A stretch of 62,517 bases of DNA, taken from the NCBI GenBank assembly GCA_946648015.1, contig CAMPCZ010000001.1:1-62517 (forward strand). The letters run 5' to 3'. The notes beneath the pieces are model-generated. The model was not told the origin of the DNA. It did not search any database and worked only from the letters and a program-made list of their open reading frames with translations. Shown here piece by piece: positions 1 through 62,517 of this stretch. Within the stretch, counting starts at the first letter, position 1. Each line of letters starts with the position of its first letter. Source of the DNA: an uncultured Clostridia bacterium (lineage in GTDB: Bacteria; Bacillota; Clostridia; Christensenellales; CAG-1252). The position numbers and the translations under genes are program-made.

Positions 1-86
1 GAGGACGCGGAAAACGGGAAAACGGGTGAACAAAACGGATAGCCCTCGCCGCAAAATACCGAGGACAGCCGAGAACAAGCAACGAC

Positions 87-124
87 AAAACCGCCGCAAG
101 GGAATTTTCCTTGCGGCGGTTTTC
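87..124. terminator. Hairpin terminator downstream of the 143..946 gene, possibly bidirectional
   Basis: Perfect 11-bp inverted repeat CCGCCGCAAGG (91-101) / CCTTGCGGCGG (109-119) with a 7-nt loop. It is flanked by an A-run and a T-run. Confidence 0.6.
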
Positions 125-142
125 GTTTGGCGCTCTTTGTCT

Positions 143-946
143 TTATTCGGCCAACACTTCGTGGTAGACCACCCAGTATCCCTCGTCGCCGTCGCCCAGC
201 CATTCGGCGTTGGGTGAAAAGGGGCGTTGCCGCCAACCTTGTACGCCGTAGCACAGGTGCGTGAGGGTGGGCGTGCTGTCGTATAGCAAACCCAAAAAAT
301 AGCGGCTGTCGCCCTCGCCGACTTGCACCCACCTGCTGCCCTCTATCAGCGCCTCGAGGGGCGGGTAGGGAGGATAGTAGTCGAAACTTTCGAGCACGGG
401 CGCCAGGTCGGCAAGCGGTAAGCCTTGCGCCTCGTCGTCCGTTTGCACCTCTGCTGCGATGGTGGGTTCGGTTTGCTCGTCGCGGGTAGGCTCGGGCATA
501 TCCTCGGGCAACGCCTCGATGGTCGGGGCCTCGTCCAGCCCCACCACGCCGAAGTCGGAAAGGTCTACACCGTCGGGCGGGGTCGTCGCCTCGGGCGCCG
601 TTTCCTGCGGGGCGGCGGGCAAACTTTGGGCGGCGTATTCGTACAGTTCGGCGGCGACAAAGTCGTGCCATCGTCCGTCCGCCGTGCCCCAAGCCAGCAT
701 TTTGCCCTCGGCGTCGAGATAGGCCGCCCACAAGCCGTCGTTCGACAGCGCTTCGCCTTGCCAGCGCCCTTTTTTGGCTGTGGCGGTCGTCCAATGGCGG
801 CTTTTGCCGTCCCCCCACACCAAAACGCCGCCTTGCTGTAGGTCGTGCAGGGTGTAGTCGACGGTGGTGCCGACGTGGGGTTGCGTTTTGCATTTGAGGG
901 TAGCCGAGCCGCTACCTTTGAGTAACAATAGGGTGCAATAGAGCAT
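143..946 (-). CDS. Hypothetical protein (267 aa) with an acidic, Pro/Glu/Thr-rich central linker
   Basis: Long ORF with RBS AAGAGGT 6 nt upstream of the ATG. Composition is consistent with the neighbours. No family recognised. Confidence 0.7.
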   Translation of the reverse strand: MLYCTLLLLKGSGSATLKCKTQPHVGTTVDYTLHDLQQGGVLVWGDGKSRHWTTATAKKGRWQGEALSNDGLWAAYLDAEGKMLAWGTADGRWHDFVAAELYEYAAQSLPAAPQETAPEATTPPDGVDLSDFGVVGLDEAPTIEALPEDMPEPTRDEQTEPTIAAEVQTDDEAQGLPLADLAPVLESFDYYPPYPPLEALIEGSRWVQVGEGDSRYFLGLLYDSTPTLTHLCYGVQGWRQRPFSPNAEWLGDGDEGYWVVYHEVLAE

Positions 947-1213
947 AGTTTACCTCTTGATACGTTCGGTCTGGTCTTGCATATAGGCGAGCAAAGCGAG
1001 ATACGCCTTGGTGGCGCGCGTGGTGGCGGCGGGTGTGACGACGGCCGCTTCGGTCGGGCGAGCGGGCACCCGACGCTTGTAGGGGCCGAATTTGGCAATA
1101 GAATGGCCCGACCTCAACTTTTTTGCCTCAAATGATTGCAATAAACCATACTTTGTTATATAATTATGCTCTAAGAGTATCTATTATGCGCCACTATGCG
1201 CTTAGGAGAGAAT

Positions 1214-2632
1214 ATGAAAAAGGAAATTATCATCGTCATCGCCGTTCTTTTGGTCGCCGCCTTTGTGCTGGCAGGCTGCGAGAGCTACAAAAACGCCACC
1301 TTCGACGCGGGCGACACCACCGCCGCCGTCGAGTCCAATGGCGGCAGCGTCGTCAAACAAGGCGACTACGTCTATTTTATCAACGGTTACGCCGACTACC
1401 AAACCAAAGCGCAAGACAACTGGTTTGGCAACGTGTTGAAAGGTGCTATTATGCGCATCAAAACGGCGGACTTGGCCGATATGAGCAAGGCCGAGGTCAT
1501 CGTGCCCAAATCGGTGGTGTCCTCCGCTTCCAATACCGGTTTTAGCATTTACGGCGACTATATCTACTACGTCAGTCCCTCCGTGTCGGAGGATCGCTCG
1601 GGCTCGGTGCAAAAAGACGATTTGCAATTTTTGCGCACGGGGCTCAACGGTCAAAACACCCAGGTCATTTTGGAGATTGCCGACGGCACCTCTACCCAAT
1701 ACAAATATACGTCCAAAGGTTTGACCTACGTGAAAGACGGCGACTTGTACTTCAAGTCTACCGAGACCAAAAAGTTCAAAAAGGACAAAGACGGCGAGTT
1801 GATCGCCGAGGACGTTACCGTCTTTATGCCCGTCAATCAATACTATAAGGGCGAGACGACTACCGACGACGTCGTGTTCTACACCAAGTCGAGCGAAGGC
1901 ACCTACGACTACACCCAATCGATGTACGCCTACGTGCCCGGCGGCGAGGCCAAAGAGATCATTGGCAAAAACACCTTCGTCACGGCCGCTACCGCCCCCG
2001 ATCAAGCCTACAAAAACCAATTCAGCTTTGGCTTTTTGGGCGCTGCCACCGAGGCCAACGGCGACGTGACCTTGGCCTATACCAAGACCTACTACGCGGG
2101 CACTTCGTCCACGGGCACCACCGCAGGCACCTATCTCTACCGCTTCGGCAAGACCTATGCGTTCGACCCCGCCAAAGAGGTGCAAATCTCCACCGAGGCT
2201 CTCACAAAGGTGTCGGTCATCGGCTATGAGCAGGGCGTACTGAGCACCGCCGCCACCATGACCAAGTATGCCTATGACGCTGCCGCGGCCACCGCCGCCT
2301 TGCCCGAGGTATTCGAGGACGACAACGGTTCCATTTCGTCCAGCGCCGCCATCGTGGCGGTAGACGGCGGCTACGTCTACTACGTTATCAGCAATCAACT
2401 GTACAGCTACAAGTTGGACCAATCCTCGTACGTCAACGTGTTGGGCGCCAGCGCCACCATCAGCACCAGTTTTATCAACCCCGAGATCGTCACTATCGAC
2501 GGCAAACTCAACGCCGTGTTCTTCAACAAAGACGACAACTATTTGTATCGCTTTGCGTTCGATAGCGCCAAGGGCAACACCGAGGTGGAAGCGACTTTGC
2601 TTGGCAGACAAAAGGATTCGGATAAGAAATAA
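1214..2632 (+). CDS. Lipoprotein of unknown function (beta-propeller-like composition)
   Basis: RBS AGGAGAG then ATG at 1214. N-terminus MKKEIIIVIAVLLVAAFVLAGC has a lipobox (LAGC). The ORF track starts earlier, at 1196. Confidence 0.85.
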   Translation: MKKEIIIVIAVLLVAAFVLAGCESYKNATFDAGDTTAAVESNGGSVVKQGDYVYFINGYADYQTKAQDNWFGNVLKGAIMRIKTADLADMSKAEVIVPKSVVSSASNTGFSIYGDYIYYVSPSVSEDRSGSVQKDDLQFLRTGLNGQNTQVILEIADGTSTQYKYTSKGLTYVKDGDLYFKSTETKKFKKDKDGELIAEDVTVFMPVNQYYKGETTTDDVVFYTKSSEGTYDYTQSMYAYVPGGEAKEIIGKNTFVTAATAPDQAYKNQFSFGFLGAATEANGDVTLAYTKTYYAGTSSTGTTAGTYLYRFGKTYAFDPAKEVQISTEALTKVSVIGYEQGVLSTAATMTKYAYDAAAATAALPEVFEDDNGSISSSAAIVAVDGGYVYYVISNQLYSYKLDQSSYVNVLGASATISTSFINPEIVTIDGKLNAVFFNKDDNYLYRFAFDSAKGNTEVEATLLGRQKDSDKK

Positions 2633-2659
2633 CCGCCAAATAGCGCGATCTACGCGTAC

Positions 2660-2697
2660 AAAAAAGGATTTTGCCACCGTGGCAAAATCCTTTTTTT
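2660..2697. terminator. Bidirectional rho-independent terminator between convergent genes
   Basis: GGATTTTGCC (2666-2675) pairs with GGCAAAATCC (2681-2690). A6 lies upstream and T7 downstream. Confidence 0.8.
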
Positions 2698-2712
2698 GTG
2701 CCTGTGGGGCTA

Positions 2713-3477
2713 CTATGCGATGCCTTCTATCAGCAACTTGTCTGCCACAAGGGCGATAAATTCGCCGTTGGTGGGCTTTTCGTTGGCGTTGTAGACTTTG
2801 ATACCGAAGATGTGATTGACGTTTTCTATTTTGCCCTTGTTCCAGGCCACCTCGATAGCGTGGCGAATGGCGCGCTCCACTTTGCTGGGCGAGGTAGAAA
2901 ACCGCGCTGCCACGGCGGGATAGAGGCGCTTGGTGATGCTGTTGATGACGTCGGGGTTTTCGACGGTGAGTTTGACCGCCTCGCGCAGGTAGTGGTAGCC
3001 TTTGATGTGGGCGGGTATGCCCACGGTGATAAAGATATTGCTCAACTTTTCGTCCAGATTGCGGTTGGTGCGCGCGCGATATGCCACCGCCGCCTCGGTT
3101 TGGTCGGCCGCCACTTGCACCGTGTCCACCAAGCGTTGCGCCAACGCCTTGACGGATAGGGGCTTGGTCATATAGTAGCGTGCCCCCAACGCCAGCGCGC
3201 GACTGATGTATTCGTCCCCTACGGGTAGCGAGACCGCTATGGTTTTGACGGTTATTTTTTTGTCTGCCAAGGTGGACAGCACGTCCAACCCGTCGAAGGC
3301 CGGCATCATCATATCGAGTACCATTGCGTCGTAAGCGTTTTGCTCGCATTCGCGTATGGCCGACAGCCCGTCGTATACGCCTACCACCGCAAACAGGTCG
3401 GTCTCTTGTAGTTTTTGCTTGAGTTCTTCGCAATACGCTACGTTGTCGTCTACCACCAATACTTTTGCTTTTTTCAT
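2713..3477 (-). CDS. spo0A: Sporulation master regulator Spo0A (receiver domain plus Spo0A-specific DNA-binding domain)
   Basis: N-terminal receiver (VLVVDDN, VLDMMMPAFDG). The C-terminus has hallmark Spo0A segments: GIPAHIKGYHYLREAV, ITKRLYPAVAARFSTSPSKVERAIRHAIEVAWNKG, KPTNGEFIALVADKL. RBS GGGAGGA. Confidence 0.95.
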   Translation of the reverse strand: MKKAKVLVVDDNVAYCEELKQKLQETDLFAVVGVYDGLSAIRECEQNAYDAMVLDMMMPAFDGLDVLSTLADKKITVKTIAVSLPVGDEYISRALALGARYYMTKPLSVKALAQRLVDTVQVAADQTEAAVAYRARTNRNLDEKLSNIFITVGIPAHIKGYHYLREAVKLTVENPDVINSITKRLYPAVAARFSTSPSKVERAIRHAIEVAWNKGKIENVNHIFGIKVYNANEKPTNGEFIALVADKLLIEGIA

Positions 3478-3729
3478 ACTGTCCTCCCATGGCTAACATT
3501 TTGGATTTTTAGAGAATTACGGCGCTTTTGGCACCGTAGACACATTATACCAAACCCCGCCGACGGGCGGATAGGAACAAGCGATGCATATTGTGTCGAT
3601 ATAGGCCGAATGGGCGAAAAACAAGCCGTTTTGGCGCGAATGCACCGCGCGGTAAAAGGAATTGGACAAACCAACGGTTTTTGTTGCAAAAAAATTTGAA
3701 ATTTGACGCCATTATTTTTCAAAAAGTAG

Positions 3730-3758
3730 TTTACAAATAAACGTTATATCCATATAAT
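3730..3758 (+). promoter_or_regulatory. Sigma-A-like promoter for the 3790 gene
   Basis: TTTACA, 17 nt spacer, TATAAT, about 30 nt upstream of the RBS and ATG. Confidence 0.45.
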
Positions 3759-3789
3759 AAGTGCAACTTGATTACAAGGAGATAAGGGT

Positions 3790-4308
3790 ATGCCTAAATA
3801 TAAAAAATGTCCGCGTTGCGAATTGAACTATATTTTGGAGTCCGAGGACTTTTGCTCGGTGTGCAAGGAGGAGTTGAGCGGCAACTCGGTCAACGACCTC
3901 GATTATGACGAGACTTTCTCTCGCATTTGCCCCCGTTGCGGCATCAATACCATCACCGACGACCAGGAGTACTGCGAGTCTTGCCGCGCCGATATGGAAG
4001 CCTTGAGCGTGGAGAGCGACAACGAAGAAGAAGAGTGGCAAAAGAGCGCCAAAGAAACAGAGGTGGCTTTCCCCGATCTGGACGAAGACGAAGCCGACGA
4101 GGAGCTCGACCCCGCGCTTGTGTTGGAAGACCCCGAGATCTTGGCCGAATTGGAGTCGGAGAGCGAAGCCGACGCCGAATTGGACAAAGAGGACGAAGAA
4201 TACAAAAATGAGGACGAAGTGGACGATTTCGAAGACTTCGACGACCTGGACGACTTCGACGAAGACGAGGAAGAGGACGACGACTTCGACGACAGCGACC
4301 TCGACTGA
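3790..4308 (+). CDS. Double zinc-ribbon protein with a long poly-acidic C-terminal tail
   Basis: Two CxxC...CxxC pairs (CPRC..CSVC, CPRC..CESC). These are followed by about 90 residues dominated by D/E. RBS AAGGAGA. Confidence 0.75.
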   Translation: MPKYKKCPRCELNYILESEDFCSVCKEELSGNSVNDLDYDETFSRICPRCGINTITDDQEYCESCRADMEALSVESDNEEEEWQKSAKETEVAFPDLDEDEADEELDPALVLEDPEILAELESESEADAELDKEDEEYKNEDEVDDFEDFDDLDDFDEDEEEDDDFDDSDLD

Positions 4309-4317
4309 AACGACGCA

Positions 4318-4356
4318 ACAAAAATCGACTGCCCGCATAGGGCAGTCGATTTTTTG
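4318..4356. terminator. Bidirectional rho-independent terminator
   Basis: ATCGACTGCCC (4324-4334) pairs with GGGCAGTCGAT (4340-4350). An A-run precedes it and T5 follows. Confidence 0.8.
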
Positions 4357-4368
4357 TTGGTATTGCGC

Positions 4369-5544
4369 TTAGATGCGAGCCACGCCCGAATCTCTGGCGG
4401 CTTGCGCCACGGCCTCGGCCACGGCTTTGCCCACGCGGGGATCGAATGCGGCGGGAATGATGTAGTCGGCGTTTAGTTCGTCGGGCGCAATGAGATTGGC
4501 CAACGCGTTGGCGGCCGCCAACTTCATGGCTTCGTTGATGTCGCTGGCGCGCACGTCGAAAGTGCCGCGGAACACGCCCGGGAAGGCCAGCACGTTGTTG
4601 ATTTGGTTGGGATAGTCGCTGCGGCCCGTGGCCACCACTTTGGCGCCGCCTGCCTTGGCGTCTTCGGGGAAGATCTCGGGCGTGGGGTTGGCGCAGGCAA
4701 ACACGATAGCGTCGCGGTTCATCGTCTTCACCATTTCGGTGGTTACCATGTTGGGCGCGCTGACGCCGATAAACACGTCGGCTCCCACCAGCATATCGGC
4801 CAAAGTGCCGACTTTACCCTCGAGGTTGGTGACCTCGGCCATTTCTTCTTTGATCCAATTCATGCCCTTTTCGCGCCCTTTGTAGATGGCGCCCGAGCGG
4901 TCGCACAAAGTAACGTGGGCAAACCCGGCCGACAACAGCAGTTTGCAGATGCTTATGGCCGCGGCGCCGGCGCCGTTGATGACCACTTTGACGTCCTCTT
5001 TCGATTTGCCCACCACTTTGAGGGCATTGGTGAGACCTGCCAACGTGATGATGGCGGTGCCATGTTGGTCGTCGTGGAAAATGGGTATATCGCACTTTTC
5101 TTTGAGTTTGCGCTCTATCTCGAAGCAGCGGGGCGCCGAGATGTCCTCCAGGTTGATGCCGCCAAAAGAGCCGCTAAGCAGATAGACGGTGTTGACGATG
5201 GTATCCACGTCTTTGCTCTTGATGCACAAGGGAAACGCGTCCACGTCGCCAAAGGCCTTGAACAGCACGCACTTGCCCTCCATCACGGGCATACCCGCCT
5301 CGGGGCCAATGTCGCCCAAACCGAGCACGGCGGTGCCGTCGGTGATGACGGCGCACAGGTTGTGGCGGCGCGTCAATTCGTAGCTGAGGTCGGGATTCTT
5401 TTGGATCTCCAGGCAAGGTTGCGCCACGCCGGGGGTGTAGGCCAAAGACAAGTCTTCTTTGGTGGCCACGGGCACGGTAGCTTTGACTTCGATTTTTCCT
5501 TTCCATTGGGCGTGTTTTTTGAGTGATTCTTGCGCGTAATTCAT
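4369..5544 (-). CDS. NAD(P)-dependent malic enzyme (short form, 391 aa)
   Basis: Motifs LAYTPGVA, DGTAVLGLGDIGPEAGMPVMEGK, FGGINLEDISAPRCF, GAGAA Rossmann loop. Confidence 0.93.
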   Translation of the reverse strand: MNYAQESLKKHAQWKGKIEVKATVPVATKEDLSLAYTPGVAQPCLEIQKNPDLSYELTRRHNLCAVITDGTAVLGLGDIGPEAGMPVMEGKCVLFKAFGDVDAFPLCIKSKDVDTIVNTVYLLSGSFGGINLEDISAPRCFEIERKLKEKCDIPIFHDDQHGTAIITLAGLTNALKVVGKSKEDVKVVINGAGAAAISICKLLLSAGFAHVTLCDRSGAIYKGREKGMNWIKEEMAEVTNLEGKVGTLADMLVGADVFIGVSAPNMVTTEMVKTMNRDAIVFACANPTPEIFPEDAKAGGAKVVATGRSDYPNQINNVLAFPGVFRGTFDVRASDINEAMKLAAANALANLIAPDELNADYIIPAAFDPRVGKAVAEAVAQAARDSGVARI

Positions 5545-5556
5545 TATTACTCTCCT

Positions 5557-6363
5557 TTATTTATGTTCGTTGCGGTTAAACAACAAATTGAATTCGTTTT
5601 CTATAGGCTCGCCGGCGTCTATCTCGTGCCAGTCGCCCGTGCCGGCTATTGCCGTTTCGGCAAAGGCCAGTCGTTGTTTTTGTTCGGGTTCTGCCGTGCC
5701 CATTAGGGATACGGCGCGCCCGCCGCCCACTATCAGACAGTCCAAAAGGCGTATGGACAACGGCTCCAGCGAGGTGCGCAACGTTTGGCAAACCGCCAGG
5801 TCTTGCTGTGAGGGCGACACGTCGCCCGAGGGGTGATTGTGCGCCACTATCACGGCGGCGGCGCGCACCCGCAGCAACTCTTTGACCAGTCGGCGCAAAT
5901 CAAGTTGCACTTTGTCGCTCGACTCCGAATCGAATTCGATGGTGTCGAGCAGGTTGCCCTTGACGTCCAATGCCAGTACCACGCTGCGCTCTACGGGGCT
6001 ATTGCCGATGAGCTCGCTAACGTACAGTGCGGCGTCGTTGCCCACGCATACGGGCACGGTCAGCGCTTTGTCCAGTTTGTATTGCACCAATAGGGCGGGT
6101 AATTGCGACAAAAACAGCGCGGCGTTGGCAGTCATGCCCTCCACTTCGCACAGCGAAGAGTAATCGGCGTCCAACACGCCCGCAAGCGAGCCGAAACGTT
6201 GCAAGAGGCGATGCGCTATATCGTTGGTGTTGCGGCGAGGCACGAAGGAAAAAAGAAAATACTCCAGCACTTCGTGCGGCGCCAAGGAGGATAGGCCTTC
6301 CTTTCGTATGCGTTCGCGCATTCTTTCGCGGTGTCCGTCGTGCGTGCCCATAGGTTCGTTCAA
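5557..6363 (-). CDS. radC: RadC-like JAB/MPN domain protein
   Basis: N-terminal HhH-like segment. C-terminal JAMM signature VAHNHPSGDVSPSQQD. Confidence 0.85.
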   Translation of the reverse strand: MNEPMGTHDGHRERMRERIRKEGLSSLAPHEVLEYFLFSFVPRRNTNDIAHRLLQRFGSLAGVLDADYSSLCEVEGMTANAALFLSQLPALLVQYKLDKALTVPVCVGNDAALYVSELIGNSPVERSVVLALDVKGNLLDTIEFDSESSDKVQLDLRRLVKELLRVRAAAVIVAHNHPSGDVSPSQQDLAVCQTLRTSLEPLSIRLLDCLIVGGGRAVSLMGTAEPEQKQRLAFAETAIAGTGDWHEIDAGEPIENEFNLLFNRNEHK

Positions 6364-7433
6364 TGCGTGTCGTCGCGCCTATCGGTGTAGGCAAAGTCGG
6401 TGTAGAGGTCGTCGTTGGAGGGTGCGTCTTTTTGGCGCGGGCGGTGCGCTGCCGTCTCGGTGCGCAGGTCTTCGTTGACCAAAACTTCGCCTTTTGCCAT
6501 TTCCACCTCCACCACGGGCTCGTCGTCCACGTCGTCGGTTTGCGCATAAATCACGTCGCCGTCCGCCTCGATAGGCTCGGGTTGCGCCAAAATGGTGCGT
6601 GCCGTCTGCGCCTCGGCGGGTCGCTCCTCATGCGGCTCGGGATCCAATATGGCCGCGGGGGCCTCACGCGCGGGCCGCTCCTCTTGCGGCGTCGGTTCGA
6701 GCGTCGTCTGCGCCAAGATATCGGCTCTTACTTCGGCGGCATGGTTTTGCTCGGCGCGCAGTTTTTCCTCGCGGTTTTTCGCGGCTATTTCGCGTGCGGC
6801 TTGGGGGGTCACCACGGGGGCGGCGTCTTCTGCGGGCACCACGCTCATGCGGTTGAGGCGCACTTCTTGGTCGGCCTTGGCCAACACCTGCCTTTCGTCC
6901 ACAACGCGGGGCGTTACGTCCGCGGGGGCGTCGTTGAGCGATTTGCCGTCGACCGATTGCGCGGCCAAACGCCTTTCGGCGTCGTTGAGCGATTTGCCGA
7001 AAGCGTGCAAAACCACCCGTGCGGTGGTGGTGGCCGCTACCAACAGCCCCAATGCGGCGTATACGATGAGCAAAATGCCCATGGCGTTGGGCTGAAATGC
7101 GCCGTAGGCGTTGTATAGCGCGACATTGACTCCCGCCAAATCGACGGCAACGAACAAGGCGGCAAACAGCACGCCCAGCGTAAACACGCTGCCCAACATA
7201 AAGCGGCAACGCAACTTGTTGAGGGGGGAGGGGTAGGCAAAGCCGTAGCACCCAACCAAAAAGGCGGGCAACACCAGCGCGAAGCCCACGGCTAAGCCTC
7301 CCGTGTTGCGACAAAACGCCGTGCCGCAAGCGGCGGCTATCGCCGCCATATATGCGGCGAGTGCCACCAAATAAAAGCTAATGGTTTCTTTGTTGAACGT
7401 GTCTTTCATATCAGTCGCAATATAGCGAGGCAT
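6360..7433 (-). CDS. Membrane protein of unknown function (four or so N-terminal TM helices, charged low-complexity tail)
   Basis: Hydrophobic N-terminal half. Internal direct repeat GKSLNDA twice. 4-nt overlap with the radC start. Confidence 0.7.
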   Translation of the reverse strand: MPRYIATDMKDTFNKETISFYLVALAAYMAAIAAACGTAFCRNTGGLAVGFALVLPAFLVGCYGFAYPSPLNKLRCRFMLGSVFTLGVLFAALFVAVDLAGVNVALYNAYGAFQPNAMGILLIVYAALGLLVAATTTARVVLHAFGKSLNDAERRLAAQSVDGKSLNDAPADVTPRVVDERQVLAKADQEVRLNRMSVVPAEDAAPVVTPQAAREIAAKNREEKLRAEQNHAAEVRADILAQTTLEPTPQEERPAREAPAAILDPEPHEERPAEAQTARTILAQPEPIEADGDVIYAQTDDVDDEPVVEVEMAKGEVLVNEDLRTETAAHRPRQKDAPSNDDLYTDFAYTDRRDDTH

Positions 7434-8703
7434 AGGCGGCTATGGCCGTGGCCATCCACTTGTCCGATTTTTGACTATAGCCTATGCTGTTGTGGGTGAG
7501 ATCATCAAACAAAACGTCGCTATGCACCACGCCCACCTCGTCCAGTTTGGCCGATATGGCTTGGTACACGGTGATGGGGATAAAGTCGTCGAATTCGCAT
7601 TGGAACAACGCCTCCGCCAAAGGGCTGTGGTCGTGTTGGCGCGCATAGCAAATGATGGTGGGCAGGCTGTCGGCATTCAAATAGTCGATGGGCTGGTAGG
7701 TGTGTATCTTGGCGATGGCTTGCGCATACCCCTCCTCGGTGGAAATATCCACGGGGCCGTCCTCGCCCAAAATGCCGCCCAAAGCGGGCGCAAGGTCGGC
7801 GAGCATGGGTTGCAAAAACGACAAGGTATCGTCTATGGCGCCCGTCTCGTCTTGGGTGTGCCCCGTCAGCAAGTCCAATAGTCGCATATAGTTGTCGTCC
7901 GTCAGTTTGACGGGCCCCACCAAGTCCATCAGATATGCCAACGGCATGGGAGACTCTTGTGCGTATTTGTAGGCGTACAGCGAGGACAAGTGCCCGCCGG
8001 CCGAATATCCGCCTATGCCTATCTTGGTGGCGTTGAGCCCCAGCGAGGGCAGATAGACGTCGCGCAAAAAGGTGATGCAGGCAGTGATGTCCGCCATCAT
8101 ATCGTCCACCGATACGGGGTGTTCGTTTGCCAGCACGGTGTTGATGATCTGCGTCATTCCGTAGGTCTGCCACCCATATACGCCCAAAGGCGTGATGTCC
8201 ATTTGATTGAGGCCAAACCACAATGCGTACTCCATAGAAACCACCACCATGCCCATAGAGGCGACGTAGGGCATCAGGGATAGTTGCTCCTCTTTGCGGC
8301 TACCGGCCACCCAGCCGCCGCCGTGCAAATACAAAAACACGGGGGTGTCGGGGTCCAATTTCTCTTGGGCGGTGGGCATATATACGTCGATATAGCGGTA
8401 GGCGTTTTGTTGCGGCTCGCCCTCGCCGTAGTACACGTCTTGGTAGACGTATATCAATTTGTCGCCCTCGTCGGCGTGCGCCACTATATACATATCGGCG
8501 TCCCCTTCGCGCGCAAGCACCAAAGCGTCGTCCGCTTTGCCCTCGGCAAAGGTGTAGTCGGCGGTGGCCGTCATCGTCGCGTCTACGGCGGCGTCGGCTT
8601 TTTGTTGGGGGGTGAGCGCGGAGGGCCGTTCGCCGCAGGCGGATAGCGCAAGGCACGCAATGCAAACCAGAATCGTCGTCAAACAAAACAGGCTACGTTT
8701 CAT
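7411..8703 (-). CDS. Secreted lipoprotein esterase/lipase, alpha/beta-hydrolase fold (HGGG-type)
   Basis: Signal peptide with lipobox LSAC. Oxyanion motif LHGGGW. Nucleophile elbow GGYSAGG. Confidence 0.85.
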   Translation of the reverse strand: MKRSLFCLTTILVCIACLALSACGERPSALTPQQKADAAVDATMTATADYTFAEGKADDALVLAREGDADMYIVAHADEGDKLIYVYQDVYYGEGEPQQNAYRYIDVYMPTAQEKLDPDTPVFLYLHGGGWVAGSRKEEQLSLMPYVASMGMVVVSMEYALWFGLNQMDITPLGVYGWQTYGMTQIINTVLANEHPVSVDDMMADITACITFLRDVYLPSLGLNATKIGIGGYSAGGHLSSLYAYKYAQESPMPLAYLMDLVGPVKLTDDNYMRLLDLLTGHTQDETGAIDDTLSFLQPMLADLAPALGGILGEDGPVDISTEEGYAQAIAKIHTYQPIDYLNADSLPTIICYARQHDHSPLAEALFQCEFDDFIPITVYQAISAKLDEVGVVHSDVLFDDLTHNSIGYSQKSDKWMATAIAAYASLYCD

Positions 8704-8712
8704 ACTGCCTCC

Positions 8713-9309
8713 TTAGACAAACAGGTTGAGCAGAGTGCTTTCGACGATGCTACGCAGCGCGTCGTAGTCTATGTATCCGTGTTGGTCGAATACGCACTCG
8801 TGCGCAAAGGATTGCACCGAATCCATGGCCCAGTGTACCTTCTCGAACAAATGGTCGCTGTGGTATCCCGCCTCTTGGAGCGCGGCGGTCATGCGGCTGG
8901 TAACCTCCTCTTCCAAGGCCAAAAACTTGTCCTCTACCGCCTTGTCTTGCGAGGTGAGGGCGTGCAGTGTTTCGTGCATGGCGGCGTTGTCGCGGTGCAC
9001 CTTGACGGCTGCGTCCAGCACTTGGGGTAGCACGGTACCGAAGTCGAGCGGCGCGACGAATTGGTCCAGCACCGCAAAAATGGGCGCGTAAGCTTGGTCG
9101 ATATAGATATCCAGCACGTCGATCAGTATGTCGCGTTTGTCGTGAAAATAGCCGTAGACGATGCCCGTCGAAACGCCCGCTTGCTTGGCTATCTCGGCGG
9201 TGTTGGTATTGTAGTAACCTTTTTGCGCAAACAGCTCATAACCGGCACGAATGATGCGGTTTTTTGTGTCGATAGCGCGCTGTTGTTTGGGGGTACGAAT
9301 GCTCTCCAT
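8713..9309 (-). CDS. TetR/AcrR family transcriptional regulator
   Basis: N-terminal HTH IIRAGYELFAQKGYYNTNTAEIAKQAGVSTGIVYGYF. Start chosen at MESIRT. The ORF track allows an extension to 9369. Confidence 0.85.
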   Translation of the reverse strand: MESIRTPKQQRAIDTKNRIIRAGYELFAQKGYYNTNTAEIAKQAGVSTGIVYGYFHDKRDILIDVLDIYIDQAYAPIFAVLDQFVAPLDFGTVLPQVLDAAVKVHRDNAAMHETLHALTSQDKAVEDKFLALEEEVTSRMTAALQEAGYHSDHLFEKVHWAMDSVQSFAHECVFDQHGYIDYDALRSIVESTLLNLFV

Positions 9310-9462
9310 AATAAATCGTTCGCCTGTCGGCCGATGCGCTGCCCTCGTTTGGCCAAGTGCGGCGCTCACGTTGCTGATTATGCCAAACTATTTCTTATTA
9401 TATAACATTTATGCTAAAAAGTAAATAGTTGACGCAAAATTCGCCGTTCGGCGCCCATCGTT

Positions 9463-10077
9463 CTATGCCTCGCATAGCGACACAAACAGCACTCCGTCGC
9501 CCACCGATACGGTCACGTCGCCCTCGGCTTGGTTGCTCACGCCCAAGGGGTAGTCGGACCGTAGCTCGGCATGGCGCAGAGGATAGGCTGCGCCCTCTAT
9601 GCACACGTCGCGGCACACGTCGGTGAGGGCCAGCACCGATAGGGCTTGGCCGCGCCGCACGCCAAAAGTCAAGCTACCGTGGGACACCAGTCGCACCGTT
9701 TCGGCCGCGCCGCATAGCGTGATGGAGGCGCCGCTTTGCGCGGCCGCCATGGCCGATTGCAGGTTGGCCAACGTATGGTCGAGCCGGGCGCCCAGCGCAT
9801 AGTGTATGACTATGTCGTCAAACCCTCTGTCGAGGGCGTAGCGCAGGGCATACCCCGTGTCGGTATCGTCCTTTGCAACGGGCAGCGGTATGACGGCCAA
9901 AGCCGGGTCTACCGTGCCGCGGTACGAGTCGAAGTCACCGATAACAAGGTCGGGGCGTATGCCTGCCTTCAGAGCGTGGCCATAGCCCAAGTCGCAGGCG
10001 ATAACGTAGTCGCCGTCCGCCGCCGTTGCGCCCGCATAGTAGGGCCCGCCCGATAGAATAACGCATCGTTTGCTCAT
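9463..10077 (-). CDS. thiN: Thiamine diphosphokinase
   Basis: Motifs ACDLGY and VIGDFDS. Size 204 aa. RBS GAGGTG. Confidence 0.85.
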   Translation of the reverse strand: MSKRCVILSGGPYYAGATAADGDYVIACDLGYGHALKAGIRPDLVIGDFDSYRGTVDPALAVIPLPVAKDDTDTGYALRYALDRGFDDIVIHYALGARLDHTLANLQSAMAAAQSGASITLCGAAETVRLVSHGSLTFGVRRGQALSVLALTDVCRDVCIEGAAYPLRHAELRSDYPLGVSNQAEGDVTVSVGDGVLFVSLCEA

Positions 10078-10271
10078 AGTTCACCTCGATTTGCCCCAAG
10101 GGGCAAGCGTTGCTTGTATTGTAGCAAAAAAACACCCGACCGCACAAGCCCTTGCCGCACAATATGCAAAAATAGGGGCAATAGCGCCGCCGCGTGCGCA
10201 AAAATGCGGACAAACGTTGCAAAGCGGGATAGCAGATGGTATACTATGGTAGAATTGCAGCGAGGTGTGGT

Positions 10272-10964
10272 ATGCGCAAGTATATGGAAACGGGATTTTA
10301 CGCGGTGTATTTGGTGCTGATTTTGGCCGCGGGCGTCTATATGATCGTCAAAGGTCGTCGAAAAGAAACGCGCCATTTCGTCTTGTTCGGGTTGGCGTGC
10401 GTATTGCTGGGCGCGGGCGACGCGTTTCATTTGGTGCCGCGCGCCATGGGGCTGTTTGCGGGCACCCTCGACGCGCCCGATGCGCATTTGGCCTATTGGC
10501 TGGGCGTGGGCAAACTGATCACGTCCATCACGATGACGGTGTTTTATGTGTTGGCCTATGCGTTTCTCTATCGCTTGACGGGGCAAAAACGTCCCCTCGC
10601 TTTGGACTTGTCCGTGGCCGCGCTGGTGGTGGCGCGCGTGGTGCTGTGCGCTATGCCCCAAAACCGGTGGACGACCAATGCTTCCCCTCTACTGTGGGGC
10701 GTTTGGCGCAATATTCCCTTCGTCGTGTTGGGCATTTTGGTCATCGTGCTGTCCTTCGTGCACCTCGGCGGGCGCAAACCCTACCGCCTGTTGTGGCTGG
10801 CCATCGTGCTGTCCTTCGGCTTTTATATACCCGTGGTGCTGTTTGCCTCGGCCGCCTCGTGGGTGGGTATGCTTATGTTGCCCAAAACGATATGCTATCT
10901 TTGGATCGCCGCTATGGGCGTTGCCGATTGCAGGCGGTCTTTCCCCGCCGCTGCCGCCAATTAG
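10272..10964 (+). CDS. Polytopic membrane protein of unknown function
   Basis: Six to seven hydrophobic segments. RBS GAGGTG before the ATG at 10272. A TTGCAA-17-TATACT promoter-like element lies upstream. Confidence 0.7.
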   Translation: MRKYMETGFYAVYLVLILAAGVYMIVKGRRKETRHFVLFGLACVLLGAGDAFHLVPRAMGLFAGTLDAPDAHLAYWLGVGKLITSITMTVFYVLAYAFLYRLTGQKRPLALDLSVAALVVARVVLCAMPQNRWTTNASPLLWGVWRNIPFVVLGILVIVLSFVHLGGRKPYRLLWLAIVLSFGFYIPVVLFASAASWVGMLMLPKTICYLWIAAMGVADCRRSFPAAAAN

Positions 10965-11056
10965 GCCCAAAGCAACGCCGAATGCCTGTAGGCGCGCTCG
11001 GCTTTGGTTGTTTTTTATTTTACCAAATAGGGATATTCTCGCTCGATCGCGCTCGG

Positions 11057-11299
11057 TTATATCAGCTTTTTTGCCAGTTCGGACAATAAAGTTTTGCTTT
11101 CCTTTGATAACCTTCTATAGTTGTTTAGCAATGCTTCTTCTTCCGTCGTGTTTTCGTCGGACGTATCTTCTCGAAAAAAATCCGAAGGGCTAATGCCGAG
11201 TGCGTCACAAATGTTGAATAGTGTACCCAACGAGGGCAGCGTCTCTCGTGCGTACATATTGGATAGGGCAGACTGCGACAGCCCCGCCTCTTCCGCCAA
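11057..11299 (-). CDS. XRE-family HTH regulator, 5' end uncertain (possible frameshift at an A5 run)
   Basis: HTH ...LAEEAGLSQSALSNMYARETLPSLGTLFNICDALGISPSDFF. The HTH frame continues upstream (IEELRTKRGWSLYK) without a start codon. An ATG (MYRRIKKY*) sits in another frame at about 11362. Confidence 0.6.
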   Translation of the reverse strand: MAEEAGLSQSALSNMYARETLPSLGTLFNICDALGISPSDFFREDTSDENTTEEEALLNNYRRLSKESKTLLSELAKKLI

Positions 11300-11468
11300 T
11301 TTATATAGGCTCCAACCTCTTTTTGTGCGCAGTTCTTCAATACTTTTTAATACGTCTATACATATAGAATATTACACAAAAGCTGTGTAAATAAACAACA
11401 AGTGTATTGACGGCCAGTTACATATGTGATACTATGGCATTGCAAACTTTTACAAAGGAGGAAAGTAT

Positions 11469-12779
11469 ATGAAAAAAACAATTATTTCCATTTTCATCTG
11501 CGCAATTTTGTTGGCGACTTGTGCGTTGCCCGCTTGTACAGAGAACGACGTCGCGCAAGAAGAAGTAACAAGCGTTACGGTAAGTGCCCAAATGTTAAAA
11601 ACGGAATATTTGTTTGCGCCCGAAGAGACGGAGTCGGAAAACTCGCTACACGTCGTCGATGCGTATTACGACGATACGGACTATTATTACTGCATTTCTT
11701 TGGGCACAGTATTGAACGTACCCCTTGGTGACCCCGAAATTATCGAATACCAAGCGAACCAAGTTGCTTTCCGGCGAGAGTGTACGCTGACCAAAATTAC
11801 AACAAGAAGCGTAGAAACGTCTATGTCAAAAGTTGTCAGTCGGCTGACATATGACGACCATGTGGCCGGGTTTAATTTTAGCGTTGAGCACGAAGCCGGT
11901 GTGGCGGAACTCTTTAGTAATAAAGTCGGCCTCAGTTTGGGTATGCAGTTCAATTCGGACACGCAAACGACCACTACGAGTAGTACGAACACCAACAAAG
12001 AGGAGACCACGTTATCCGAATCGCAAACGATCGAATTGACCTTTGACCGTTCTTGCGCACCGGGCACGTACCGCATATCTCGCGCAAAAGATTACAACGT
12101 ATACGCCTATGCCAAGAAAAATATAGAGAGCGGCCAAATTGCAATCGAATATAAAGCCGTACCGATAGATGGGTTTATTACGTTGATTGAATATACGGAA
12201 AACGATAGGCTCCCAAATAATAGTAAGCGTATAAGCGATTTTGAATTCGATCCGCAATTGATCAATACGTTGAGTGCGCCCACAAAAGCATATCCCGATA
12301 CGCCTAAAACGGACGTTATCGACTATGCGCCTGCGACGCTCGAATTAAAGTCGACGACAGACTCGGTAGATGTGAAAGATGATTCGAAGGATAGTTATCT
12401 GGAGTTTGATTTGAGCGAAGTAAAAGAAATATTGCGCAATCACGAAGGCTCTAAGATCGTGAAGATTTCTTTGTCGCTGTATATAACCGAAATAGATGAC
12501 GGATACCAAGAGGTATATTTGACCAATCAATCTTCTCCTTCGTACAACTGGAAAGATTATACTCACCAATTTTCCGGCGACGTTTTGCTATACCCTAAAG
12601 ATGATATTGAAACGGTGGCCGGCAAAAAAGGTTCGGGTACGTTTGCCGCGGATTTCAAAGTAAATTTGACCTTGCTGGATTTGGCGGATAAATTCTATTT
12701 GTTCTGTGGCGCAAATGGCAAAAAAGAAGACAGCTGGACGGCTTCGAACGCCAAAATAACGCTGACGTTTGCCTACTAG
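11469..12779 (+). CDS. Lipoprotein of unknown function in a visibly AT-richer stretch
   Basis: RBS AAAGGAGGAAAG. Signal peptide MKKTIISIFICAILLATCALPAC has a lipobox-like Cys. Ser/Thr/Asn-rich. Confidence 0.8.
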   Translation: MKKTIISIFICAILLATCALPACTENDVAQEEVTSVTVSAQMLKTEYLFAPEETESENSLHVVDAYYDDTDYYYCISLGTVLNVPLGDPEIIEYQANQVAFRRECTLTKITTRSVETSMSKVVSRLTYDDHVAGFNFSVEHEAGVAELFSNKVGLSLGMQFNSDTQTTTTSSTNTNKEETTLSESQTIELTFDRSCAPGTYRISRAKDYNVYAYAKKNIESGQIAIEYKAVPIDGFITLIEYTENDRLPNNSKRISDFEFDPQLINTLSAPTKAYPDTPKTDVIDYAPATLELKSTTDSVDVKDDSKDSYLEFDLSEVKEILRNHEGSKIVKISLSLYITEIDDGYQEVYLTNQSSPSYNWKDYTHQFSGDVLLYPKDDIETVAGKKGSGTFAADFKVNLTLLDLADKFYLFCGANGKKEDSWTASNAKITLTFAY

Positions 12780-12788
12780 AAACCCAAT

Positions 12789-12831
12789 ACAAACAAATAT
12801 CCCTCGGGTGGCCCGAGGGATATTTGTTTGT
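12789..12831. terminator. Bidirectional terminator with a 20-bp perfect stem
   Basis: ACAAACAAATATCCCTCGGG (12789-12808) pairs with CCCGAGGGATATTTGTTTGT (12812-12831). Confidence 0.85.
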
Positions 12832-12836
12832 GCGGT

Positions 12837-14534
12837 TTAGTTTTTGTCGGTTGGTATCGCGGCGGCTTCGCTTTGCGCTACGTCGGCGGGGGTGGCGTCG
12901 GCCTCCGCTGTGCCCAACGAGTCCTTGCGCATGACGGTAACGGTGCCGCGGAAGCAGTCGAATAGGCGGTCGGTTGCGGCCGGGTCGAGTTTGCCGGTTT
13001 TGACCTCGTGTCGGTAGGTGCAAAGGCTGACCAAAGGCACCAGCACGATGCCCGCCACCATCGAGATGGCGCCCATCACCACGGCGTTGGCAAAGTCGAG
13101 CGTTTCACCCGAGGCAAACGCAACTCGCATAAACGTCCAGCCCGCCAATTTGTACACAAGGGAGAAGATCATTATGCTGACGCCCGCTACGAAAGAGGTC
13201 CACACCGAGGCGCGGGTGATCTTTTTGCTGTACAAACCGTATAGGAACGGCGCCAAGAACGCGCCCGCCAATGCGCCCCAACTGATGCCCATCAAGGAGG
13301 CGATTTCGCTGAAGTTGTATATTTTTTGCACGATGGCGATGGTAGCGCTGACCACGATGAAGAAAGCGAGGAATATGCGCATGATGAGCATTTGCTTCTT
13401 TTCGGTCATCTTTTCTTTGGGGACGATGTGTCCTTTGATGAGATCCAGCGTAAGGGTAGAGGAGGAAGTGAGCACCAGACTAGATAGAGTGGACATACTG
13501 GCCGACAGCACCAAGATGACTACGATGCCCATCAAAAAGTCGCTGTGCACGGCTTGCTCGAGCATAGAGGGCACAATGGAGTCGAAGTCGGTGGCGGCGG
13601 GCACGAACAGTCGGCCGAAGCCGCCCAAAAAATAGCACCCTCCGGCCACTATCACGGCAAATATGGTGGAGATGATGGTGCCCTTGCGGATATCGTTTTC
13701 GCTCTTGATGGCGTAGAATTTGTTGACCATTTGGGGCAAGCCCCAAGTGCCCAGCGAGGTGAGCACGATGACGAACCCCAAAAAGATGGGCATAGCGCCG
13801 AAGAAGGAGCTGTATTGCCAGCCCGCCGACTCGGCCAAAGCCGCCATAGAGCCCGTAAGGCCGCCGTTGGCGGACAACACGGCCGCTATGACCGCCACGA
13901 TGCCGATGAGCATGATGATGCCCTGTATAAAGTCGTTGATGGCCGTGGCCATATAGCCGCCCGCCAGCACGTACACGCCCGTGAGCAACGCCATGACGCA
14001 CACGATGATGACGTAGGCGAGGTTTTCGTTGCTAAAGCCGAACGCCACCGTAAATAGGCGCGACAGACCGTTGAACAGCGATGCCGTGTAGGGAATGAGA
14101 AAGATGAACACGATGATGGACGAGGCTATTTTGAGGGCATTGGAGCCGTAGCGTTTGCCGAAAAACTCGGGCATCGTCTTGGTGTCCAGCGATTGCGTCA
14201 TCACGCGGGTGCGCCGCCCCAATATGACCCAAGCCAGCAGCGAGCCGATGACCGCGTTGCCTATGCCTATCCAGGTGCTGGCCACGCCGAACAGATAGCC
14301 GAATTGGCCGGCGTAGCCTATAAAAATGACCGCGCTGAAATAGGACGTGCCGTAGGTGAACGCCGTGAGCCACGGGCCGACCGATCTGCCGCCCAGCACA
14401 AAGCCGTTGACGTCCTTGGCCTTGCGGCGGCAATAGATGCCCACGTATACCATCACCGCAAAAAAGAGGACGATCATCACCGCCATCAGGACGATACCGC
14501 CCGTGGTGCGCGTAGCCGCTAACATAGTATTCAT
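12837..14534 (-). CDS. Sodium:solute symporter (SSS) family transporter
   Basis: About 13 TM segments. N-terminal pattern FVLGGRSVGPWLTAFTYGTSYFSAVIFIGYAGQ is typical of SSS. Start set at MNTML (RBS AAGGAG). The ORF track extension to 14672 covers the T-box leader. Confidence 0.9.
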   Translation of the reverse strand: MNTMLAATRTTGGIVLMAVMIVLFFAVMVYVGIYCRRKAKDVNGFVLGGRSVGPWLTAFTYGTSYFSAVIFIGYAGQFGYLFGVASTWIGIGNAVIGSLLAWVILGRRTRVMTQSLDTKTMPEFFGKRYGSNALKIASSIIVFIFLIPYTASLFNGLSRLFTVAFGFSNENLAYVIIVCVMALLTGVYVLAGGYMATAINDFIQGIIMLIGIVAVIAAVLSANGGLTGSMAALAESAGWQYSSFFGAMPIFLGFVIVLTSLGTWGLPQMVNKFYAIKSENDIRKGTIISTIFAVIVAGGCYFLGGFGRLFVPAATDFDSIVPSMLEQAVHSDFLMGIVVILVLSASMSTLSSLVLTSSSTLTLDLIKGHIVPKEKMTEKKQMLIMRIFLAFFIVVSATIAIVQKIYNFSEIASLMGISWGALAGAFLAPFLYGLYSKKITRASVWTSFVAGVSIMIFSLVYKLAGWTFMRVAFASGETLDFANAVVMGAISMVAGIVLVPLVSLCTYRHEVKTGKLDPAATDRLFDCFRGTVTVMRKDSLGTAEADATPADVAQSEAAAIPTDKN

Positions 14535-14571
14535 AACAACTCCTTTCGTGCGTATGCACGGCGGCCTTTGG

Positions 14572-14853
14572 CAACAAAAAACCTCTCTCGCCAAAAGACC
14601 GTGGTCTATATGCGAAAGAGGACGACATAGCCGTGGTACCACCTCTTTTCGTGGGAATATCGCTATCCCCACCTCGTGGAGCCCCCATAGGGTGCCCCGT
14701 CGCTATCACGGGCGATACCCGTCGTAGCCTACTCGTTGCCTTTCGGTACGCAACTCGCGAAATGTATTCGAGCACCGCCACCCTTCGTGCCTTGCAGCCA
14801 CCGGCACTTCTCTCTAAGGCAATGGACGGGTCTACTTGTTTTCGCTCAAACGC
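14572..14853 (-). promoter_or_regulatory. T-box leader (tRNA-sensing attenuator), candidate specifier UAC (Tyr)
   Basis: Read on the minus strand. Stem I elements: AGUA, AG bulge AGAGAG, distal loop CCGGUGGCUGCAAGG. Specifier context GAA-UAC-A. T-box sequence AAAGAGGUGGUACCACGG. Competing terminator CCUCUUUCGC...GCGAGAGAGG plus U6, about 40 nt before the symporter ATG. Confidence 0.8.
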
Positions 14854-14940
14854 TTTATAGTTCAACTATATCACAACGCAAAAAGGCAAGTCAATTTGCC
14901 AAACGGGGTGCGACGCTTTTTTTGCACAAAAATGCGCGAT

Positions 14941-15510
14941 TCAGGGGCAATTTTTTGCCAATTCCTTGCACTTTTGGTAGTTTTGATGGCACAACTCGCA
15001 ATCGGTCATGGCGCGGTGCGCGCCCGTCGTATCAAATCCGAAATAGGCGGCCAGCGCCGTTTGTTTGTGGCTTTCGAGGTCGGGCAACAACTTGCGCGAT
15101 AGGCGCAGCACGTCCACGTAGTCGTTGGCAAGCGGGGTGCAACAGTAGCGCTCGAGGTTGTCGTACAGCACGCACACGTCGTAGTTGACGTTGTGCCCCA
15201 CCAACACGTCCCCCGCCACAAAGGCGTAGAATTGGGGCAACACGTCGGCGGGGAAGGGCGCCAAGGCCACCATATCGTCGGTGATGCCCGTCAGGCGGCG
15301 TATAAACCAATCTATGGGTTGGTGCGGCCGCACCAGCGAGCTGAATGAGGCTACGGGGTGATTGTCGCGCACGCGCAGGGCGGACACTTCGATGAGGTCG
15401 ATGACGCCGTCCACCACGGTGTTGGTCTCCACGTCCACCACGGTGTAGTCGTCGGGAAATGCCCATAGGCTATTGCCCTTCAGGGGGCGTTTTTGGGGCG
15501 TTTTGCTCAT
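14941..15510 (-). CDS. DEDDh 3'-5' exonuclease (DnaQ/epsilon-like domain protein)
   Basis: Exo motifs VVDVETN, GHNVNYD, HRAMTD. Start at MSKTPQ. The longer ORF-track version is an Arg-rich read-through. Confidence 0.85.
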   Translation of the reverse strand: MSKTPQKRPLKGNSLWAFPDDYTVVDVETNTVVDGVIDLIEVSALRVRDNHPVASFSSLVRPHQPIDWFIRRLTGITDDMVALAPFPADVLPQFYAFVAGDVLVGHNVNYDVCVLYDNLERYCCTPLANDYVDVLRLSRKLLPDLESHKQTALAAYFGFDTTGAHRAMTDCELCHQNYQKCKELAKNCP

Positions 15511-16007
15511 AGTTTTTTGCGTTCGTCGCTGACGATATGCCACACTTGGTCGGGCATTTGCGCCAAGTATTCGCCCAAAAAGGCGGGGTATGCGCGCACT
15601 TCGCCCAATTCGGCCAAGGGTATCCAATGCATCGTTTCGGGTACGCCGTGCGTGTAGCTGTCGGCGTGCAATTCGCGGCTGCCGCGGGGTTTCATCAAAT
15701 AGTAAAAACACACCTCGTGGCATTCCAGCCCTTCCCATTCGCCGCCGTGTCCGTCGAAGAAGTTTTCGTGTATCACGGCCAGGCGGTCCACTTCGTATTG
15801 CACGCCGGTTTCTTCGCATACTTCGCGCCGAACGGCGTCCTCGGAGCGCTCGCCGACGTGCACGCCGCCGCCTACCGAATAGATGTAGTCCTCGTTGCGG
15901 TTGCCGGCAAACAGTACGGCGCCGTCCTCTACGATGATGGCCGCGGCACGGTAGCGAAACCAATGTTTGCCTATGCTAAATCCACAGTCGATCGCATTCT
16001 CTGTCAT
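15507..16007 (-). CDS. NUDIX hydrolase
   Basis: Nudix box GGGVHVGERSEDAVRREVCEETGV. 4-nt overlap with the downstream exonuclease gene. Confidence 0.85.
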   Translation of the reverse strand: MTENAIDCGFSIGKHWFRYRAAAIIVEDGAVLFAGNRNEDYIYSVGGGVHVGERSEDAVRREVCEETGVQYEVDRLAVIHENFFDGHGGEWEGLECHEVCFYYLMKPRGSRELHADSYTHGVPETMHWIPLAELGEVRAYPAFLGEYLAQMPDQVWHIVSDERKKL

Positions 16008-16243
16008 GTTTCCTTCCTTTGCGTTTGCTTCGTTTTATTTGATTATACACCCGTCGCCGCCTTGCGCAAGCGTTTTGGACGTTTTTTGTCAAACGGCCGC
16101 CTTTTGTTTGCGTCGCAGGCTGTGACGATGGGCGTGCCCTCTCCTCGGCAACCAAAAACCTTGCCGAAAACGCGTTCGACAAGGCTTTGGGGCAAGTAGC
16201 CGCCCATAGGGGCGACTGCTATCGCGCTACGCGCCGTGGCGCG

Positions 16244-17035
16244 TTAGTTGTTGGAGGCGGAATTGCTGCTTTGCACTTTGGCGATGATCTGCAGAATGCG
16301 CATCAGCAGTTGCAAAAACTCCAGCACGATATCGTTGATGTATTGGATATTGTACAGTTTGAACAATTGGCGCATCATCTCTATCTCTTCGTCGGTGGCC
16401 ATGTCCTCTTGCTTCAATATGGTGCAAGCGCGGTCTTGCGCTTTCTTTTCGGTTTTGAGGGTCATGACGGACAGGACGAAGGAGATCGAGTATATGCCCA
16501 AGCCGAGCACGGCGGCTATCGTGGTGGCCACACCCGTAAAGCTGAATAGGATCACGTCGATGGCCACGCCGATGGCGACGATGGGCACAAAGGCGAAAGG
16601 TCCTAGATACATCAGCGGCGTGAGGACCACGCGCGTGCGCATATCCTTATCGCCCTCTTTGTCCAAAATGGCCAAAGCCGACTTTTCCGCGCCCATGGCC
16701 AGCGACGTAATGCTGGGCTTTTTGGTGGTCAGCCTTCTTAAACGCACCTTTTTGAAATAGTGCGAGTAGCTGTTGCCAAACAACATAGAGCCGACGACCG
16801 ACACTTTGATGTGTTGCAAGCCGTGCTTGTCCAAAATGCGGCGCGCCGCGTCTTTGCCCGACAACCCGCGCGAATTCATTCTGCGATTGTAGACGAAATA
16901 TTTGATGGATAGCCATAACGAAATGCACACCGATATGGCGCCTACCACCACGATCAGGCAACCGACGATAAAGATCGCCCATTGCACGGCGGGGGATACG
17001 TTTTGGAATTGTTCGAATTGTTGTAGAAACGGCAT
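16244..17035 (-). CDS. YugP-like membrane zinc-metallopeptidase homologue lacking the HExxH histidines
   Basis: Topology and segments GLSGKDAARRILDKHGL and KKVRL resemble the YugP/Zn_peptidase_2 family as recalled from memory. The position expected for HExxH reads AEKSA. Start at MPFLQQ. Confidence 0.65.
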   Translation of the reverse strand: MPFLQQFEQFQNVSPAVQWAIFIVGCLIVVVGAISVCISLWLSIKYFVYNRRMNSRGLSGKDAARRILDKHGLQHIKVSVVGSMLFGNSYSHYFKKVRLRRLTTKKPSITSLAMGAEKSALAILDKEGDKDMRTRVVLTPLMYLGPFAFVPIVAIGVAIDVILFSFTGVATTIAAVLGLGIYSISFVLSVMTLKTEKKAQDRACTILKQEDMATDEEIEMMRQLFKLYNIQYINDIVLEFLQLLMRILQIIAKVQSSNSASNN

Positions 17036-17164
17036 GAGTATTCTCCTTATTGTAGAGTACTGGCATTGTACGCCCGTATGTCCATCAAATGTCCAACAAT
17101 ATGGGCAACGTGCCAAAAAGTGAGGTTTTGGGTGCGTAGACGTCGGCCGAGGGGTCCCCTTTGG

Positions 17165-17968
17165 CTAGCGCCGCGCGGCGCGTTCTTCTTTGACGCGGTC
17201 GAGGTAGGCTTCGCTGAGGTTGGCCCAATAGTAGCCGTTCATATATTCGCCCCTATACACTTCCGTCGTTTCGCCCGCAAAAAAGCGGTAGAGGTCGCAG
17301 TCGAAACGGTCGGGGCAAACGCGCAGATTGCCGCGTTTTTGCTCGATGACGCTCGCTGCGTCGTGCTCTTGCAACGTCTGCCGCAGGCTGCGAATGATCA
17401 CGTCCAAATACTTTTGCTTGGAGCGGTCGTACTGGCCGTCTTCCCACAACGCGGCCGCCACGGTGGCGCGCGTAACGAAGCCGCCTTGCCTATCTACCAA
17501 AAACGCCAGCAATTCTTTGGCTTTTGCGCGCGCAAACGCGATGGGGCGGCCGTCTATCAGCAGGTCGAATTCGCCGAAGGTGCGCGCAAAAACGCGCTCC
17601 TTTGCCGCATTGGGCCGCTGACGCAGCGCGTATTGCACCTCGTCGGCAAGCCTATCGGGGGATACGGGCTTGAGCATATAGCCCACGGCGTGTATGCGAA
17701 ATGCTTCCAGCGCATATTGCGCGCGATCGGTCAAAAAGAGAATGGGCACGTCGGGGGTCAACGCTTGTATCTCGCTAGCCAACGCCAAACCGTCGAGCCC
17801 CTCGTCCACGTCGAGAATGGCGACGTCCACGGGGTTTTGGCGTAGGTATTGCAAGGCTTGCGTGGCGTCGGCAAAGCCTTGTGTATCGTCCAAGATGGGC
17901 AACGCGCGGCAAAGTGCCACCGTTGTCGCCAATGCCTCTTTATCGTCGTCTACGCAGATCGCTTTCAT
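17165..17968 (-). CDS. Response regulator with winged-helix (OmpR/SARP-like) DNA-binding domain and helical C-terminal extension
   Basis: Receiver MKAICVDDD...VAILDVDEGLDG...GYMLKP, then a winged-helix-like segment KELLAFLVDRQGGFVTRATVAAALW. Start at MKAICV. Confidence 0.85.
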   Translation of the reverse strand: MKAICVDDDKEALATTVALCRALPILDDTQGFADATQALQYLRQNPVDVAILDVDEGLDGLALASEIQALTPDVPILFLTDRAQYALEAFRIHAVGYMLKPVSPDRLADEVQYALRQRPNAAKERVFARTFGEFDLLIDGRPIAFARAKAKELLAFLVDRQGGFVTRATVAAALWEDGQYDRSKQKYLDVIIRSLRQTLQEHDAASVIEQKRGNLRVCPDRFDCDLYRFFAGETTEVYRGEYMNGYYWANLSEAYLDRVKEERAARR

Positions 17969-18227
17969 TCGGGTCTCCTTCGCCGCGGCCGAGCGCGGTT
18001 GCTTTCGGCGCGCTTTTTCCTTATCATTATATAGCAAAACGCCTTGGTTTCCAACCGAAATGGACGAATTGCGGGCAAAACGCCGCCGCACTGCCTTTTG
18101 CGGGGGTGGCGGCGCTACACAAAAAACTATTTTGCGCAGCGGTTTGCAATATGCTGGGCAAATTCCGTCGAGTGTGGTATACTGGTAGCGCAAGCGTTCG
18201 CTTACCATACACGCAAAGGAGATATCT

Positions 18228-19820
18228 ATGAACGAAATCAACGGCACCGTCGTCGAAAACGAAGTGGTCATCAATCTGTCGGGTAGGATCGACTCCAACA
18301 ACGCGCCCTCCGTTGAGGCGGAGATATTGCAATTTATCGGCCCGCATCGCGCCTTGCCTTTGGTGCTGGACGCCGCGGGGCTGTCCTATATATCCAGCGC
18401 GGGGTTGCGCATATTGTTGCATTTGCGCAAGACCCACCACGATATGCGCATCGTCAACGTCAACAGCGACGTGTACGAAATATTGGATATGACCGGGTTC
18501 ACCCAAATGATAGACGTGGTCAAGGCCTATCGCCAAGTGTCCGTCGAGGGGTGCGAGGAGATAGGGCGCGGCGCCAACGGCATCATCTACCGCATCGACC
18601 GCGACAACGTGGTCAAGGTGTATCGCAATGCCGACGCTTTGGCCGAGATACAACACGAGCGCGAAGTGGCTCGATTGGCGTTGGTGTTGGGCATTCCCAC
18701 CGCCATATCCTACGACGTGGTCAAGGTCGGCGATACGTACGGCTCGGTGTTCGAGTTGCTCAACGCCAGTTCCTTTTCCAAAATTCTCGTAGACTCGCCC
18801 GACAAGATAGATTGGTGCGTCAACGAGTTTGCCACCATGCTCAAACGCATACACAACACGTTGGTTCCGCGCGGCAAATTGCCCGATATGCGCGCCAAGG
18901 TGCTGGATTGGGCGCAATTCGTGCGCGGCTATCTGCCCGCCGAGGCCGGCGACAAGTTGGTGGCGCTCATAGAGGCGGTGCCCTACGACGACCACATGAT
19001 ACACGGCGACTACCACACCAAAAACCTCGAGTTGCAGGGCGACGAAGTGCTGATCATCGATATGGATACGCTGTCGGTCGGCCACCCCATATTCGAGTTG
19101 GGTTGCACCTACAACTCGTTCATTGGCTTTTCGGAGTACGACCCCGAAACGGTGCTACGCTTTCAGGGGTTTGATTTGCAAACTTCCCAAACCTTTTGGC
19201 GCAAGTTTTTGGCGGCCTATTTGGGCACCGATGACCCCGACGTGTTGCGCGAGGTACAAGACAAGGCGCGCGTGGTGGGCTACACCCGCCTGATACGCCG
19301 CTCCATTCGCCGCGGCGGGTTGGACGACCCGCACGAAAAGGCCGAGCTCGATTTGTGGACAAAGAACCTCGTCGCGCTCTTGGACAAAGTGGACACCTTG
19401 GAATTTTTGCCCAACGTGCTGGAGATAGAGGCCGACGGCGCCAATTTGCCTACGGTGCTCGACTTTATCGATCGGCATTTGACGACGGCGGGCTGTTCGC
19501 CCAAGATCAAGATGCAGTTGTCCATAGCCGCCGAGGAGATTTTTGTCAATATCGCCAACTACGCCTACAAGCCCGGGCGCGGACTGGCTTCGGTCAAGGT
19601 GGAAGTAGCCGACGACCCCTTGGTGGTGACCATCACCTTTATGGACAATGGCAACCCCTTCGACCCCACCCAAGCGAGCGACCCCGACGTGTCCCTCACG
19701 GCCGAGGAGCGCGACGAGGGCGGACTGGGCATTTTTATGACAAAGCAGATGATGGACGACGTGTCCTATACCTACGAGGGCGGCAAAAATATCTTGCGTC
19801 TCAAAAAGGGGGTTAAATGA
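18228..19820 (+). CDS. Three-domain fusion: STAS (anti-sigma antagonist-like), APH/choline-kinase-like phosphotransferase, and SpoIIAB/RsbW-like HATPase
   Basis: STAS with conserved Ser context (GLSYISSAGLRILL). Kinase motifs IGRGANGIIY, VKVY, MIHGDYHTKNL, IIDMD. C-terminal GHKL-type segment EEIFVNIANYAY...DNGNPFDP...GGLGIFMTK. Confidence 0.85.
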   Translation: MNEINGTVVENEVVINLSGRIDSNNAPSVEAEILQFIGPHRALPLVLDAAGLSYISSAGLRILLHLRKTHHDMRIVNVNSDVYEILDMTGFTQMIDVVKAYRQVSVEGCEEIGRGANGIIYRIDRDNVVKVYRNADALAEIQHEREVARLALVLGIPTAISYDVVKVGDTYGSVFELLNASSFSKILVDSPDKIDWCVNEFATMLKRIHNTLVPRGKLPDMRAKVLDWAQFVRGYLPAEAGDKLVALIEAVPYDDHMIHGDYHTKNLELQGDEVLIIDMDTLSVGHPIFELGCTYNSFIGFSEYDPETVLRFQGFDLQTSQTFWRKFLAAYLGTDDPDVLREVQDKARVVGYTRLIRRSIRRGGLDDPHEKAELDLWTKNLVALLDKVDTLEFLPNVLEIEADGANLPTVLDFIDRHLTTAGCSPKIKMQLSIAAEEIFVNIANYAYKPGRGLASVKVEVADDPLVVTITFMDNGNPFDPTQASDPDVSLTAEERDEGGLGIFMTKQMMDDVSYTYEGGKNILRLKKGVK

Positions 19821-20686
19821 TGGATTGGCATAAGATCGACTTGCATATGCACAGCACCGTGTCCGACGGCACCGATACGCCCGCCGCCATCGTGCAAAGC
19901 GTTAAGGCCGCCGGCATAGACCTCTTTTCGTTGACCGACCACGACGCCACCAAAGGCTGCGTGGCCATCATGGATAGCTTGCAAGCGGGCGACCCTGCGT
20001 TTGTTGCGGGCGTAGAGTTTTCGTGTCGAGACGAAGAGGGGCAATATCACGTGTTGGGCTATGGCTACGATCCCATGGCCGCGTCGGTACGCGCCATTGT
20101 GGACAAAGGGCACGGTCTGCGCGTCGGCAAATTGCAACGTAGGCTCGACTATATCGAGCGTGAATTCGGCTTTGCCTTTGCCGAGGAGGACAAACGCGCG
20201 TTGTACGCGCTGGATAACCCCGGCAAGCCGCATATAGGCAACTTGATGGTGCGCTACGGCTACGCAGCCGATCTCAACGAGGCCATCAAACGCTATCTCA
20301 ACCAATTTCACATTCGCAGCGAGTATATCCGCCCCGAAGAGGCCATATCCGCCATCATTGCCGCGGGCGGTATACCCGTGTTGGCGCACCCCTCGTACGG
20401 GCGCGGCGACGAGTGCGTCGTGGGCGACGATATGGACAAGCGGCTGCAAAAACTGATGGCGTTCGGCTTGCGCGGCGTAGAGGCGTTCTATTCGGGATTT
20501 TCGCCCAAATTGCAAAACGAAATGCTCGATTTTGCCGCACGCTACCATTTGTTCGTTACGGCCGGTAGCGACTACCACGGCACCAACAAGACGGTGCTGC
20601 TCGGCGACACCAACCTCGACGACGTCGCTTTGGCGCCTCGTGGCTTGCACGACTTTCTTGCCGCCGTGCCCATTCTTCGCCGATAG
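19817..20686 (+). CDS. PHP-domain metal-dependent phosphoesterase
   Basis: IDLHMHSTVSDGTD and SLTDHD motifs, downstream HP...GSDYHG. ATGA overlap with the preceding gene. Confidence 0.88.
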   Translation: MMDWHKIDLHMHSTVSDGTDTPAAIVQSVKAAGIDLFSLTDHDATKGCVAIMDSLQAGDPAFVAGVEFSCRDEEGQYHVLGYGYDPMAASVRAIVDKGHGLRVGKLQRRLDYIEREFGFAFAEEDKRALYALDNPGKPHIGNLMVRYGYAADLNEAIKRYLNQFHIRSEYIRPEEAISAIIAAGGIPVLAHPSYGRGDECVVGDDMDKRLQKLMAFGLRGVEAFYSGFSPKLQNEMLDFAARYHLFVTAGSDYHGTNKTVLLGDTNLDDVALAPRGLHDFLAAVPILRR

Positions 20687-20767
20687 CGCACCATATCGGC
20701 CGTCTTTTTCGGGTCAACAAAAACCCTACTTGCATTTGAGGCTCCCCTTCGAAGTTTTTATTTCCGT

Positions 20768-20817
20768 TTGACTTTTGGGATATTCCGACCGCTTGACTTT
20801 TGGGGCATTCCGACCGC
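20768..20817. repeat. Tandem 25-nt direct repeat (2 copies)
   Basis: TTGACTTTTGGGATATTCCGACCGC followed directly by TTGACTTTTGGGGCATTCCGACCGC. Confidence 0.9.
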
Positions 20818-20896
20818 GGTAGAGTTTTTTGACGCCGAAGCGCAAAGCACGGCCGCCGATTGTTGACGACGGTTTCCATTCGATATCCGATGTATA

Positions 20897-20932
20897 GAAA
20901 AACAAAGGAGAGATAAAACCTATCTCTCCTTT
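20897..20932 (-). terminator. Rho-independent terminator of the tRNA gene
   Basis: On the minus strand AAAGGAGAGATA-loop-TATCTCTCCTTT followed by GTTTTTCT, immediately 3' of the tRNA. Confidence 0.7.
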
Positions 20933-20940
20933 GCTATGTT

Positions 20941-21016
<76 letters not shown>

Positions 21017-21027
21017 ACGATATATAT

Positions 21028-21056
21028 AGTTTACGCCGTTCGGGGCGTTTTGTCAA
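21028..21056 (-). promoter_or_regulatory. Sigma-A-like promoter of the tRNA-fMet gene
   Basis: Minus strand TTGACA, 17 nt, TAAACT, about 10 nt upstream of the mature tRNA 5' end. Confidence 0.55.
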
Positions 21057-21452
21057 CCGATTGGCGCGCTTTTTTTGACTTGGCCGGGATCGCTTTTTGT
21101 CGAATGGGGTCGACCCACGTTTCGTGGCGGCGCAAGGGGGCGCAAAGCTTGCACGCGTGATGGCTTTTTCCCGTGCAATCCCGCACATTTGCAGTGTGCG
21201 GGCGCATGGTGCGCCTTGCAGCCGAGATCGGGCTAAGAAGTATGGCGGCGAGGCGTCTTCAAGGGAATGATTTATATATAGGCGCCGATTTTGCTTATGA
21301 CAACGCGCGCCGAACAATTTTTTGATTTGCGCTGAGGTATGCCGGTTCTCCTGCGCTTCGGCTGCGGCCGTTTCGTTTCTTTTTGTCGGATCGCCTATTC
21401 TTGGCTTGCCGCAAGCTTACGCAACGGGGGTGCGCTTGCCAAAAAATCCCTA

Positions 21453-21482
21453 TTGACAGGGCGGGGTGTGTTGCGGTATGAT
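21453..21482 (+). promoter_or_regulatory. Sigma-A-like promoter of the giant lipoprotein gene
   Basis: TTGACA, 18 nt, TATGAT, about 85 nt upstream of the ATG at 21569. Confidence 0.5.
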
Positions 21483-21568
21483 ATATAATGTATTTTTGTA
21501 CGCACCAAACGCGTACGTGTTCGCGCTTAGGCGCGCTATCGCTTAGGCGCGATATCAACGGAGGCTTT

Positions 21569-24500
21569 ATGAAAAAACGACTTTTGATAGCAGTTGTAGT
21601 GTTGCTCCTGGTTGTGGCGGTGGTATTGGCCGCTTGCCGCAAGCCCGACGATGACCCCACCGTAAAGACCATCTACGACGTTTCGCAAGGCACCACGGCC
21701 GTGGGCGCCGCCATTCAAAAGGCGGTGTCGCTCTCGGGCGCCGAAAACGTGTATTTGGCGTTGCGGTTTGTGGTGGACGAGGGTGAGGACGTCTACAACG
21801 AAGTGTACGACTTTGCCGCTATGCTCGACTTGGACGACGACCAAAACAGCACGTTGTCCTTCCGTCGCTACACCGATATTCAAAACATCATCTCGTGCGA
21901 GGTCTACTACCAAGGCGGCACGCTGTACGTCAACAAACAGCCCGCCGTAGATCGTGCCAGCGTGCCCAACGTGTCCTTGTCGCAGATCGCCTCCACCCTG
22001 ACGACATCGGCCGAACGCGGCCAGATCGCCTCCATTTTGCAGTTGTTGCCCGCCTTGGGCGACCGCGTGTTTGCCGAATGCGAACGCGTGGCCGAGGGCG
22101 ACGCGGTGACCTATACCTTTACGGTAGACTACGCTTCCATAGGCACGTGCGTGGGCTATCTGGTGTCGCAGACCGGTTTGCTGAACGTTGCCGACATGAC
22201 CCGCTTGCTGGGGTTGGACAAGGTGAATAGCGCAAGCACCACCAAAATTGCCTTCGTCACCCGCAACCAAGAAGGCGTGGGCGAAGTGTTCGAGTCGGCC
22301 AAAGTGCTGACGACCACCGGCGACCAAACCGTCACCAAGAGTTTGCAAACTTTTCGGTGCGAAGTACTGACCGACGGCGCCAAAACGCAGGCGCAATACC
22401 GCATTGCCATGCCCGACAACTTGGGCTCGTTCCGCTACTACCACCCCGCCAACCTCAGTCTATTGGGCACTTTGAAGGCGCAAGTCAACAGTTCGGCTAT
22501 GCCCGTGCAACTGTTTTCGCAACCCGCCATCACCTCTTTCAACTCATACACCTACGCGTGGGACGTCAGCGTGCAAAGCAACGTGGATTTGTCGGGCAAG
22601 TGGACGGCAAGCCTCGTCTTGACCGATCAACAAGACCGCACGCGCCGCGCCGCGTTCTACTACAACAGCGACGTGCTGTACGTGGATTTGTCGGGGCTCA
22701 ACCTCGGCAGTTGGCGTCTGAGCGCCGCCGAATTGCAGCGCGTGGCCGCGGGGTTTGACCGCACGCGCGAGGCTACCAGCCTCGGTGCCACCGACTACCG
22801 CGACATCATACTCGATCTGCTGGTGGACCGCAACGCACGGCAAGAGGAAGTGTCCTACACGCTGAACGGCGGCAACTTTGTCAAATTGTACAACGTTTTG
22901 CAGCAAACGTTGACGGGCGGCGCGTTGCTCACCTTGCCTCCGCTGGACATAGAGGACGTGCACGTGGTGATCAACACCCAAAACAACACTTTCCGTACCC
23001 TCACGGCCAAGGCGTCCGTGTGGGGCTGCGACGTTACTTTGGCGGCCAACAACCCCACCGTAGGGCCTGCCGTGGGCATAGCCACCCCCTTGTGGTTGGA
23101 TAATTGCGTAGATCCGCTCACTGCCGACAACATCACCCCCGTGATGGGCGGCGTGGTGCGCAGCTACACCCAAGCCAACGGCAATACCGCGCTGCTCGGC
23201 GCATTCCTGTCCTCTGTTTCGGGCGAGGATATAGACCTGGGCACGCGGGAGATCTACTACTACAACTTTGCCGCCAACGTGGCGGGCGATGGCAAAATCA
23301 ACGTGATCTCGGTCGATTTCGATACCAACCGCAACGAGCGCGTTTGCTCGCTGTACTACCACGCCGATACGCCCAACCGCCTGTACGTCGTTTTGCCTTC
23401 CTCGGGCGAAACCACCCGTGTGCGCAGCCTTACCCTAAAGGATGAGATGCGCTACGTCGACTTTGTGCGCGCCATCAACGGCAACGTCGAAGTGCGCGAG
23501 GTGAGCGATTGCGTCATAGCCAATACCCAATCGAGCCTATCCTTTACCTTTGGCGCGGCGGGGCTGGACGCCTTGCTTGCCAAACTGGGCAACGTGCTGA
23601 CGGCGCAAAGCGACGCGGCTTTGCCCAAGGACTTGGGCGTGCAAGCCGTGCGCGTTACGTTGGGTGCCGACCGTGCCGTCCGTTTGGTCTTCGGCGCCGA
23701 CCGCTTTGTCGAATTCGGCGTGGAAACGATAAACGTTGGCGATCAATCGCTGGCGCTCACCACCTCGGTGCGCCACAACGGCGTTTCCTATTTCGACGCC
23801 TACAATTTGCCCGACCAAATAGACGTGGCATTGGGCGACGGCAGCGCCAATACCCGTCGTATGACGGTGCGTTTGGAGGACTTTGACGCCGAGTGGGCGT
23901 TCGAGCACGAGCCGACCTTGGGCAGTGGCAGCCAAATGGTCACCGCCTATTGCACGGTGCTGGGGCAACGCGTCAATCTCGATTTCGGCGTGGATTGCAG
24001 CCGCCCCTCCGCGGTGGAAGTCAACGAGGTGCCCACCTATGCCGCCAAACTCAACGGCAAGGTCTTTGGCTTTGCTCGCTACAGCGAGGACGTGGCGCCT
24101 TTGGACGTGGTGCGTTCTTTCCGCTACGTCAAGGTGACGGTGGGCAATACCGTGCGCGACCTATCCCTGGTGTGGTTGCACGGCGGCGCCGCGCTTGACG
24201 ATGCCGATTGGTCTACGCCCGACCGCGAGGACGGCACCTATTCGGACTATACCCTGGTGCCCGCCGTCCAAAACTTCTTTGGCCATCTGGTGCCTCTCGA
24301 TAGTTATGGCGACGGCGTGGCCACCTACACCTTGGCGGGCACCTATACCTTGCGCTTGGACGGCGCCAAGATCACCACCGTGCGCGACGCGGCAACCTAT
24401 TTGACCTTGCGCACCTATGGTACGGCCCCCTACGATCCCTTCGACGGCGCCACCTACGACAACGCCGCACCCGTCTTCCTTACCGCCAACGGCATACAAG

Positions 24501-27500
24501 TGGACGCGGTGGACGAGTGGCATTGGGATATCGGTTCCATCAAAAACCGCACGCACGCCGAGGGTGGTGTGCGCGATCCGGGCACGGGCGCGCCCTATAC
24601 CAACGCCGCCCTTGTAGCCGCCTTGCACGACAAACTCTATGCTCTCGGCGGCAAATATTCCATCGACGTGGGCGTATACAATACGCTGGGCGTTGCCGAG
24701 CGCAACATCACCGTTACGATAACCGTCGAGCCCTACGTGATGGCTTCGGTAAGCTTTGAGCAATGCGCCGACGGCGTGTCCTACACCCCGCAAACGGGGG
24801 ATTATATGGGGCAATTTGCGGTGGCGGCGCGCACGCAAACTTCGCTTGCCTACAACTTTGCCTTTGCAAAAGTGGCCGTCGTAACCTTCGAGAACGGACA
24901 GGTGCAACGGTTCGACGCTCGCGATTGGACGGTTTCGCCCGTGCAATCGGTGCTGATGTTCAGGTCCTATCAAGGCAACGCGCGCCTTACGTTGGGCGAC
25001 GCGGCGGGTGGCAGACAAACCCTGCCTTTGCATTACGCGGTGGCCGCCACCGAGGCGGACGGCGTGGCGTTGTGGGGATACCGAGGCGACGCCAAGGTGG
25101 AGTTGGGCGAGTTGATGTCCGCCGACGAAAACACCACCGCGCTTTCCTTTGCGCTATCGGGTCTGAACCCCTACGATTACGTTTATCCCCGCGGCCTTGC
25201 CGTACACGTCGGCTCCGACGTGCAATACGTCGACTACGACTTTGTCTTCGAGGGTTGGGACGAAAACAAATTGTGGCACAACCCCACGCCCTACCAATGC
25301 ACGGCGGACGTGTACAACGTGCAGGTAACGGTCAGTATGCAATTTGCCGAAAAATACGTTACGGACGAGTGGTACTTTGCCGGCTACGTCGAGGACGCCG
25401 AGGGGTCGTACGTGTTTGACGGCGAGGGCTTTATACTGTACGACGCCATCAACCCCGCGCATAGAGGGCTTCGCCGCTACAGCCCCGTGGCCGAGCCTGC
25501 GGTGGTGTACCAAAAGAGTAAATCGGGCGCCTACGTCAACTTGGCGGGCGAGTGGGTGCTATACGACGACGCCAACGACTTGCACAACGGGTTGGATCGC
25601 TATACCTACGACGTGGTGCTGGCCACGCCCTATATCTACGAAGAGGCGGCCGACGGCCAATACGTCTACGTGGACGGCGTGCATATCCCCTATGATGCCG
25701 ACGTACACGCGGACGCCACCCGATACCAACGAGTCGGAGTAGCTAACGTGGTGTATCGCAAAGGTACCGACGGCATCGACCGCTTGGTGTTGGATCCCAA
25801 CAAGGTGGATTATCTCAGCACCGAGGTCTACCCCGCCTTGGTGGTGGTTACCTTCCACGACGGCACCAAAGCCGTGCTGGACGCGGTGTGGGATCTGTCG
25901 GTTTTGCGCACGGTGCGCCCCGACCAAGATTATACCGAAACGGTGGGCTTGTCCATTGCCATGGCGCAACCCTTGGCCGACGTGTATATGCGCATAGAGT
26001 CCACCAAGCCCAAATACGCCTATTACCGCGTAGATCTAGACGCGGCGGGCGAGCCTTTGCTGAATGAGGACGGCTTCTACGTGGGTGGCCAAAACGAGGT
26101 GGCGCTGTCCCTTTTGTCCGTGGACGGAGCGGGCAACTTGGTGGTGAACGACCTCACCTCGCTATCGGCCTTGCACGCCCTCGTGTGCGGTTGCGACGAT
26201 GAGGATTGTTTGGGATATCTGTACTTTGACTACGGCGATTCCACCACCGACAACGCGCGCTTTGCCATCAGCGAATGGCGAAATCTGGACGGCGTCGGCA
26301 CAGCCTTGTTGCAAGCGGCCGCCGCCAACCCCGACGTGCCGTTGCAAGAGTTGTCTTTTGCGGTGTCGGTCATTGCGGTGGCGCACAACATAGAGAACGA
26401 AATAACGGTGCGCGTCAACGCGTCCAATATGACGGGCGTGGTGTTTACAACGGCGGGTATGCCGTTGGTGGCCAGCGCCATGAGTTCGGCGGGCACCAAC
26501 GTGTACAGCATGCAGGCATCGGGCACTTCGTTGACGGTAGACCCCTATGTGGCCGACGTATTCGACGCCGCCAACTATCCCAAGCAAATGCAGTTTACGG
26601 TAGGCGGCAAGGCGTGCGTGGCCTACGTGGACGAGTGGGATCTGTCGGCGTTGGCGGGCCTTACGCCCTACGAGGGGACCCAAGCCACCGTATATGCCAA
26701 GATCCACACGCCCTTTGGCGACGTCAAGGTGGCGTGCGCGCTTTTGGTCAAGAGCCGCCGCATTCAATCGGTGGCGATAGATGGCGATACCAATCGTTAT
26801 ATCTACGTTGACGTGATGAGACCCGAGCCTTTCGGCGAGGACGTCATCGTGGAGGGCGGCCGCGCCATCGCCTACAAAAAGGTGGTGGTCCAATTTGTGG
26901 GCGACGATACGGCCTATGATATGACTATGCGCTACGACATCACCGACTACGTGGCGGGTTACAGCGCCGCGGCATTGTCTGCGGGCGCGGTCAACGTGGA
27001 GGTCGGCAACGCGGCGGGCGGCTATCAAACGTTGCAAAACTACCGCGTGTTTACGCGCGCCAACGACGTGATGAAGGTGTCGGTGCCTACCACCGACCCC
27101 GCCTATAGCGTGCTCGCCGACTATTTGGGCGGCGGCTGGGACGGCGTGTTGTACGACGGCGCCTTCGTCTACTTCGACGATACCGCAGCCGCCAATGCGG
27201 CGTGGCGTGCGTTGACTATGCGCAACGCCACCTTGGTGCTGTCGGTAGGCTATCAAGACGAGCTGGACGTGTTGCGTACCGTCGACTACACGGCCACTTT
27301 GGGCTCGCAAGAGCGCCTTGGCGTGGGGTATCGCTGGGAGCGCGCCACCATGGAGGGCAAAGACGTGCTGCGACTGGTGGTGTGGAACACCATTGCCGTG
27401 GCGGCGGACCACGTAGACAGCGTGCAATACGTCAGCACGGGCACCAACCGCTACATTGCGCTGGAGCGTTCGATGCTCAATATCGACCACGTGGACGGCG

Positions 27501-28048
27501 TGGCGTTGGCGCTTGCCTACGACGCCACCTATACCGTGCAAAAACTGTTGCAAGAGCACGCGTTGCGCATTGTAGACGAGCAACTGACTTTGTCCGATTT
27601 GTCCAGCTTGGTGTATGCGGCCGACGACGTAGACTTCGCTTCGCCTCTTGCTGCCGACACGCGTTTGGCGGTGGGCAACTACGTCTGGCGCATTGCCGTC
27701 AAGCAAAATACCTTGTACACGGGCTACGTGGACGTGGCCATAGAGGTGGCGCCTTGCCACCTGACATCGGTAGAGGTGCGCATAGCGGGCGTGCGCGTTG
27801 CCAATGCTACGCTGCTCGGCGGCTACACGTTCTCGCTGTCGGCCGACTTCTTGTCGGTGTCGGCTATGGATACCGAACGCACGGGCGTGCGCATTTTGGT
27901 GGAGTACTACGACGGCGTAGGTACCAAATTGGTGGGCACTCCCTACGAGGTGGGCGAATATAACGTGCGTCTTGTGTGCCAAGACGGCGGCTACGTCGTA
28001 GATCTCGGCGGCGGTGCGGACGGCTTTGCGCTTACCCTCGTCGACTAA
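21569..28048 (+). CDS. Giant (2159-aa) surface lipoprotein of unknown function
   Basis: RBS GGAGG. MKKRLLIAVVVLLLVVAVVLAAC lipoprotein signal. Uninterrupted 6.5-kb ORF rich in V/Y/D/T/N (beta-rich). No catalytic motif recognised. Confidence 0.85.
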   Translation: MKKRLLIAVVVLLLVVAVVLAACRKPDDDPTVKTIYDVSQGTTAVGAAIQKAVSLSGAENVYLALRFVVDEGEDVYNEVYDFAAMLDLDDDQNSTLSFRRYTDIQNIISCEVYYQGGTLYVNKQPAVDRASVPNVSLSQIASTLTTSAERGQIASILQLLPALGDRVFAECERVAEGDAVTYTFTVDYASIGTCVGYLVSQTGLLNVADMTRLLGLDKVNSASTTKIAFVTRNQEGVGEVFESAKVLTTTGDQTVTKSLQTFRCEVLTDGAKTQAQYRIAMPDNLGSFRYYHPANLSLLGTLKAQVNSSAMPVQLFSQPAITSFNSYTYAWDVSVQSNVDLSGKWTASLVLTDQQDRTRRAAFYYNSDVLYVDLSGLNLGSWRLSAAELQRVAAGFDRTREATSLGATDYRDIILDLLVDRNARQEEVSYTLNGGNFVKLYNVLQQTLTGGALLTLPPLDIEDVHVVINTQNNTFRTLTAKASVWGCDVTLAANNPTVGPAVGIATPLWLDNCVDPLTADNITPVMGGVVRSYTQANGNTALLGAFLSSVSGEDIDLGTREIYYYNFAANVAGDGKINVISVDFDTNRNERVCSLYYHADTPNRLYVVLPSSGETTRVRSLTLKDEMRYVDFVRAINGNVEVREVSDCVIANTQSSLSFTFGAAGLDALLAKLGNVLTAQSDAALPKDLGVQAVRVTLGADRAVRLVFGADRFVEFGVETINVGDQSLALTTSVRHNGVSYFDAYNLPDQIDVALGDGSANTRRMTVRLEDFDAEWAFEHEPTLGSGSQMVTAYCTVLGQRVNLDFGVDCSRPSAVEVNEVPTYAAKLNGKVFGFARYSEDVAPLDVVRSFRYVKVTVGNTVRDLSLVWLHGGAALDDADWSTPDREDGTYSDYTLVPAVQNFFGHLVPLDSYGDGVATYTLAGTYTLRLDGAKITTVRDAATYLTLRTYGTAPYDPFDGATYDNAAPVFLTANGIQVDAVDEWHWDIGSIKNRTHAEGGVRDPGTGAPYTNAALVAALHDKLYALGGKYSIDVGVYNTLGVAERNITVTITVEPYVMASVSFEQCADGVSYTPQTGDYMGQFAVAARTQTSLAYNFAFAKVAVVTFENGQVQRFDARDWTVSPVQSVLMFRSYQGNARLTLGDAAGGRQTLPLHYAVAATEADGVALWGYRGDAKVELGELMSADENTTALSFALSGLNPYDYVYPRGLAVHVGSDVQYVDYDFVFEGWDENKLWHNPTPYQCTADVYNVQVTVSMQFAEKYVTDEWYFAGYVEDAEGSYVFDGEGFILYDAINPAHRGLRRYSPVAEPAVVYQKSKSGAYVNLAGEWVLYDDANDLHNGLDRYTYDVVLATPYIYEEAADGQYVYVDGVHIPYDADVHADATRYQRVGVANVVYRKGTDGIDRLVLDPNKVDYLSTEVYPALVVVTFHDGTKAVLDAVWDLSVLRTVRPDQDYTETVGLSIAMAQPLADVYMRIESTKPKYAYYRVDLDAAGEPLLNEDGFYVGGQNEVALSLLSVDGAGNLVVNDLTSLSALHALVCGCDDEDCLGYLYFDYGDSTTDNARFAISEWRNLDGVGTALLQAAAANPDVPLQELSFAVSVIAVAHNIENEITVRVNASNMTGVVFTTAGMPLVASAMSSAGTNVYSMQASGTSLTVDPYVADVFDAANYPKQMQFTVGGKACVAYVDEWDLSALAGLTPYEGTQATVYAKIHTPFGDVKVACALLVKSRRIQSVAIDGDTNRYIYVDVMRPEPFGEDVIVEGGRAIAYKKVVVQFVGDDTAYDMTMRYDITDYVAGYSAAALSAGAVNVEVGNAAGGYQTLQNYRVFTRANDVMKVSVPTTDPAYSVLADYLGGGWDGVLYDGAFVYFDDTAAANAAWRALTMRNATLVLSVGYQDELDVLRTVDYTATLGSQERLGVGYRWERATMEGKDVLRLVVWNTIAVAADHVDSVQYVSTGTNRYIALERSMLNIDHVDGVALALAYDATYTVQKLLQEHALRIVDEQLTLSDLSSLVYAADDVDFASPLAADTRLAVGNYVWRIAVKQNTLYTGYVDVAIEVAPCHLTSVEVRIAGVRVANATLLGGYTFSLSADFLSVSAMDTERTGVRILVEYYDGVGTKLVGTPYEVGEYNVRLVCQDGGYVVDLGGGADGFALTLVD

Positions 28049-28097
28049 CTACTGCAACGTTTGCGCAAGCGTTCTTCGACCAACTAAACGTTTGCGC

Positions 28098-28143
28098 CCA
28101 ACCAAAAAGCACGCTACGATACGGTAGCGTGCTTTTTGGTTGG
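28098..28143. terminator. Bidirectional terminator with a 20-bp stem
   Basis: CCAACCAAAAAGCACGCTAC (28098-28117) pairs with GTAGCGTGCTTTTTGGTTGG (28124-28143). Confidence 0.85.
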
Positions 28144-28153
28144 ATTGCGTATT

Positions 28154-29659
28154 CTACTCGCCCATGGCAAAGTCGGCTATCGTCAAAAAGACGTCGGCCG
28201 TTATGGTTTTGGTGGCGGTTTGCAGGTTGTCGGCCGTTAGCGTCAAGGTGTATTGGTGGCCGCGCTCTACCGCAAAGCGGTAAAAGCCCGCCACCGTGTC
28301 CAGTGTTTGCTTTTCGCCCGTGTCCACGTCTTGCAGACATACGCTCACGCCCGAAAGGCGCAGCGCGGCCTTTTCGTCCATAATACCGTTGCCGTTGGCG
28401 TCTTTGGCCACTATGCCCGCTATCACCGTGCTGTCGGCAAATTGCTTGTTGGTCAGGCGTTTGACGGTAACGTTTTGGTACCGGCTATAGTCCTCTTCGT
28501 CTATGCAAAAATCAAAGTGCATACCTTGGGTGGCCAGCACCAGTGAGGCGCCGCTTTCGCGCCCGAATACGGCCACGCCGTCCGCCGTGCCGTAGAGAGG
28601 CAAGGCGTCGGGGCTATAATAGAAGTCGTTGGCTATGGTGTGCAGATAGCCCGAGCCGTAGATCTTGTCCTCGAATTGGTCGCGCAAGGCGTCCTTGTTT
28701 TCGAGTTCCACCACGCGCATACGGGGCTTCATTTGGCTAAAATAGTCGGGAGCGTTCTCTTCGCCAACGCCCATGATGCAGCCCAATTCCACCAAGTTGG
28801 AGGTGCGCAGCATCTCTACGGCCACGTTTTTGGGGAATATGATGTTGTCCAAACAATAGAGCGCCGCGCCCACCGAGCTGAAATCTATGGTGCGGTCGAG
28901 CCAATGGCACTCGAAGGATTGGGGATAGTTGTCAAAGTAGGGGTCCAGCAAGGTGTATCGCTCGGGCAGTAGGTTGGCAGGCAAGCGGTTTGCCTCGAAT
29001 AGGGTGGTGATATAAGCCGCCAACGCCAAGGTGAGTTGGCCGCCGTAGGAGTGGCCGGACAACCGAATGGGTTGGTCGTAGTTGGGGTGCAAGGCAAAAA
29101 AGTCGCAGTAGCGTGCCACCCACAACTCGGGCACCGAGCAATCGAAACCCGTGCTTTGCACGATGTTGGATTTGCCGGCGGCGTCGTATTGAACGTAGCT
29201 CGGTATTTTGCTCCAAATGCGTTGCTCGATGACGGTTACGTCCATATCGTCCGACAGGTGCCCCCACAAAAAGCTTATCACGTTGTAGCCCGCGTCGTAG
29301 AGCGTGTCGGGATAAAACATATAGCCGTCCGCCCCCTGCCCGTGCGAATGTATGACGGTGGGTTTGCTTTCGTCAAAGGGCGCGGCGTTTACGTCCTCGA
29401 CCCAACCTGTGGCGGGCGAATAAAAGGCAAAGCGCACCGTGCCCAAGTCAAAGGCGGGGTCGGTGTGATAGTCGGCGATGCCGGGTACGTCTTGCGCCTC
29501 GGCGGCGTATTGCTCGGCCATTGTCTTGGCCACTTTCGTTTGGGCAGGCGTAGCGTCCCCGTCTTTATCTTGCGGGGCGGCGGTGTTGCAGGCCGCTGCC
29601 GACAATCCCACGCAGAGTGCCAATGCCGCTACCAACAAAATGCAAAGAAAACGTTTCAT
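28154..29659 (-). CDS. Secreted lipoprotein lipase-like alpha/beta hydrolase with C-terminal Cna-B/SdrD-B-like beta-sandwich
   Basis: Lipobox LSAAAC. Nucleophile elbow GHSYGG. C-terminal GIVAKDANGNGIMDEKAALRLSGVSVCLQDVDTGE...AGFYRF. Confidence 0.8.
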   Translation of the reverse strand: MKRFLCILLVAALALCVGLSAAACNTAAPQDKDGDATPAQTKVAKTMAEQYAAEAQDVPGIADYHTDPAFDLGTVRFAFYSPATGWVEDVNAAPFDESKPTVIHSHGQGADGYMFYPDTLYDAGYNVISFLWGHLSDDMDVTVIEQRIWSKIPSYVQYDAAGKSNIVQSTGFDCSVPELWVARYCDFFALHPNYDQPIRLSGHSYGGQLTLALAAYITTLFEANRLPANLLPERYTLLDPYFDNYPQSFECHWLDRTIDFSSVGAALYCLDNIIFPKNVAVEMLRTSNLVELGCIMGVGEENAPDYFSQMKPRMRVVELENKDALRDQFEDKIYGSGYLHTIANDFYYSPDALPLYGTADGVAVFGRESGASLVLATQGMHFDFCIDEEDYSRYQNVTVKRLTNKQFADSTVIAGIVAKDANGNGIMDEKAALRLSGVSVCLQDVDTGEKQTLDTVAGFYRFAVERGHQYTLTLTADNLQTATKTITADVFLTIADFAMGE

Positions 29660-29741
29660 ATTTTACCTCTATATCAAGATAGCACTAGACTATCATATTT
29701 TGCCGTGCTCGTCAAGACACATTTTTTGGCGTGCGCCACAT

Positions 29742-29769
29742 AAAAAACCTACGGCCGTTGTGCCGTAGG
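29742..29769 (-). terminator. Rho-independent terminator ending the 36003-29802 operon
   Basis: Minus strand CCTACGGC-loop-GCCGTAGG followed by T6. Confidence 0.7.
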
Positions 29770-29801
29770 TAATGGTCGCTCGCTACGTCGGTGGCGCTCG
29801 T

Positions 29802-30020
29802 TTAGCCGCGCAATGCTCGCCAAGTCAGCGCCAAGCATACGGCGGATATCGCGCCGCACCCCGTGGACAACGCGCCCAATAGTATCATGGTAGGGGGTGT
29901 AACGCCCGTCGACAGGGCGGGTATGCCCACGGCAAAAGCCGCGGCCGCCAATAGCGCCGCACTCACGCCGAATACCGCCGTCAACACGCCGAATACGCGC
30001 TTAGTCGTTTTGTTTGCCAT
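29802..30020 (-). CDS. Small (72-aa) two-TM membrane protein
   Basis: RBS GGAGGT 8 nt before the ATG at 30020 (MANKTTKR). Two hydrophobic helices. Overlaps the 3' end of the upstream gene by 20 nt. Confidence 0.6.
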   Translation of the reverse strand: MANKTTKRVFGVLTAVFGVSAALLAAAAFAVGIPALSTGVTPPTMILLGALSTGCGAISAVCLALTWRALRG

Positions 30021-31893
30021 ACCAATATACCTCCAATTCGTCAAAGTCGACGGGAGAGTCGTGCGCCGTCACGCCCGATAGCTCCGCCAAACTATCGCGC
30101 GATTGGGCGTAGTAGCCCACCACGGGCACGGCGTTGCGTATGCCGAAGGTGGAGGCAAACACCAGTTGTACCACGTGGTTGTTGTCAAACAAGTCGGCCT
30201 GCGCGTCGGGCTCGAAGTTGCCGTACCCCATCACACTGCCCAGATAGGTGGCCATCGCGCGGTAGGGCTCGTAGGTAAACTGCCCGTTGAAGCAGTTGTC
30301 CGCCATATAGCCCGACGACGCGCCCGCAAGCCCGCCCAAAAAGGCATAGGCGCCATAGGCGTATACGTTGGCGGTCACCACGTTTTGCGCCAATTCCGCC
30401 TTGGTCTCGGAGGCATCGCCGTAGTAATTGTCGGCGGCAAGGCCACCCGCATAGGCAATGGTATAGTCGCCGCTTGCCACCACTTGCCCCGCCACCAGAC
30501 AATGGCGCACCAGGGCATAGTTGTGCGCCACCACGCCGCCCACGTATATGCTGAACGTGCCCGGATCGGGCGCGTCCTCGCCCACTTCGGGTAGCGTTAC
30601 GTCCTCTTTGAGGGCGCGCACCGTGCCCAGCACTTGACAGTCGGATATCACGCCGTAGTTCATCGCCGCTATGCCGCCCGTGTTGGGCGACCAACGATAG
30701 GCCGAGGTGGTTTGGCTTATCTCGCTATCTTCGGATAGGGTGCAATGGTCGATGACCGCGCCCGTTTCGTTGTGGTATGCCACGCCGCCCACGTCAATGG
30801 TGTCGGCAATGAGGCTACCTGCCAAGGTGCAATATTCGATGGTGCCCGCGTTGGCGGACGCCACCACGCCCAGTTCGGCGTTGACCGTAGCCATACCCGC
30901 CCAGCGCAGGTCTCCCTCTATGGTGCAATGGCTCAACGTGCCCTCGTTGCGCACGAAAAGGCCGCCCAGCGAGCAGGTTTCGTTGCCGTCCGCGCTAGTC
31001 TCGAATCCCTCCAAACGCAGTTGTCCCTCGGTTTGTGCAAAGACGAAGCGCACGTTTTTCCACACGCCGCGGTTGGTATGTCCGAGAAGTGCATAGTCGT
31101 CCTCTATCGTCGCGCCGTCGGTTTGCAACAGCACGGTACAGTCGTATATTTCGCCGCCGAAATCGGCAAGCAAAGGCGCCGCGCTACCCTCTACCGTGAT
31201 GGTATGTCCGTTGCCGTTGAGGCGAAGGTCGGCAAGCGCGGCGGGGGCGGAGAGCGTAACGTCCGCCGTCAGAATATATTGTTTGCCGCTTTGGGCGGCA
31301 AGCAACGCTTGCGCCGAATCCACGGCGATGCCGTTGCGGTACGTTACCCCCAGCCCAAGCGCCACGATGCCCGCCACCAGCACTACGAGCAATGCCGCTC
31401 CTATGGTCGCCAAGGTGCGCTTGGCGGCCTGCGATATGGGCTTGGGCGGCAACACGAGGCGGCCGCCCTCTATGGTGGCGGCAACGCCGTAGCGCAGTTT
31501 GATGGCGCAAAGCAAGCGCGCCACCGCGGCTTCGTCCAAGGTGTAGGTGCCGAATTCGCGCCGCAAGGTGCGCCAATCGCCCACTATGGCCAGCATTTCC
31601 AAGGGGTGTACCTCGTGCCAAACGTACCCCGCCCACAGGCGCAACGCTTTGCCCGCAATCCGCGCAAAATCGTTGTATATCTCGGGCAATTCGTCCAATA
31701 CCAAGGGGTTGTCCTGCCGCATGGCCTTGCCAAAGGCGGCCGTTATTTTGTCGGCGCCGTACAATATGCAAACGGCGGACAAAGAGAACCTGCCGAAACA
31801 CAGGTTTTTGCGCTTGCCCACCGCTCGCTCGAAGTCGTCGGGCTTGTCCTGCCGTATGGTTTGCAGTATGGCGCGTTGCTCTTCGCGTGTCAT
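30001..31893 (-). CDS. Single-pass membrane protein with extracellular GLUG-motif/beta-helix-like repeats
   Basis: Cytoplasmic N-domain of about 165 aa. TM helix TLATIGAALLVVLVAGIVALGLGV. Then GNGHTITVEG and repeated GG(L/V/I)(A/V)xxNxGxIxxC segments (GLUG-like). Confidence 0.8.
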   Translation of the reverse strand: MTREEQRAILQTIRQDKPDDFERAVGKRKNLCFGRFSLSAVCILYGADKITAAFGKAMRQDNPLVLDELPEIYNDFARIAGKALRLWAGYVWHEVHPLEMLAIVGDWRTLRREFGTYTLDEAAVARLLCAIKLRYGVAATIEGGRLVLPPKPISQAAKRTLATIGAALLVVLVAGIVALGLGVTYRNGIAVDSAQALLAAQSGKQYILTADVTLSAPAALADLRLNGNGHTITVEGSAAPLLADFGGEIYDCTVLLQTDGATIEDDYALLGHTNRGVWKNVRFVFAQTEGQLRLEGFETSADGNETCSLGGLFVRNEGTLSHCTIEGDLRWAGMATVNAELGVVASANAGTIEYCTLAGSLIADTIDVGGVAYHNETGAVIDHCTLSEDSEISQTTSAYRWSPNTGGIAAMNYGVISDCQVLGTVRALKEDVTLPEVGEDAPDPGTFSIYVGGVVAHNYALVRHCLVAGQVVASGDYTIAYAGGLAADNYYGDASETKAELAQNVVTANVYAYGAYAFLGGLAGASSGYMADNCFNGQFTYEPYRAMATYLGSVMGYGNFEPDAQADLFDNNHVVQLVFASTFGIRNAVPVVGYYAQSRDSLAELSGVTAHDSPVDFDELEVYWYGKQND

Positions 31894-32606
31894 TTTTTGC
31901 GTTTGATGCCCCTCTCGTCGGCCCAGCGGTCGAGCATATCAAACAGATAGGCTTGGTCCACGTCGTTGCGCTCGGTCAACTTGGTCAGCAGTTGGTTGTT
32001 GAGGCGATATTCCTCGGTAAGGTCGGCTACGGCTTGTCCGTTGCGCCCTATCTCCTTGGCTATCACGTCGTTTTGCGACCGAATGGCGTCCAGACGGCTG
32101 TTGCTACCCGCCAAGGCTTCGCCCACGTCTTTGTTGATAAAATCACTCACCTTTTGCACCGAGTGATTGTAGTTTTCCAAGCTGCGTTGTAGGTCTTTTA
32201 TGTTGTAATTGGTGCGTTTTTCGGCGATGATGGCGTCCAATTTTTGCAGTTGCTCGTCCGCCTTACGCTCCAGCTCGCCCACCGAGCCCAAGCTGTCTTG
32301 CACCTTGGCAAAGGCCTGCGACAGTTTGCTCATTTCGGCCACGTAGTTGGCGCCCAAGGTTACGAAGCGGTCTATTTGCGCGGCAAGGTCGCCCGAACGC
32401 GCCGCTTGCTTGGCCAACGTGTCGTAGATCTCCTGCAATTTGCCTTTTACGTCGCCCGAAAAGGCATTGTTAAGGGTGTCTATATCGGCGCGCAACCCGT
32501 CGTAGGTGTCGACGAATTGGCTCAAACTGTCCAGCACGGGCGCCAGCATATCGCGGTAGCCCAAAAAGGCGTTGATCAATGCGTTCAAATCGGCGGTTTG
32601 TTCCAT
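31890..32606 (-). CDS. Coiled-coil protein of unknown function (238 aa)
   Basis: RBS AAAGGAGA. Heptad-like, Leu/Asp/Gln-rich sequence. ATGA overlap with the downstream gene. Confidence 0.8.
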   Translation of the reverse strand: MEQTADLNALINAFLGYRDMLAPVLDSLSQFVDTYDGLRADIDTLNNAFSGDVKGKLQEIYDTLAKQAARSGDLAAQIDRFVTLGANYVAEMSKLSQAFAKVQDSLGSVGELERKADEQLQKLDAIIAEKRTNYNIKDLQRSLENYNHSVQKVSDFINKDVGEALAGSNSRLDAIRSQNDVIAKEIGRNGQAVADLTEEYRLNNQLLTKLTERNDVDQAYLFDMLDRWADERGIKRKK

Positions 32607-32669
32607 AATATCTCCTTTGGAGCGCTATCTCGCTCCCCTGTCATAGTCGCTTGCTTGGGGTGTTTGTCC

Positions 32670-35045
32670 CTATTTTCTCTTTTTCATTTTGTCGTGCAAT
32701 CGCTTGCGCAAGTTGACGAGCCTTTGCAACTCCTCTTGCACCAAGCCGACCAAAGCGTGTTGCGCCGCGTCGTTGCCCTCCAGCATGGGGTAGTATCGCA
32801 ATGCCTCCGGCGACAAGCCGCCTTCGTCGTTGCCCATCGCGTCCATCAGGTCGAGCAACCCCTTTTCGTCGCCCATCACAAAGGCGCGTCGTGCGTCCTC
32901 GGTGGCACCCATCTGCCAAAAGGCCACGCCCGCCTCTCGGTAGTGCCCCGTATGCACCCATTTGGCATATACGTCTATGCGTTTTTGCTGCCAAGGTGCG
33001 TCGGGCAATTTGCTTGCCGCCACCGAGGCGTTTTCGTATTGCCCCAGCGAAATGAATTGCTCTACGCGCTCCAGTTGCTCCCCTGCCTCCAGCTGCTTGC
33101 CCGCCACTTGGCGCAAAGTGTCCAACGCCTCGTCGGCGGTGGCTTGGTCGAGGGACATCAACAGGTCGTCGAAAAGGGGCGGCGTTTGCCCCTCCACGAT
33201 GAACAGTTGCCTGCGCGCGCGACTGACGCCTACGTAGAAGAGGTTGAAATAGTAGCGGTACACCGAGTTTTCGTCGGCGGTCTTGCGGTCGATATAGCGC
33301 CTATCCAAGGTCTGCCATTGGGCAAGGTTGGTGCCCAATAGGTGGTAGAGCACCACGTTGTCGCGCTCCAATCCCTTTATCTCGCTGACGGTCAAAACCT
33401 CTTGCCGGGGCAACAGGGCGCGCAACCGCTCTTTGACGGCTCTGTCCGCCACGATGACGGTCAGGTCGCCGAGGTCCGCGTTTTGCAGTCGATATACAAA
33501 GTCTCCCTCGTCCGCCACAAAAGCGGCGCCTGCTGCGATGTCTTCGCCTACCGACGCCCCTTTCACGACAAAGTTGTGCGTACCGAAGCGCGCCTCGTTG
33601 AGGGCGCCCAATGCCTCTATCACTTGCTGTATGCGCTTGCCCGAGCGGTAGTTGTGCCGCAACGTCGACACGCGCGCCGTTTCTTGGTGAAACAGCAGTC
33701 GCTTGAGATAGGCAAAGTTGAAGTAGGACGGGTTGATCATCTGCAACGCGTCGCCCACCGCAAACATTTTTTGCGCCATACGCGCCAGCACCACCAGCGT
33801 TACTTGGGCAAAATCCTGCACTTCGTCGGCTATCACCAAACTGTAGCGCGGCAGTGGCAGCCCCAGCAACTTGCGCGAAAGGGTGTTGTTGTCCTCCAAT
33901 CCCATTTTTGCCAGGTGTTTGGCATAGTCTTGGGCAATGCCGTAGATGGTGTCGCATTCGCTTTTGCCAAATCCGTCGGCGCGCAACTGCGCATATTGGG
34001 CGGCGGTGAGTGCGGCATCGGGGGCTTGGGGGTCGCACCAGCCCTCTATCAGCCCGAAAATCTCCTTGTATATGACCTCTTGGGACAAGGCTTTTATCTT
34101 GTCCAGACGGCCGGCAAGGAAGTAGTTGCGCATCTCGCCCATATACACGTTGACGAAATAGTCTTCGTCGGCCATTTGCACCGCTTGGCCGGTACACGCG
34201 GTGTAGATATCCTGTATCAACCGATATTCTACGTGCTCCTCCAGCCAGGCCGCTATGGCGCGCAATTTGGCGGATAGCGCTTGGGTGCAGTCCTCGGCCA
34301 AATACAGCCCCAGTCGATTGGCAACGGCGGCCTGCTTGTCCTCGTCCACAAAGAGCGCCTTGTCGGCGTCCAGCGCGCCTACCAGCGCCACCAAGTTGTC
34401 TTTCCATCGTTCTACGCGCATACGCGTGTCTATCAGCAACCCGCGCGAATAGGTGGTGTACAGCACTTTGCCGCCGTATTCGCGGCACGCGGCAAACAAT
34501 ATCTTGTCTATACACACGTTGGTTTTGCCGCTGCCCGCCACGCCTTGCACCAGCACGTTGACGTCCTCGCTCGTTACCAGGCGGCGTTGCTCCGCATTGA
34601 GCGAGGGAAAATAAACACCGTCGGTCAGGGACAATTTGTAGAGTTTGTCAAAGTCGCTGTCGGGATAGGTGGCGCGCCCTACCGACACCGCCGCCTCAAA
34701 GGTGGGGTTCGCCGCCAAAAATGCGACGAAGCGGTTGTCGTCGCGCCACTGCGTTTCGAGGGTGGAGTCGTAGCCGCAAAAGATAAGTTTACCCTCGCCG
34801 AGGCGCACCCAAAATACGTGCAAGTTGCCCTCGGTAGATAGGCGCAAATAGTCCTTGCCCGCCAATGCTTCCAAGGCGGCCGCTTGGCGCAATACGCCAC
34901 CCGCCACCGCGTCGATCATTTGGTCAACGTGGCGCAACCGAGCCGTCTGTTTGAGAAACCGCTCGGTTTTGTACACGCGGTAGGCACCGCTTAGTACCGT
35001 TGTGGTGGCGTCGACCAAAATACTAGTCATCGTTTTGTAGTGCAA
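32670..35045 (-). CDS. UvrD/Rep-like superfamily-1 helicase with extra N-terminal domain and helical C-terminal extension
   Basis: Walker A GVAGSGKT, motif II VIADEVQDF, NYRSGKRI, EIKGLERDNVV, FYVGVSRARR. TTG start at 35045, alternative ATG at 35030. Either overlaps the upstream RF-like gene. Confidence 0.88.
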   Translation of the reverse strand: MHYKTMTSILVDATTTVLSGAYRVYKTERFLKQTARLRHVDQMIDAVAGGVLRQAAALEALAGKDYLRLSTEGNLHVFWVRLGEGKLIFCGYDSTLETQWRDDNRFVAFLAANPTFEAAVSVGRATYPDSDFDKLYKLSLTDGVYFPSLNAEQRRLVTSEDVNVLVQGVAGSGKTNVCIDKILFAACREYGGKVLYTTYSRGLLIDTRMRVERWKDNLVALVGALDADKALFVDEDKQAAVANRLGLYLAEDCTQALSAKLRAIAAWLEEHVEYRLIQDIYTACTGQAVQMADEDYFVNVYMGEMRNYFLAGRLDKIKALSQEVIYKEIFGLIEGWCDPQAPDAALTAAQYAQLRADGFGKSECDTIYGIAQDYAKHLAKMGLEDNNTLSRKLLGLPLPRYSLVIADEVQDFAQVTLVVLARMAQKMFAVGDALQMINPSYFNFAYLKRLLFHQETARVSTLRHNYRSGKRIQQVIEALGALNEARFGTHNFVVKGASVGEDIAAGAAFVADEGDFVYRLQNADLGDLTVIVADRAVKERLRALLPRQEVLTVSEIKGLERDNVVLYHLLGTNLAQWQTLDRRYIDRKTADENSVYRYYFNLFYVGVSRARRQLFIVEGQTPPLFDDLLMSLDQATADEALDTLRQVAGKQLEAGEQLERVEQFISLGQYENASVAASKLPDAPWQQKRIDVYAKWVHTGHYREAGVAFWQMGATEDARRAFVMGDEKGLLDLMDAMGNDEGGLSPEALRYYPMLEGNDAAQHALVGLVQEELQRLVNLRKRLHDKMKKRK

Positions 35046-36003
35046 GCGCCCGCAATAGGGGGTCTATCTCGCCGCGCCATGCCTTTTTGAGGGGAATGGC
35101 CACGTCGGTGCGTTTGTCCACCAACAGGTCGTGCGCGGTGTCGTAGCGGCGCACGGGGTTGGATCTGTCGCGCGTTTGTTTGTCGCGCTCCAGGGTGTAG
35201 CACAAATCGTTTTCGCGGTCTTGCCGCGCCTGCAACCGCTCGGCCAAGGTGGACAACGCGCGGCGCTTGTTCATCAACTGCGAGCGTTCGTCTTGGCAGG
35301 TGACCACGGTGCCCGTGGGCAAGTGGGTAATGCGCACGGCCGTTTCCACCTTGTTGACGTTTTGGCCGCCTTTGCCCGAACTGCAAAAGATATCCACGCG
35401 TATTTCTTCGGGCAGAATGGTCACTTTGCCCGCTCTCTTTTGGGGCATGACGCTTACCGTGCACTGCGCGCCGTCGTCGCGGCGGTGTAGCCCCGCCTCG
35501 TGGCGTAGCCTGCCCAGCCCGCCCTCTGCGCGAATGGTGCCGCCCGTCTTGTCTTCCTCTATGGTGTAGCCAAAACCCGCGCCGTCGAGGTAGCGCGCAT
35601 ATAGGCGCAATACGTCTTTGCCAAAGTCGGCGGTGGGCGTTTCGCGCACGGTCAGCACGCAGGGCGCGTTGCCGTCGTGCTTGAGAAAGCGAGTAAGCGC
35701 CACCGCGTCGTCCACGGCCTCTTGCAGGGCCTTTTGTTGCGCCTCGCGCTCCTCGCGGTATAGCGGTAGCAGGTCGCCCGCCTCTTTGGCTTCGCGCTCG
35801 TTGGTCTCCAAGGCTTGTACGGCTTTTGACAGCGCGTCGTGCGCTTTGGCAAAGGGCGCCAGCCTCGCGGCCTCTCTCGACAAATACAAATAGTAGCGGC
35901 TGTCTGCCGCCGTTTCGGGCAAGGCCATCTCTGCCGCCAGTTGCAGAGAGCGCAAATAGGCCTCTTGGGTGTTGTCCAGTAGGGTTTTGACCATAGCGTC
36001 CAT
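35023..36003 (-). CDS. Class-I peptide chain release factor paralogue (GGQ present, codon-recognition segment absent)
   Basis: SSGKGGQNVNKVETAVRITHLPTGTVVTCQDERSQLMNKRRA matches the RF1/RF2 domain 3. The stretch that carries PxT/SPF in RF1/RF2 is replaced by the short HRRDDGAQCTVSV. Confidence 0.85.
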   Translation of the reverse strand: MDAMVKTLLDNTQEAYLRSLQLAAEMALPETAADSRYYLYLSREAARLAPFAKAHDALSKAVQALETNEREAKEAGDLLPLYREEREAQQKALQEAVDDAVALTRFLKHDGNAPCVLTVRETPTADFGKDVLRLYARYLDGAGFGYTIEEDKTGGTIRAEGGLGRLRHEAGLHRRDDGAQCTVSVMPQKRAGKVTILPEEIRVDIFCSSGKGGQNVNKVETAVRITHLPTGTVVTCQDERSQLMNKRRALSTLAERLQARQDRENDLCYTLERDKQTRDRSNPVRRYDTAHDLLVDKRTDVAIPLKKAWRGEIDPLLRALALQNDD

Positions 36004-36235
36004 ACCTATAGAGTATCACATTTTGCCGTCGGTTGCAACACGCCTACCGCACAAAACCTTATTTCTCCGATTCTCCCTCTCTCCATTGGCGGAGAAATGC
36101 GCAATCGGCCCCAAAGAGGGGGCTGTCGCACGCGTTTTGCGCCCAAAACACGCAAAAAAAATGGCGTTGCCTATTGTCAGCGCCTTGTTTCGATGATATA
36201 ATAGATTTATTATTTATCTGTATGGAGGTACAGTT

Positions 36236-37165
36236 ATGTATACCAAAACCGAGTTCAGTTTTCCCTCTCAGTCGGGCCTGTGCGACATTCACGCCGCCAA
36301 ATATTTGCCCGAGGGCGCGCCCAAAGCCGTGTTTCAGATCGCGCACGGTATGGCGGAGCACTTCGAGCGGTACGAGAAGTTCATCGCCGTGTTGTGCGAG
36401 GCGGGGCTTGCCGTTTTTGTCAACGACCATATCGGCCATGGCAAGAGCGTAGCCAGCGAGGAGGACAAGGGCTATTTCGGCAAAGATACTTGGCACACGA
36501 TGGTGGCCGACTGCCATACGCTCTACGAAACGGCGCACGCCGAATACCCCGACTTGCCCTACTTCTTCTTTGGCCATAGCATGGGGTCTTTCGTAGCGCG
36601 TGAGTATGCACGCGAGTACGGCCAAGATCTTGCCGGCGCCATTTTCTGCGGCACGGGCGGCAGCAATCCCGCCGTGAGCATAGGCATCGCTTTGTCCAAG
36701 ATGATAGCGGGCTGCAAGGGCGAAAGGCATCGCAGCAAATTCATCAACGGCATGGCTTTTGGCGCCTACAACAAAAAGTTTGCGGGACGCACCGAGTTCG
36801 ATTGGCTCACCAAGGACACCACCGTGGTGGACGACTATATTGCCGACCCCGATTGCGGCTATTTGTTTACGCTCAACGGGTACATCACGTTATTTGACAT
36901 ATTGCGCGAAGTTTCCACCCCCGCTTGTTACGAGCAAATCCGCAAGGATCTGCCCATGCTTTTGGTGGCGGGCAAAATGGACCCCGTGGGCAACTTTGGC
37001 AAGGGCGTCAGCGAGGTGTGCGACAAGTTGGTGGCTACGGGGCACGACAAGGTGGAAATGCACCTCTACGACGATTGCCGCCACGAAATCTTGAACGAGA
37101 GCGAAATGTTCCAAGAGGTATGCTCCGACATTTTGGCTTTTGTCAACGAGAATTTGTCCAAATAG
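36236..37165 (+). CDS. Alpha/beta hydrolase (lysophospholipase/monoacylglycerol-lipase-like)
   Basis: HGMAEH motif, nucleophile elbow GHSMGS, C-terminal DxxH (YDDCRHE). Extended -10 TGATATAAT upstream. Confidence 0.88.
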   Translation: MYTKTEFSFPSQSGLCDIHAAKYLPEGAPKAVFQIAHGMAEHFERYEKFIAVLCEAGLAVFVNDHIGHGKSVASEEDKGYFGKDTWHTMVADCHTLYETAHAEYPDLPYFFFGHSMGSFVAREYAREYGQDLAGAIFCGTGGSNPAVSIGIALSKMIAGCKGERHRSKFINGMAFGAYNKKFAGRTEFDWLTKDTTVVDDYIADPDCGYLFTLNGYITLFDILREVSTPACYEQIRKDLPMLLVAGKMDPVGNFGKGVSEVCDKLVATGHDKVEMHLYDDCRHEILNESEMFQEVCSDILAFVNENLSK

Positions 37166-37235
37166 CCCAAAATCGTTGACGAACGCAACAAAACGACCTA
37201 TTCTTATCATAAGTCAACGAAAGGAGAACGAATCA

Positions 37236-38159
37236 ATGAAGAAATGTTGCTTGCGCACGTTAATAGCGTTGCTCATCGTGGTGGTCATCATAGCGGCGGG
37301 CATAATCGTGTTGCTCAATTTGACTCCGGCGCAGTTGCACGTGGACGGCATATCCTTGGGCGGCAATACGCTGGCGGACTACGGTCTTTCGGATGTCAAG
37401 ATCATCAAAATCATCAAGGGCGCGCGCTCTCTCAACAAAAAGGAGAGCGACGTGGTGAAAAACGGCTACGATCAAGAGCAAGAAAAGAGCGCGGTGGCGG
37501 CGCTGTTTGCCAACAGCAACCTGTCCGACGCCGAAAACTACGCCGAGTTGCTCAATCAAAACGCCGTCTTCAGTCAGCGCTACGTGCGGGTGCTCAACGA
37601 CACCACGTTGGCGTACGTGCTCGATTCGGCCTTGCGCGAGACCTACCCCTCGTTTGCGGTGCGCGAGGTAACCATTACCAAGCAGACGGCTGACGACGGC
37701 TCCTCCATCGGGCACTTGCGCTTGGTGGCCGGCGTGGATACGGCCGCCTATATCCCTTCCAGCGTCAAGGATACGATGGCCAAAGTGCGCGTCAAGTTGC
37801 CCACCTACATTTACGTGGTATTCGACGCCGACTTCAGCGTGTTTGCCAGCGGCGAAAACCAAGGCAAAATGCTCTTTGCCAATATGGACGCCTCGGTAGG
37901 CGGCGACAAAGACAACGTGCTCAACGACGTGTTGATCCATTTCATTGCCAAAACCGCGGGCATCAGCACAAGCGAGGATGGCGACAAGGCCGCCTTTAGC
38001 CGCGCCATCTTCGACAAGGCCAGCGCTTGCATCAATCATATCGGCGCCATCGGCAATGCCAATGCCAGCGCGGACGGCGTGGTGGCAGGCTCCATCACCT
38101 ACGGCATGGTGGGTGTGGACGACCACAAAGTGCGCCTCATCACCTATACGACGCACTAA
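37236..38159 (+). CDS. N-terminally membrane-anchored protein of unknown function
   Basis: RBS AAAGGAGA. MKKCCLRTLIALLIVVVIIAAGIIVLL anchor. Start chosen at 37236 rather than the ORF-track 37140. Confidence 0.75.
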   Translation: MKKCCLRTLIALLIVVVIIAAGIIVLLNLTPAQLHVDGISLGGNTLADYGLSDVKIIKIIKGARSLNKKESDVVKNGYDQEQEKSAVAALFANSNLSDAENYAELLNQNAVFSQRYVRVLNDTTLAYVLDSALRETYPSFAVREVTITKQTADDGSSIGHLRLVAGVDTAAYIPSSVKDTMAKVRVKLPTYIYVVFDADFSVFASGENQGKMLFANMDASVGGDKDNVLNDVLIHFIAKTAGISTSEDGDKAAFSRAIFDKASACINHIGAIGNANASADGVVAGSITYGMVGVDDHKVRLITYTTH

Positions 38160-38175
38160 ACGATATCGAGCAAGG

Positions 38176-38202
38176 GCACCCCGCAAGTCGGGGTGCTTTT
38201 TT
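38176..38202 (+). terminator. Rho-independent terminator
   Basis: GCACCCCG-loop-CGGGGTGC followed by T6. Confidence 0.8.
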
Positions 38203-38237
38203 GTATGCGCGGCAAGCGTGCTTGCGCATTTTGGCTA

Positions 38238-38267
38238 TTGACATACTTTTTTTGATAATGATATAAT
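38238..38267 (+). promoter_or_regulatory. Sigma-A-like promoter of the symporter/peptidase operon
   Basis: TTGACA, 18 nt, TATAAT. Followed by a structured leader of about 115 nt. Confidence 0.55.
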
Positions 38268-38384
38268 AGTTATTATGCGAAAAAATCGATCGTGACACCG
38301 CCCCTATTTCCGTAGGCCGCTTTGCGGCGCAAGGGGGCGACCCTTCGTATTGAATATCGGTTGCGACGTCTAAAAAGGAGAGGT

Positions 38385-39845
38385 ATGAAAAACAAAACTT
38401 CGGCTATTTTGAGTACCAAATCGGCTTTTGCCTACAGCTTGGGCATTTTGGGCGTGCAGCTCATTTTCGGCTACGTCAACAGCATTCACGCCGAATTCGT
38501 GCGTGACGCATATCAGGCGTTGGACGCCAACATTCTCATGGTGGCAGCCGCCATCATCTTGCTGGCCAAGGTGCTGAGTTGCGTGGCCGACCCCATCATC
38601 GGCTCCATCATAGATCGCAGCAACCTCAAGGGAGGCAAAATGCGCCCCTTCATTTTGTTCAGCGCGTTCCCCTTGGCCATTTTGTCCGTGATCATGTTCA
38701 TCTATATCCCCTTTGGCAATTTGGGCGCGGCGGGCAAATACGTCATGTATCTGTACATTGCCGTAATGACCGCTTTGTGGAATATATCTATGAGTTTCGC
38801 CGACATACCCTCCCAGGGCATATTGGCGCGCCTCAGCCCCGTGCCTGCCGAGCGCAACAAGGCGGCTGCCATCAGCAACACGTGCAAGAGCATCGGCCTC
38901 GGCATACCGGGCGTGATGATCACTTTGGTCACCGTGGTGGTGCCTTCGCTCAAAGAGAACAAGGTCACCAGCTATTTGGTTACGGCGGGCGTGGTGGCGC
39001 TATTGGGCACCGTACTCTATTTGCTCATCTACTGGTGCAATCGCGAGCGCGTGGTTACGGCCAGCCGCGAGCAGGTCGGGTTCAAAGAGATGTTTGTGGA
39101 ACTCAAGGAGAACAAAAACATTCGCATCGTATTTTTGGTGTATATGCTGGGCTTTGGGCGCAATATAGCGCAGTCCATCGCTTTGCAGGCCAGCGGCGCA
39201 CTGTTGGGCGCCAGCCTTACGTTGCCCATCTTGGGCGAGGTCAATCCCGGCCACGACGCCAGTTGGCTCATCGGCCTTACCTCGGCCGTGGTCAGCGCGG
39301 TGGGCTTGGTGGCCATTCCCTTTATCAACAAGCGCTGGGGCGAGCGCAAGTCGTGCATATCCATCTCCCTCGCCTCGGGTGTGTTTGGCATAGCCGGGCT
39401 TATCGTCTATCTGTGCTTCCCGGCCGAAAGCGCTTTTCGCGGCGGCACCACGGCGTTGTGGTTCGTGTGGGTGGTGCAGGCCTTGGTGTCCATCATGTAT
39501 TGCACGCACAACTATATCCCCACCGTGATGACGGCCGACATATTGGACTATCAGGAGTGGAAAACGGGCACGCGCAAAGACGGCGTGGACTACGCCATTC
39601 TGTCTATGAGCCACAAGCTTGCCACCGGCATCAGCATGGCTGCGGGTGTGTTTTTGGTGGGCTTGTCGCACTATGGCACCGAGACGGGCGCCAAAATGCA
39701 AAACATCGTCTTTTTTGCCTACATAGGGCTGCCTGCTATTTGCAGCATACTTAGCACCATACCTATGTTCTTCTACAAAATCGACGCCAAAACGAAACAA
39801 ATTATGCACGCCGAGCTCGAGGTGCGCCGCTCCCAAGAGCAATAG
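38385..39845 (+). CDS. GPH/MFS-type cation symporter (glycoside-pentoside-hexuronide family-like)
   Basis: 12 TM pattern. GPH-type loop motif IDRSNLKGGKMRPFILF. RBS AAAGGAGAGG before the ATG at 38385. Confidence 0.88.
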   Translation: MKNKTSAILSTKSAFAYSLGILGVQLIFGYVNSIHAEFVRDAYQALDANILMVAAAIILLAKVLSCVADPIIGSIIDRSNLKGGKMRPFILFSAFPLAILSVIMFIYIPFGNLGAAGKYVMYLYIAVMTALWNISMSFADIPSQGILARLSPVPAERNKAAAISNTCKSIGLGIPGVMITLVTVVVPSLKENKVTSYLVTAGVVALLGTVLYLLIYWCNRERVVTASREQVGFKEMFVELKENKNIRIVFLVYMLGFGRNIAQSIALQASGALLGASLTLPILGEVNPGHDASWLIGLTSAVVSAVGLVAIPFINKRWGERKSCISISLASGVFGIAGLIVYLCFPAESAFRGGTTALWFVWVVQALVSIMYCTHNYIPTVMTADILDYQEWKTGTRKDGVDYAILSMSHKLATGISMAAGVFLVGLSHYGTETGAKMQNIVFFAYIGLPAICSILSTIPMFFYKIDAKTKQIMHAELEVRRSQEQ

Positions 39846-39860
39846 GCAAAAGGAGGCATT

Positions 39861-41357
39861 ATGATATTGGCAAGTTTATCTATCGGCGCCTACGTCGGCA
39901 TTGGCATTGCCGCCCTCGTGGTGGTGTTTTTTGTGGCGCTCATCATTCGCACCGCCACCTATCGCAAGGACAAAACGCCCCAACGGTTGGTCATCGACGA
40001 GGACGTCAGCCAAGAAGCCGCCGCCACGCATTTGCAGGAGGCCATTCGCTTCTCTACCGTGTCGATGGTGGACGAGTACAAGGACAATTCGGCGCCTTTT
40101 TTGGCGTTTCGTCAATGGATGTTCGATACCTATCCCCTGTTCACCTCGCAGGCGTCTCTTACGGTCATAGCGGGCTACAGCCTTATCTTCCATCTCAAGG
40201 GCACCGATCCCACGCTCAAGGGCGCGTGTTTCTTGTCGCACCAAGACGTGGTGCCTGCGCCTACCGACGGTTGGACGCACGACCCCTTCGGCGGTGAATT
40301 GGCCGAGGACGGCTACATCTACGGCCGCGGCGCGCTGGATATGAAGTGCCACTTGGTGTCGGTTTTGGAGGCGTTGGAGTATCATTTGGCGCACGGCACC
40401 GTATTCAAACGCGACATCTACGTTTGCTTCGGCCACGACGAGGAGCCGGGGCAAAGCTTCGAGGGCGCGCCCAATATCGTCAAGCACCTCAAGGCGCAGG
40501 GCGTGGAGATGGAGTATGTGCTGGACGAAGGCGGCACGGGCATAGAGGGCAAGACCCTCTTTGCCGAAGGTTTGGTGGCCATGGTCGGCGCCGCCGAAAA
40601 AGGCAACGGCGACCTCGAGATCGTGGTGCACGGCACGGGCGGCCACGCCAGCAGTCCCCGCTTCCCCTCGGCCAACGGCCGCTTGGCCGACGTCATCAAA
40701 AAGATAGAAAAGCACTATATGCCCACGCATATCACGCCCCTTTCGCGCAAGACGTTTTTGGCTTTGGCGCCGCACACCAACCCGTTGTTCAAGTTCTTTA
40801 TGGTCAACAGCGACGTGTTTTCGCCCCTTTTCCGCTTCATTTTGGGCAAGGCAAGCTCGGTAACCAACGCGCTTATCCGCACCACTTTGGCGCCTACCAT
40901 GCTGTGGGGGCCCGACGCTCGCAACGTGTTGCCGCGTGAGGTCAAACTCAACGTCAACTATCGCACCCTTACGGGCGACACCGCCGAGGACGTGCGCCGC
41001 CATCTCGAAAAGTTGTTGCACCGCTATATCAAAAAAGGCATTGTGTCCATTCATATGTTGGGCTACTCCGATCCCTCGGCCGTGGCCGACGTGGATAGCG
41101 CCGCCTACAACGTGTTGGCCAAGTCCATTCGCCAAACCTTCCCCGACGTGTCCGTCGTTCCCTACACGATGGTGGGCGCCACCGACTCGCGTTTCTACTA
41201 CCCCCTCACCCAAAACGTCTATCGTTTCGGCCCCTTTGTGTGGGGGTTCGACGACGAGTCGCGCGTGCACGGCTTGGACGAGCGCATTCGCCCCGAGCAA
41301 ATGGGCAGAGCCGTGCAATTCTTTGTCAATTTGATGCGTAACTCTTGCGCCGAATAG
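39861..41357 (+). CDS. Membrane-anchored M20-family metallopeptidase
   Basis: N-terminal TM anchor. Motifs SHQDVVPAP, GRGALDMK, GHDEEPG, LDEGG. Confidence 0.9.
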   Translation: MILASLSIGAYVGIGIAALVVVFFVALIIRTATYRKDKTPQRLVIDEDVSQEAAATHLQEAIRFSTVSMVDEYKDNSAPFLAFRQWMFDTYPLFTSQASLTVIAGYSLIFHLKGTDPTLKGACFLSHQDVVPAPTDGWTHDPFGGELAEDGYIYGRGALDMKCHLVSVLEALEYHLAHGTVFKRDIYVCFGHDEEPGQSFEGAPNIVKHLKAQGVEMEYVLDEGGTGIEGKTLFAEGLVAMVGAAEKGNGDLEIVVHGTGGHASSPRFPSANGRLADVIKKIEKHYMPTHITPLSRKTFLALAPHTNPLFKFFMVNSDVFSPLFRFILGKASSVTNALIRTTLAPTMLWGPDARNVLPREVKLNVNYRTLTGDTAEDVRRHLEKLLHRYIKKGIVSIHMLGYSDPSAVADVDSAAYNVLAKSIRQTFPDVSVVPYTMVGATDSRFYYPLTQNVYRFGPFVWGFDDESRVHGLDERIRPEQMGRAVQFFVNLMRNSCAE

Positions 41358-41370
41358 TGCCAAGTCACCC

Positions 41371-41403
41371 AAAAAGGCACCCCACGTGGGGTGCCTTTTT
41401 GGG
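41371..41403. terminator. Bidirectional rho-independent terminator
   Basis: AAAAAGGCACCCC-ACGT-GGGGTGCCTTTTT. Confidence 0.85.
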
Positions 41404-41422
41404 TATATAGGCTCGTTTCCTC

Positions 41423-41980
41423 TTAGATCTGCTCTATGGTGTCCACCACCAAGTACATATAGGTCTCTAATCCCTTCTCGAAGTATTCGACGTTGCGTGT
41501 ATTCACATACAATTTGCCGCGTATGCGCACGTGCGCGTTGCTGCCCAGATTGAAGTGCGAGCCGTCTTTCATCTCCATACGCACGCCGTTGTCGGGCACC
41601 GAGCCCGCCACGTAGGGGCAAGTCTTCACGGCGTTTTTGCACAACACGTAGTATTGGCTGGTACACGCAAAGGTGTAGCCCTCCATCTCTACGTTGCGTT
41701 GGTTGTACCGTACCAATTCGGCGCTTTGTGCCTCTTGTGCCGTGGTGGGCACGGGCAAGGTGCGGAAATTGACCTTTTGGTACTTGTTGCTTTGGGCTAT
41801 CGCCACCGGAATGGCTATACCGCACACGATGGCGATCACCAGCGCCACGACCACCACAACGATAATGACGCGTTTCCGTTTTTTTGCCCGGAGGGCTTGC
41901 GCCATCGCTTCGGCTTCTTGCTTGCGACGTGCCATTTCTTGGTTGCGTTTCTCTATTTGTCTTTCTTTGTTGGTTGCCAT
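41423..41980 (-). CDS. Single-pass membrane protein (basic coiled N-terminus, Cys-containing ectodomain), last gene of the long operon
   Basis: MATNKERQIEKRNQEMARRKQEAEAM..., then TM VIIVVVVVALVIAIVCGIAIPVAI. 3-nt gap from the upstream permease gene. Confidence 0.75.
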   Translation of the reverse strand: MATNKERQIEKRNQEMARRKQEAEAMAQALRAKKRKRVIIVVVVVALVIAIVCGIAIPVAIAQSNKYQKVNFRTLPVPTTAQEAQSAELVRYNQRNVEMEGYTFACTSQYYVLCKNAVKTCPYVAGSVPDNGVRMEMKDGSHFNLGSNAHVRIRGKLYVNTRNVEYFEKGLETYMYLVVDTIEQI

Positions 41981-41983
41981 AGT

Positions 41984-43210
41984 TTACCTCAAATAGCGAT
42001 TCGGCTCGGTGTTATAGACCATAAGTGCGGGCAACAGCGTCGCCACCAGCCCAACGGCGTAGCTGCCCAAAATGATATACAATTCGCTCACGTACAGTCG
42101 GGTGGGAATGATGACGATGCCCAACATTCTCGTAAACGTGCCGCCTACGATGGCCAAGCCCGCAAAGGACAATAGCCAAGCCGCCAAGCAACTGAGGGTG
42201 AGTATCACCGCCGATTCCAACAACATCGTCAGCAATATTTTGCCGCGGTTGCTGCCCAACGCGCGCAGTATGGCCACGTCGCGCCTGCGCTCGCCCGCCG
42301 AGGTGAACATTGCCAAAAACAGCATATTGAATGCCATTATGATGACGATCACGATGATGGCCAGCACGATTTGACTTGCGTCGCCAAACAGGCTGAAAAC
42401 GTCGTGCAACGTATCTATGGTGTTGGCCAGCGTTACGGCGGTGGCATTGTCGTAGGCGGCCATCAGATTGTTCATGCCCGTCATGTTGGCCGCCACCAAC
42501 ACCAGGTGTATAAATCCCTCTTCGGCGTGGTTTTCTTCCTCCGCTTCCTCCTCTTCCTCTTCGGGCGCCTCGGCGTGCGAGGCCCACACGGCTTGGTAGT
42601 GCGTGTAGGCTACGTTATCCACGGCGGTATTGGTGCGCTCCAATATGCCCACTACGGTGTATGCGAATTGGGCGTGCTCGCCCTCGGCGTCTTGGCTATG
42701 GCTGGCGGTAAACACGTCGCCCACCCCAAGGTGCAGGCTGTCGGCCACCGCGCTGCCCAGCACCACATCGGCGCCCGTCGTTTGGTGCTGCCATTCGCCC
42801 AAATAGCCGCCTTCGGCCGTCTTGTATAGTATTTGGTCGCCTTGCGCGAAGAAGGTGTCGTCGGTGCCGATGACGCGATAGGTGGTGCCCGTGATGAAAT
42901 CGGCCATGGCTATGGGCACGGCGGCGACTACGCCGTCTATCCCCTTGATTTGCTCGTATTGCGCGAAGGGCAGGCGCTTTTTGGGCATATCGTAGAAAAA
43001 CAGGCCGTCCAGCACCAGGTCGGTTTCGGAACAGTTGCCGCCCAATACGTAGGTGTAGCGCTCGGTGGATATGCCGAATTGGTCGTTGACCTGTGCCGAC
43101 ACGTTGACCATTATGAGCATCAAAAGTATGCTGACGGTGCAAGATATGACTACCAGCACGTTGCGCAGGGGTTTTGCCAACAGATTGTTTTTTACAAAGC
43201 GCAACAACAT
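41984..43210 (-). CDS. ABC transporter permease, FtsX/MacB type
   Basis: N-terminal TM, large extracytoplasmic domain, then three C-terminal TMs, which is the FtsX-like architecture. An acidic EEEEEAEEE insert is present. Confidence 0.9.
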   Translation of the reverse strand: MLLRFVKNNLLAKPLRNVLVVISCTVSILLMLIMVNVSAQVNDQFGISTERYTYVLGGNCSETDLVLDGLFFYDMPKKRLPFAQYEQIKGIDGVVAAVPIAMADFITGTTYRVIGTDDTFFAQGDQILYKTAEGGYLGEWQHQTTGADVVLGSAVADSLHLGVGDVFTASHSQDAEGEHAQFAYTVVGILERTNTAVDNVAYTHYQAVWASHAEAPEEEEEEAEEENHAEEGFIHLVLVAANMTGMNNLMAAYDNATAVTLANTIDTLHDVFSLFGDASQIVLAIIVIVIIMAFNMLFLAMFTSAGERRRDVAILRALGSNRGKILLTMLLESAVILTLSCLAAWLLSFAGLAIVGGTFTRMLGIVIIPTRLYVSELYIILGSYAVGLVATLLPALMVYNTEPNRYLR

Positions 43211-43213
43211 AGC

Positions 43214-43876
43214 CTATTCCTCCCCCTGGTTGATATCATAGATATCCAGCACCTCGTCGAATTTGTCGGCGAGGGATAGGTCGTGGCTTATCACCAGCAG
43301 AGTGGCGCCGCAAGCGCGTGCGCTGGCAATGAGCAGATCCATTATGGCGCCGCTGTTGCGCCTGTCCAAATTGCCCGTCGGCTCGTCGGCCAATAGCACT
43401 TTGGGCACGTTGACCAATGCGCGCGCAATGGCAACGCGCTGTTTTTCTCCGCCCGACATCTTGTTGACTTTGCGGGTGGCTTTGTCACCCAAACCCACTT
43501 TGTCCAATGCCTCTTTGGCGCGCTGTTTGGCGGTGGCGGCGCTCAATTTTTGGGTGGCAAAAGTAAGGGGCACCATCACGTTTTCGAGAGCGCTAAAACC
43601 GTCAAACAGGTTGAAATCCTGAAAGACGTACCCCACGTTGTCGGCTCGAAAGGCGTCGCGCTCGCGCTCCGACATAAGTTGTACCATGGCATCCCCCACT
43701 TGCACGATGCCTGCCTCGGGCAAGGCCAGACCCGATATGATATTGAACATAGTCGTTTTGCCCGTGCCCGACTCGCCCTTGATAAAATAGGTCTTGCCGT
43801 CCTCGAACTCTTGGTACGGAATATTCAAAACGACGCGTCCGTCGTACGAACGCTTGATTTCTTGCAAAATGATCAC
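43214..43876 (-). CDS. ABC transporter ATP-binding protein (MacB/LolD-like)
   Basis: Walker A GESGTGKTT, signature MSGGEKQRVAIARAL, Walker B LLADEPTGNLD, H-loop SHD. Confidence 0.93.
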   Translation of the reverse strand: MIILQEIKRSYDGRVVLNIPYQEFEDGKTYFIKGESGTGKTTMFNIISGLALPEAGIVQVGDAMVQLMSERERDAFRADNVGYVFQDFNLFDGFSALENVMVPLTFATQKLSAATAKQRAKEALDKVGLGDKATRKVNKMSGGEKQRVAIARALVNVPKVLLADEPTGNLDRRNSGAIMDLLIASARACGATLLVISHDLSLADKFDEVLDIYDINQGEE

Positions 43877-43937
43877 GAAAAAAATACCTCCTCTATCGTA
43901 GATTGCAGTCGATTGTCGTATTGCGGTCGATAGAGGG

Positions 43938-44237
43938 CTAACAGTTGAGTTTGACCAAAAAGAGGGGGTTTACGGCGCGACGCACGCGGCCGCTTTTGAC
44001 GTAGCGGCGGCGCAATGCTATACCCGCCGATAGGATGAAAACGATCAATGTCGCCGTGCCCGAAAGGCTCATGCAAACGCGGCAAACGGCGCAGTCGCAG
44101 TGTCCCTCTACCGCGTGCATACCGCATATTGTGCAAGCCAAAACCAAGCCGACGACGGCCAGTAGCAGTAGCACCGCTATGGGTTTTGCAACGCGCGGAA
44201 GGGATCTCATAGCCACATTGTATTGCAGTCGACGCAT
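43938..44237 (-). CDS. Small Cys-rich two-TM membrane protein
   Basis: TM-CTICGMHAVEGHCDCAVCRVC-TM arrangement. Packed between flanking genes (4-nt and 61-nt gaps). The start may be at MRSLPR (44210). Confidence 0.5.
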   Translation of the reverse strand: MRRLQYNVAMRSLPRVAKPIAVLLLLAVVGLVLACTICGMHAVEGHCDCAVCRVCMSLSGTATLIVFILSAGIALRRRYVKSGRVRRAVNPLFLVKLNC

Positions 44238-44241
44238 TTTG

Positions 44242-44811
44242 TCAAGAGCGCAACGCTTCGTCTATGCGGGCAAACAAGGCGTCGTATTCGGCCGCCGACA
44301 TTTTGGTTTTGGGCGAGGCCATATAGTGCAAGGTGTGCAGATTGTCGCGGTCTTGGTCGTTGGTGAGCATATCGTACGCTTCCTCTACGGCCGCTTCGCT
44401 TGCTTGCCGGAGGTGCGGCATATTGTCGGCGGCGCGTTGCCAAAAACCGCTGTCGTGCGGCCAAACGGCCTGCATATCCAACCGGCGATAGCCGTCATCG
44501 CTCCATTTGGCGACGGTGCCGTCGGCGCATATTTGGTATTGCGCGCTTTGCGCCACCTCTTTGGAAAAGTCGGCGGGACGCAGCGATTGGTGCGCCAATA
44601 CCAAAAAGCGATAAACGACGTAGTAACCCGCCCAATCGGGCGTCTCCCATACGGCGTTGCCTATGTAGAGGGTAGCGGTTTCTCTTTCCCACCTGCCCTC
44701 GCCGGGGTCGGTTTTGTCGAACACCAAACGCAAGGATAGATGGTGGTAGTCGCAATAGGCGTTGACGGCGTCGGTTACGTTGCGCCTATATAGCGGCGTG
44801 GGGCTGTACAT
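44242..44811 (-). CDS. Hypothetical 189-aa soluble protein
   Basis: Its start codon directly abuts the stop codon of the 917-aa gene. Trp/Tyr-rich. No family recognised. Confidence 0.75.
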   Translation of the reverse strand: MYSPTPLYRRNVTDAVNAYCDYHHLSLRLVFDKTDPGEGRWERETATLYIGNAVWETPDWAGYYVVYRFLVLAHQSLRPADFSKEVAQSAQYQICADGTVAKWSDDGYRRLDMQAVWPHDSGFWQRAADNMPHLRQASEAAVEEAYDMLTNDQDRDNLHTLHYMASPKTKMSAAEYDALFARIDEALRS

Positions 44812-47565
44812 CTATTTTCTCCCCCACAGACCGCGTTTTTTGGGCTTGGCTTGGTCCAATAGACTTTGGCAATAGGCTCTGAACTGCGGGTCGGGCAGTT
44901 TGGCTATGGCCGCTTCGGCTTGGGGCGCGCCCTGCTTGCCTTGCGCCGCCACAAAGCTCATCAGTACCTCGCGCACTTCGGTCGATTCGGCGGTGGCCAT
45001 CTCGCGCGTCGCTTCGGTTTGGGCATATTGACTTAGGCTCGCCGCTACCGCCAACACTTCGATTAGCGCCGCTTGGCGCCGCTCGGCTTTTTCGGCTTCG
45101 TCTTTCTTTTTGGCCGCCTTGCCCTTGGGGCCTGCGTCTTCTCCCTCGGGTACGGCAAAGGGGTTTTGGCGTGCTTCGTACACGTCGGACAGTCGCAATT
45201 CGCCCGTTTTCAAATAGTTGAGCACGGCCTGCAAAAAACAGGTGCCTGCGCCAAGGTTTGCCGCTTGCGCCGCCTCTTTGTCCAAATAGTTGGCCATAGC
45301 CACGCGTAGCGCTTTGTCTTTGGGCAACCGCTCCAGGCTCTCTACGGCGCGGCGAACGTCGCCCGACAATAGGCCTTGTTTCAGCGCCAAATAGTCGGCG
45401 ACGGGGGCAAGTTTGTCGCTATTGGCCGCCTCGTGCTCGCGCGCGTAGTCGCACAACGTTTCGGCACCGCCGACCACGTCGGGGTGGCGAAATACGTCCA
45501 GCGCCGAGTTGCCGATGGCGGGGCGCAGCACCTCGTCGAGGTAGGCCTCGGCAAACGCGGGCGCCGCCTCGTTGCGGGTGTTTGCCAACGTTTCGACAAA
45601 CTCTTTTTCGAGCGCCATCAACGCGTAAATGTCCCCTTTGGCGGGGTGCAGTCTGTTTCCTTCGGCGATAGCCGCCATCAATTTGGCGGCAGAGGACTTG
45701 TTGAGGAAAGCAAAAGAGCGCCACATACGCGCCACTTGCTCGGTGCGTTGCACGATGCCTTCGCGGCACAATATTTCGGCCCACTCACCCAAAATTTTGC
45801 GCGTGGACCAAGCGCCCAATATCACGCCCACCATCATGTTGTACGCAAAGCCCTGCATACGAGGCAACGCCTCCAACAATGGGTGCTGGCGATGGCGTTG
45901 TTCGGCCTCCAGCTCGGCGCACATTTGCTTGGCTACGCGTTGTTGCAGCTCGGTTTTTTCTTGTGAAACGTGGCGGTCTATCCAGTCGGCCAGCGTCAAG
46001 GCCAATTCGTCGCCGTCGGGCAGATTTTCTACGAATACGTCGTACACGAGGTCGCGGCTTGTGGGGCTCAGCTTTTTGTAGTGACGGTCGAGGAAGTCGA
46101 GTATTTGCCCTTGCACGGCCTTGGTGCGTATGGACAGCAGCACCTTGCTCACCACAAAGTCGCGCGTTTCCATCGGCTCGCCGTCAAAGGTGGCGTCGAA
46201 AAACTCAAGTATTTGCGGTTGCAAAAATCCGCCGTAAAACACGCGCGAAAGGTTGTCGTTGATGCGGCGTTTGGTCTCTTCGTCCTCCCCCTTGTAGTTG
46301 GCGCGTATAAAGGCAAACAGTTTGTCGCGCATGATGTCTGTGTGTATCAACTCCAGCACCACCGACATGATCACCCGCTTAGTGCCCGCTATTTCGGTTG
46401 GGTACAACTTGCCGAGTTTGGCAAAAACGACTTTGGGTATGGCTTGGTGCGTCGCGGGGTAGCGATTGAGGCTCTTGCAGGCGTTGATGCGGTATTCGTC
46501 CGACATGGCCTGCCGCGCCTTTTCGTACAGCGTAAAGAAGTCGGTAACGCGGTCGTCGTTGGGCAAAATGGCCGCTTCGTCAAAAAGGCCCGAGCCCGTG
46601 CGGAACAAAAACACCAGGTCGGATAGCGACTTGAGATTGAGCGCGCCCAAGGCGGGCACCTTGCTCACCGCGCGGTGTGTCGATAGCAAAAACTCGCGGC
46701 GCAAGGCGTCGTTGGACAACAGACTATAGAAGAACTCTACCATATTGCCGTTGGCGACTATATCCTCGTCTTTGACGCCCGTCACCGTTTTGGTGCCGAA
46801 GTGGAAGTACGCACCTTTGGCAAGGGGCACGTGGTTGATGTCTTTGTCTACGGCCTTCAGTTTGATATTGGCAAAGCGTTGCAGATCCGACACGCGGGTG
46901 GCAAAGCCCAGCTCGCCGCGCAGATGGTAGGGCATGATTTGCAGCATACTGTTGACAAACCGCAATGCCGTCTGCGAAGACTCGTCGTCGGTGAGTTGGA
47001 AATACACGCCTTTAATCTTGCCGCAGGCGGCGGCCAGCATGGCGTAGATAAAGCGCTTGACGGTCATCAGGTCGAAGGTGTGCAGCACCCATTCGGTGGG
47101 CTCGGCGGCGCGCGGCGCAAAGGCGACCGTGGGATAGTCGCGCATAGGCTTGGCCGCGGGGTTGGTAATGTCGAAGGGCGCTATGTCCTTGACGAATGCG
47201 TCGGCGTTCAAAAGGTCGTAGTCGGCTTGGCACAACACCTCGGCGCTCTCGGCGGGGGCATACACCAAGTTGTGCACCAAATAGGCGCTGCGCTCCCCCG
47301 TGTAGTCGGTGGGCATATAGGATATGCAACTCTGCACCAGCCGCCCGTCTTTGGCCTCGAACTGATAGTAGGCCGCCTCTATGGTGTGGGTACGCAACAG
47401 GGCGGCCTCTTGGGGCGACAGTCTGTTTTCGCACAAAGGCGCCAAATCTTTTTCGATAAATTCGCGCTCCAGATCGGCCGAACAGGCAAACGTATCGAAG
47501 CTGTCGGTACGATTGAACATACTGATTTTGGCCGGCACGCGGCTGTAGAGTTGTTGCGATGCCAT
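44812..47565 (-). CDS. Hypothetical 917-aa protein coupled to pilB (globular N-domain plus long alpha-helical repeat region)
   Basis: Strong RBS AGGAGGG. Starts 8 nt after the pilB stop. No Walker or other catalytic motif seen. The C-terminal two thirds are helix-rich. Confidence 0.85.
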   Translation of the reverse strand: MASQQLYSRVPAKISMFNRTDSFDTFACSADLEREFIEKDLAPLCENRLSPQEAALLRTHTIEAAYYQFEAKDGRLVQSCISYMPTDYTGERSAYLVHNLVYAPAESAEVLCQADYDLLNADAFVKDIAPFDITNPAAKPMRDYPTVAFAPRAAEPTEWVLHTFDLMTVKRFIYAMLAAACGKIKGVYFQLTDDESSQTALRFVNSMLQIMPYHLRGELGFATRVSDLQRFANIKLKAVDKDINHVPLAKGAYFHFGTKTVTGVKDEDIVANGNMVEFFYSLLSNDALRREFLLSTHRAVSKVPALGALNLKSLSDLVFLFRTGSGLFDEAAILPNDDRVTDFFTLYEKARQAMSDEYRINACKSLNRYPATHQAIPKVVFAKLGKLYPTEIAGTKRVIMSVVLELIHTDIMRDKLFAFIRANYKGEDEETKRRINDNLSRVFYGGFLQPQILEFFDATFDGEPMETRDFVVSKVLLSIRTKAVQGQILDFLDRHYKKLSPTSRDLVYDVFVENLPDGDELALTLADWIDRHVSQEKTELQQRVAKQMCAELEAEQRHRQHPLLEALPRMQGFAYNMMVGVILGAWSTRKILGEWAEILCREGIVQRTEQVARMWRSFAFLNKSSAAKLMAAIAEGNRLHPAKGDIYALMALEKEFVETLANTRNEAAPAFAEAYLDEVLRPAIGNSALDVFRHPDVVGGAETLCDYAREHEAANSDKLAPVADYLALKQGLLSGDVRRAVESLERLPKDKALRVAMANYLDKEAAQAANLGAGTCFLQAVLNYLKTGELRLSDVYEARQNPFAVPEGEDAGPKGKAAKKKDEAEKAERRQAALIEVLAVAASLSQYAQTEATREMATAESTEVREVLMSFVAAQGKQGAPQAEAAIAKLPDPQFRAYCQSLLDQAKPKKRGLWGRK

Positions 47566-47573
47566 AGTCCCTC

Positions 47574-49256
47574 CTATTCGGCGTTGAGCGTCATCAATTC
47601 AGCCAAACTCGTGATGCCCTTAAACACCAGCGATTGGCAGGATTGCCACAACCGCACCATGCCGCTTTTCAACGCCAATTCGCGCAAGGTGTCGAGGTTG
47701 CGACTGCGCGCCACCTCGTTCTTCATCTCGTCGTCCATAAACAAAATTTCGTGTATGGCAATACGGCCCTTATAGCCCGTGTTGCCGCAGAATTGGCACC
47801 CCACGGGGCGGAAAATGCTGATGGGTTCGCTAATGCCCAATATTTCCATCTCTTTGGCTGTGGTTTTGCCGCGTTTTTTGCACGCGGGGCACAAACGTTT
47901 GACCAAACGTTGGGCGATAACGCCCGCCAACGCGTCGGCTACCAAATACTCGGGTATGCCCATATCCTCCAAACGCGTGATGGCGCCGGGGGCGTCGTTG
48001 GTGTGCAACGTGCTGAATACCAAGTGGCCCGTGATGGCGGCGCGGACGGCGATTTCGGCGGTCTCCTCGTCGCGGATCTCGCCTATCATGATGATGTCGG
48101 GGTCTTGGCGCAAAAAGGCGCGCAATGCGGTGGCAAAGGTCATATTGGCCTTGGTGTTGACTTGCGTTTGGTTGATGCCCGCCATCGTAAACTCTACGGG
48201 GTCCTCTACCGTGATGATGTTGACGGTGGGGTTGTTCACTTCTTTGAGGAAAGAATACAGCGTGGTGGATTTGCCGCAGCCCGTGGGGCCGGTCAGCAAT
48301 ATGATGCCGTGCGGTTTGGCCAGCATCTTGTCGATGATCACGTTCTCCTCATCGGTAAAGCCCAAGTCGGTGCGCGTAAAGTGGAAAGACGTCTTGTCCA
48401 GAATACGGATAACGAATTTTTCGCCGTAAACGGTGGGCATACTCGACACACGAAAGTCGAACTCTTTGCCGCCTACTATCATATTGATACGACCGTCTTG
48501 GGGGATACGCCTCTCGGCGATGTTCAGGCCGGACAGTATCTTGAGGCGGGCGCATATCGCCGAGTAGGATTCCCTAGGAAACCCAGGACGGTCTTGCAGG
48601 TCGCCGTCGATACGATAGCGCACGCGCACGCGCTTTTCAAAAGGTTCGATGTGTATATCGCTGGCGCGGTAGGGAATGGCCTCTTTGATGATGCTGTCCA
48701 CCAAGCGCACGGCGGGGTTGTTGATGACGTCGTTGCCCTGAAAGATCTCGCTCGCGTTGCGGTCGGCAAACAGTTGGTCGTCCTTTTCGGCGTTGAGGTC
48801 GTTGAGCGCCGCCGATGTGGTGATAACGGCCGACACGGCGTCGATATAGCGGTCTATTTGGGAAGGGGGCGTCAGCACGTAGTCGACGGGGCCCGAGTAG
48901 CAGATGGACATTGCCGACAACGTGGAGCAGTCCATCGGGCGGCCGATGGCTACCAGCAGTACGCCGTTGAGGTCGATGCTGACGGGCACCATCTTGTGCG
49001 TTTTCATAAAGTCGAAGCCGAACAGATTGAACAGGTCGCGGTCTACGTCCAGCATCTCCAACTCTATGGTGGGCAGGTTGTAATACTCGCTCAATGCGTC
49101 CAATTCGCCCACTTCGGTGATGTATTCTTTGGTCAGCATATAGTCGCGCACGTGCGTCTTGACGCGCGCGGCGTCCACCAATACGTCGTCCGCCGTCTTT
49201 CGCGTCAGCACTTTTTTGTACACGTAATATTGCATCAATTCATAGTCGATATTCAT
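47574..49256 (-). CDS. pilB: Type IV pilus / type II secretion assembly ATPase (GspE/PilB family)
   Basis: Walker A GPTGCGKST, Asp box, Walker B IIMIGEIRDEETA, His box TGHLVFSTLHTND, tetracysteine CPACK...CQFC. Confidence 0.95.
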   Translation of the reverse strand: MNIDYELMQYYVYKKVLTRKTADDVLVDAARVKTHVRDYMLTKEYITEVGELDALSEYYNLPTIELEMLDVDRDLFNLFGFDFMKTHKMVPVSIDLNGVLLVAIGRPMDCSTLSAMSICYSGPVDYVLTPPSQIDRYIDAVSAVITTSAALNDLNAEKDDQLFADRNASEIFQGNDVINNPAVRLVDSIIKEAIPYRASDIHIEPFEKRVRVRYRIDGDLQDRPGFPRESYSAICARLKILSGLNIAERRIPQDGRINMIVGGKEFDFRVSSMPTVYGEKFVIRILDKTSFHFTRTDLGFTDEENVIIDKMLAKPHGIILLTGPTGCGKSTTLYSFLKEVNNPTVNIITVEDPVEFTMAGINQTQVNTKANMTFATALRAFLRQDPDIIMIGEIRDEETAEIAVRAAITGHLVFSTLHTNDAPGAITRLEDMGIPEYLVADALAGVIAQRLVKRLCPACKKRGKTTAKEMEILGISEPISIFRPVGCQFCGNTGYKGRIAIHEILFMDDEMKNEVARSRNLDTLRELALKSGMVRLWQSCQSLVFKGITSLAELMTLNAE

Positions 49257-49265
49257 AGTCGCTCC

Positions 49266-50477
49266 TTAGACCAACGTCGTCATGATCGAAATCATAGGCG
49301 AGTACATCGCCACAAACAAAGTGCCCACCACGCCGCCCATTATGGCGAGCAAAATGGGTTGCAGCTTGCCGATGATACTCTGTATGGTGGTGTTGACTTG
49401 TTCGTCAAAAAAGCCGCAAGAGCGCGTCAGCACCTCGTCGAGGGCATTGCTGCGCTCGCCTACGGCTATCATTTGTATCAACAGGTCGGGAAATAGTTTG
49501 TATTTGCTGAAAGTGGCGGCAAGTTGCGCGCCTTGGCGCACGTCCTCCACCGCTTTGTTGAAGCGCTGCAATTCCTCTTGGTTGCCCAGCACCACCTTGA
49601 TGGTGTCCAAGGCGTCGATAACGTCCATGCCGCTGGACAACAGCAGGCCGAACCCGCGCGCAAAACGCGCCGTGATCTGCGCCATCACGATCTTGCGCAC
49701 AAAGGGGAATTGGAGTTTGAACCGATCCAAGGTGAGCCTGCCGCTCTTGGTCTTGCGAAATACCAAAAACAGCGCGACCAGGGCAATGAGCACCACCAAG
49801 ATCACCTTCCAATAGGCCAAGAAAAAGTCGGACAGATCCCATACGGCCTTGGTCAAAGCGTTGGGTTGTACCTCCAGCGAACTCAGCGAATCGCGGAAGG
49901 TGGGCACCACGAATAGCATCATCACCACGGTAATGGCTATGGTCATCAATAGCAGCATGATGGGGTACGCCATGGCACTGCGCGCCTTTTTGCGCATAGA
50001 GGCGTCGTTTTCGTAGTAGTCGGCCAGGTTGTTGAACACCATTTCGAGCTTGCCCGAAGCCTCGCCTACGTAGATCATGTTGCGGAAAAAGGCAGGAAAC
50101 ACTTTGTTGTGTTTGTCCAGCGCTTCGGACAGCATTTTGCCTCCCTTTACGTCCTCGTACACTTGATCCAAAATGTCGCGGAAAAACTTGTCGTAGGACT
50201 GCGCGCGCAAATTGGACAGGCACTCCAAGATGGAGGTGCCCGAGTTGATCATAATGGCGAATTGTCGGCAAAACGCCGTCAGGTCACCCAGTTTTACCTT
50301 GCCGCTGCCGAGGGTGAAAAAGCTGCTGGGGCCTTTGCCGTGGTCTACGGTGTACGAAATCAAAAAGAGATTTTGCTTCGCCAACTCGGTGGCCAGCTCC
50401 TTTTCGTTTTCGGCTACGAAAGTGCCGTGGAATTTCTCCTTGTATAGATTGACGGCGACGTACTTGTATTTGCGCAT
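49266..50477 (-). CDS. pilC: Type IV pilus platform protein (GspF/PilC family)
   Basis: Duplicated GspF-type domain (FCRQFAIMINSGTSILECL and FARGFGLLLSSGMDVIDAL) with three TM segments. Start at MRKYKY. Confidence 0.92.
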   Translation of the reverse strand: MRKYKYVAVNLYKEKFHGTFVAENEKELATELAKQNLFLISYTVDHGKGPSSFFTLGSGKVKLGDLTAFCRQFAIMINSGTSILECLSNLRAQSYDKFFRDILDQVYEDVKGGKMLSEALDKHNKVFPAFFRNMIYVGEASGKLEMVFNNLADYYENDASMRKKARSAMAYPIMLLLMTIAITVVMMLFVVPTFRDSLSSLEVQPNALTKAVWDLSDFFLAYWKVILVVLIALVALFLVFRKTKSGRLTLDRFKLQFPFVRKIVMAQITARFARGFGLLLSSGMDVIDALDTIKVVLGNQEELQRFNKAVEDVRQGAQLAATFSKYKLFPDLLIQMIAVGERSNALDEVLTRSCGFFDEQVNTTIQSIIGKLQPILLAIMGGVVGTLFVAMYSPMISIMTTLV

Positions 50478-50479
50478 AG

Positions 50480-51691
50480 TTAGAAGTTGTTGTGCGTGTT
50501 GTATTGCACGGCGTACAGCCCGCCGTACAATTCGAGATGGCGCGCTACTATATCTTTCTCTTTGTCCAGCCCCAGGCGCTGGAAGGTTACGCCGTTCTCT
50601 TGCTTTTCGAGGTTGACCATGTCGTACAAATAGTCGTATTGTTGGGGCATATTGACAAATACGGTATCCACCGCGCCCATATCGCGCAGGCGCGGATTGC
50701 CCGCAATGAATTCCAACGTCCACTTGACGAATATGCGAAAGTTTTCGTACACGTAGCCCTCGGCCGTTTCGGGCGTGGGGCGTTGCATATACTTGGGCAG
50801 TACGCGGGGCGTCTTTTTGGGCAGGGTCTTGATCTGCGCTACGCGGGGCGCCGCGGTCGTCTCTTCAAAGGACATCTCGGCGTCAAAGGCGCCCTCGGTC
50901 GCGTTTTCGGTGCCCTCGGCCGCGTCCAACACGTTGTCGCCGCCTGCCATGGTCAGTTGCTTGGCTTTGGCCTTCTCTTTGGCGTTGACCACCGCCAACT
51001 CCGCGACCGTGTGGTCAAACAGCATATTTTCGGCCACCAATTTGTTGTCCTGCAATATGCCAAAGCCAAAAGGCAAGTCGTAGCAGCCCACCGTGGTGCC
51101 GTGCACCACGTAGCAAATGCGGCTGTAGGTCTCTTTGATGTCCAACAGCACGAAGGTGCCGTTTTTGAGTTTGCCGTTGAGGGCCATTGCGCCGTCTACC
51201 ACGGCGTTGGACTCAAAGGTCAGCACGTTGGCAAACATATTGTTGCTGCTGCAACAAGTGAACAGCGCCTGCAACAGCTTTTGCCGTATCAGCACCAAGT
51301 TGACCGTGCTGTATTGGCGATTGCTTGCCGACACGTATTTGTTGTAGCGCAACTCGGACAGGTTGCGGTAGCGCGCTTCGACGGCCACCGTGGTCAGGTT
51401 GTCCGCGCTACGGCGGCTCACGCCCGGAATGTTGACGCTATCCATCAGCACCGTGCTGTCGGGCACGATCAAGGTCACTTTCGCGGCTTTGCCGGCAAAG
51501 GAGACCTTGGTGGTGCTGTATTCGGCCAACAATTTGGCGAATTCGCGGTAGAATTCGTCGGTAAAAGGACGGCTTTTGAGCGGCTTGCTTTCCATTTGAA
51601 TGCTCGCCTTGTCGCCGCCCACGGCCGAATAGAACCGCACGCTTTTGTCGTGCAGTCGTATGGAGATAACCGTTGAGAATACTTGTGCCAT
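50480..51691 (-). CDS. PilM-like (actin-fold) pilus assembly protein, divergent
   Basis: Its position between the minor pilins and pilC, and its size, fit PilM. It has alternating beta-strand segments (TLIVPDS, FVLLDIKETYSRICYV). The assignment is weak. Confidence 0.55.
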   Translation of the reverse strand: MAQVFSTVISIRLHDKSVRFYSAVGGDKASIQMESKPLKSRPFTDEFYREFAKLLAEYSTTKVSFAGKAAKVTLIVPDSTVLMDSVNIPGVSRRSADNLTTVAVEARYRNLSELRYNKYVSASNRQYSTVNLVLIRQKLLQALFTCCSSNNMFANVLTFESNAVVDGAMALNGKLKNGTFVLLDIKETYSRICYVVHGTTVGCYDLPFGFGILQDNKLVAENMLFDHTVAELAVVNAKEKAKAKQLTMAGGDNVLDAAEGTENATEGAFDAEMSFEETTAAPRVAQIKTLPKKTPRVLPKYMQRPTPETAEGYVYENFRIFVKWTLEFIAGNPRLRDMGAVDTVFVNMPQQYDYLYDMVNLEKQENGVTFQRLGLDKEKDIVARHLELYGGLYAVQYNTHNNF

Positions 51692-51803
51692 TTTTTCTTT
51701 CCTTTGATTTGCGGTTCGTGCGGGTCGTTGTATTGCACGCGCCCCAGTGCGAACGCACGTATGCGCGGCCGCGCGCGTGTACGTTTCGGCGTTTTGGGTG
51801 GGG

Positions 51804-52172
51804 CTAACGCCCCCACTTGACGATAGTCGCCACGCTACCCGTGCCCGTTGTTTCTACCAAAAGCAAAGACGTCGTGCCGTCCTTGCTCTTGACGTTCAGG
51901 CGTTTGCCGCCCGCTATATCTTCTACCGCTACGGTGTAGTCGCTATAGGCTGTTTCGTCAAAGTCGGTTTCTTGCCTCTGCGCTTGCCAAAAGGCCTCGC
52001 CTATGGCGTCCACTGCTATGCGATCGCCCACGTTTTGTTCGGTGCGCCGATTGAGTACGCCTGTCAGTTGCGCCACCACCAATAGTATGGTGCTCAGTGC
52101 AAACACCACCAGCATGGTCGTTATGGCCATCTCTATCGCTATACCCTTGCGGTTGCGCCAAAGTTTTTTCAT
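51804..52172 (-). CDS. Minor pilin-like protein with an atypical prepilin N-terminus
   Basis: MKKLWRNRKG-IAIEMAITTMLVVFALSTILLVV: basic leader, Gly, a Glu near +4/+5, and a hydrophobic helix. Confidence 0.6.
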   Translation of the reverse strand: MKKLWRNRKGIAIEMAITTMLVVFALSTILLVVAQLTGVLNRRTEQNVGDRIAVDAIGEAFWQAQRQETDFDETAYSDYTVAVEDIAGGKRLNVKSKDGTTSLLLVETTGTGSVATIVKWGR

Positions 52173-52567
52173 TAATAATATCTGGTATACGGTTCTATTT
52201 CGAGTATGCCGCGCCCTTTTTTGTCCGACGCAGATGCGGCAAACGTCGCCGATTCGGCGCCATAGCCCACTTCCAGCCGTATTACATAATCATTGCCCTC
52301 GAGGGTGTATACGTCGCCCGCTACGCCATAGGCATAGCCCAGTGCGAACACTTCGGCCTCGAAGTCGGTGCGATCGTCGCAATACTTGAAGCATTCGAGG
52401 GTATTTTCCACTATGTTGGTGGCCTCGTTGCGTTGCATCATACGCGCGCTTACCGCGGCGAAATGGGTGATGAGCGTCGTTGCCGCCGCACTCACGACCA
52501 ATATGACGGCCATCGCTATCACCGCTTCGGCCAGGGATATGCCGCGTCTATTGCGCAATAGCTTCAT
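52172..52567 (-). CDS. Minor pilin-like protein
   Basis: MKLLRNRRG-ISLAEAVIAMAVILVVSAAA: prepilin-like leader with Glu at +5. Overlaps both flanking genes by 1-4 nt. Confidence 0.7.
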   Translation of the reverse strand: MKLLRNRRGISLAEAVIAMAVILVVSAAATTLITHFAAVSARMMQRNEATNIVENTLECFKYCDDRTDFEAEVFALGYAYGVAGDVYTLEGNDYVIRLEVGYGAESATFAASASDKKGRGILEIEPYTRYY

Positions 52568-53082
52568 ACGGCCGCCCCCGTGGCACGCGTGGCCACCAGC
52601 ACCGTGTAGTTGCCTACCGATTCGCTGCGTTTGACGATGGTGTTGGGCAGGTTGTATGCCATGGTGCAGCGTATCAACTGCCGATTTTGCGCGTTGGTTT
52701 TCACCTCGAAGCGCATAGACGTAACGTGGTCTAACGGCGCGTTGCCTTCTGCCGTCGGCACGTCGAAGACTACGGCGCCTTGGTCGCTCAGGTAGAAGGA
52801 ATGCGTCTCGCTTGGCTCCGCAATGGATACGGCGAGCAATACGCCGTTGGCGTCGTCGGTATCGAAATAGTATTGCGCGTTGTCGTATGCGGCCACGAAT
52901 TGCCGCAAAAAAGCGTCGGCTTGCCGCTCGCTTTCGGTTACGTTGTAGCGCGAGGTGCCCCATTGGCTCCAACCGTTGCACATTATGGTAAAGGAAACCA
53001 CCATTACGGTCATGATGCTCACCACGGCCATAACGACGACCAATTCCATCAAGGTAAATCCTTTTTTGCCGGCTATGCGCAT
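52564..53082 (-). CDS. Prepilin-type N-terminal cleavage/methylation domain protein (minor pilin)
   Basis: MRIAGKKG-FTLMELVVVMAVVSIM is a canonical class III signal. Confidence 0.85.
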   Translation of the reverse strand: MRIAGKKGFTLMELVVVMAVVSIMTVMVVSFTIMCNGWSQWGTSRYNVTESERQADAFLRQFVAAYDNAQYYFDTDDANGVLLAVSIAEPSETHSFYLSDQGAVVFDVPTAEGNAPLDHVTSMRFEVKTNAQNRQLIRCTMAYNLPNTIVKRSESVGNYTVLVATRATGAAV

Positions 53083-53158
53083 TGTTCGGAGCCCCCATCA
53101 AAAAGGGGCACCGCGGCACCCTAAGGTGTACGGTGCCCCCGATTGGGTGTTAAATCAA

Positions 53159-53716
53159 TTATTTAACGATGGCAACGACGGTCTCGGGGAGGTCGGCGTT
53201 GGTGTACACTTCAACGGCTTGCTCGCCATAGGTGGCGGCGATAGCGGTGCCTTCTTGGTAGTTGTTGGCGTCGTTGAGGGTGGCGGGGGCGGTCAAAGCA
53301 AAAGCTTTGTCATCATTGTTGGCATTGTCCAAAGCGGCTTTTACCAAAGCAATAATATTGGTTTGCTCGGCGGCGACGTCGGTCGCTCTCACGAAGATTT
53401 TCCAGGTGCCGGCAGCGGAGGTGGCGTCTTTAGCGGCGGCCAAGGACTCGGTCTTGGTGCTGTCGTAGACAAGGAAGTGTTTGGCAGCTTCGCCTTTCTT
53501 CTCGGACACGGCGAACACGGTGCCGTCGCCCAAACCGTAGGTGTCGGATACTACGTTCTCGAGAGCGTTCTTGGCGGTTTGCAAAGCGGCGCTTGCACGA
53601 GATTTGGCAATAACGGTGGTGAAGGTGGGGATCAAGACCGCGGCCAAGATGGCGATGACGGCGATGACGATAACGAGTTCAACGATGGTGAAACCTTTTT
53701 TGTTCAATTTTTTCAT
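53159..53716 (-). CDS. Type IV (pseudo)pilin, probable major subunit (185 aa)
   Basis: MKKLNKKG-FTIVELVIVIAVIAILAAVLIPTF is a canonical class III signal. First pilin gene of the operon. RBS AGGAGA. Confidence 0.9.
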   Translation of the reverse strand: MKKLNKKGFTIVELVIVIAVIAILAAVLIPTFTTVIAKSRASAALQTAKNALENVVSDTYGLGDGTVFAVSEKKGEAAKHFLVYDSTKTESLAAAKDATSAAGTWKIFVRATDVAAEQTNIIALVKAALDNANNDDKAFALTAPATLNDANNYQEGTAIAATYGEQAVEVYTNADLPETVVAIVK

Positions 53717-53896
53717 AATAATCTCCTATTTTTTGTTTTTTTAGTTGGACGAACCGCCCCCTCGGGCAACGACGAAACCGCGCGTACAAACAATGGGTTA
53801 CTGCGCCCTCCGTCGTATGTATTTGCGGAGTGCCGAGGCCCGAAAAAACGGTCGATAAATTGTCGTAGAATGGGTTGTGGGCGCCTTAGCCCTATG

Positions 53897-54367
53897 TCAG
53901 GAAATCAACCTGCAAAATGTAAGATATATCCTACGACGCGGGGCGGGGGTGGAAAAGACGCCGACATTTGCGGCGGCGGATTTTCCGGCGCGCGCATTCC
54001 GCCCGAGACGCCGATACATGTCTTTGGCCATCTGCACGCTACTCTCAACGATGTAGAATACCGTGGACAAGATGACGGTAATTGCCAAAAAGACGACGGC
54101 ATACAAAAGGTCGGTGGATAGCGCATTGATCTGCCGATATAGATCGGTAAACGCGTCGTAAATGTCGCTTGCGTCCCACAAGCTCCATTTGTTGACCCCA
54201 AGCCCCAGATGTGCCACGTCCAATACAAACAAGAAGTAGAACCAGGCCGTCAGCGCAATATAAAGCACACCGTAAGCCGTTGCCGCCCACTTAAGCTGCT
54301 TTTTGTACAAAAAGCGCACGAGCGACACTGCCACCAGCGACCATAATAGTAGAAGCGCAACGATCAT
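53897..54367 (-). CDS. Small polytopic membrane protein, paralogue A of the pilin-associated family
   Basis: RBS AAGGAGA before MIVALLLLW. About three TM segments and a basic tail ending RRRIYLTFCRLIS. Compare QKKYLSFCSFLC and QKRYLAFCSILC in the two plus-strand paralogues. Confidence 0.7.
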   Translation of the reverse strand: MIVALLLLWSLVAVSLVRFLYKKQLKWAATAYGVLYIALTAWFYFLFVLDVAHLGLGVNKWSLWDASDIYDAFTDLYRQINALSTDLLYAVVFLAITVILSTVFYIVESSVQMAKDMYRRLGRNARAGKSAAANVGVFSTPAPRRRIYLTFCRLIS

Positions 54368-54927
54368 CCAATCTCCTTCGGCATTAGTATATGCCGTATT
54401 CGGCCGACCTATCCGCACGATAGGGCCCGATCTTGTTTGCAGTATGCCGTTTGTTTCGTAAAACAGCCGACAATTTGCTTAGAATACGTTCAGTATAGCA
54501 CGTGCGGAAACAAATGTCAAATAGTATAATCATAACACTTGTTTAAGTTATAGTTAAAAATGCGACAAAAAACAATACAAAACGTATAGACCGTGGCTTT
54601 TTTGGGGGTTAATCATTCGTCTACGGACCATTTTTCGTTGCGATTTGACGTCGATTTTTGTGCGGAGGTATCAAAAACGACCATACGTCCACGGCAATTT
54701 TGTATCTATTGCAGTCAAATCGCCTCAAAAAAGAACAAAAAACGCACGGGTTACACTTGCAGTTCGCCGCCGAAGTTGTCGAAAAAACGCTAAAAGAATA
54801 CAAAACGTATAGATTTTGTGGCGTTGGCGAGCCGCGTTATGTGCCGGCAAGCCCCATTCTCGGAGACGAAATGAGTGTTTCTTTGTAATAATTAAGTGCT
54901 ATAATGTTTGCATTTTTTACTTGTGAA

Positions 54928-54936
54928 TGCTATAAT
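54928..54936 (+). promoter_or_regulatory. Extended -10 element TGCTATAAT (a second copy at 54897-54905)
   Basis: Exact TGnTATAAT 38 nt upstream of the ATG at 54974. The identical 9-mer recurs at 58166-58174 ahead of the second cassette. Confidence 0.5.
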
Positions 54937-54973
54937 GTGGTGTAGATACGTTTTATATTATGGTGTGAGTAAT

Positions 54974-55411
54974 ATGCTGTCAGCGATATGCTTATTGTTC
55001 AATGTATTGATCGTCGTGTATTTCGGCGTGACCAAGCGCAGGGCGTTGTGCGCCTTGTATGCGCTTGCTTTGGGCACTATCGCTATTATGATAGTATTCC
55101 CCTTCGACACCGAAGAGGGCGTGGCGTTTTGGGCGAGCATTTTCGGCGACTCGGTATACGACGCCGCTCCTTGGATAGCCGATACCTATGCGCGAACGAT
55201 ACTCACCCCCTACTTCGGATTGGAACTGCTATCCTTTCTTTTGGCGTTGGTTTTTACCCTCAAAACAGCCGAAAAGGTGTATTATTTGTGTCGCTCCAAG
55301 TCGAGCGCTCGTTTTCAAAAAACAAACAAAACTCCCTCGTTTGCGGCGAGAAAACCTCGCTTTTCTCGCGTGCAAAAGAAGTATTTGTCCTTTTGCTCTT
55401 TTTTGTGTTGA
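54974..55411 (+). CDS. Small 3-TM membrane protein, paralogue B of the pilin-associated family
   Basis: MLSAICLLFNVLIVVYFGVTKRRALCALYALALG... is nearly identical over most of its length to the 58205 ORF. Basic tail ends KKYLSFCSFLC. Confidence 0.8.
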   Translation: MLSAICLLFNVLIVVYFGVTKRRALCALYALALGTIAIMIVFPFDTEEGVAFWASIFGDSVYDAAPWIADTYARTILTPYFGLELLSFLLALVFTLKTAEKVYYLCRSKSSARFQKTNKTPSFAARKPRFSRVQKKYLSFCSFLC

Positions 55412-55468
55412 GTGCGCGTATAAACAGTACAAACCACACAAACTAAATTAAGACAAAAGGAGAATTAT

Positions 55469-57994
55469 ATGAAAAAATTGAATAAAAAAGCTTTTACCAT
55501 CGTAGAGTTGGTAATCGTCATTGCCGTCATCGCCATTTTGGCGGCGGTTTTGATCCCCACCTTTGCCAACCTTATTCGCAAAAGTAGAGTCAGCACCGAC
55601 TCTCAACTCATTCGCAACCTCAATACGGCTTTGTCCGAGAGTAGAGTTAATGCGGAGCACGCCACTATGACCGATGCGTTGGATGCCGCCGCCGAATACG
55701 GTTTCGACGTGGCCAAGATCAATGCTAAGGCCAAAAATAACGAGATCCTTTGGGATAGCGTCAACGACGTGTTTTGTTATCTGAACGACGGACGTATCGA
55801 ATATTTGCCCGACAGCGTGAAAGAGGGCAAAAAACTCGAAGCCACCGACTATCGTTTGTGGAAGATCTATAACGCCGCGCCCAAAGCGGACGACACCTAC
55901 TCTATCTACGTGGCCAGTCAAGCAGCCGCCGACTACGTGGCCGCCAACGACGTGGCAGTAGGTGTAGACTGCGGCAACTTTGCCAATGACGTCAGTTATA
56001 AGAACGCCGGCGCCGCCAAGACCGACGTGGTCATTCGCACCAACGGTGGCAACCTGACCGTCGACGCTCCCGGCGACGTCGTCAATCACTACGGTGACGC
56101 CGAGGTGGTCAATATCATCGCCGTTGCCTCGGCCTCTTATCACGAATTCGGCGGTGTGGCGTTTGCCGATATCGCAAAGGGCCGCATTGTGTTGGAAGCC
56201 CAAGCGGATGTCAATCATATCCACGTTACCGCCAAAGAAAACGGACAAGAGTTCGACGAAGTTATTATTGCCACGACCAATGTTACCGCACTGCCCACGC
56301 TCAGCCGTGACGACGTGGAGATCGCCGACGGCGGCACACTGGTAGTAGCGTTGGAGTACGGCAGCAACACCGACTATGTGTGGCTGACCAAACAAGGTAT
56401 CTACGAGCAAATCAAAGTTTCCGACAGCAAGGAGTCGGCGGGCACCGTGTGGGTGGACGACAGCAGCAATTCCGCCAGCACGCAAGAGGCCGCCAAGCAA
56501 ATTGCCAACAACATTGGCCGCGACGAGAGCGGCAAAGTGGCCGCAACGGTAACCATCGCCGAGGACGAGTATTCCATTACGCTCGACGAGGATAGAAACA
56601 TCGTCGTCAAGGACGCCTCTGACGCCGTCGTTACCGCGCAAGACGTGGTGAACGCCGCCACCGCCGGCGCGGTGGAAGTCGTGGCGGACAAAGAGTCGCA
56701 ACAAATCGGCGCCACGCTGTTTGCCGGCGGTACCGGCTCGGAGAGCGATCCTTTCCTCGTTGTCGACTATGACACATTCCAAAACATCGGCACTTTCTAT
56801 GACAAGGGCTACTACTTCTTCAAAGTCAAAGACGGCGTCAGCACGCTCGATCTGCGCAATTGGGTACCCGTCAATATGAATGGTAGCTTTGAGGGCAACA
56901 ACGTCAGCATTATCAACCTCGACAAGGCCTTGTTTGCGGATGTAAAAGGCGACAAAGTGTCCATCTCCAATATGGATATCGTGGCAAACATTTCTGTCTC
57001 CGGCGGCGTGAGCGCGGTGGTAGGCGACGATTGCAACTCGTTGACCCTTGTCATCGACAACGTAGACGTCCATGGCACGATAGTGGGTGCAAGTTGGGTC
57101 GTGTCCTATGTCGTATTTGGCCCCGGCCCCGCTTATGCGTGGAATCTCACCATCAAGAATTCCATCTCCGACGCGACGTTGGTAGCCACCAGCGGCAGCG
57201 CCTCGGGCTTTGTCGGCCACCCCTACGACGACGTGTCGAACGGCTCGGTCAACGGCTCGTCGTTGATCAACATCGTCGACTCGGCGTACGTGGGCAATAT
57301 GACGGCAACCGGGGCTGTGACGGGGACGAAATTCAAATATTTCACCATCAACGGCAATATCAACAGGGTGAGAACGAGCTACAGCGACGCCTTTGTGGCG
57401 GAGTTGGGCTACGACCCCGAGGGGACCTTGTATGCCACGCCTACCACCGGCTATGACAACAAGGGCAAAGCGAATGAGGTCGTATATGAAGTAGTTGTAA
57501 ACGAGGACGGCTCCAAAACTTTCTTGTGCGGCAACTATGGCAAGAATATGGTTGATAACTACAAGCCCGCCGCCAAAAAAGCCGTATTGAACACTACGGC
57601 GCAAGCAACGCTTCCCGCCAACGTGGGTGATACGTTTACCGTCAAAAAGGTGTCCGGCGCGGTCAAAGCCGTGGCTAGCTTGCAAATCGCTCCTAACGAC
57701 AAAAACAACTACGGCAGCTATCTCGGCACCTATTTGACCGAAGAGATCGACATCTCGGGCGTGGCCACGGGTGCGACTTTCAGCACGGAACAGGTCAAAT
57801 ACTTTACCATCAACATCAATAGCGGCGTGACCAAAAAGACCGGTGTCAGCGGCAACATATTCAACGTAGTCAACGATTACTATGGCAAAAACGCACACAA
57901 CGGCGCAACGGTGCAGGTGGTGCAATTCGACGCCAACGGCAACGTTTTGAATATTACGTCCATCAAAATTGCGTCCGCGCATGCGGCGGAGTAG
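55469..57994 (+). CDS. Giant modular type IV pilin-like protein 1 (841 aa)
   Basis: RBS AAAGGAGA. N-terminus MKKLNKKA-FTIVELVIVIAVIAILAAVLIPTF (class III signal with Ala at -1, Glu at +5), followed by about 800 aa including GTGSESDPFLV and repetitive beta-rich segments. Confidence 0.9.
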   Translation: MKKLNKKAFTIVELVIVIAVIAILAAVLIPTFANLIRKSRVSTDSQLIRNLNTALSESRVNAEHATMTDALDAAAEYGFDVAKINAKAKNNEILWDSVNDVFCYLNDGRIEYLPDSVKEGKKLEATDYRLWKIYNAAPKADDTYSIYVASQAAADYVAANDVAVGVDCGNFANDVSYKNAGAAKTDVVIRTNGGNLTVDAPGDVVNHYGDAEVVNIIAVASASYHEFGGVAFADIAKGRIVLEAQADVNHIHVTAKENGQEFDEVIIATTNVTALPTLSRDDVEIADGGTLVVALEYGSNTDYVWLTKQGIYEQIKVSDSKESAGTVWVDDSSNSASTQEAAKQIANNIGRDESGKVAATVTIAEDEYSITLDEDRNIVVKDASDAVVTAQDVVNAATAGAVEVVADKESQQIGATLFAGGTGSESDPFLVVDYDTFQNIGTFYDKGYYFFKVKDGVSTLDLRNWVPVNMNGSFEGNNVSIINLDKALFADVKGDKVSISNMDIVANISVSGGVSAVVGDDCNSLTLVIDNVDVHGTIVGASWVVSYVVFGPGPAYAWNLTIKNSISDATLVATSGSASGFVGHPYDDVSNGSVNGSSLINIVDSAYVGNMTATGAVTGTKFKYFTINGNINRVRTSYSDAFVAELGYDPEGTLYATPTTGYDNKGKANEVVYEVVVNEDGSKTFLCGNYGKNMVDNYKPAAKKAVLNTTAQATLPANVGDTFTVKKVSGAVKAVASLQIAPNDKNNYGSYLGTYLTEEIDISGVATGATFSTEQVKYFTININSGVTKKTGVSGNIFNVVNDYYGKNAHNGATVQVVQFDANGNVLNITSIKIASAHAAE

Positions 57995-58056
57995 TTCGCA
58001 TAAAACGTCCGGCGCCTAGGCCAAGCAAGTCTTGCTTGCCTTGGCGTGCCAAACCC

Positions 58057-58087
58057 GATCCCCCGACCTCGTCGGGGGATTTTTTTG
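58057..58087 (+). terminator. Rho-independent terminator after giant pilin 1
   Basis: ATCCCCCGAC-CTC-GTCGGGGGAT followed by T6. Confidence 0.85.
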
Positions 58088-58165
58088 CCGGATACGTTGG
58101 GCTAAAGCGGCCGAATATGCGTCAAAGCAATTTGTGTCAAAGCACTTGCACTACGTGCGCGCATA

Positions 58166-58174
58166 TGCTATAAT
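58166..58174 (+). promoter_or_regulatory. Extended -10 element TGCTATAAT for the second cassette
   Basis: Exact TGnTATAAT 31 nt upstream of the ATG at 58205. Confidence 0.5.
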
Positions 58175-58204
58175 ATTGTAAGTAACTGCGATATAAGAGG
58201 AATT

Positions 58205-58642
58205 ATGTTGTTAGCGATATGCTTTTTGTTCAATGTATTGATCGTCGTGTATTTCGGCGTGACCAAGCGCAGGGCGTTGTGCGCCTTGTATGCGCTTGCT
58301 TTGGGCATTTTCGCTATTATGATGGCGTTCCCCTTCGACACCGTAGATGGCGTGGCGTTTTGGGCGAGGATTTTCGGCGATTCGGTATACGACGCCGCTC
58401 CCTGGATAGCGGAAACCTACGCGCAGACCATCGTCACTCCCTACCTGGGGTTGGAGCTGCTTTCCCTCATTTTGGCGGTGGTCTTCACCCTCAAAGCAGC
58501 CGAAAATGTGTATTATCTGTGCCGCTCCAAACAGAGCGCGCGTTTCAACAAATCCATTGTGCCGCGTGCCATGCGTGCGCGCAAAGTCTCGTTCGACTTC
58601 GTCCAAAAGAGGTATTTGGCCTTTTGCTCTATTTTGTGTTGA
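58205..58642 (+). CDS. Small 3-TM membrane protein, paralogue C of the pilin-associated family
   Basis: RBS AAGAGGA. MLLAICFLFNVLIVVYFGVTKRRALCALYALALG.... Tail ends QKRYLAFCSILC. Confidence 0.8.
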   Translation: MLLAICFLFNVLIVVYFGVTKRRALCALYALALGIFAIMMAFPFDTVDGVAFWARIFGDSVYDAAPWIAETYAQTIVTPYLGLELLSLILAVVFTLKAAENVYYLCRSKQSARFNKSIVPRAMRARKVSFDFVQKRYLAFCSILC

Positions 58643-58701
58643 GTGAGCGTATAAACGACCGAAACAACTCACACTAAAATAAGACAAAAAGGAGAAAAAT
58701 C

Positions 58702-61146
58702 ATGAAAAAATTGAATAAAAAAGCTTTTACCATCGTAGAGATGGTAGTCGTCATCGCCGTCATAGCCGTTTTGGCCGCGGTTTTGATCCCCACCTTTGCC
58801 AGTTTGATTCGCAAAAGTAGAGTCAGCAACGACTCGCAACTCATTCGCAACCTCAACACCGCTTTGTCCGAGAGCAAGATCAATTCGGAACACGCCACTA
58901 TGACCGACGCTTTGGCTGCCGCCGCCGACTACGGCTTCGACGTGGCCAAGATCAATGCCAAAGTCAAGGAAAACGAAATTCTGTGGGATAGCGCCAACGA
59001 CGTATTCTGCTACCTCAACGAGGGCAAGGTCGAGTATTTGCCCGACAGCGTAAAGGATAGCGACAAATTGGCCGCCACCGACTATCGTTTGTGGAAGATC
59101 TATACCGACGCTCCCAAAGCGGAAGACACCTATTCTATCTACGTGGCGGGTCAAGCCGCCGCCGACTATGTGGCCGCCAACGACGTGGCCGTTAGCGTGG
59201 ATTGCGGCAACTACGCCGTGTCGAGCGTTAGCTACAAAAACACCGGCGCCGCCAAGACCGACGTGGTCATTCGCACCAACAGTTTGCTCACCGACGTTAC
59301 CGTCAACGCGCCCCTCGACGAAGTGGCCCACTATGGCAAAGCCAAGAGCGTCAACGTGGTGGCCGTTAAGCCCAGTAGCTACAGCGAAAAAGGCACCGTT
59401 AGCTTCCTCGAAGTGACCGAGGGCCGCGTGGTGCTTGCCAAAGAGGCTGTGGTCGACACCCTCTATCTCAACAAACAAGCCGACACCAATACCTTTGCCA
59501 ACATCACCATCAAGGTCGATGCCGGCGCCACGATGCCCGAAGTCAAGCGTGACAGCGTGGGCACCGCTTTGGGCGACGAACTCGTCAAAGTGTGCGTGGT
59601 CGAAACCGCCGAAAAGACCGAAACCATCTACCTCAAGGGCAATGGTACCATCGAGGACGAAAAGGTGTACGTCTCTACCACCGGCAACGCCAACGATGCC
59701 GTAGCCGTGACCGAAGTGACCGCTTCGGCCACCGCCAAGCAAATTGCCAACGCCAAAGAGGGCGACGCGGTCGTGGATAACGGCAACACCGCCGAGCAAA
59801 AAGCCGAGGTCAAAGAAACGGTGGAGGAAACCGCCATTTCCAACGAGGTTGTGGCCCAAGCAGAGGAGGACGGCAAGGACTACGAAGCGCGCGTCGGCAC
59901 CGTGGGCTATGACAGCTTTGTCGAAGCCGTCAAGACCGCTACCGCCGGTCAAACCGTCACCTTGCTCAAAGACGTTACGTTGGGCAAATGGTCCGCTTCC
60001 GACAACGTGGCCGTGGCAGTCAACAAAAATTTGACCATCGACGGCAACGGCCATACCATCGCCACCTCCGCCGGCCGTGGTATTTGGGTGAGCGCCGGCA
60101 ACGTCGCGTTGACCGTCAAGAACTTGACCTTGAAGGGTACCGCCGATACGTTCTCCAATCCTATGGAGCGCGGCGTGCAAGTCAATGGCAATATGGCCAA
60201 CTGCACCCTCAATATCGTCAACTGCAACATCGACGCCAAATTGTATGCTATCAACATCTGCAACGGCGGTGACAACGTGTCCGTCAGCATCAGCGGCTCT
60301 ACCATTCAAGGTTGGTCTGCTCTGCAAACTTGGTCCAATGGCTACACCTTCACCGTAAAGGATTCTACCTTGATCGGCGTCAACTACACCGGCGACAAAA
60401 CGTACGCCTTTGCCACCGTATGTTTGGAGGGTGATTCTACCAACCAAACCACGTTGCATTCGTCCAATAACGTGGTGCGCATCAGCAATACCACGTTGCG
60501 TGCCGACAACCCCGGCGACGGTCGCACCAATGGCCAATATATCGTCGGCTTCAATAGCCTTAGCGAGAACAACACCGTAGAGTTGGTGGATTGCACCGTG
60601 GTGGTCGACGCCGCCATAGGCCGCTTGTCCTACAACAATGGCACCAACAACAGCCTGACCTTTGTCGGCGGCACCTACAATGCGGATCCTGCCGCCTATG
60701 TCAAAGCGGGCTATGCCACGCACGCCAACGGCGACGGCACCTACACTGTGGTAGAGGCCGGCTTTAAGGTGGACGTTACCTATGCTTATAGCAATATAAC
60801 CGCCGATCCCTCCACCTACGACGTGGTTTACGTGGACGCTTGGAACGGTTGGGGTATGCAAGGTATGCAGGATGCCGAAGGCAACTACTGCCCGCAATAT
60901 TTGGCAGGCAACGATACCACGTTGTATCGCGATCTCAGCATTGCCGAGGGCCAAGACGGCGACTGGGTCAGCGGCCAAGATATGGCTACAACCTTTGTTG
61001 GCTACTATGCTAACGCCAGTTATAGGGCTTGGGCAACGAAATTCTTGTTCTACGAGAACGAGCACGTCGTATCCTACTACTTCGAGACCGAGGCCGAGGC
61101 CGACGCTTTCGTCGCCGAAGTCGGCGGTGTAAAAGCTGCGCTGTAA
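58702..61146 (+). CDS. Giant modular type IV pilin-like protein 2 (814 aa) with parallel beta-helix-like C-terminal module
   Basis: MKKLNKKA-FTIVEMVVVIAVIAVLAAVLIPTF. The first 195 or so aa closely match pilin 1. Later come periodic NLTIDGNGHTI, VKNLTLKG, NIVNCNI, ISGSTIQG, VKDSTLIG, ISNTTLRA segments. Confidence 0.9.
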   Translation: MKKLNKKAFTIVEMVVVIAVIAVLAAVLIPTFASLIRKSRVSNDSQLIRNLNTALSESKINSEHATMTDALAAAADYGFDVAKINAKVKENEILWDSANDVFCYLNEGKVEYLPDSVKDSDKLAATDYRLWKIYTDAPKAEDTYSIYVAGQAAADYVAANDVAVSVDCGNYAVSSVSYKNTGAAKTDVVIRTNSLLTDVTVNAPLDEVAHYGKAKSVNVVAVKPSSYSEKGTVSFLEVTEGRVVLAKEAVVDTLYLNKQADTNTFANITIKVDAGATMPEVKRDSVGTALGDELVKVCVVETAEKTETIYLKGNGTIEDEKVYVSTTGNANDAVAVTEVTASATAKQIANAKEGDAVVDNGNTAEQKAEVKETVEETAISNEVVAQAEEDGKDYEARVGTVGYDSFVEAVKTATAGQTVTLLKDVTLGKWSASDNVAVAVNKNLTIDGNGHTIATSAGRGIWVSAGNVALTVKNLTLKGTADTFSNPMERGVQVNGNMANCTLNIVNCNIDAKLYAINICNGGDNVSVSISGSTIQGWSALQTWSNGYTFTVKDSTLIGVNYTGDKTYAFATVCLEGDSTNQTTLHSSNNVVRISNTTLRADNPGDGRTNGQYIVGFNSLSENNTVELVDCTVVVDAAIGRLSYNNGTNNSLTFVGGTYNADPAAYVKAGYATHANGDGTYTVVEAGFKVDVTYAYSNITADPSTYDVVYVDAWNGWGMQGMQDAEGNYCPQYLAGNDTTLYRDLSIAEGQDGDWVSGQDMATTFVGYYANASYRAWATKFLFYENEHVVSYYFETEAEADAFVAEVGGVKAAL

Positions 61147-61165
61147 TCGTAGTATTCGGCTACAA

Positions 61166-61199
61166 AAGGGAAATCCCGCACAGGGATTTCCCTTGTTTG
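61166..61199 (+). terminator. Rho-independent terminator after giant pilin 2
   Basis: GGGAAATCCC (61168-61177) pairs with GGGATTTCCC (61183-61192), followed by TTGTTTGT. Confidence 0.8.
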
Positions 61200-61221
61200 T
61201 AGCAGTCGGAGGAGTTTTATT

Positions 61222-61749
61222 TTGAACAAAAAAATATGGATTATTATCGTAGGCGTCGTTGCGGTGCTTGCCGTGGCGGCCGCTATCACCGTGCCTCTCG
61301 TGTTGCACGCCAATGCGCAAAAACAAGAGGAAGTGCGCAAGAGCGAGGAACGACAGCGCACCTTGGACGAACAATTGGACGCGATCTATGCCTTGTACGA
61401 GGCGGACGGCGCCGACGGCGTGGTCAGCCCCGATGCCTATCGCCATATCGAGGGACAATACGACGTGGAAATAGGCGTCAACTTCGAGTCCGACAATCTT
61501 TTGTCCAAGAGCGAAGTGATGCTGGGCAAAGAGGAAAACGGCACGGTTTCGCTCTACGTTTTCAAAGATGGGCATTGGCAATACAAGTCCAACGACCCCG
61601 TGCCCGCCGACTCCTACGCGTTTCACGTTGCCAAATACGTGGCGTCGTCCACGCTCTCCCTTGCGGCGATCACCGCCGCCCCGCATAGCGAGGTTTTCCC
61701 CTCCTATACCTACCTGACGTATGGCGGGTATAGGGTGTATGCAGCCTGA
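61222..61749 (+). CDS. N-terminally anchored protein of unknown function (175 aa), TTG start
   Basis: RBS GGAGGAG 8 nt before the TTG. NKKIWIIIVGVVAVLAVAAAITVPLVL anchor. Confidence 0.7.
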   Translation: MNKKIWIIIVGVVAVLAVAAAITVPLVLHANAQKQEEVRKSEERQRTLDEQLDAIYALYEADGADGVVSPDAYRHIEGQYDVEIGVNFESDNLLSKSEVMLGKEENGTVSLYVFKDGHWQYKSNDPVPADSYAFHVAKYVASSTLSLAAITAAPHSEVFPSYTYLTYGGYRVYAA

Positions 61750-61756
61750 CGGCGGA

Positions 61757-62340
61757 GTGCCGCGACTATTTGCTAAGTGCTCCTGTTGTCGCACTTATGC
61801 CTTATCGTCGGGCACTCCTCTTCGGTTGCACGTCTTTCCCTGTCGGGAGTACGCGCAACCGTTTTTTCGCCTACGGCTCGTCGTCGTGCCGCGACTATTT
61901 GCTAGGTGCTCCTTCGTCGTGCCTCGACTGTTTGCCAGTTGCTCCTATCGTCGCACCTGTGCCTTATCGTCGGGCACTCCTCTTCGGTTGCACGTCTTCC
62001 CTGTCGGGAGTACGCGCAACCGTTTCGCCTTCGGCGCTTGGTATAGTTGAAGTTGCTTTATCAAAGAGTAGAGTATGACGTATTTTCCGTGGGTTGTTTT
62101 ATGAGTACGCACCGCCGTTTTGCCTTTGGCTCTTGGTATAGGGGTTAGTTGCTCTACCAATGTGTAGTCGCTGTATGTAATCGTATTGCCTTTGGCTTTT
62201 GGTATGAGTGTAGATGGCTACATAAAGTGTAGTCGTTTTGTATGACTGCTCTTTTGAAATTGGATTTTGGTATAAGTGGAGTTGTTGTATCAAAGCGTAG
62301 TGGAGTGGGATTTGTGGCAAGTATGGTTGCTGCACTCTCA
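61757..62340. repeat. Degenerate tandem repeat array (non-coding), GC-rich copies decaying into AT-rich copies
   Basis: 33-34-nt units beginning GTGCC(G/T)CGACT(A/G)TTTGC at 61757, 61886 and 61919. A near-identical block of about 75 nt, GCAC(T/C)T(A/G)TGCCTTATCGTCGGGCACTCCTCTTCGGTTGCACGTCTT..GGGAGTACGCGCAACCGTTT, at 61791 and 61953. Related TTGGTAT(A/G)-headed units at 62038, 62133, 62199 and 62267. Confidence 0.8.
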
Positions 62341-62435
62341 ACTGTAAGAAGTTTAATTACAACAATAATATTTGAAATAAAGTAACTTTTATGATAAAAT
62401 ATACATATAAACACTTGACGTATAGGGAGAGTGCG

Positions 62436-62517
<82 letters not shown>

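Follow-up and report, generated by a model that had tools for sequence, protein, structure and literature searches.

GAP1 proteins of the GAP1-N2 type are part of the DO-GTPase-centred systems predicted by Kaur, Burroughs, Iyer and Aravind in 2020 (PMC7159879), a study in which pili, DENN and longin are not mentioned. TagF, a two-lobed (alpha+beta and alpha-beta) protein of 220-320 aa, is encoded with a bacterial envelope nanomachine and functions as a post-translational checkpoint of type VI secretion, binding proteins without a GTPase; it belongs to the diderm T6SS, where its partners are Fha, Hcp and TagZ. A cytoplasmic helical-repeat regulator of a pilus motor is known from Myxococcus xanthus, in which the TPR protein SgmX is driven by the small GTPase MglA. 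In eukaryotes, DENN modules (DENND1A/B, DENND10, folliculin, SMCR8/C9orf72) join a longin lobe to a three-layer alpha/beta core, are followed by helical domains and serve as platforms for nucleotide-dependent partners; DENN plus d-DENN were considered eukaryote-specific in PMC3521125. We compare these systems, together with ABC systems of the MacB, LolCDE and FtsEX type (type VII), with a region of a 62,517-nucleotide stretch of DNA from an uncultured Clostridia bacterium (hereafter the window), in which a type IV pilus operon, a gene for a 917-aa protein, a gene for a 189-aa protein (p189) and an ABC transporter cassette follow one another.

Layout of the region

The six ORFs behind pilB all lie on the minus strand (Table 1), and direct reading confirmed the gene layout given in the first-pass annotation, including the coordinates, the junctions, the AGGAGGG sequence and the terminal hairpin. 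Between the pilB TAG and ATG 47565 of the 917-aa gene stand the 8 nt GAGGGACT, and the AGGAGGG of the 917-aa gene spans the pilB stop. In turn, the TAG of the 917-aa gene (44814-44812) is followed at the next base by the p189 ATG (44811), and the p189 TGA lies 4 nt before ATG 44237 of the Cys-rich ORF. The remaining gaps are 61 nt between the Cys-rich and ABC genes and 3 nt at both the ABC-permease and permease-p185 junctions. The intrinsic terminator (hairpin GGCACCCCACGTGGGGTGCC plus T-run, at about 41371-41403) is common to the p185-side genes and a convergent M20 peptidase gene. Because a consensus terminator scan listed none at the pilB/917 or 917/p189 junction, read-through from the pilus operon into p189 and the cassette is likely in this genome. 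Within coding regions there were 25 terminator-like matches against 21 expected by chance, and some of them lie on the minus strand within the 917-aa and Cys-rich ORFs. Upstream, pilC was confirmed by Pfam T2SSF. PilT and PilD are absent from the window, as had been noted, yet PilD, a second PilB and a PilT-like ATPase are encoded on other contigs of the same genome.

Table 1. Features of the region in window coordinates.
Feature	Position	Strand	Remarks
pilB, type IV pilus extension ATPase, 560 aa	47574..49256	-	Pfam T2SSE E 1.3e-132, MshEN E 8e-13; directly before the 917-aa gene
917-aa GAP1-like protein	44812..47565	-	Pfam GAP1-N2, 48 bits
Longin-like lobe (= Pfam GAP1-N2), residues 1-111	47233..47565	-	Predicted topology beta-beta-alpha-beta-beta-beta-alpha
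Alpha/beta DENN-core-like lobe (= Pfam GAP1-M region), residues 155-265	46771..47103	-	
HEAT/ARM-like alpha-solenoid, residues 266-906 (~640 residues)	44848..46770	-	About 35 helices, pLDDT >90
Basic-aromatic C-terminal tail, residues 907-917	44815..44847	-	Conserved in 120-sequence alignment
p189, soluble orphan, 189 aa	44242..44811	-	Start abuts 917-aa stop
Internal promoter-like site, TTGACA-17-TACAAT	44217..44245	-	11/12 sigma-70-like match
Cys-rich two-TM protein	43938..44210 (90 aa from Met10)	-	Longest ORF 99 aa, from 44237
ABC ATPase, LolD/FtsE/MacB type	43214..43876	-	Pfam ABC_tran E 1.8e-32
FtsX/MacB-type permease, extracytoplasmic MacB_PCD domain	41984..43210	-	Pfam MacB_PCD E 1.2e-12, FtsX E 4.9e-11
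p185, single-pass membrane protein	41423..41980	-	Third gene of ABC trio
Bidirectional intrinsic terminator	41371..41403	.	Perfect 9-bp GC-rich hairpin between A5 and T5

Family and predicted fold of the 917-aa protein

The 917-aa protein had been assigned to no recognised family, an assessment overturned by a Pfam GAP1-N2 match with an E value of 1.3e-12 (48 bits, cut-off 24). GAP1-M is sub-threshold in the protein itself (17 bits) and is present in the precomputed Pfam annotation of many homologues. Furthermore, over residues 1 to about 330 a profile of the 917 family matches canonical GAP1-N2+GAP1-M proteins, with E values of 1e-25 to 1e-32. Judged by these profile matches, it is a divergent member of the predicted GAP1 ("GTPase-associated protein 1") family, of the GAP1-N2 type. 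Like GAP1 genes, its gene lies directly downstream of an NTPase gene, its C-terminal part is variable and action at the inner membrane face is predicted. Unlike in GAP1 systems, however, the upstream NTPase is the hexameric PilB and not a DO-GTPase, of which none was found in this genome in a search that covered G000 and G005; the context holds no FNIII-repeat, tubulin, HSP70, kinase or effector genes, and the C-terminal ~590 residues form a family-specific solenoid.

The family is small, with about 65 full-length clusters among 1.84e9 representatives. A TM segment is absent from the protein (19-residue hydropathy peaks at 1.36), and so is a Walker A/P-loop or other NTPase motif, which agrees with the first-pass annotation, as does the long helical repeat, a HEAT/ARM solenoid in the AF2 model. 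The longin-like lobe, with its near-invariant DYTGER loop (D87, E91), is the most conserved stretch of the family. In the entropy profile, solenoid conservation is kept to about residue 520, with a peak at 400-450, and the sequence is variable from about 600. The C-terminal tail (KPKKRGLWGRK; family consensus ..SFFxKLFGKK), which ends in hydrophobic-Gly-Lys/Arg in 71 of the 120 aligned sequences, is a candidate amphipathic membrane-targeting tail; presumably it resembles the MinD tail, a likeness that we take as a lead only.

The AF2 models reached pLDDT 93.1 and 93.6. In these models, residues 1 to ~265 are predicted to form a two-lobed DENN-like module made of a longin lobe and an alpha/beta core. 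Its top Foldseek matches were TagF, DENND10, DENND1B, folliculin and C9orf72/SMCR8, and the closest structures named for the module were TagF, folliculin, DENND10 and DENND1A. An independent VIA-align search against 48,161 chains gave seven matches with Z of at least 8, all of them DENN or longin proteins. In structure, residues 1-270 came closest to TagF (PDB 9t0n, 6iz8, 2qnu; Z 9.5 over 227 aligned residues, Foldseek E 2.6e-4), and the Lokiarchaeal longin 8yqg matched residues 1-153 (Z 8.6). For the DENN-core-like lobe, the folliculin DENN domain gave Z 9.3 (rmsd 2.7, 105 residues) and SMCR8 Z 8.4. The eukaryotic modules (Z 8.1-9.3) share the order of the lobes and the helical domains that follow, whereas no small GTPase gene lies near the 917-aa gene. 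TagF, in contrast, lacks the solenoid, and none of its partners exist here. The DENN likeness is structural only and comes from predicted models, with 7-9 % identity (also for TagF) and TM scores of 0.33-0.41, and a Pfam scan at E <= 0.01 found no DENN family in the protein. The solenoid matched importin-beta, CAND1, PP2A-A and AP-1 in Foldseek at E about 1e-3.

The 917-aa gene and the pilus operon

A homologue of the 917-aa gene lies directly 3' of pilB in 68 of 80 loci of other Clostridia, with pilC upstream in 63 of the 80 and a PilM-like gene in 60. The pilB orthologues of these loci are 65-87 % identical to that of the window, and the homologues usually start 13-76 nt after pilB (median gap about 28 nt) with their own Shine-Dalgarno sequence. 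According to this, the proposal of lineage-specific partners of the pilus operon held for the 917-aa protein; it did not for p189, the Cys-rich protein, the permease or p185, none of which has a homologue in these 80 loci. Across 61 genomes from the order of the window, both the 917 family and the strong PilM-like matches (E <= 1e-200) fall in G000 and G005, and two further genomes have weak PilM-like matches (23-30 % identity). Since the downstream genes vary by lineage (PepF, UvrC, FeoB), the pilus unit ends with the 917 gene, which is thus conserved as the final gene of a compact type IV pilus operon, of patchy spread in uncultured gut and rumen Clostridia, that comprises a small membrane protein, pilins, PilM-like, PilC, PilB and the 917-aa gene. 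SgmX and the 917-aa protein, both large, soluble and helical-repeat, are presumably alike in acting on the PilB side; we take them to be non-homologous, and no MglA-like GTPase is linked to the 917-aa gene.

Additionally, six genomes (L038, L041, L055, L057, L068 and L071) carry an intact homologue of 887-915 aa and have lost all pilus genes. In them the gene stands between greA and pepF, the site of the entire operon in sister genomes, and no PF00437 (T2SS-E) ATPase was found anywhere in these assemblies, which may be incomplete. A purely pilus-dedicated role can therefore not be the whole story. This retention without a pilus ATPase weakens the earlier proposal of a structural machine part and makes a cytoplasmic adaptor or regulator the most likely role.

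The persistence of the gene without pilus genes would also fit a conflict protein, acting against phages or plasmids like the ancestral GAP1 systems, that monitors the pilus as a phage receptor with its variable solenoid as sensor, or hitch-hikes on a mobile pilus island. The GAP1 family is predicted to act in conflict systems, the C-terminal 300 residues are fast-evolving, and the distribution is patchy (2/61 genomes in the window's order and 1/61 around G061). Furthermore, in L079, which has the most divergent homologue, its gene comes after that of a zinc-ribbon P-loop protein that weakly matches DO-GTPase2. We nevertheless consider this explanation unlikely, as neither an effector domain, GTPase or FNIII partner nor a PADLOC match or a phage or plasmid link was found, the synteny with pilB is far tighter than a hitch-hiker would give, and dN/dS, at about 0.12-0.25, points to ordinary purifying selection, though dS is saturated.

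p189 and the transporter cassette

p189 is a soluble orphan confined to the genus of the window. Its homologues form three clusters among 5.8e9 proteins, it is present in 2 of 61 related genomes, and it has no match in Pfam, NCBIfam, PADLOC, PHROG or PDB. It abuts the 917-aa gene only in the window's species, and in G005 it has its own promoter-like site.

The cassette downstream resembles MacB, LolCDE and FtsEX-type systems in its separate LolD/FtsE-like ATPase and four-TM FtsX permease with a MacB periplasmic core domain. Unlike these systems, it has no membrane-fusion protein, the NCBIfam matches of the ATPase (LolD, lactococcin-972-type, FtsE) all stay below the equivalog cut-offs, and its fixed partners are two proteins without named families. 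One is the Cys-rich two-TM protein (hydropathy 3.05), whose outside loop carries an invariant C...DCxxC and whose tail reads VKLNC; in G005, G014 and L093 its homologues likewise stand ahead of the ABC genes. The other is p185, whose extracytoplasmic domain of some 120 aa may be an OB fold and which follows the permease in G005 (65 %), L093 (65 %) and G014 (41 %); CcmE (NCBIfam E 0.003) and tRNA_anti-like (Atlas 0.78) are weak leads for it. The cassette is thus predicted to encode an exporter of the MacB type, working by mechanotransmission, together with two membrane proteins as accessories.

The promoter-like site at 44245-44217 is absent from the first-pass annotation. Its -10 element is placed 6 nt before ATG 44210 (Met10 of the 99-aa ORF), so the transcript is predicted to be leaderless. 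Equivalent sites are found in G005 (TTGACT-17-TACAAT-6 nt-ATG), L093 (TTGACT-18-TAAAAT-6 nt-ATG) and G014 (TTGACT-17-TATTAT plus leader), so that each of the four cassette-bearing genomes has a predicted promoter ahead of the Cys-rich gene.

It had been suggested that the pump is tied to the pilus, and the genes from the pilins through p185 could be read as one functional system, in which the substrate exported or processed by the MacB-type pump is associated with the pilus, and p189 and the Cys-rich protein serve as its accessory parts. The pilB/917 and 917/p189 junctions, at which the scan listed no terminator, the single clear hairpin at about 41400 and gaps of 0-9 nt at most junctions are consistent with this, as are the positions of the cassette, adjacent to the pilus locus in each of the four genomes of the genus-level clade that have both, and of p189, which adjoins it in 4/4 contexts. 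However, the cassette is missing from all 80 other pilus loci, it occurs in G014, a member of another genus with no pilus, 917 or p189 (permease 69 % identical), and in G005 and L093 it and the pilus locus are transcribed divergently. In addition, strain L092, 98-99 % identical, keeps the pilus operon and has the cassette deleted. Together with the conserved predicted promoter, these data make a single system improbable, and neither co-occurrence with pilus genes nor the lack of an internal promoter holds for the cassette. It appears instead to be a separate, dispensable module and an independent transcription unit, and its position behind the pilus operon in this species probably results from local rearrangement.

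Discussion

We favour, with modest confidence, an explanation in which the region consists of three separable units, namely the pilus operon ending in the 917-aa gene, p189 and the cassette, with the 917-aa protein as an adaptor. That it is instead a structural cytoplasmic component replacing the missing PilN/PilO alignment proteins seems just as improbable as a single system, since the operon's lack of PilN/O/P/Q genes, a PilM-like protein without TM segment and the near-constant presence of the 917 gene in operons of this type are outweighed by the bitopic membrane nature of PilN and PilO against a protein without TM helix, by the gene's retention in genomes without any pilus genes and by a homologue unlinked from pilB in G126.

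In the adaptor model, the 917-aa protein would be cytoplasmic and probably held by its tail at the inner membrane face, where the conserved longin loop and the solenoid helices 400-450 would bind the pilus assembly platform. The most likely partner would be the PilB ATPase, whose gene precedes, and the protein would gate or position pilus assembly by protein-protein contact, as may be proposed by analogy with the checkpoint that the DENN-shaped TagF imposes on type VI secretion, and with the docking of GAP1 on its GTPase. Lastly, the 917 gene survives the loss of every pilus gene, so a pilus-independent partner or role must also exist.

Gene layout at the 3' end of the pilus operon

The first-pass annotation had described six minus-strand ORFs at the 3' end of the pilus operon and regarded the unassigned proteins of 917 and 189 aa (p189), the Cys-rich protein and a MacB-type pump as coupled to it, the proteins being possible parts of the machine and the pump a possible exporter of a pilus-associated substrate. 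A check of the ORF positions and direct reading of the sequence confirmed the ORFs and their junctions. The TAG of pilB is followed after 8 nt by the ATG of the 917-aa gene, with AGGAGGG spanning the stop; p189 begins immediately after the TAG of the 917-aa gene, the other gaps downstream of p189 are, in order, 4, 61, 3 and 3 nt, and a perfect hairpin with a T-run follows. Pfam also confirmed pilB (T2SSE and MshEN), pilC (T2SSF), the ABC ATPase and the permease (MacB_PCD and FtsX). At its longest, the pilC ORF shares about 240 nt with the PilM-like gene; since pilC homologues align only from residue 83 on, its true start probably lies further downstream, which from the sequence would give a protein of about 403 aa beginning just after the PilM-like stop. 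In addition, the operon promoter is likely a TG-extended promoter-like site that precedes the first small membrane-protein gene.

Coordinates of the features discussed
Feature	Sequence	Position	Strand	Remark
Promoter-like site TTGACA-17-TATACT	window	54492-54520	-	11/12 match
PilM-like gene	window	50480-51691		403 aa
pilC, longest ORF	window	49266-50723		
pilC, probable start	window	near 50477		
917-aa gene, ATG	window	47565	-	
p189, ATG	window	44811	-	
Sigma-70-type promoter	window	44245-44217		11/12 match; just upstream of the Cys-rich gene
Predicted leaderless start	window	44210	-	Met10 of the 99-aa ORF
Segments missing in a 98-99 % identical strain	window	44212-43803 and 43685-41450		
Hairpin and T-run	window	about 41371-41403		
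Region compared for pilus-core orientation	window	44812-61200		against L084 and L093
Second PilB and prepilin peptidase	G000 C51	7618-9806		outside the window
PilT-like ATPase, 362 aa	G000 C87	3331-4113		outside the window
Two-deletion region	L092	10567-10800		
p189 promoter-like site TTACAA-16-TACACT	L084	4426-4470		6 nt upstream of ATG
Most divergent 917-aa homologue locus	L079	1487-13309		1121-aa frame

The 917-aa protein belongs to the GAP1 family

No family had been recognised for the 917-aa protein, a view that has to be revised because Pfam assigns its residues 1-111 to GAP1-N2 (PF20013; E 1.3e-12, 48.3 bits against a cut-off of 24). Of the 120 homologues shown, 119 had the same family in their precomputed Pfam column. 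GAP1-M (PF20014), also listed there for many homologues, reached only 17 bits in the 917-aa protein, under the cut-off of 24, and past residue 241 there was no Pfam match at E<=0.01. When a profile of the 120 homologues was run against 1.84 billion representative proteins, it gave 338 matches at E <= 0.001, of which about 65 represented full-length clusters (~900 aa), and a second tier (E 1e-25 to 1e-32) that aligned to residues 1-~330 only. These second-tier proteins are canonical GAP1-N2 plus GAP1-M proteins by Pfam; therefore, the N-terminal third of the 917-aa protein is truly GAP1 and the rest is specific to this branch. There were no matches in PADLOC, NCBIfam or PHROGs to the 917-aa, p189, Cys-rich and PilM-like proteins, and PDB sequence-profile searches with the 917 family, the PilM-like protein and p189 returned chance matches or none.

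The definition of GAP1 is a computational one: in predicted conflict systems it is the protein that partners double-GTPases (DO-GTPases), and its gene usually sits just downstream of the GTPase gene (Kaur et al. 2020, PMC7159879); that paper contains no mention of pili, DENN or longin. In the canonical system the GTPase is encoded upstream of GAP1 or fused to it, whereas here the upstream gene is pilB. Models of the DO-GTPases (PF19975, PF19993) found no match in the window's genome, in its congener G005 or in three other homologue-bearing genomes, and Walker A is absent from both the 917-aa and the PilM-like proteins. Furthermore, the FNIII-repeat partner, the variable effector and the tubulin, HSP70 or kinase genes of DO-GTPase systems were not found by Pfam among the neighbouring genes, which comprise pilins, PilC, PilB and ABC proteins only, and no homologue of the 917-aa protein was found on any plasmid.

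The most divergent homologue (L079; GAP1-N2 at E 2e-8) is preceded by five co-directional genes without Pfam families, one of which encodes a protein of 581 aa that has a CxxC zinc ribbon at its N-terminus, the Walker A motif GSHNSGKT and NKFD. This P-loop protein matched DO-GTPase2 below threshold only (E 0.004), and the locus may form a link to canonical GAP1 systems, a possibility that we treat as a lead. When the 866-aa protein upstream of this homologue was aligned to the 917 family profile by hhalign, the result was not significant (probability 0.18), and we do not regard it as a paralogue.

A predicted DENN-like fold

A full-length AlphaFold2 model built with the 120-sequence alignment (pLDDT 93.1) consists of a domain of beta-beta-alpha-beta-beta-beta-alpha topology (residues 1-111), an alpha/beta domain (155-265) and a solenoid of about 35 helices (266-906), whose resemblance to importin-beta, CAND1, PP2A-A and AP-1 is a generic HEAT/ARM likeness. 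Residues 1-270 were modelled separately (pLDDT 93.6, pTM 0.91) and submitted to two independent structure searches. Foldseek placed TagF, DENND10, DENND1B, folliculin and C9orf72/SMCR8 at the top, and among 48,161 chains VIA-align found seven matches at Z>=8, every one a DENN or longin protein, including TagF (9.5 over 227 residues), folliculin (9.3), DENND10 (8.8), a Lokiarchaeal longin (8.6), SMCR8 (8.4) and DENND1A (8.1). According to these matches GAP1-N2 corresponds to a longin lobe and GAP1-M to a DENN core, so that the 917-aa protein is modelled with the longin lobe first and an alpha/beta DENN core after it, at 6-12 % identity to DENN chains. The uDENN, DENN and dDENN families were not found in the Pfam scan of the protein at E<=0.01, and no small GTPase gene is linked to its gene. 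TagF works in type VI secretion whereas the 917-aa gene sits in a type IV pilus operon, and the two share the fold alone.

The 917-aa protein has neither a TM helix nor a P-loop. Conservation peaks at residues 1-100 (a DYTGER loop, with D87 and E91 invariant) and at 400-450, and the last 300 residues are variable. The family C-terminus is conserved as ..SFFxKLFGKK, shorter in the window protein (KRGLWGRK / GLWGRK), a tail that may resemble the MinD membrane-targeting helix, which is amphipathic and basic-hydrophobic, and that we take as a lead. All these data indicate that the 917-aa protein represents a new pilus-linked, GTPase-less branch of GAP1 with a predicted DENN-like fold.

Linkage to the pilus operon

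One genome per prokaryotic species was scanned for the 917-aa gene and 80 loci were kept, all of them from gut or rumen Clostridia and relatives. The gene directly upstream is pilB in 68 of the 80, pilC is present in 63 and the PilM-like gene in 60; the median distance from pilB to the homologue is about 28 nt, with a separate Shine-Dalgarno sequence for each gene. Since the genes on the 3' side vary by lineage (PepF, UvrC, FeoB, HTH proteins), the conserved unit ends with the 917 homologue. Among 61 genomes of the window's order, the family was found in the window's genome and G005 only, the same two that gave strong PilM-like matches; weak ones (23-30 % identity) occurred in G015 and G007. 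"PilM" is a provisional label; this protein had no match in Pfam and no TM segment, the latter leading us to reject a PilM-PilN fusion as its identity.

PilD, reported as missing from the window, is present on another contig of the same genome, where a second PilB (564-aa frame) adjoins a prepilin peptidase (Peptidase_A24); a PilT-like ATPase lies on a further contig, and G005 carries the same set. The window operon is thus an extra pilus system, which presumably borrows PilD. Because the 917-aa gene is single copy in this genome, the second PilB/PilD locus has no gene of this type.

Retention of the gene without the pilus

In one clade the gene order ackA-greA-[pilus operon]-917-pepF (L051, L053, L059, L060, L061) is found alongside ackA-greA-917-pepF at the same site (L038, L041, L055, L057, L068, L071). 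The retained genes are intact (887-915 codons) and interspersed on the tree with operon-linked copies, so several pilus losses are needed. Their dN/dS was 0.17-0.25 compared with 0.12-0.17 for linked pairs, values that are rough because dS is saturated. The T2SSE ATPase (PF00437) was found in none of the six pilus-less assemblies, with a sister genome positive as control. In G126 and G127 the homologue is not linked to pilB, which lies elsewhere in the genome. Phyletic profiling around one pilus-less genome (G061) found the gene in that genome alone.

A role as a core component of the type IV pilus is not supported, given that the gene is missing at the genome's second PilB/PilD locus and that six genomes carry it without a T2SSE ATPase. 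Kept after pilus loss, the 917-aa protein is more stable than the machine it usually accompanies, and its retention is consistent with an adaptor or regulator that has one or more additional partners, and not with a structural subunit. We infer that its most likely role, in principle like that of TagF in type VI secretion, is to act near the membrane and on the PilB side of the machine as an adaptor or checkpoint. To our knowledge, the DENN fold is regarded as a eukaryotic invention. A wider and rather doubtful proposal is that GAP1 and TagF are bacterial DENN-type modules that serve as general docking platforms for NTPase motors, and that the gut-Clostridia branch was re-wired from a DO-GTPase to PilB, with a MinD-like tail as tether and a second, pilus-independent partner. 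If true, this would be the first DENN-like regulator of a pilus motor.

The ABC cassette is independent of the pilus

The proposed coupling to the pilus is supported for the 917-aa protein and is not supported for the ABC cassette, an ordinary transporter unrelated to the pilus. No homologue of p189, the Cys-rich protein, the permease or p185 was found in any of the 80 loci. In G005 the p189/Cys-protein/ABC/permease/p185 block is intact and in the same order, flanks the pilus locus on the opposite side and is divergently transcribed from it; the metagenomic contig L093 combines this layout with the window's M20-peptidase/MFS flank. G014, from another genus and with no pilus operon, 917-aa gene or p189, carries the Cys-protein/ABC/permease/p185 set at 41-74 % identity. 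Additionally, two segments of the window are missing from a strain of 98-99 % identity (L092, L091) that still has the operon, p189 and the 917-aa gene, with a 117-bp piece of the ATPase gene left. In L092 the two deletions remove the Cys-rich gene, most of the ATPase, the permease and almost all of p185, and the first breakpoint falls exactly at the predicted leaderless start (44212/44213).

A sigma-70-type promoter lies upstream of the Cys gene in all four genomes and its -10 is 6 nt upstream of the ATG in three of them, a spacing from which a leaderless mRNA is predicted. Conserved features of the Cys-protein family are C...DCxxC, situated between its two TM helices, and a VKLNC tail; the seven-Cys loop is specific to the window protein. 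The single-pass p185 had weak OB-fold leads and no Pfam match. The 408-aa permease carries PF12704 and PF02687 and the 220-aa ATPase PF00005, so that, as in MacB-type (type VII) transporters, a four-TM FtsX permease with a MacB periplasmic core domain is paired with a separate ATPase; no gene for a membrane-fusion (HlyD-type) adaptor was found in the cassette. The cassette is a MacB-type exporter in its own right, accompanied by two accessory membrane proteins as fixed partners.

p189 is separable from the cassette because it occurs without it in L092 and is absent from G014. It forms three clusters among 5.8 billion proteins, was found in 2 of 61 related genomes and was recognised by no library searched; ESM Atlas gave nothing above 0.82 for p189, nor above 0.79 for p185. 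The G005 p189 has its own promoter-like site, predicting another leaderless start; no such site precedes the window copy, whose start abuts the 917 stop instead. When the window is compared with L084 (G005) and L093, the orientation of the pilus core with respect to the p189/ABC block and the giant-pilin cassette is reversed. A single inversion is insufficient for this difference in layout, and paralogous small-membrane-protein and pilin 5' segments may mediate such rearrangements.

Significance

Little is understood about the type IV pili of monoderm gut bacteria, and we know of no cytoplasmic regulator for compact operons of this type. A conserved adaptor of 900 residues following pilB is a concrete candidate for one, and natural comparisons are at hand in operons with the gene, genomes with the gene alone and a strain without the ABC cassette, which in annotation should not carry a "pilus-associated" label. 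Until now GAP1 was known from computation only, as a prediction tied to GTPases, and the pilus branch suggests that the module can work without a DO-GTPase. Lastly, the modelled DENN-like fold would connect GAP1 with TagF and with eukaryotic GTPase regulators, and may thus bear on how the DENN module originated.

What the first reader, a model, noticed from the sequence alone, without database searches (positions are those of the whole stretch)
53897..58642. A paralogous small membrane protein precedes each of the three pilin transcription units: candidate new pilin-associated family
Three ORFs of about 145-156 aa are involved: 53897..54367 (minus), 54974..55411 and 58205..58642 (plus). Each sits directly upstream of a gene with a class III signal peptide: the major pilin operon, giant pilin 1 and giant pilin 2. 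All three have about three TM helices followed by a basic tail. They end with the same motif: RRRIYLTFCRLIS, QKKYLSFCSFLC and QKRYLAFCSILC, giving consensus (K/R)(K/R)xYLxFCxxL at the extreme C-terminus. Paralogue A is otherwise quite diverged, so the C-terminal motif appears selectively retained. None resembles PilD (no paired catalytic Asp motifs, too few TMs) or any pilus component I know. The strict one-to-one pairing with pilin genes suggests a dedicated chaperone, insertion or gating factor, or a regulator.
Basis: partly seen in the sequence, partly recalled or inferred. Interest (0 to 1): 0.65.

Follow-up and report, generated by a model that had tools for sequence, protein, structure and literature searches.

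The report
New small membrane protein family preceding pilin genes
Three small membrane-protein genes in this window (and a fourth just beyond it) are diverged copies of an unannotated family, seen here only in one type IV pilus operon of uncultured gut Clostridia, that in all 15 contexts examined sits just upstream of a pilin gene and ends in a near-invariant Cys-Arg motif; what it does is not known.

Summary
ORFs A (53897-54367, minus), B (54974-55411) and C (58205-58642) are real genes for 3-TM, N-out/C-in proteins with a basic tail. Each lies 57-180 nt upstream of a prepilin gene on the same strand. A fourth copy, D, precedes a third giant pilin just past the window end.

Pairwise comparison does not link A to B/C. 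Profile comparison does: 30 family members against B/C/D gives hhalign probability 90%, E=1.8e-6, aligned end to end.

An exhaustive search of 1.84 billion proteins found 36 clusters. Of 39 full-length ends tabulated, 38 have Cys at -5 and 34 have Arg at -4. There are no Pfam, NCBIfam, PHROG, PDB or source-name matches.

In all 15 genomic contexts examined, a prepilin gene follows (one start is cut by a contig end). The membrane domain and the motif are under protein-level selection. The linker drifts in sequence but keeps its length.

Function is unresolved. My best guess (0.45) is a pilin-dedicated membrane partner made from the same mRNA as its pilin. The main rival (0.25) is a MifM/CliM-like ribosome-arrest leader gating pilin translation. 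That rival is supported by masking of the pilin Shine-Dalgarno site in B, C, D and one distant member, but not in the A subfamily.

The parts
53897..54367 (-). Paralogue A. 156 aa, 3 TM, N-out/C-in, ends ...RRRIYLTFCRLIS. Member of the core family.
53900..53932 (-). Codons for the last 11 residues of A (RIYLTFCRLIS), the family's C-terminal motif. The TGA stop is at 53897-53899.
   Evidence: Synonymous sites vary among homologues, so selection acts on the peptide.
54974..55411 (+). Paralogue B. 145 aa, 3 TM, ends ...QKKYLSFCSFLC.
58205..58642 (+). Paralogue C. 145 aa, 76% identical to B, ends ...QKRYLAFCSILC.
53159..53716 (-). Major pilin (185 aa, class III signal peptide), 180 nt downstream of A. 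First pilin gene of the operon (pilins, PilM-like, PilC, PilB, GAP1-N2 protein).
55469..57994 (+). Giant pilin 1 (841 aa), 57 nt downstream of B.
58702..61146 (+). Giant pilin 2 (814 aa), 59 nt downstream of C.
54492..54520 (-). Promoter-like site for the A/major-pilin operon: TTGACA-17-TATACT, with TG before the second hexamer.
54907..54936 (+). Promoter-like site for the B-giant pilin 1 unit: TTTGCA-18-TATAAT, with TG before the second hexamer.
58057..58081 (+). Intrinsic terminator after giant pilin 1 (11-bp stem plus a T run). It separates the B and C transcription units.
58146..58174 (+). Probable promoter of the C-giant pilin 2 unit: TTGCAC-17-TATAAT with a TGn extended -10. The -35 matches only 3 of 6.
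   Evidence: Read directly from the sequence. It is below the threshold of the scan.
55381..55468 (+). Predicted long-range hairpin. The last codons of B (approx. 55381-55400) pair with the Shine-Dalgarno region of giant pilin 1 (approx. 55450-55468). C has the equivalent at about 58611-58701.
   Evidence: SD unpaired probability 0.11, lower than all 60 shuffles; 0.36 with a ribosome on the stop codon; no synonymous change between B and C in the last 12 codons
53879..53888 (-). Box 1, TAAGGCGCCC, 8 nt after the stop codon of A. Invariant in all A-subfamily loci.
53795..53808 (-). Box 2, GGGCGCAGTAACCC. Invariant, lies in the loop of a conserved hairpin, and is complementary to box 1 (GCGCCC:GGGCGC).
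   Evidence: no Rfam match

Best explanation
A, B and C, plus D just outside the window, are diverged paralogues of a previously undescribed family. Members are about 145-160 aa, with three TM helices (N-out/C-in). The family belongs to one kind of type IV pilus operon in uncultured gut Clostridia.

**Shown here**
- The genes are real and under purifying selection.
- In all 15 contexts seen they lie immediately 5' of, and co-oriented with, a prepilin gene, with no terminator between them in the window.
- Two modules are selected at the protein level: the membrane domain with its outside loop, and the last 10-11 residues ([IL]-[YIH]-[LIR]-x-x-C-R-[LAM]-N-[CN]-COOH, degenerate in B/C/D).
- These modules are joined by a basic linker that evolves nearly neutrally but keeps its length.
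- In B, C, D and one distant member, the last codons or the first bases after the stop pair with the pilin's Shine-Dalgarno site.

**Inferred**
- The protein is a pilin-dedicated partner made from the same mRNA as its pilin, and translationally coupled to it in B, C and D.
- It acts in trans in the membrane on the newly inserted prepilin. Its membrane domain and outside loop would hold or escort the prepilin's signal-anchor helix and the base of its globular domain.
- Its cytoplasmic C-terminal Cys-Arg tag would dock a cytoplasmic component of the pilus machinery.

The claim of a new pilin-associated family is about 0.9 likely. The trans 'escort plus docking tag' mechanism is about 0.45.
For: **Family and paralogy.** (hhalign probability 89.8%, E=1.8e-6).

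**Strict position 5' of prepilin genes.** 15 of 15 contexts.

**Membrane domain under sequence-specific purifying selection.** pN/pS is 0.29 in the A subfamily and dN/dS is 0.27 for B versus C. Conserved polar and aromatic positions include W9, S10, R18, D50, the outside loop GSxIYxSF and the LP at the start of TM3. A mere insertion sensor would not need these.

**Structure prediction.** AF2 gives a confident 3-helix membrane domain (block pLDDT 79-89 for TM1, TM2 and TM3) with a low-confidence tail.

**Motif selected as a peptide.** Synonymous variation in every motif codon. It is kept even where the pilin gene is 400-620 nt away. That argues against a purely local cis role.

**Co-expression.** There is a promoter before each small ORF, and a strong terminator only after giant pilin 1, none between B and it. 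SD masking is relieved by a ribosome on the stop codon in B, C, D and L101.
Against: - There is no direct evidence for any protein-protein contact. No multimer prediction could be run.
- Orthologous operons with the same minor pilins, PilM-like protein, PilC and PilB lack the family. It is therefore not a core assembly factor.
- Keeping a separate copy in cis before each of four pilin genes, whose N-terminal helices are nearly identical, is what a cis-acting leader predicts rather than a trans factor.
- A motif fixed at the exact C-terminus, preceded by a neutral linker of constant length about 49 aa after the last TM, is the design of MifM/CliM-type arrest peptides (PMC10987492, PMC13183943).
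- The one concrete docking idea, a substitute for PilN that anchors the TM-less PilM-like protein, is not supported by co-occurrence.
Confidence: 0.45

Rival explanations
1. The small ORF is a cis-acting 'monitoring substrate' or arrest peptide. Its last roughly 10 residues would stall the ribosome at or near the stop codon. The stalled ribosome would hold open an mRNA structure that otherwise masks the pilin's Shine-Dalgarno site. Membrane insertion of TM3, about 49 residues upstream, would pull the nascent chain and release the stall. Pilin translation would thus be gated by membrane-insertion capacity or by the pilin load of the membrane.
For: - The motif sits at the exact C-terminus (Cys -5 in 38/39, Arg -4 in 34/39). 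By my estimate its ~10-11 residues would fit the upper exit tunnel.
- The linker is nearly neutral (pN/pS 0.81) but constant in length: TM3 end to C-terminus is 49 +/- 4.6 aa. MifM has a median of 54, and spacing is also conserved in CliM (PMC10987492, PMC13183943).
- TM3 is oriented N-out/C-in, the case in which spacing matters (PMC10987492).
- The pilin SD is masked more than in shuffles, and is opened by a ribosome on the stop codon, in B, C, D and L101. L098 also has an anti-SD 5-16 nt after the stop.
- B and C show zero synonymous differences in the last 12 codons.
- The stop codon is TGA in 10 of 11 loci, including genomes of 29% and 40% GC.
- Each of the four pilin units has its own copy in cis.
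- CliM is a precedent in Clostridia, including arrest at the stop codon (PMC13183943).
Against: - The A subfamily has a 180-nt spacer and no consistent SD masking or ribosome effect.
- L102 and L103 have 400-620 nt gaps.
- The three-TM domain is conserved in sequence, unlike what I recall of known monitoring substrates.
- The regulated gene is not a Sec/YidC component.
- The motif matches no arrest motif named in the two papers read.
- D has lost Cys -5.
- Folding z-scores are modest (-2.0, -1.6, -0.4).
- Stalling cannot be tested in silico.
Confidence: 0.25
2. The protein is a trans-acting sensor or regulator of the membrane pilin pool, functionally like the TM domain of PilS. It would bind pilin N-terminal helices in the membrane and signal through its cytoplasmic Cys-Arg tail to a cytoplasmic regulator or protease, setting pilin expression or pilus dynamics.
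For: - Strict linkage with pilin genes, a conserved membrane domain and a conserved cytoplasmic tag.
- It is dispensable in orthologous operons, as expected for a regulator.
- There is a precedent for direct intramembrane sensing of pilin by PilS (Kilmury & Burrows 2016, as cited in PMC6058289).
Against: - It has no output domain.
- No regulator gene was seen among the operon genes examined.
- Four paralogues would be redundant for sensing helices that are nearly identical.
- Nothing was tested directly.
Confidence: 0.15
3. The neighbourhood is incidental, or the ORFs serve an unrelated purpose (for example a holin-like or immunity-type small membrane protein), or they are not translated.
For: The topology (3 TM, N-out/C-in, charged C-tail) resembles class I holins, as I recall them.
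Against: - No PHROG hit.
- No lysis genes nearby.
- 15 of 15 contexts are 5' of a prepilin gene.
- Purifying selection and constant length among homologues.
- A and C have good ribosome-binding sites.
Confidence: 0.05

Closest known systems
MifM (B. subtilis) and CliM (Clostridia), membrane-insertion monitoring arrest peptides
   Same: - A small ORF co-transcribed immediately upstream of the gene it would control.
- An N-out/C-in TM segment followed by a spacer of conserved length.
- A conserved motif at the C-terminal end.
- The downstream SD sits in a hairpin that a ribosome at the ORF end would open (B, C, D, L101).
- A Firmicutes/Clostridia setting.
   Different: - Three TM helices with sequence-specific conservation, instead of one poorly conserved TM.
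- The downstream gene is a prepilin, not YidC or Sec.
- The motif (xxC-R-[LAM]-N-[CN]) is unrelated to the MifM or KYxIW motifs.
- The A subfamily and two distant members lack a nearby SD-masking arrangement.
- Stalling has not been shown.
PilN (type IVa pilus alignment subcomplex)
   Same: A small inner-membrane protein of a pilus operon, with a short conserved cytoplasmic peptide at one terminus that docks a cytoplasmic partner (PilM).
   Different: - PilN is bitopic, its conserved peptide is N-terminal, and it has a periplasmic domain.
- There is no sequence or profile similarity.
- The PilM-like protein occurs in orthologous operons with and without this family.
Transmembrane domain of the sensor kinase PilS
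   Same: A polytopic membrane module genetically tied to the major pilin and thought to contact pilin helices within the membrane.
   Different: PilS has six TM segments and a histidine kinase output (PMC6058289). This family has three TM helices, no output domain and no sequence similarity.
Prepilin peptidase PilD (Peptidase A24)
   Same: A polytopic membrane protein acting on prepilins. No prepilin peptidase gene was found in this 62.5-kb window.
   Different: No A24 match and only 3 TM. A related operon (L098) encodes both a family member and a genuine A24 peptidase.

Membership tests
Prepilin peptidase (Peptidase_A24, PilD) | Match to PF01478/PF06750, with the paired catalytic Asp motifs | tested here: not met
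   No A24 hit for A, B or C at E<=1, nor for 30 family members at E<=0.01. L098 has a separate, genuine A24 gene alongside a family member.
Prepilin peptidase (Peptidase_A24, PilD) | Polytopic protein with many more than three TM helices, about 250 aa | tested here: not met
   Three hydrophobic segments in 142-163 aa. The genuine A24 gene in L098 is 261 aa.
Type IV pilin / pseudopilin | Class III signal peptide (G/FTLIE, N_methyl motif) | tested here: not met
   No N_methyl hit in A, B or C, whereas all three downstream genes have one.
PilN/PilO/GspL-M alignment proteins | Bitopic topology with a periplasmic domain, and a Pfam/NCBIfam match | tested here: not met
   Three TM helices and only a ~30-aa outside loop. 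No Pfam or NCBIfam match.
Regulatory arrest peptides / monitoring substrates (SecM, MifM, VemP, CliM) | Small ORF co-transcribed directly upstream of the regulated gene | tested here: met
   Same strand in 15/15 contexts. In the window: gaps of 57-180 nt, a promoter before each small ORF, and no strong (11-bp-stem) terminator between ORF and pilin. Two distant members have gaps of 400-620 nt.
Regulatory arrest peptides / monitoring substrates (SecM, MifM, VemP, CliM) | Localization signal or TM upstream of the arrest site, with narrow spacing when the TM is N-out/C-in | tested here: met
   TM3 is N-out/C-in. The distance from TM3 core end to the C-terminus is 49 +/- 4.6 aa in 34 members, despite a near-neutral linker. 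MifM has a median of 54 (PMC10987492).
Regulatory arrest peptides / monitoring substrates (SecM, MifM, VemP, CliM) | Conserved C-terminal motif while the rest of the protein is poorly conserved | tested here: inconclusive
   The motif is the best conserved part. But the membrane domain is also conserved and under purifying selection.
Regulatory arrest peptides / monitoring substrates (SecM, MifM, VemP, CliM) | SD of the downstream gene sequestered in a structure that the stalled ribosome opens | tested here: inconclusive
   Predicted for B, C, D and L101, and weakly for L098. Not predicted for the eight A-subfamily loci.
Regulatory arrest peptides / monitoring substrates (SecM, MifM, VemP, CliM) | Demonstrated ribosome stalling (peptidyl-tRNA, toeprint) | not testable with these tools
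   Requires in vitro translation or ribosome profiling.
Regulatory arrest peptides / monitoring substrates (SecM, MifM, VemP, CliM) | The downstream gene encodes a component of the localization machinery that is being monitored (SecA, SecDF, YidC) | tested here: not met
   The downstream genes are prepilins.
Class I holins | Phage lysis-cassette context and similarity to holin families | tested here: not met
   No PHROG match for six members. The neighbours are pilus genes.

The most novel reading that the evidence does not exclude
The family is the first class of ribosome-arrest 'monitoring substrates' outside the Sec/YidC regulons. Each pilin gene would carry its own three-TM leader, whose C-terminal xxCR[LAM]N[CN]-stop peptide stalls the terminating ribosome. 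The stalled ribosome would unmask the pilin ribosome-binding site, and the stall would be released by the pulling force of TM3 insertion. Pilin synthesis would then be tuned, gene by gene, to the capacity or pilin load of the membrane. This would be a translational counterpart of PilS-PilR pilin autoregulation.
Probability: 0.22. Interest if true: 0.85.

Novelty: new variant of a known kind. Interest (0 to 1): 0.58.

Why it matters
Type IV pilus operons of Gram-positive gut anaerobes are poorly characterised. This component has no counterpart in any pilus, secretion or competence system that the family libraries or structure searches used here could detect.

It is conserved, always attached to a pilin gene, and carries a near-invariant C-terminal Cys-Arg peptide. 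That makes it easy to recognise and easy to mutate.

- If it is a pilin escort, it points to an unrecognised step between membrane insertion of large or giant pilins and their assembly.
- If it is an arrest leader, it extends nascent-chain sensing from the Sec/YidC machinery to a client protein and gives a new arrest motif for ribosome studies.

Either way it defines a testable family that could be added to protein-family databases. It also marks a distinct lineage of pilus operons: giant pilin, small protein, enlarged major pilin, and a protein with a GAP1-N2 domain.

Tried and rejected
**Pairwise and shallow-profile comparison of A with B/C.**
- BLASTP (E=0.51) and hhalign of the 12-sequence A alignment against B/C/P0001 (E=0.085) aligned only the last 12 residues.
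- Homology emerged only after adding D (E=3e-4) and then the broad family (E=1.8e-6).
- A family HMM built without B/C/D scores B, C and D only weakly: E=0.004, 0.08 and 0.19 in 5,786 ORFs.

**Collection scans.**
- The genome-contig scan with A-subfamily peptide patterns found nothing.
- The metagenome scan added only near-identical loci.

**Searches for a known family or fold.** Pfam, NCBIfam, PHROGs, PDB sequence search and Foldseek gave nothing for the small proteins.

**Nucleotide-level explanation of the motif.** I asked whether it is really a promoter or RNA element at nucleotide level.
- Rejected for the A family, because every motif codon varies synonymously.
- Partly true for B/C, which show no synonymous change and pair with the SD.

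**Riboswitch or known RNA in the A-to-pilin spacer.**
- No Rfam hit.
- No sigma-70-type site was reported there by the scan, and I saw no sigma-54-like spacing by eye.
- Box1:box2 pairing is not favoured in nested folding (P<=0.29) and would have to be a pseudoknot.

**The small protein as a replacement for PilD.** Rejected. L098 has both.

**The C-terminal tag as a PilN-like anchor for the TM-less PilM-like protein.** Not supported. That protein occurs with and without the family. Its PilM/GspL assignment is itself weak.

**A B-like ORF before the giant pilin of relatives.** None found in L001.

**Family members in 12 PilB-related MAG loci.** None found.
Full report
**1. The observation**

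The ORF list shows three ORFs:
- A at 53897..54367 (minus strand), 156 aa from the ATG that follows a GAAGGAG ribosome-binding site.
- B at 54974..55411, 145 aa.
- C at 58205..58642, 145 aa.

They end in RRRIYLTFCRLIS, QKKYLSFCSFLC and QKRYLAFCSILC.

Each has three hydrophobic segments. A short basic loop lies between TM1 and TM2. An acidic ~30-aa loop lies between TM2 and TM3. The tail is basic. By the positive-inside rule the topology is N-out/C-in.

The next gene on the same strand is in each case a prepilin with an N_methyl motif:
- the major pilin, 53159..53716 (-), 180 nt away;
- giant pilin 1, 55469..57994, 57 nt away;
- giant pilin 2, 58702..61146, 59 nt away.

Promoter-like sites precede A (54520..54492, minus) and B (54907..54936). 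A strong terminator (58057..58081) follows giant pilin 1. An extended -10 promoter and a good ribosome-binding site then precede C. So there are three transcription units, each headed by a small ORF.

**2. Are they real genes, and are they paralogues?**

B and C are 76% identical, with dN/dS 0.33 overall and 0.27 in the membrane domain.

A has 11 homologous clusters at 55-61% identity, all 156-157 aa. In the A subfamily, pN/pS is:
- 0.29 in the membrane domain;
- 0.81 in the linker;
- 0.21 in the last 11 codons, where synonymous divergence is high.

Every motif codon is seen in synonymous variants. The motif is therefore selected as a peptide.

A is not detectably similar to B/C pairwise (E=0.51), nor with shallow profiles.

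A contig of the same species (L004) extends past the window end. It holds a fourth copy, D (142 aa...EKRYLTFEVLLC), 78 nt before a third giant pilin of 895 aa. Adding D gave a full-length hhalign match to the A alignment (E=3e-4).

An exhaustive HMM search of 1.84 billion representative proteins, using A-family plus B, C and their close homologue P0001, found 36 clusters. Most are 156-163 aa with the same layout. A 30-member alignment without B/C/D matches the B/C/D alignment end to end, with probability 89.8% and E=1.8e-6.

I accept the paralogy. B/C/D form a fast-evolving branch.

**3. The C-terminal motif**

Across 39 members, the last residues read [KPR]-[IL]-[YIH]-[LRI]-x-x-C-R-[LAM]-N-[CN]-COOH:
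- Cys at -5 in 38 of 39;
- Arg at -4 in 34 of 39.

In 5,786 ORFs from all fetched loci, a regular expression for the motif matched only family members.

B and C keep YLxFC at the same register but have Ser at -4. D has lost Cys -5.

The distance from the TM3 core end to the C-terminus is 49 +/- 4.6 aa, although the linker sequence is almost free to vary.

**4. Context elsewhere**

In seven further A-subfamily clusters the gene order is: giant pilin (642-656 aa), family member, about 180 nt of spacer, then major pilin. On the longer contigs (L001, L005, L008, L013) it continues: minor pilins, PilM-like protein of about 404 aa, PilC, PilB, GAP1-N2 protein.

A member only 32% identical to A (P0024, NCBI MAG GCA_002308615.1) has the same place in the same operon. 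That operon also carries a true prepilin peptidase.

Three very divergent members are also followed by prepilin starts:
- L102: MKKNTKKGFTLTELV...;
- L103: a giant-type pilin;
- L101: a truncated MKTKTKKG.

That makes 15 of 15 contexts.

Twelve loci from MAGs labelled Faecousia, Oscillospiraceae, Christensenellaceae and the like have PilB 56-73% identical to the window's. At least the nine closest (L018-L026) carry orthologues of operon genes such as the minor pilins and the PilM-like protein. None contains a family member. Their major pilins are smaller (ORFs of 110-172 aa, against 185-228 aa).

The family is thus a lineage-restricted add-on, not a core part.

No library knows it. Pfam, NCBIfam, PHROGs, PDB sequences and Foldseek gave no matches, and no source gives it a name.

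AF2 with 30 sequences gives a confident three-helix membrane domain. There is an amphipathic outside helix, TM3 continues as a cytoplasmic helix to about residue 131, and a low-confidence terminal helix spans 147-154.

**5. How might it work?**

Two readings fit.

*(a) A trans-acting, pilin-dedicated membrane partner.*
- The membrane domain and outside loop keep specific polar and aromatic residues and are under purifying selection.
- The motif is kept even where the pilin gene is 400-620 nt away.
- A C-terminal tag on a flexible basic linker looks like a docking peptide.
- I could not identify the partner.
- The PilM-like protein has no TM and no PilN-like anchor is encoded. But it occurs with and without the family.

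*(b) A cis-acting leader of the MifM/CliM type.*
- Published criteria for such leaders are: a small upstream ORF, a TM signal, a conserved C-terminal motif, narrow TM-to-arrest spacing for N-out/C-in segments, and an SD-masking stem (PMC10987492, PMC13183943). They are largely met.
- In B, C and D the last codons pair with the pilin SD.
- In L098 and L101 the bases just after the stop do so.
- SD accessibility is below shuffled controls and rises when a ribosome is placed on the stop codon:

| Member | SD unpaired, free | SD unpaired, ribosome on stop |
|---|---|---|
| B | 0.11 | 0.36 |
| C | 0.38 | 0.70 |
| D | 0.22 | 0.48 |
| L101 | 0.26 | 0.90 |

- B and C have no synonymous difference in the last 12 codons, although pS is 0.34 overall.
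- The stop is TGA in 10 of 11 loci, including low-GC genomes.
- A private copy before each pilin gene is what a cis element needs.

Against (b):
- The A subfamily shows no consistent SD masking.
- The regulated gene is a client, not a machinery component.
- The motif matches no arrest motif named in the two papers read.
- Stalling is untested.

I rank (a) at 0.45 and (b) at 0.25. A trans sensor or regulator gets 0.15, and incidental or other readings 0.05. Readings (a) and (b) are not exclusive. Plain translational coupling in B, C and D is compatible with both.

**6. Comparison with known systems, and novelty**

The family works most like either a PilN-type tagged membrane adaptor or a MifM/CliM-type leader. 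It is a member of neither family (see the membership table). It is not a prepilin peptidase, a pilin or a holin.

I file it as a new variant of a known kind: a type IV pilus operon with a new, unannotated, pilin-linked small membrane protein family.

**7. Verdict**

The functional guesses remain open. Interest 0.58.

Noticed in passing
window 53717-53896 (minus strand): box 1 at 53879-53888, box 2 at 53795-53808: The A-to-major-pilin spacer carries two invariant boxes in all eight A-subfamily loci. TAAGGCGCCC lies 7-9 nt after the stop. GGGCGCAGTAACCC(T/A)TTG lies in the loop of a CAAAGG/CCUUUG hairpin. The two boxes are complementary (GCGCCC:GGGCGC), which suggests a pseudoknot. A variable inner hairpin shows some covariation. 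There is no Rfam match. It may be a leader or processing element for the pilin mRNA.
   Followed up: partly
L004:14744-15172 and L004:15251-17938 (same species; begins about 430 nt past the window end): A fourth paralogue, D (142 aa, ends EKRYLTFEVLLC, Cys -5 lost), lies directly upstream of a third giant pilin of 895 aa. The genome therefore has four small-ORF-plus-pilin pairs.
   Followed up: yes
window 1-62517 and loci L001, L004, L005, L008, L013: tblastn with the L098 PilD finds no prepilin peptidase gene in the window or in the flanks of the A-subfamily loci. The related L098 operon has one between the PilM-like gene and pilC.
   Followed up: partly
window 44812-47565 (minus): A 917-aa protein with a GAP1-N2 domain (GTPase-associated protein 1, N-terminal type 2) follows pilB in every family-containing locus that extends past pilB, and also in L018, which lacks the family. 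Its role in a pilus operon is unexplained.
   Followed up: partly
window 53159-53716 versus L019-L026: Major pilins are larger in operons that carry the family (185-228 aa) than in orthologous operons that lack it (ORFs of 110-172 aa).
   Followed up: partly
stop codons of family members (window 53897-53899, 55409-55411, 58640-58642, and other loci): The stop codon is TGA in 10 of 11 loci, including genomes of 29% and 40% GC. L098 uses TAA.
   Followed up: partly
window 61750-62300 and 62447-62517: Imperfect direct repeats of 83, 39 and 35 nt lie downstream of the 175-aa ORF. A (GACA)n microsatellite runs nearly to the end of the window. The repeat region continues in L004.
   Followed up: no
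window 61222-61749 (plus): A 175-aa ORF with an N-terminal membrane anchor lies 75 nt after giant pilin 2. Among the fetched loci it is found only in this species (window and L004). It has no family match above threshold.
   Followed up: no
window 14615-14859 (minus) and 20944-21016 (minus): A T-box leader (95.9 bits) and a tRNA gene, unrelated to the finding.
   Followed up: no
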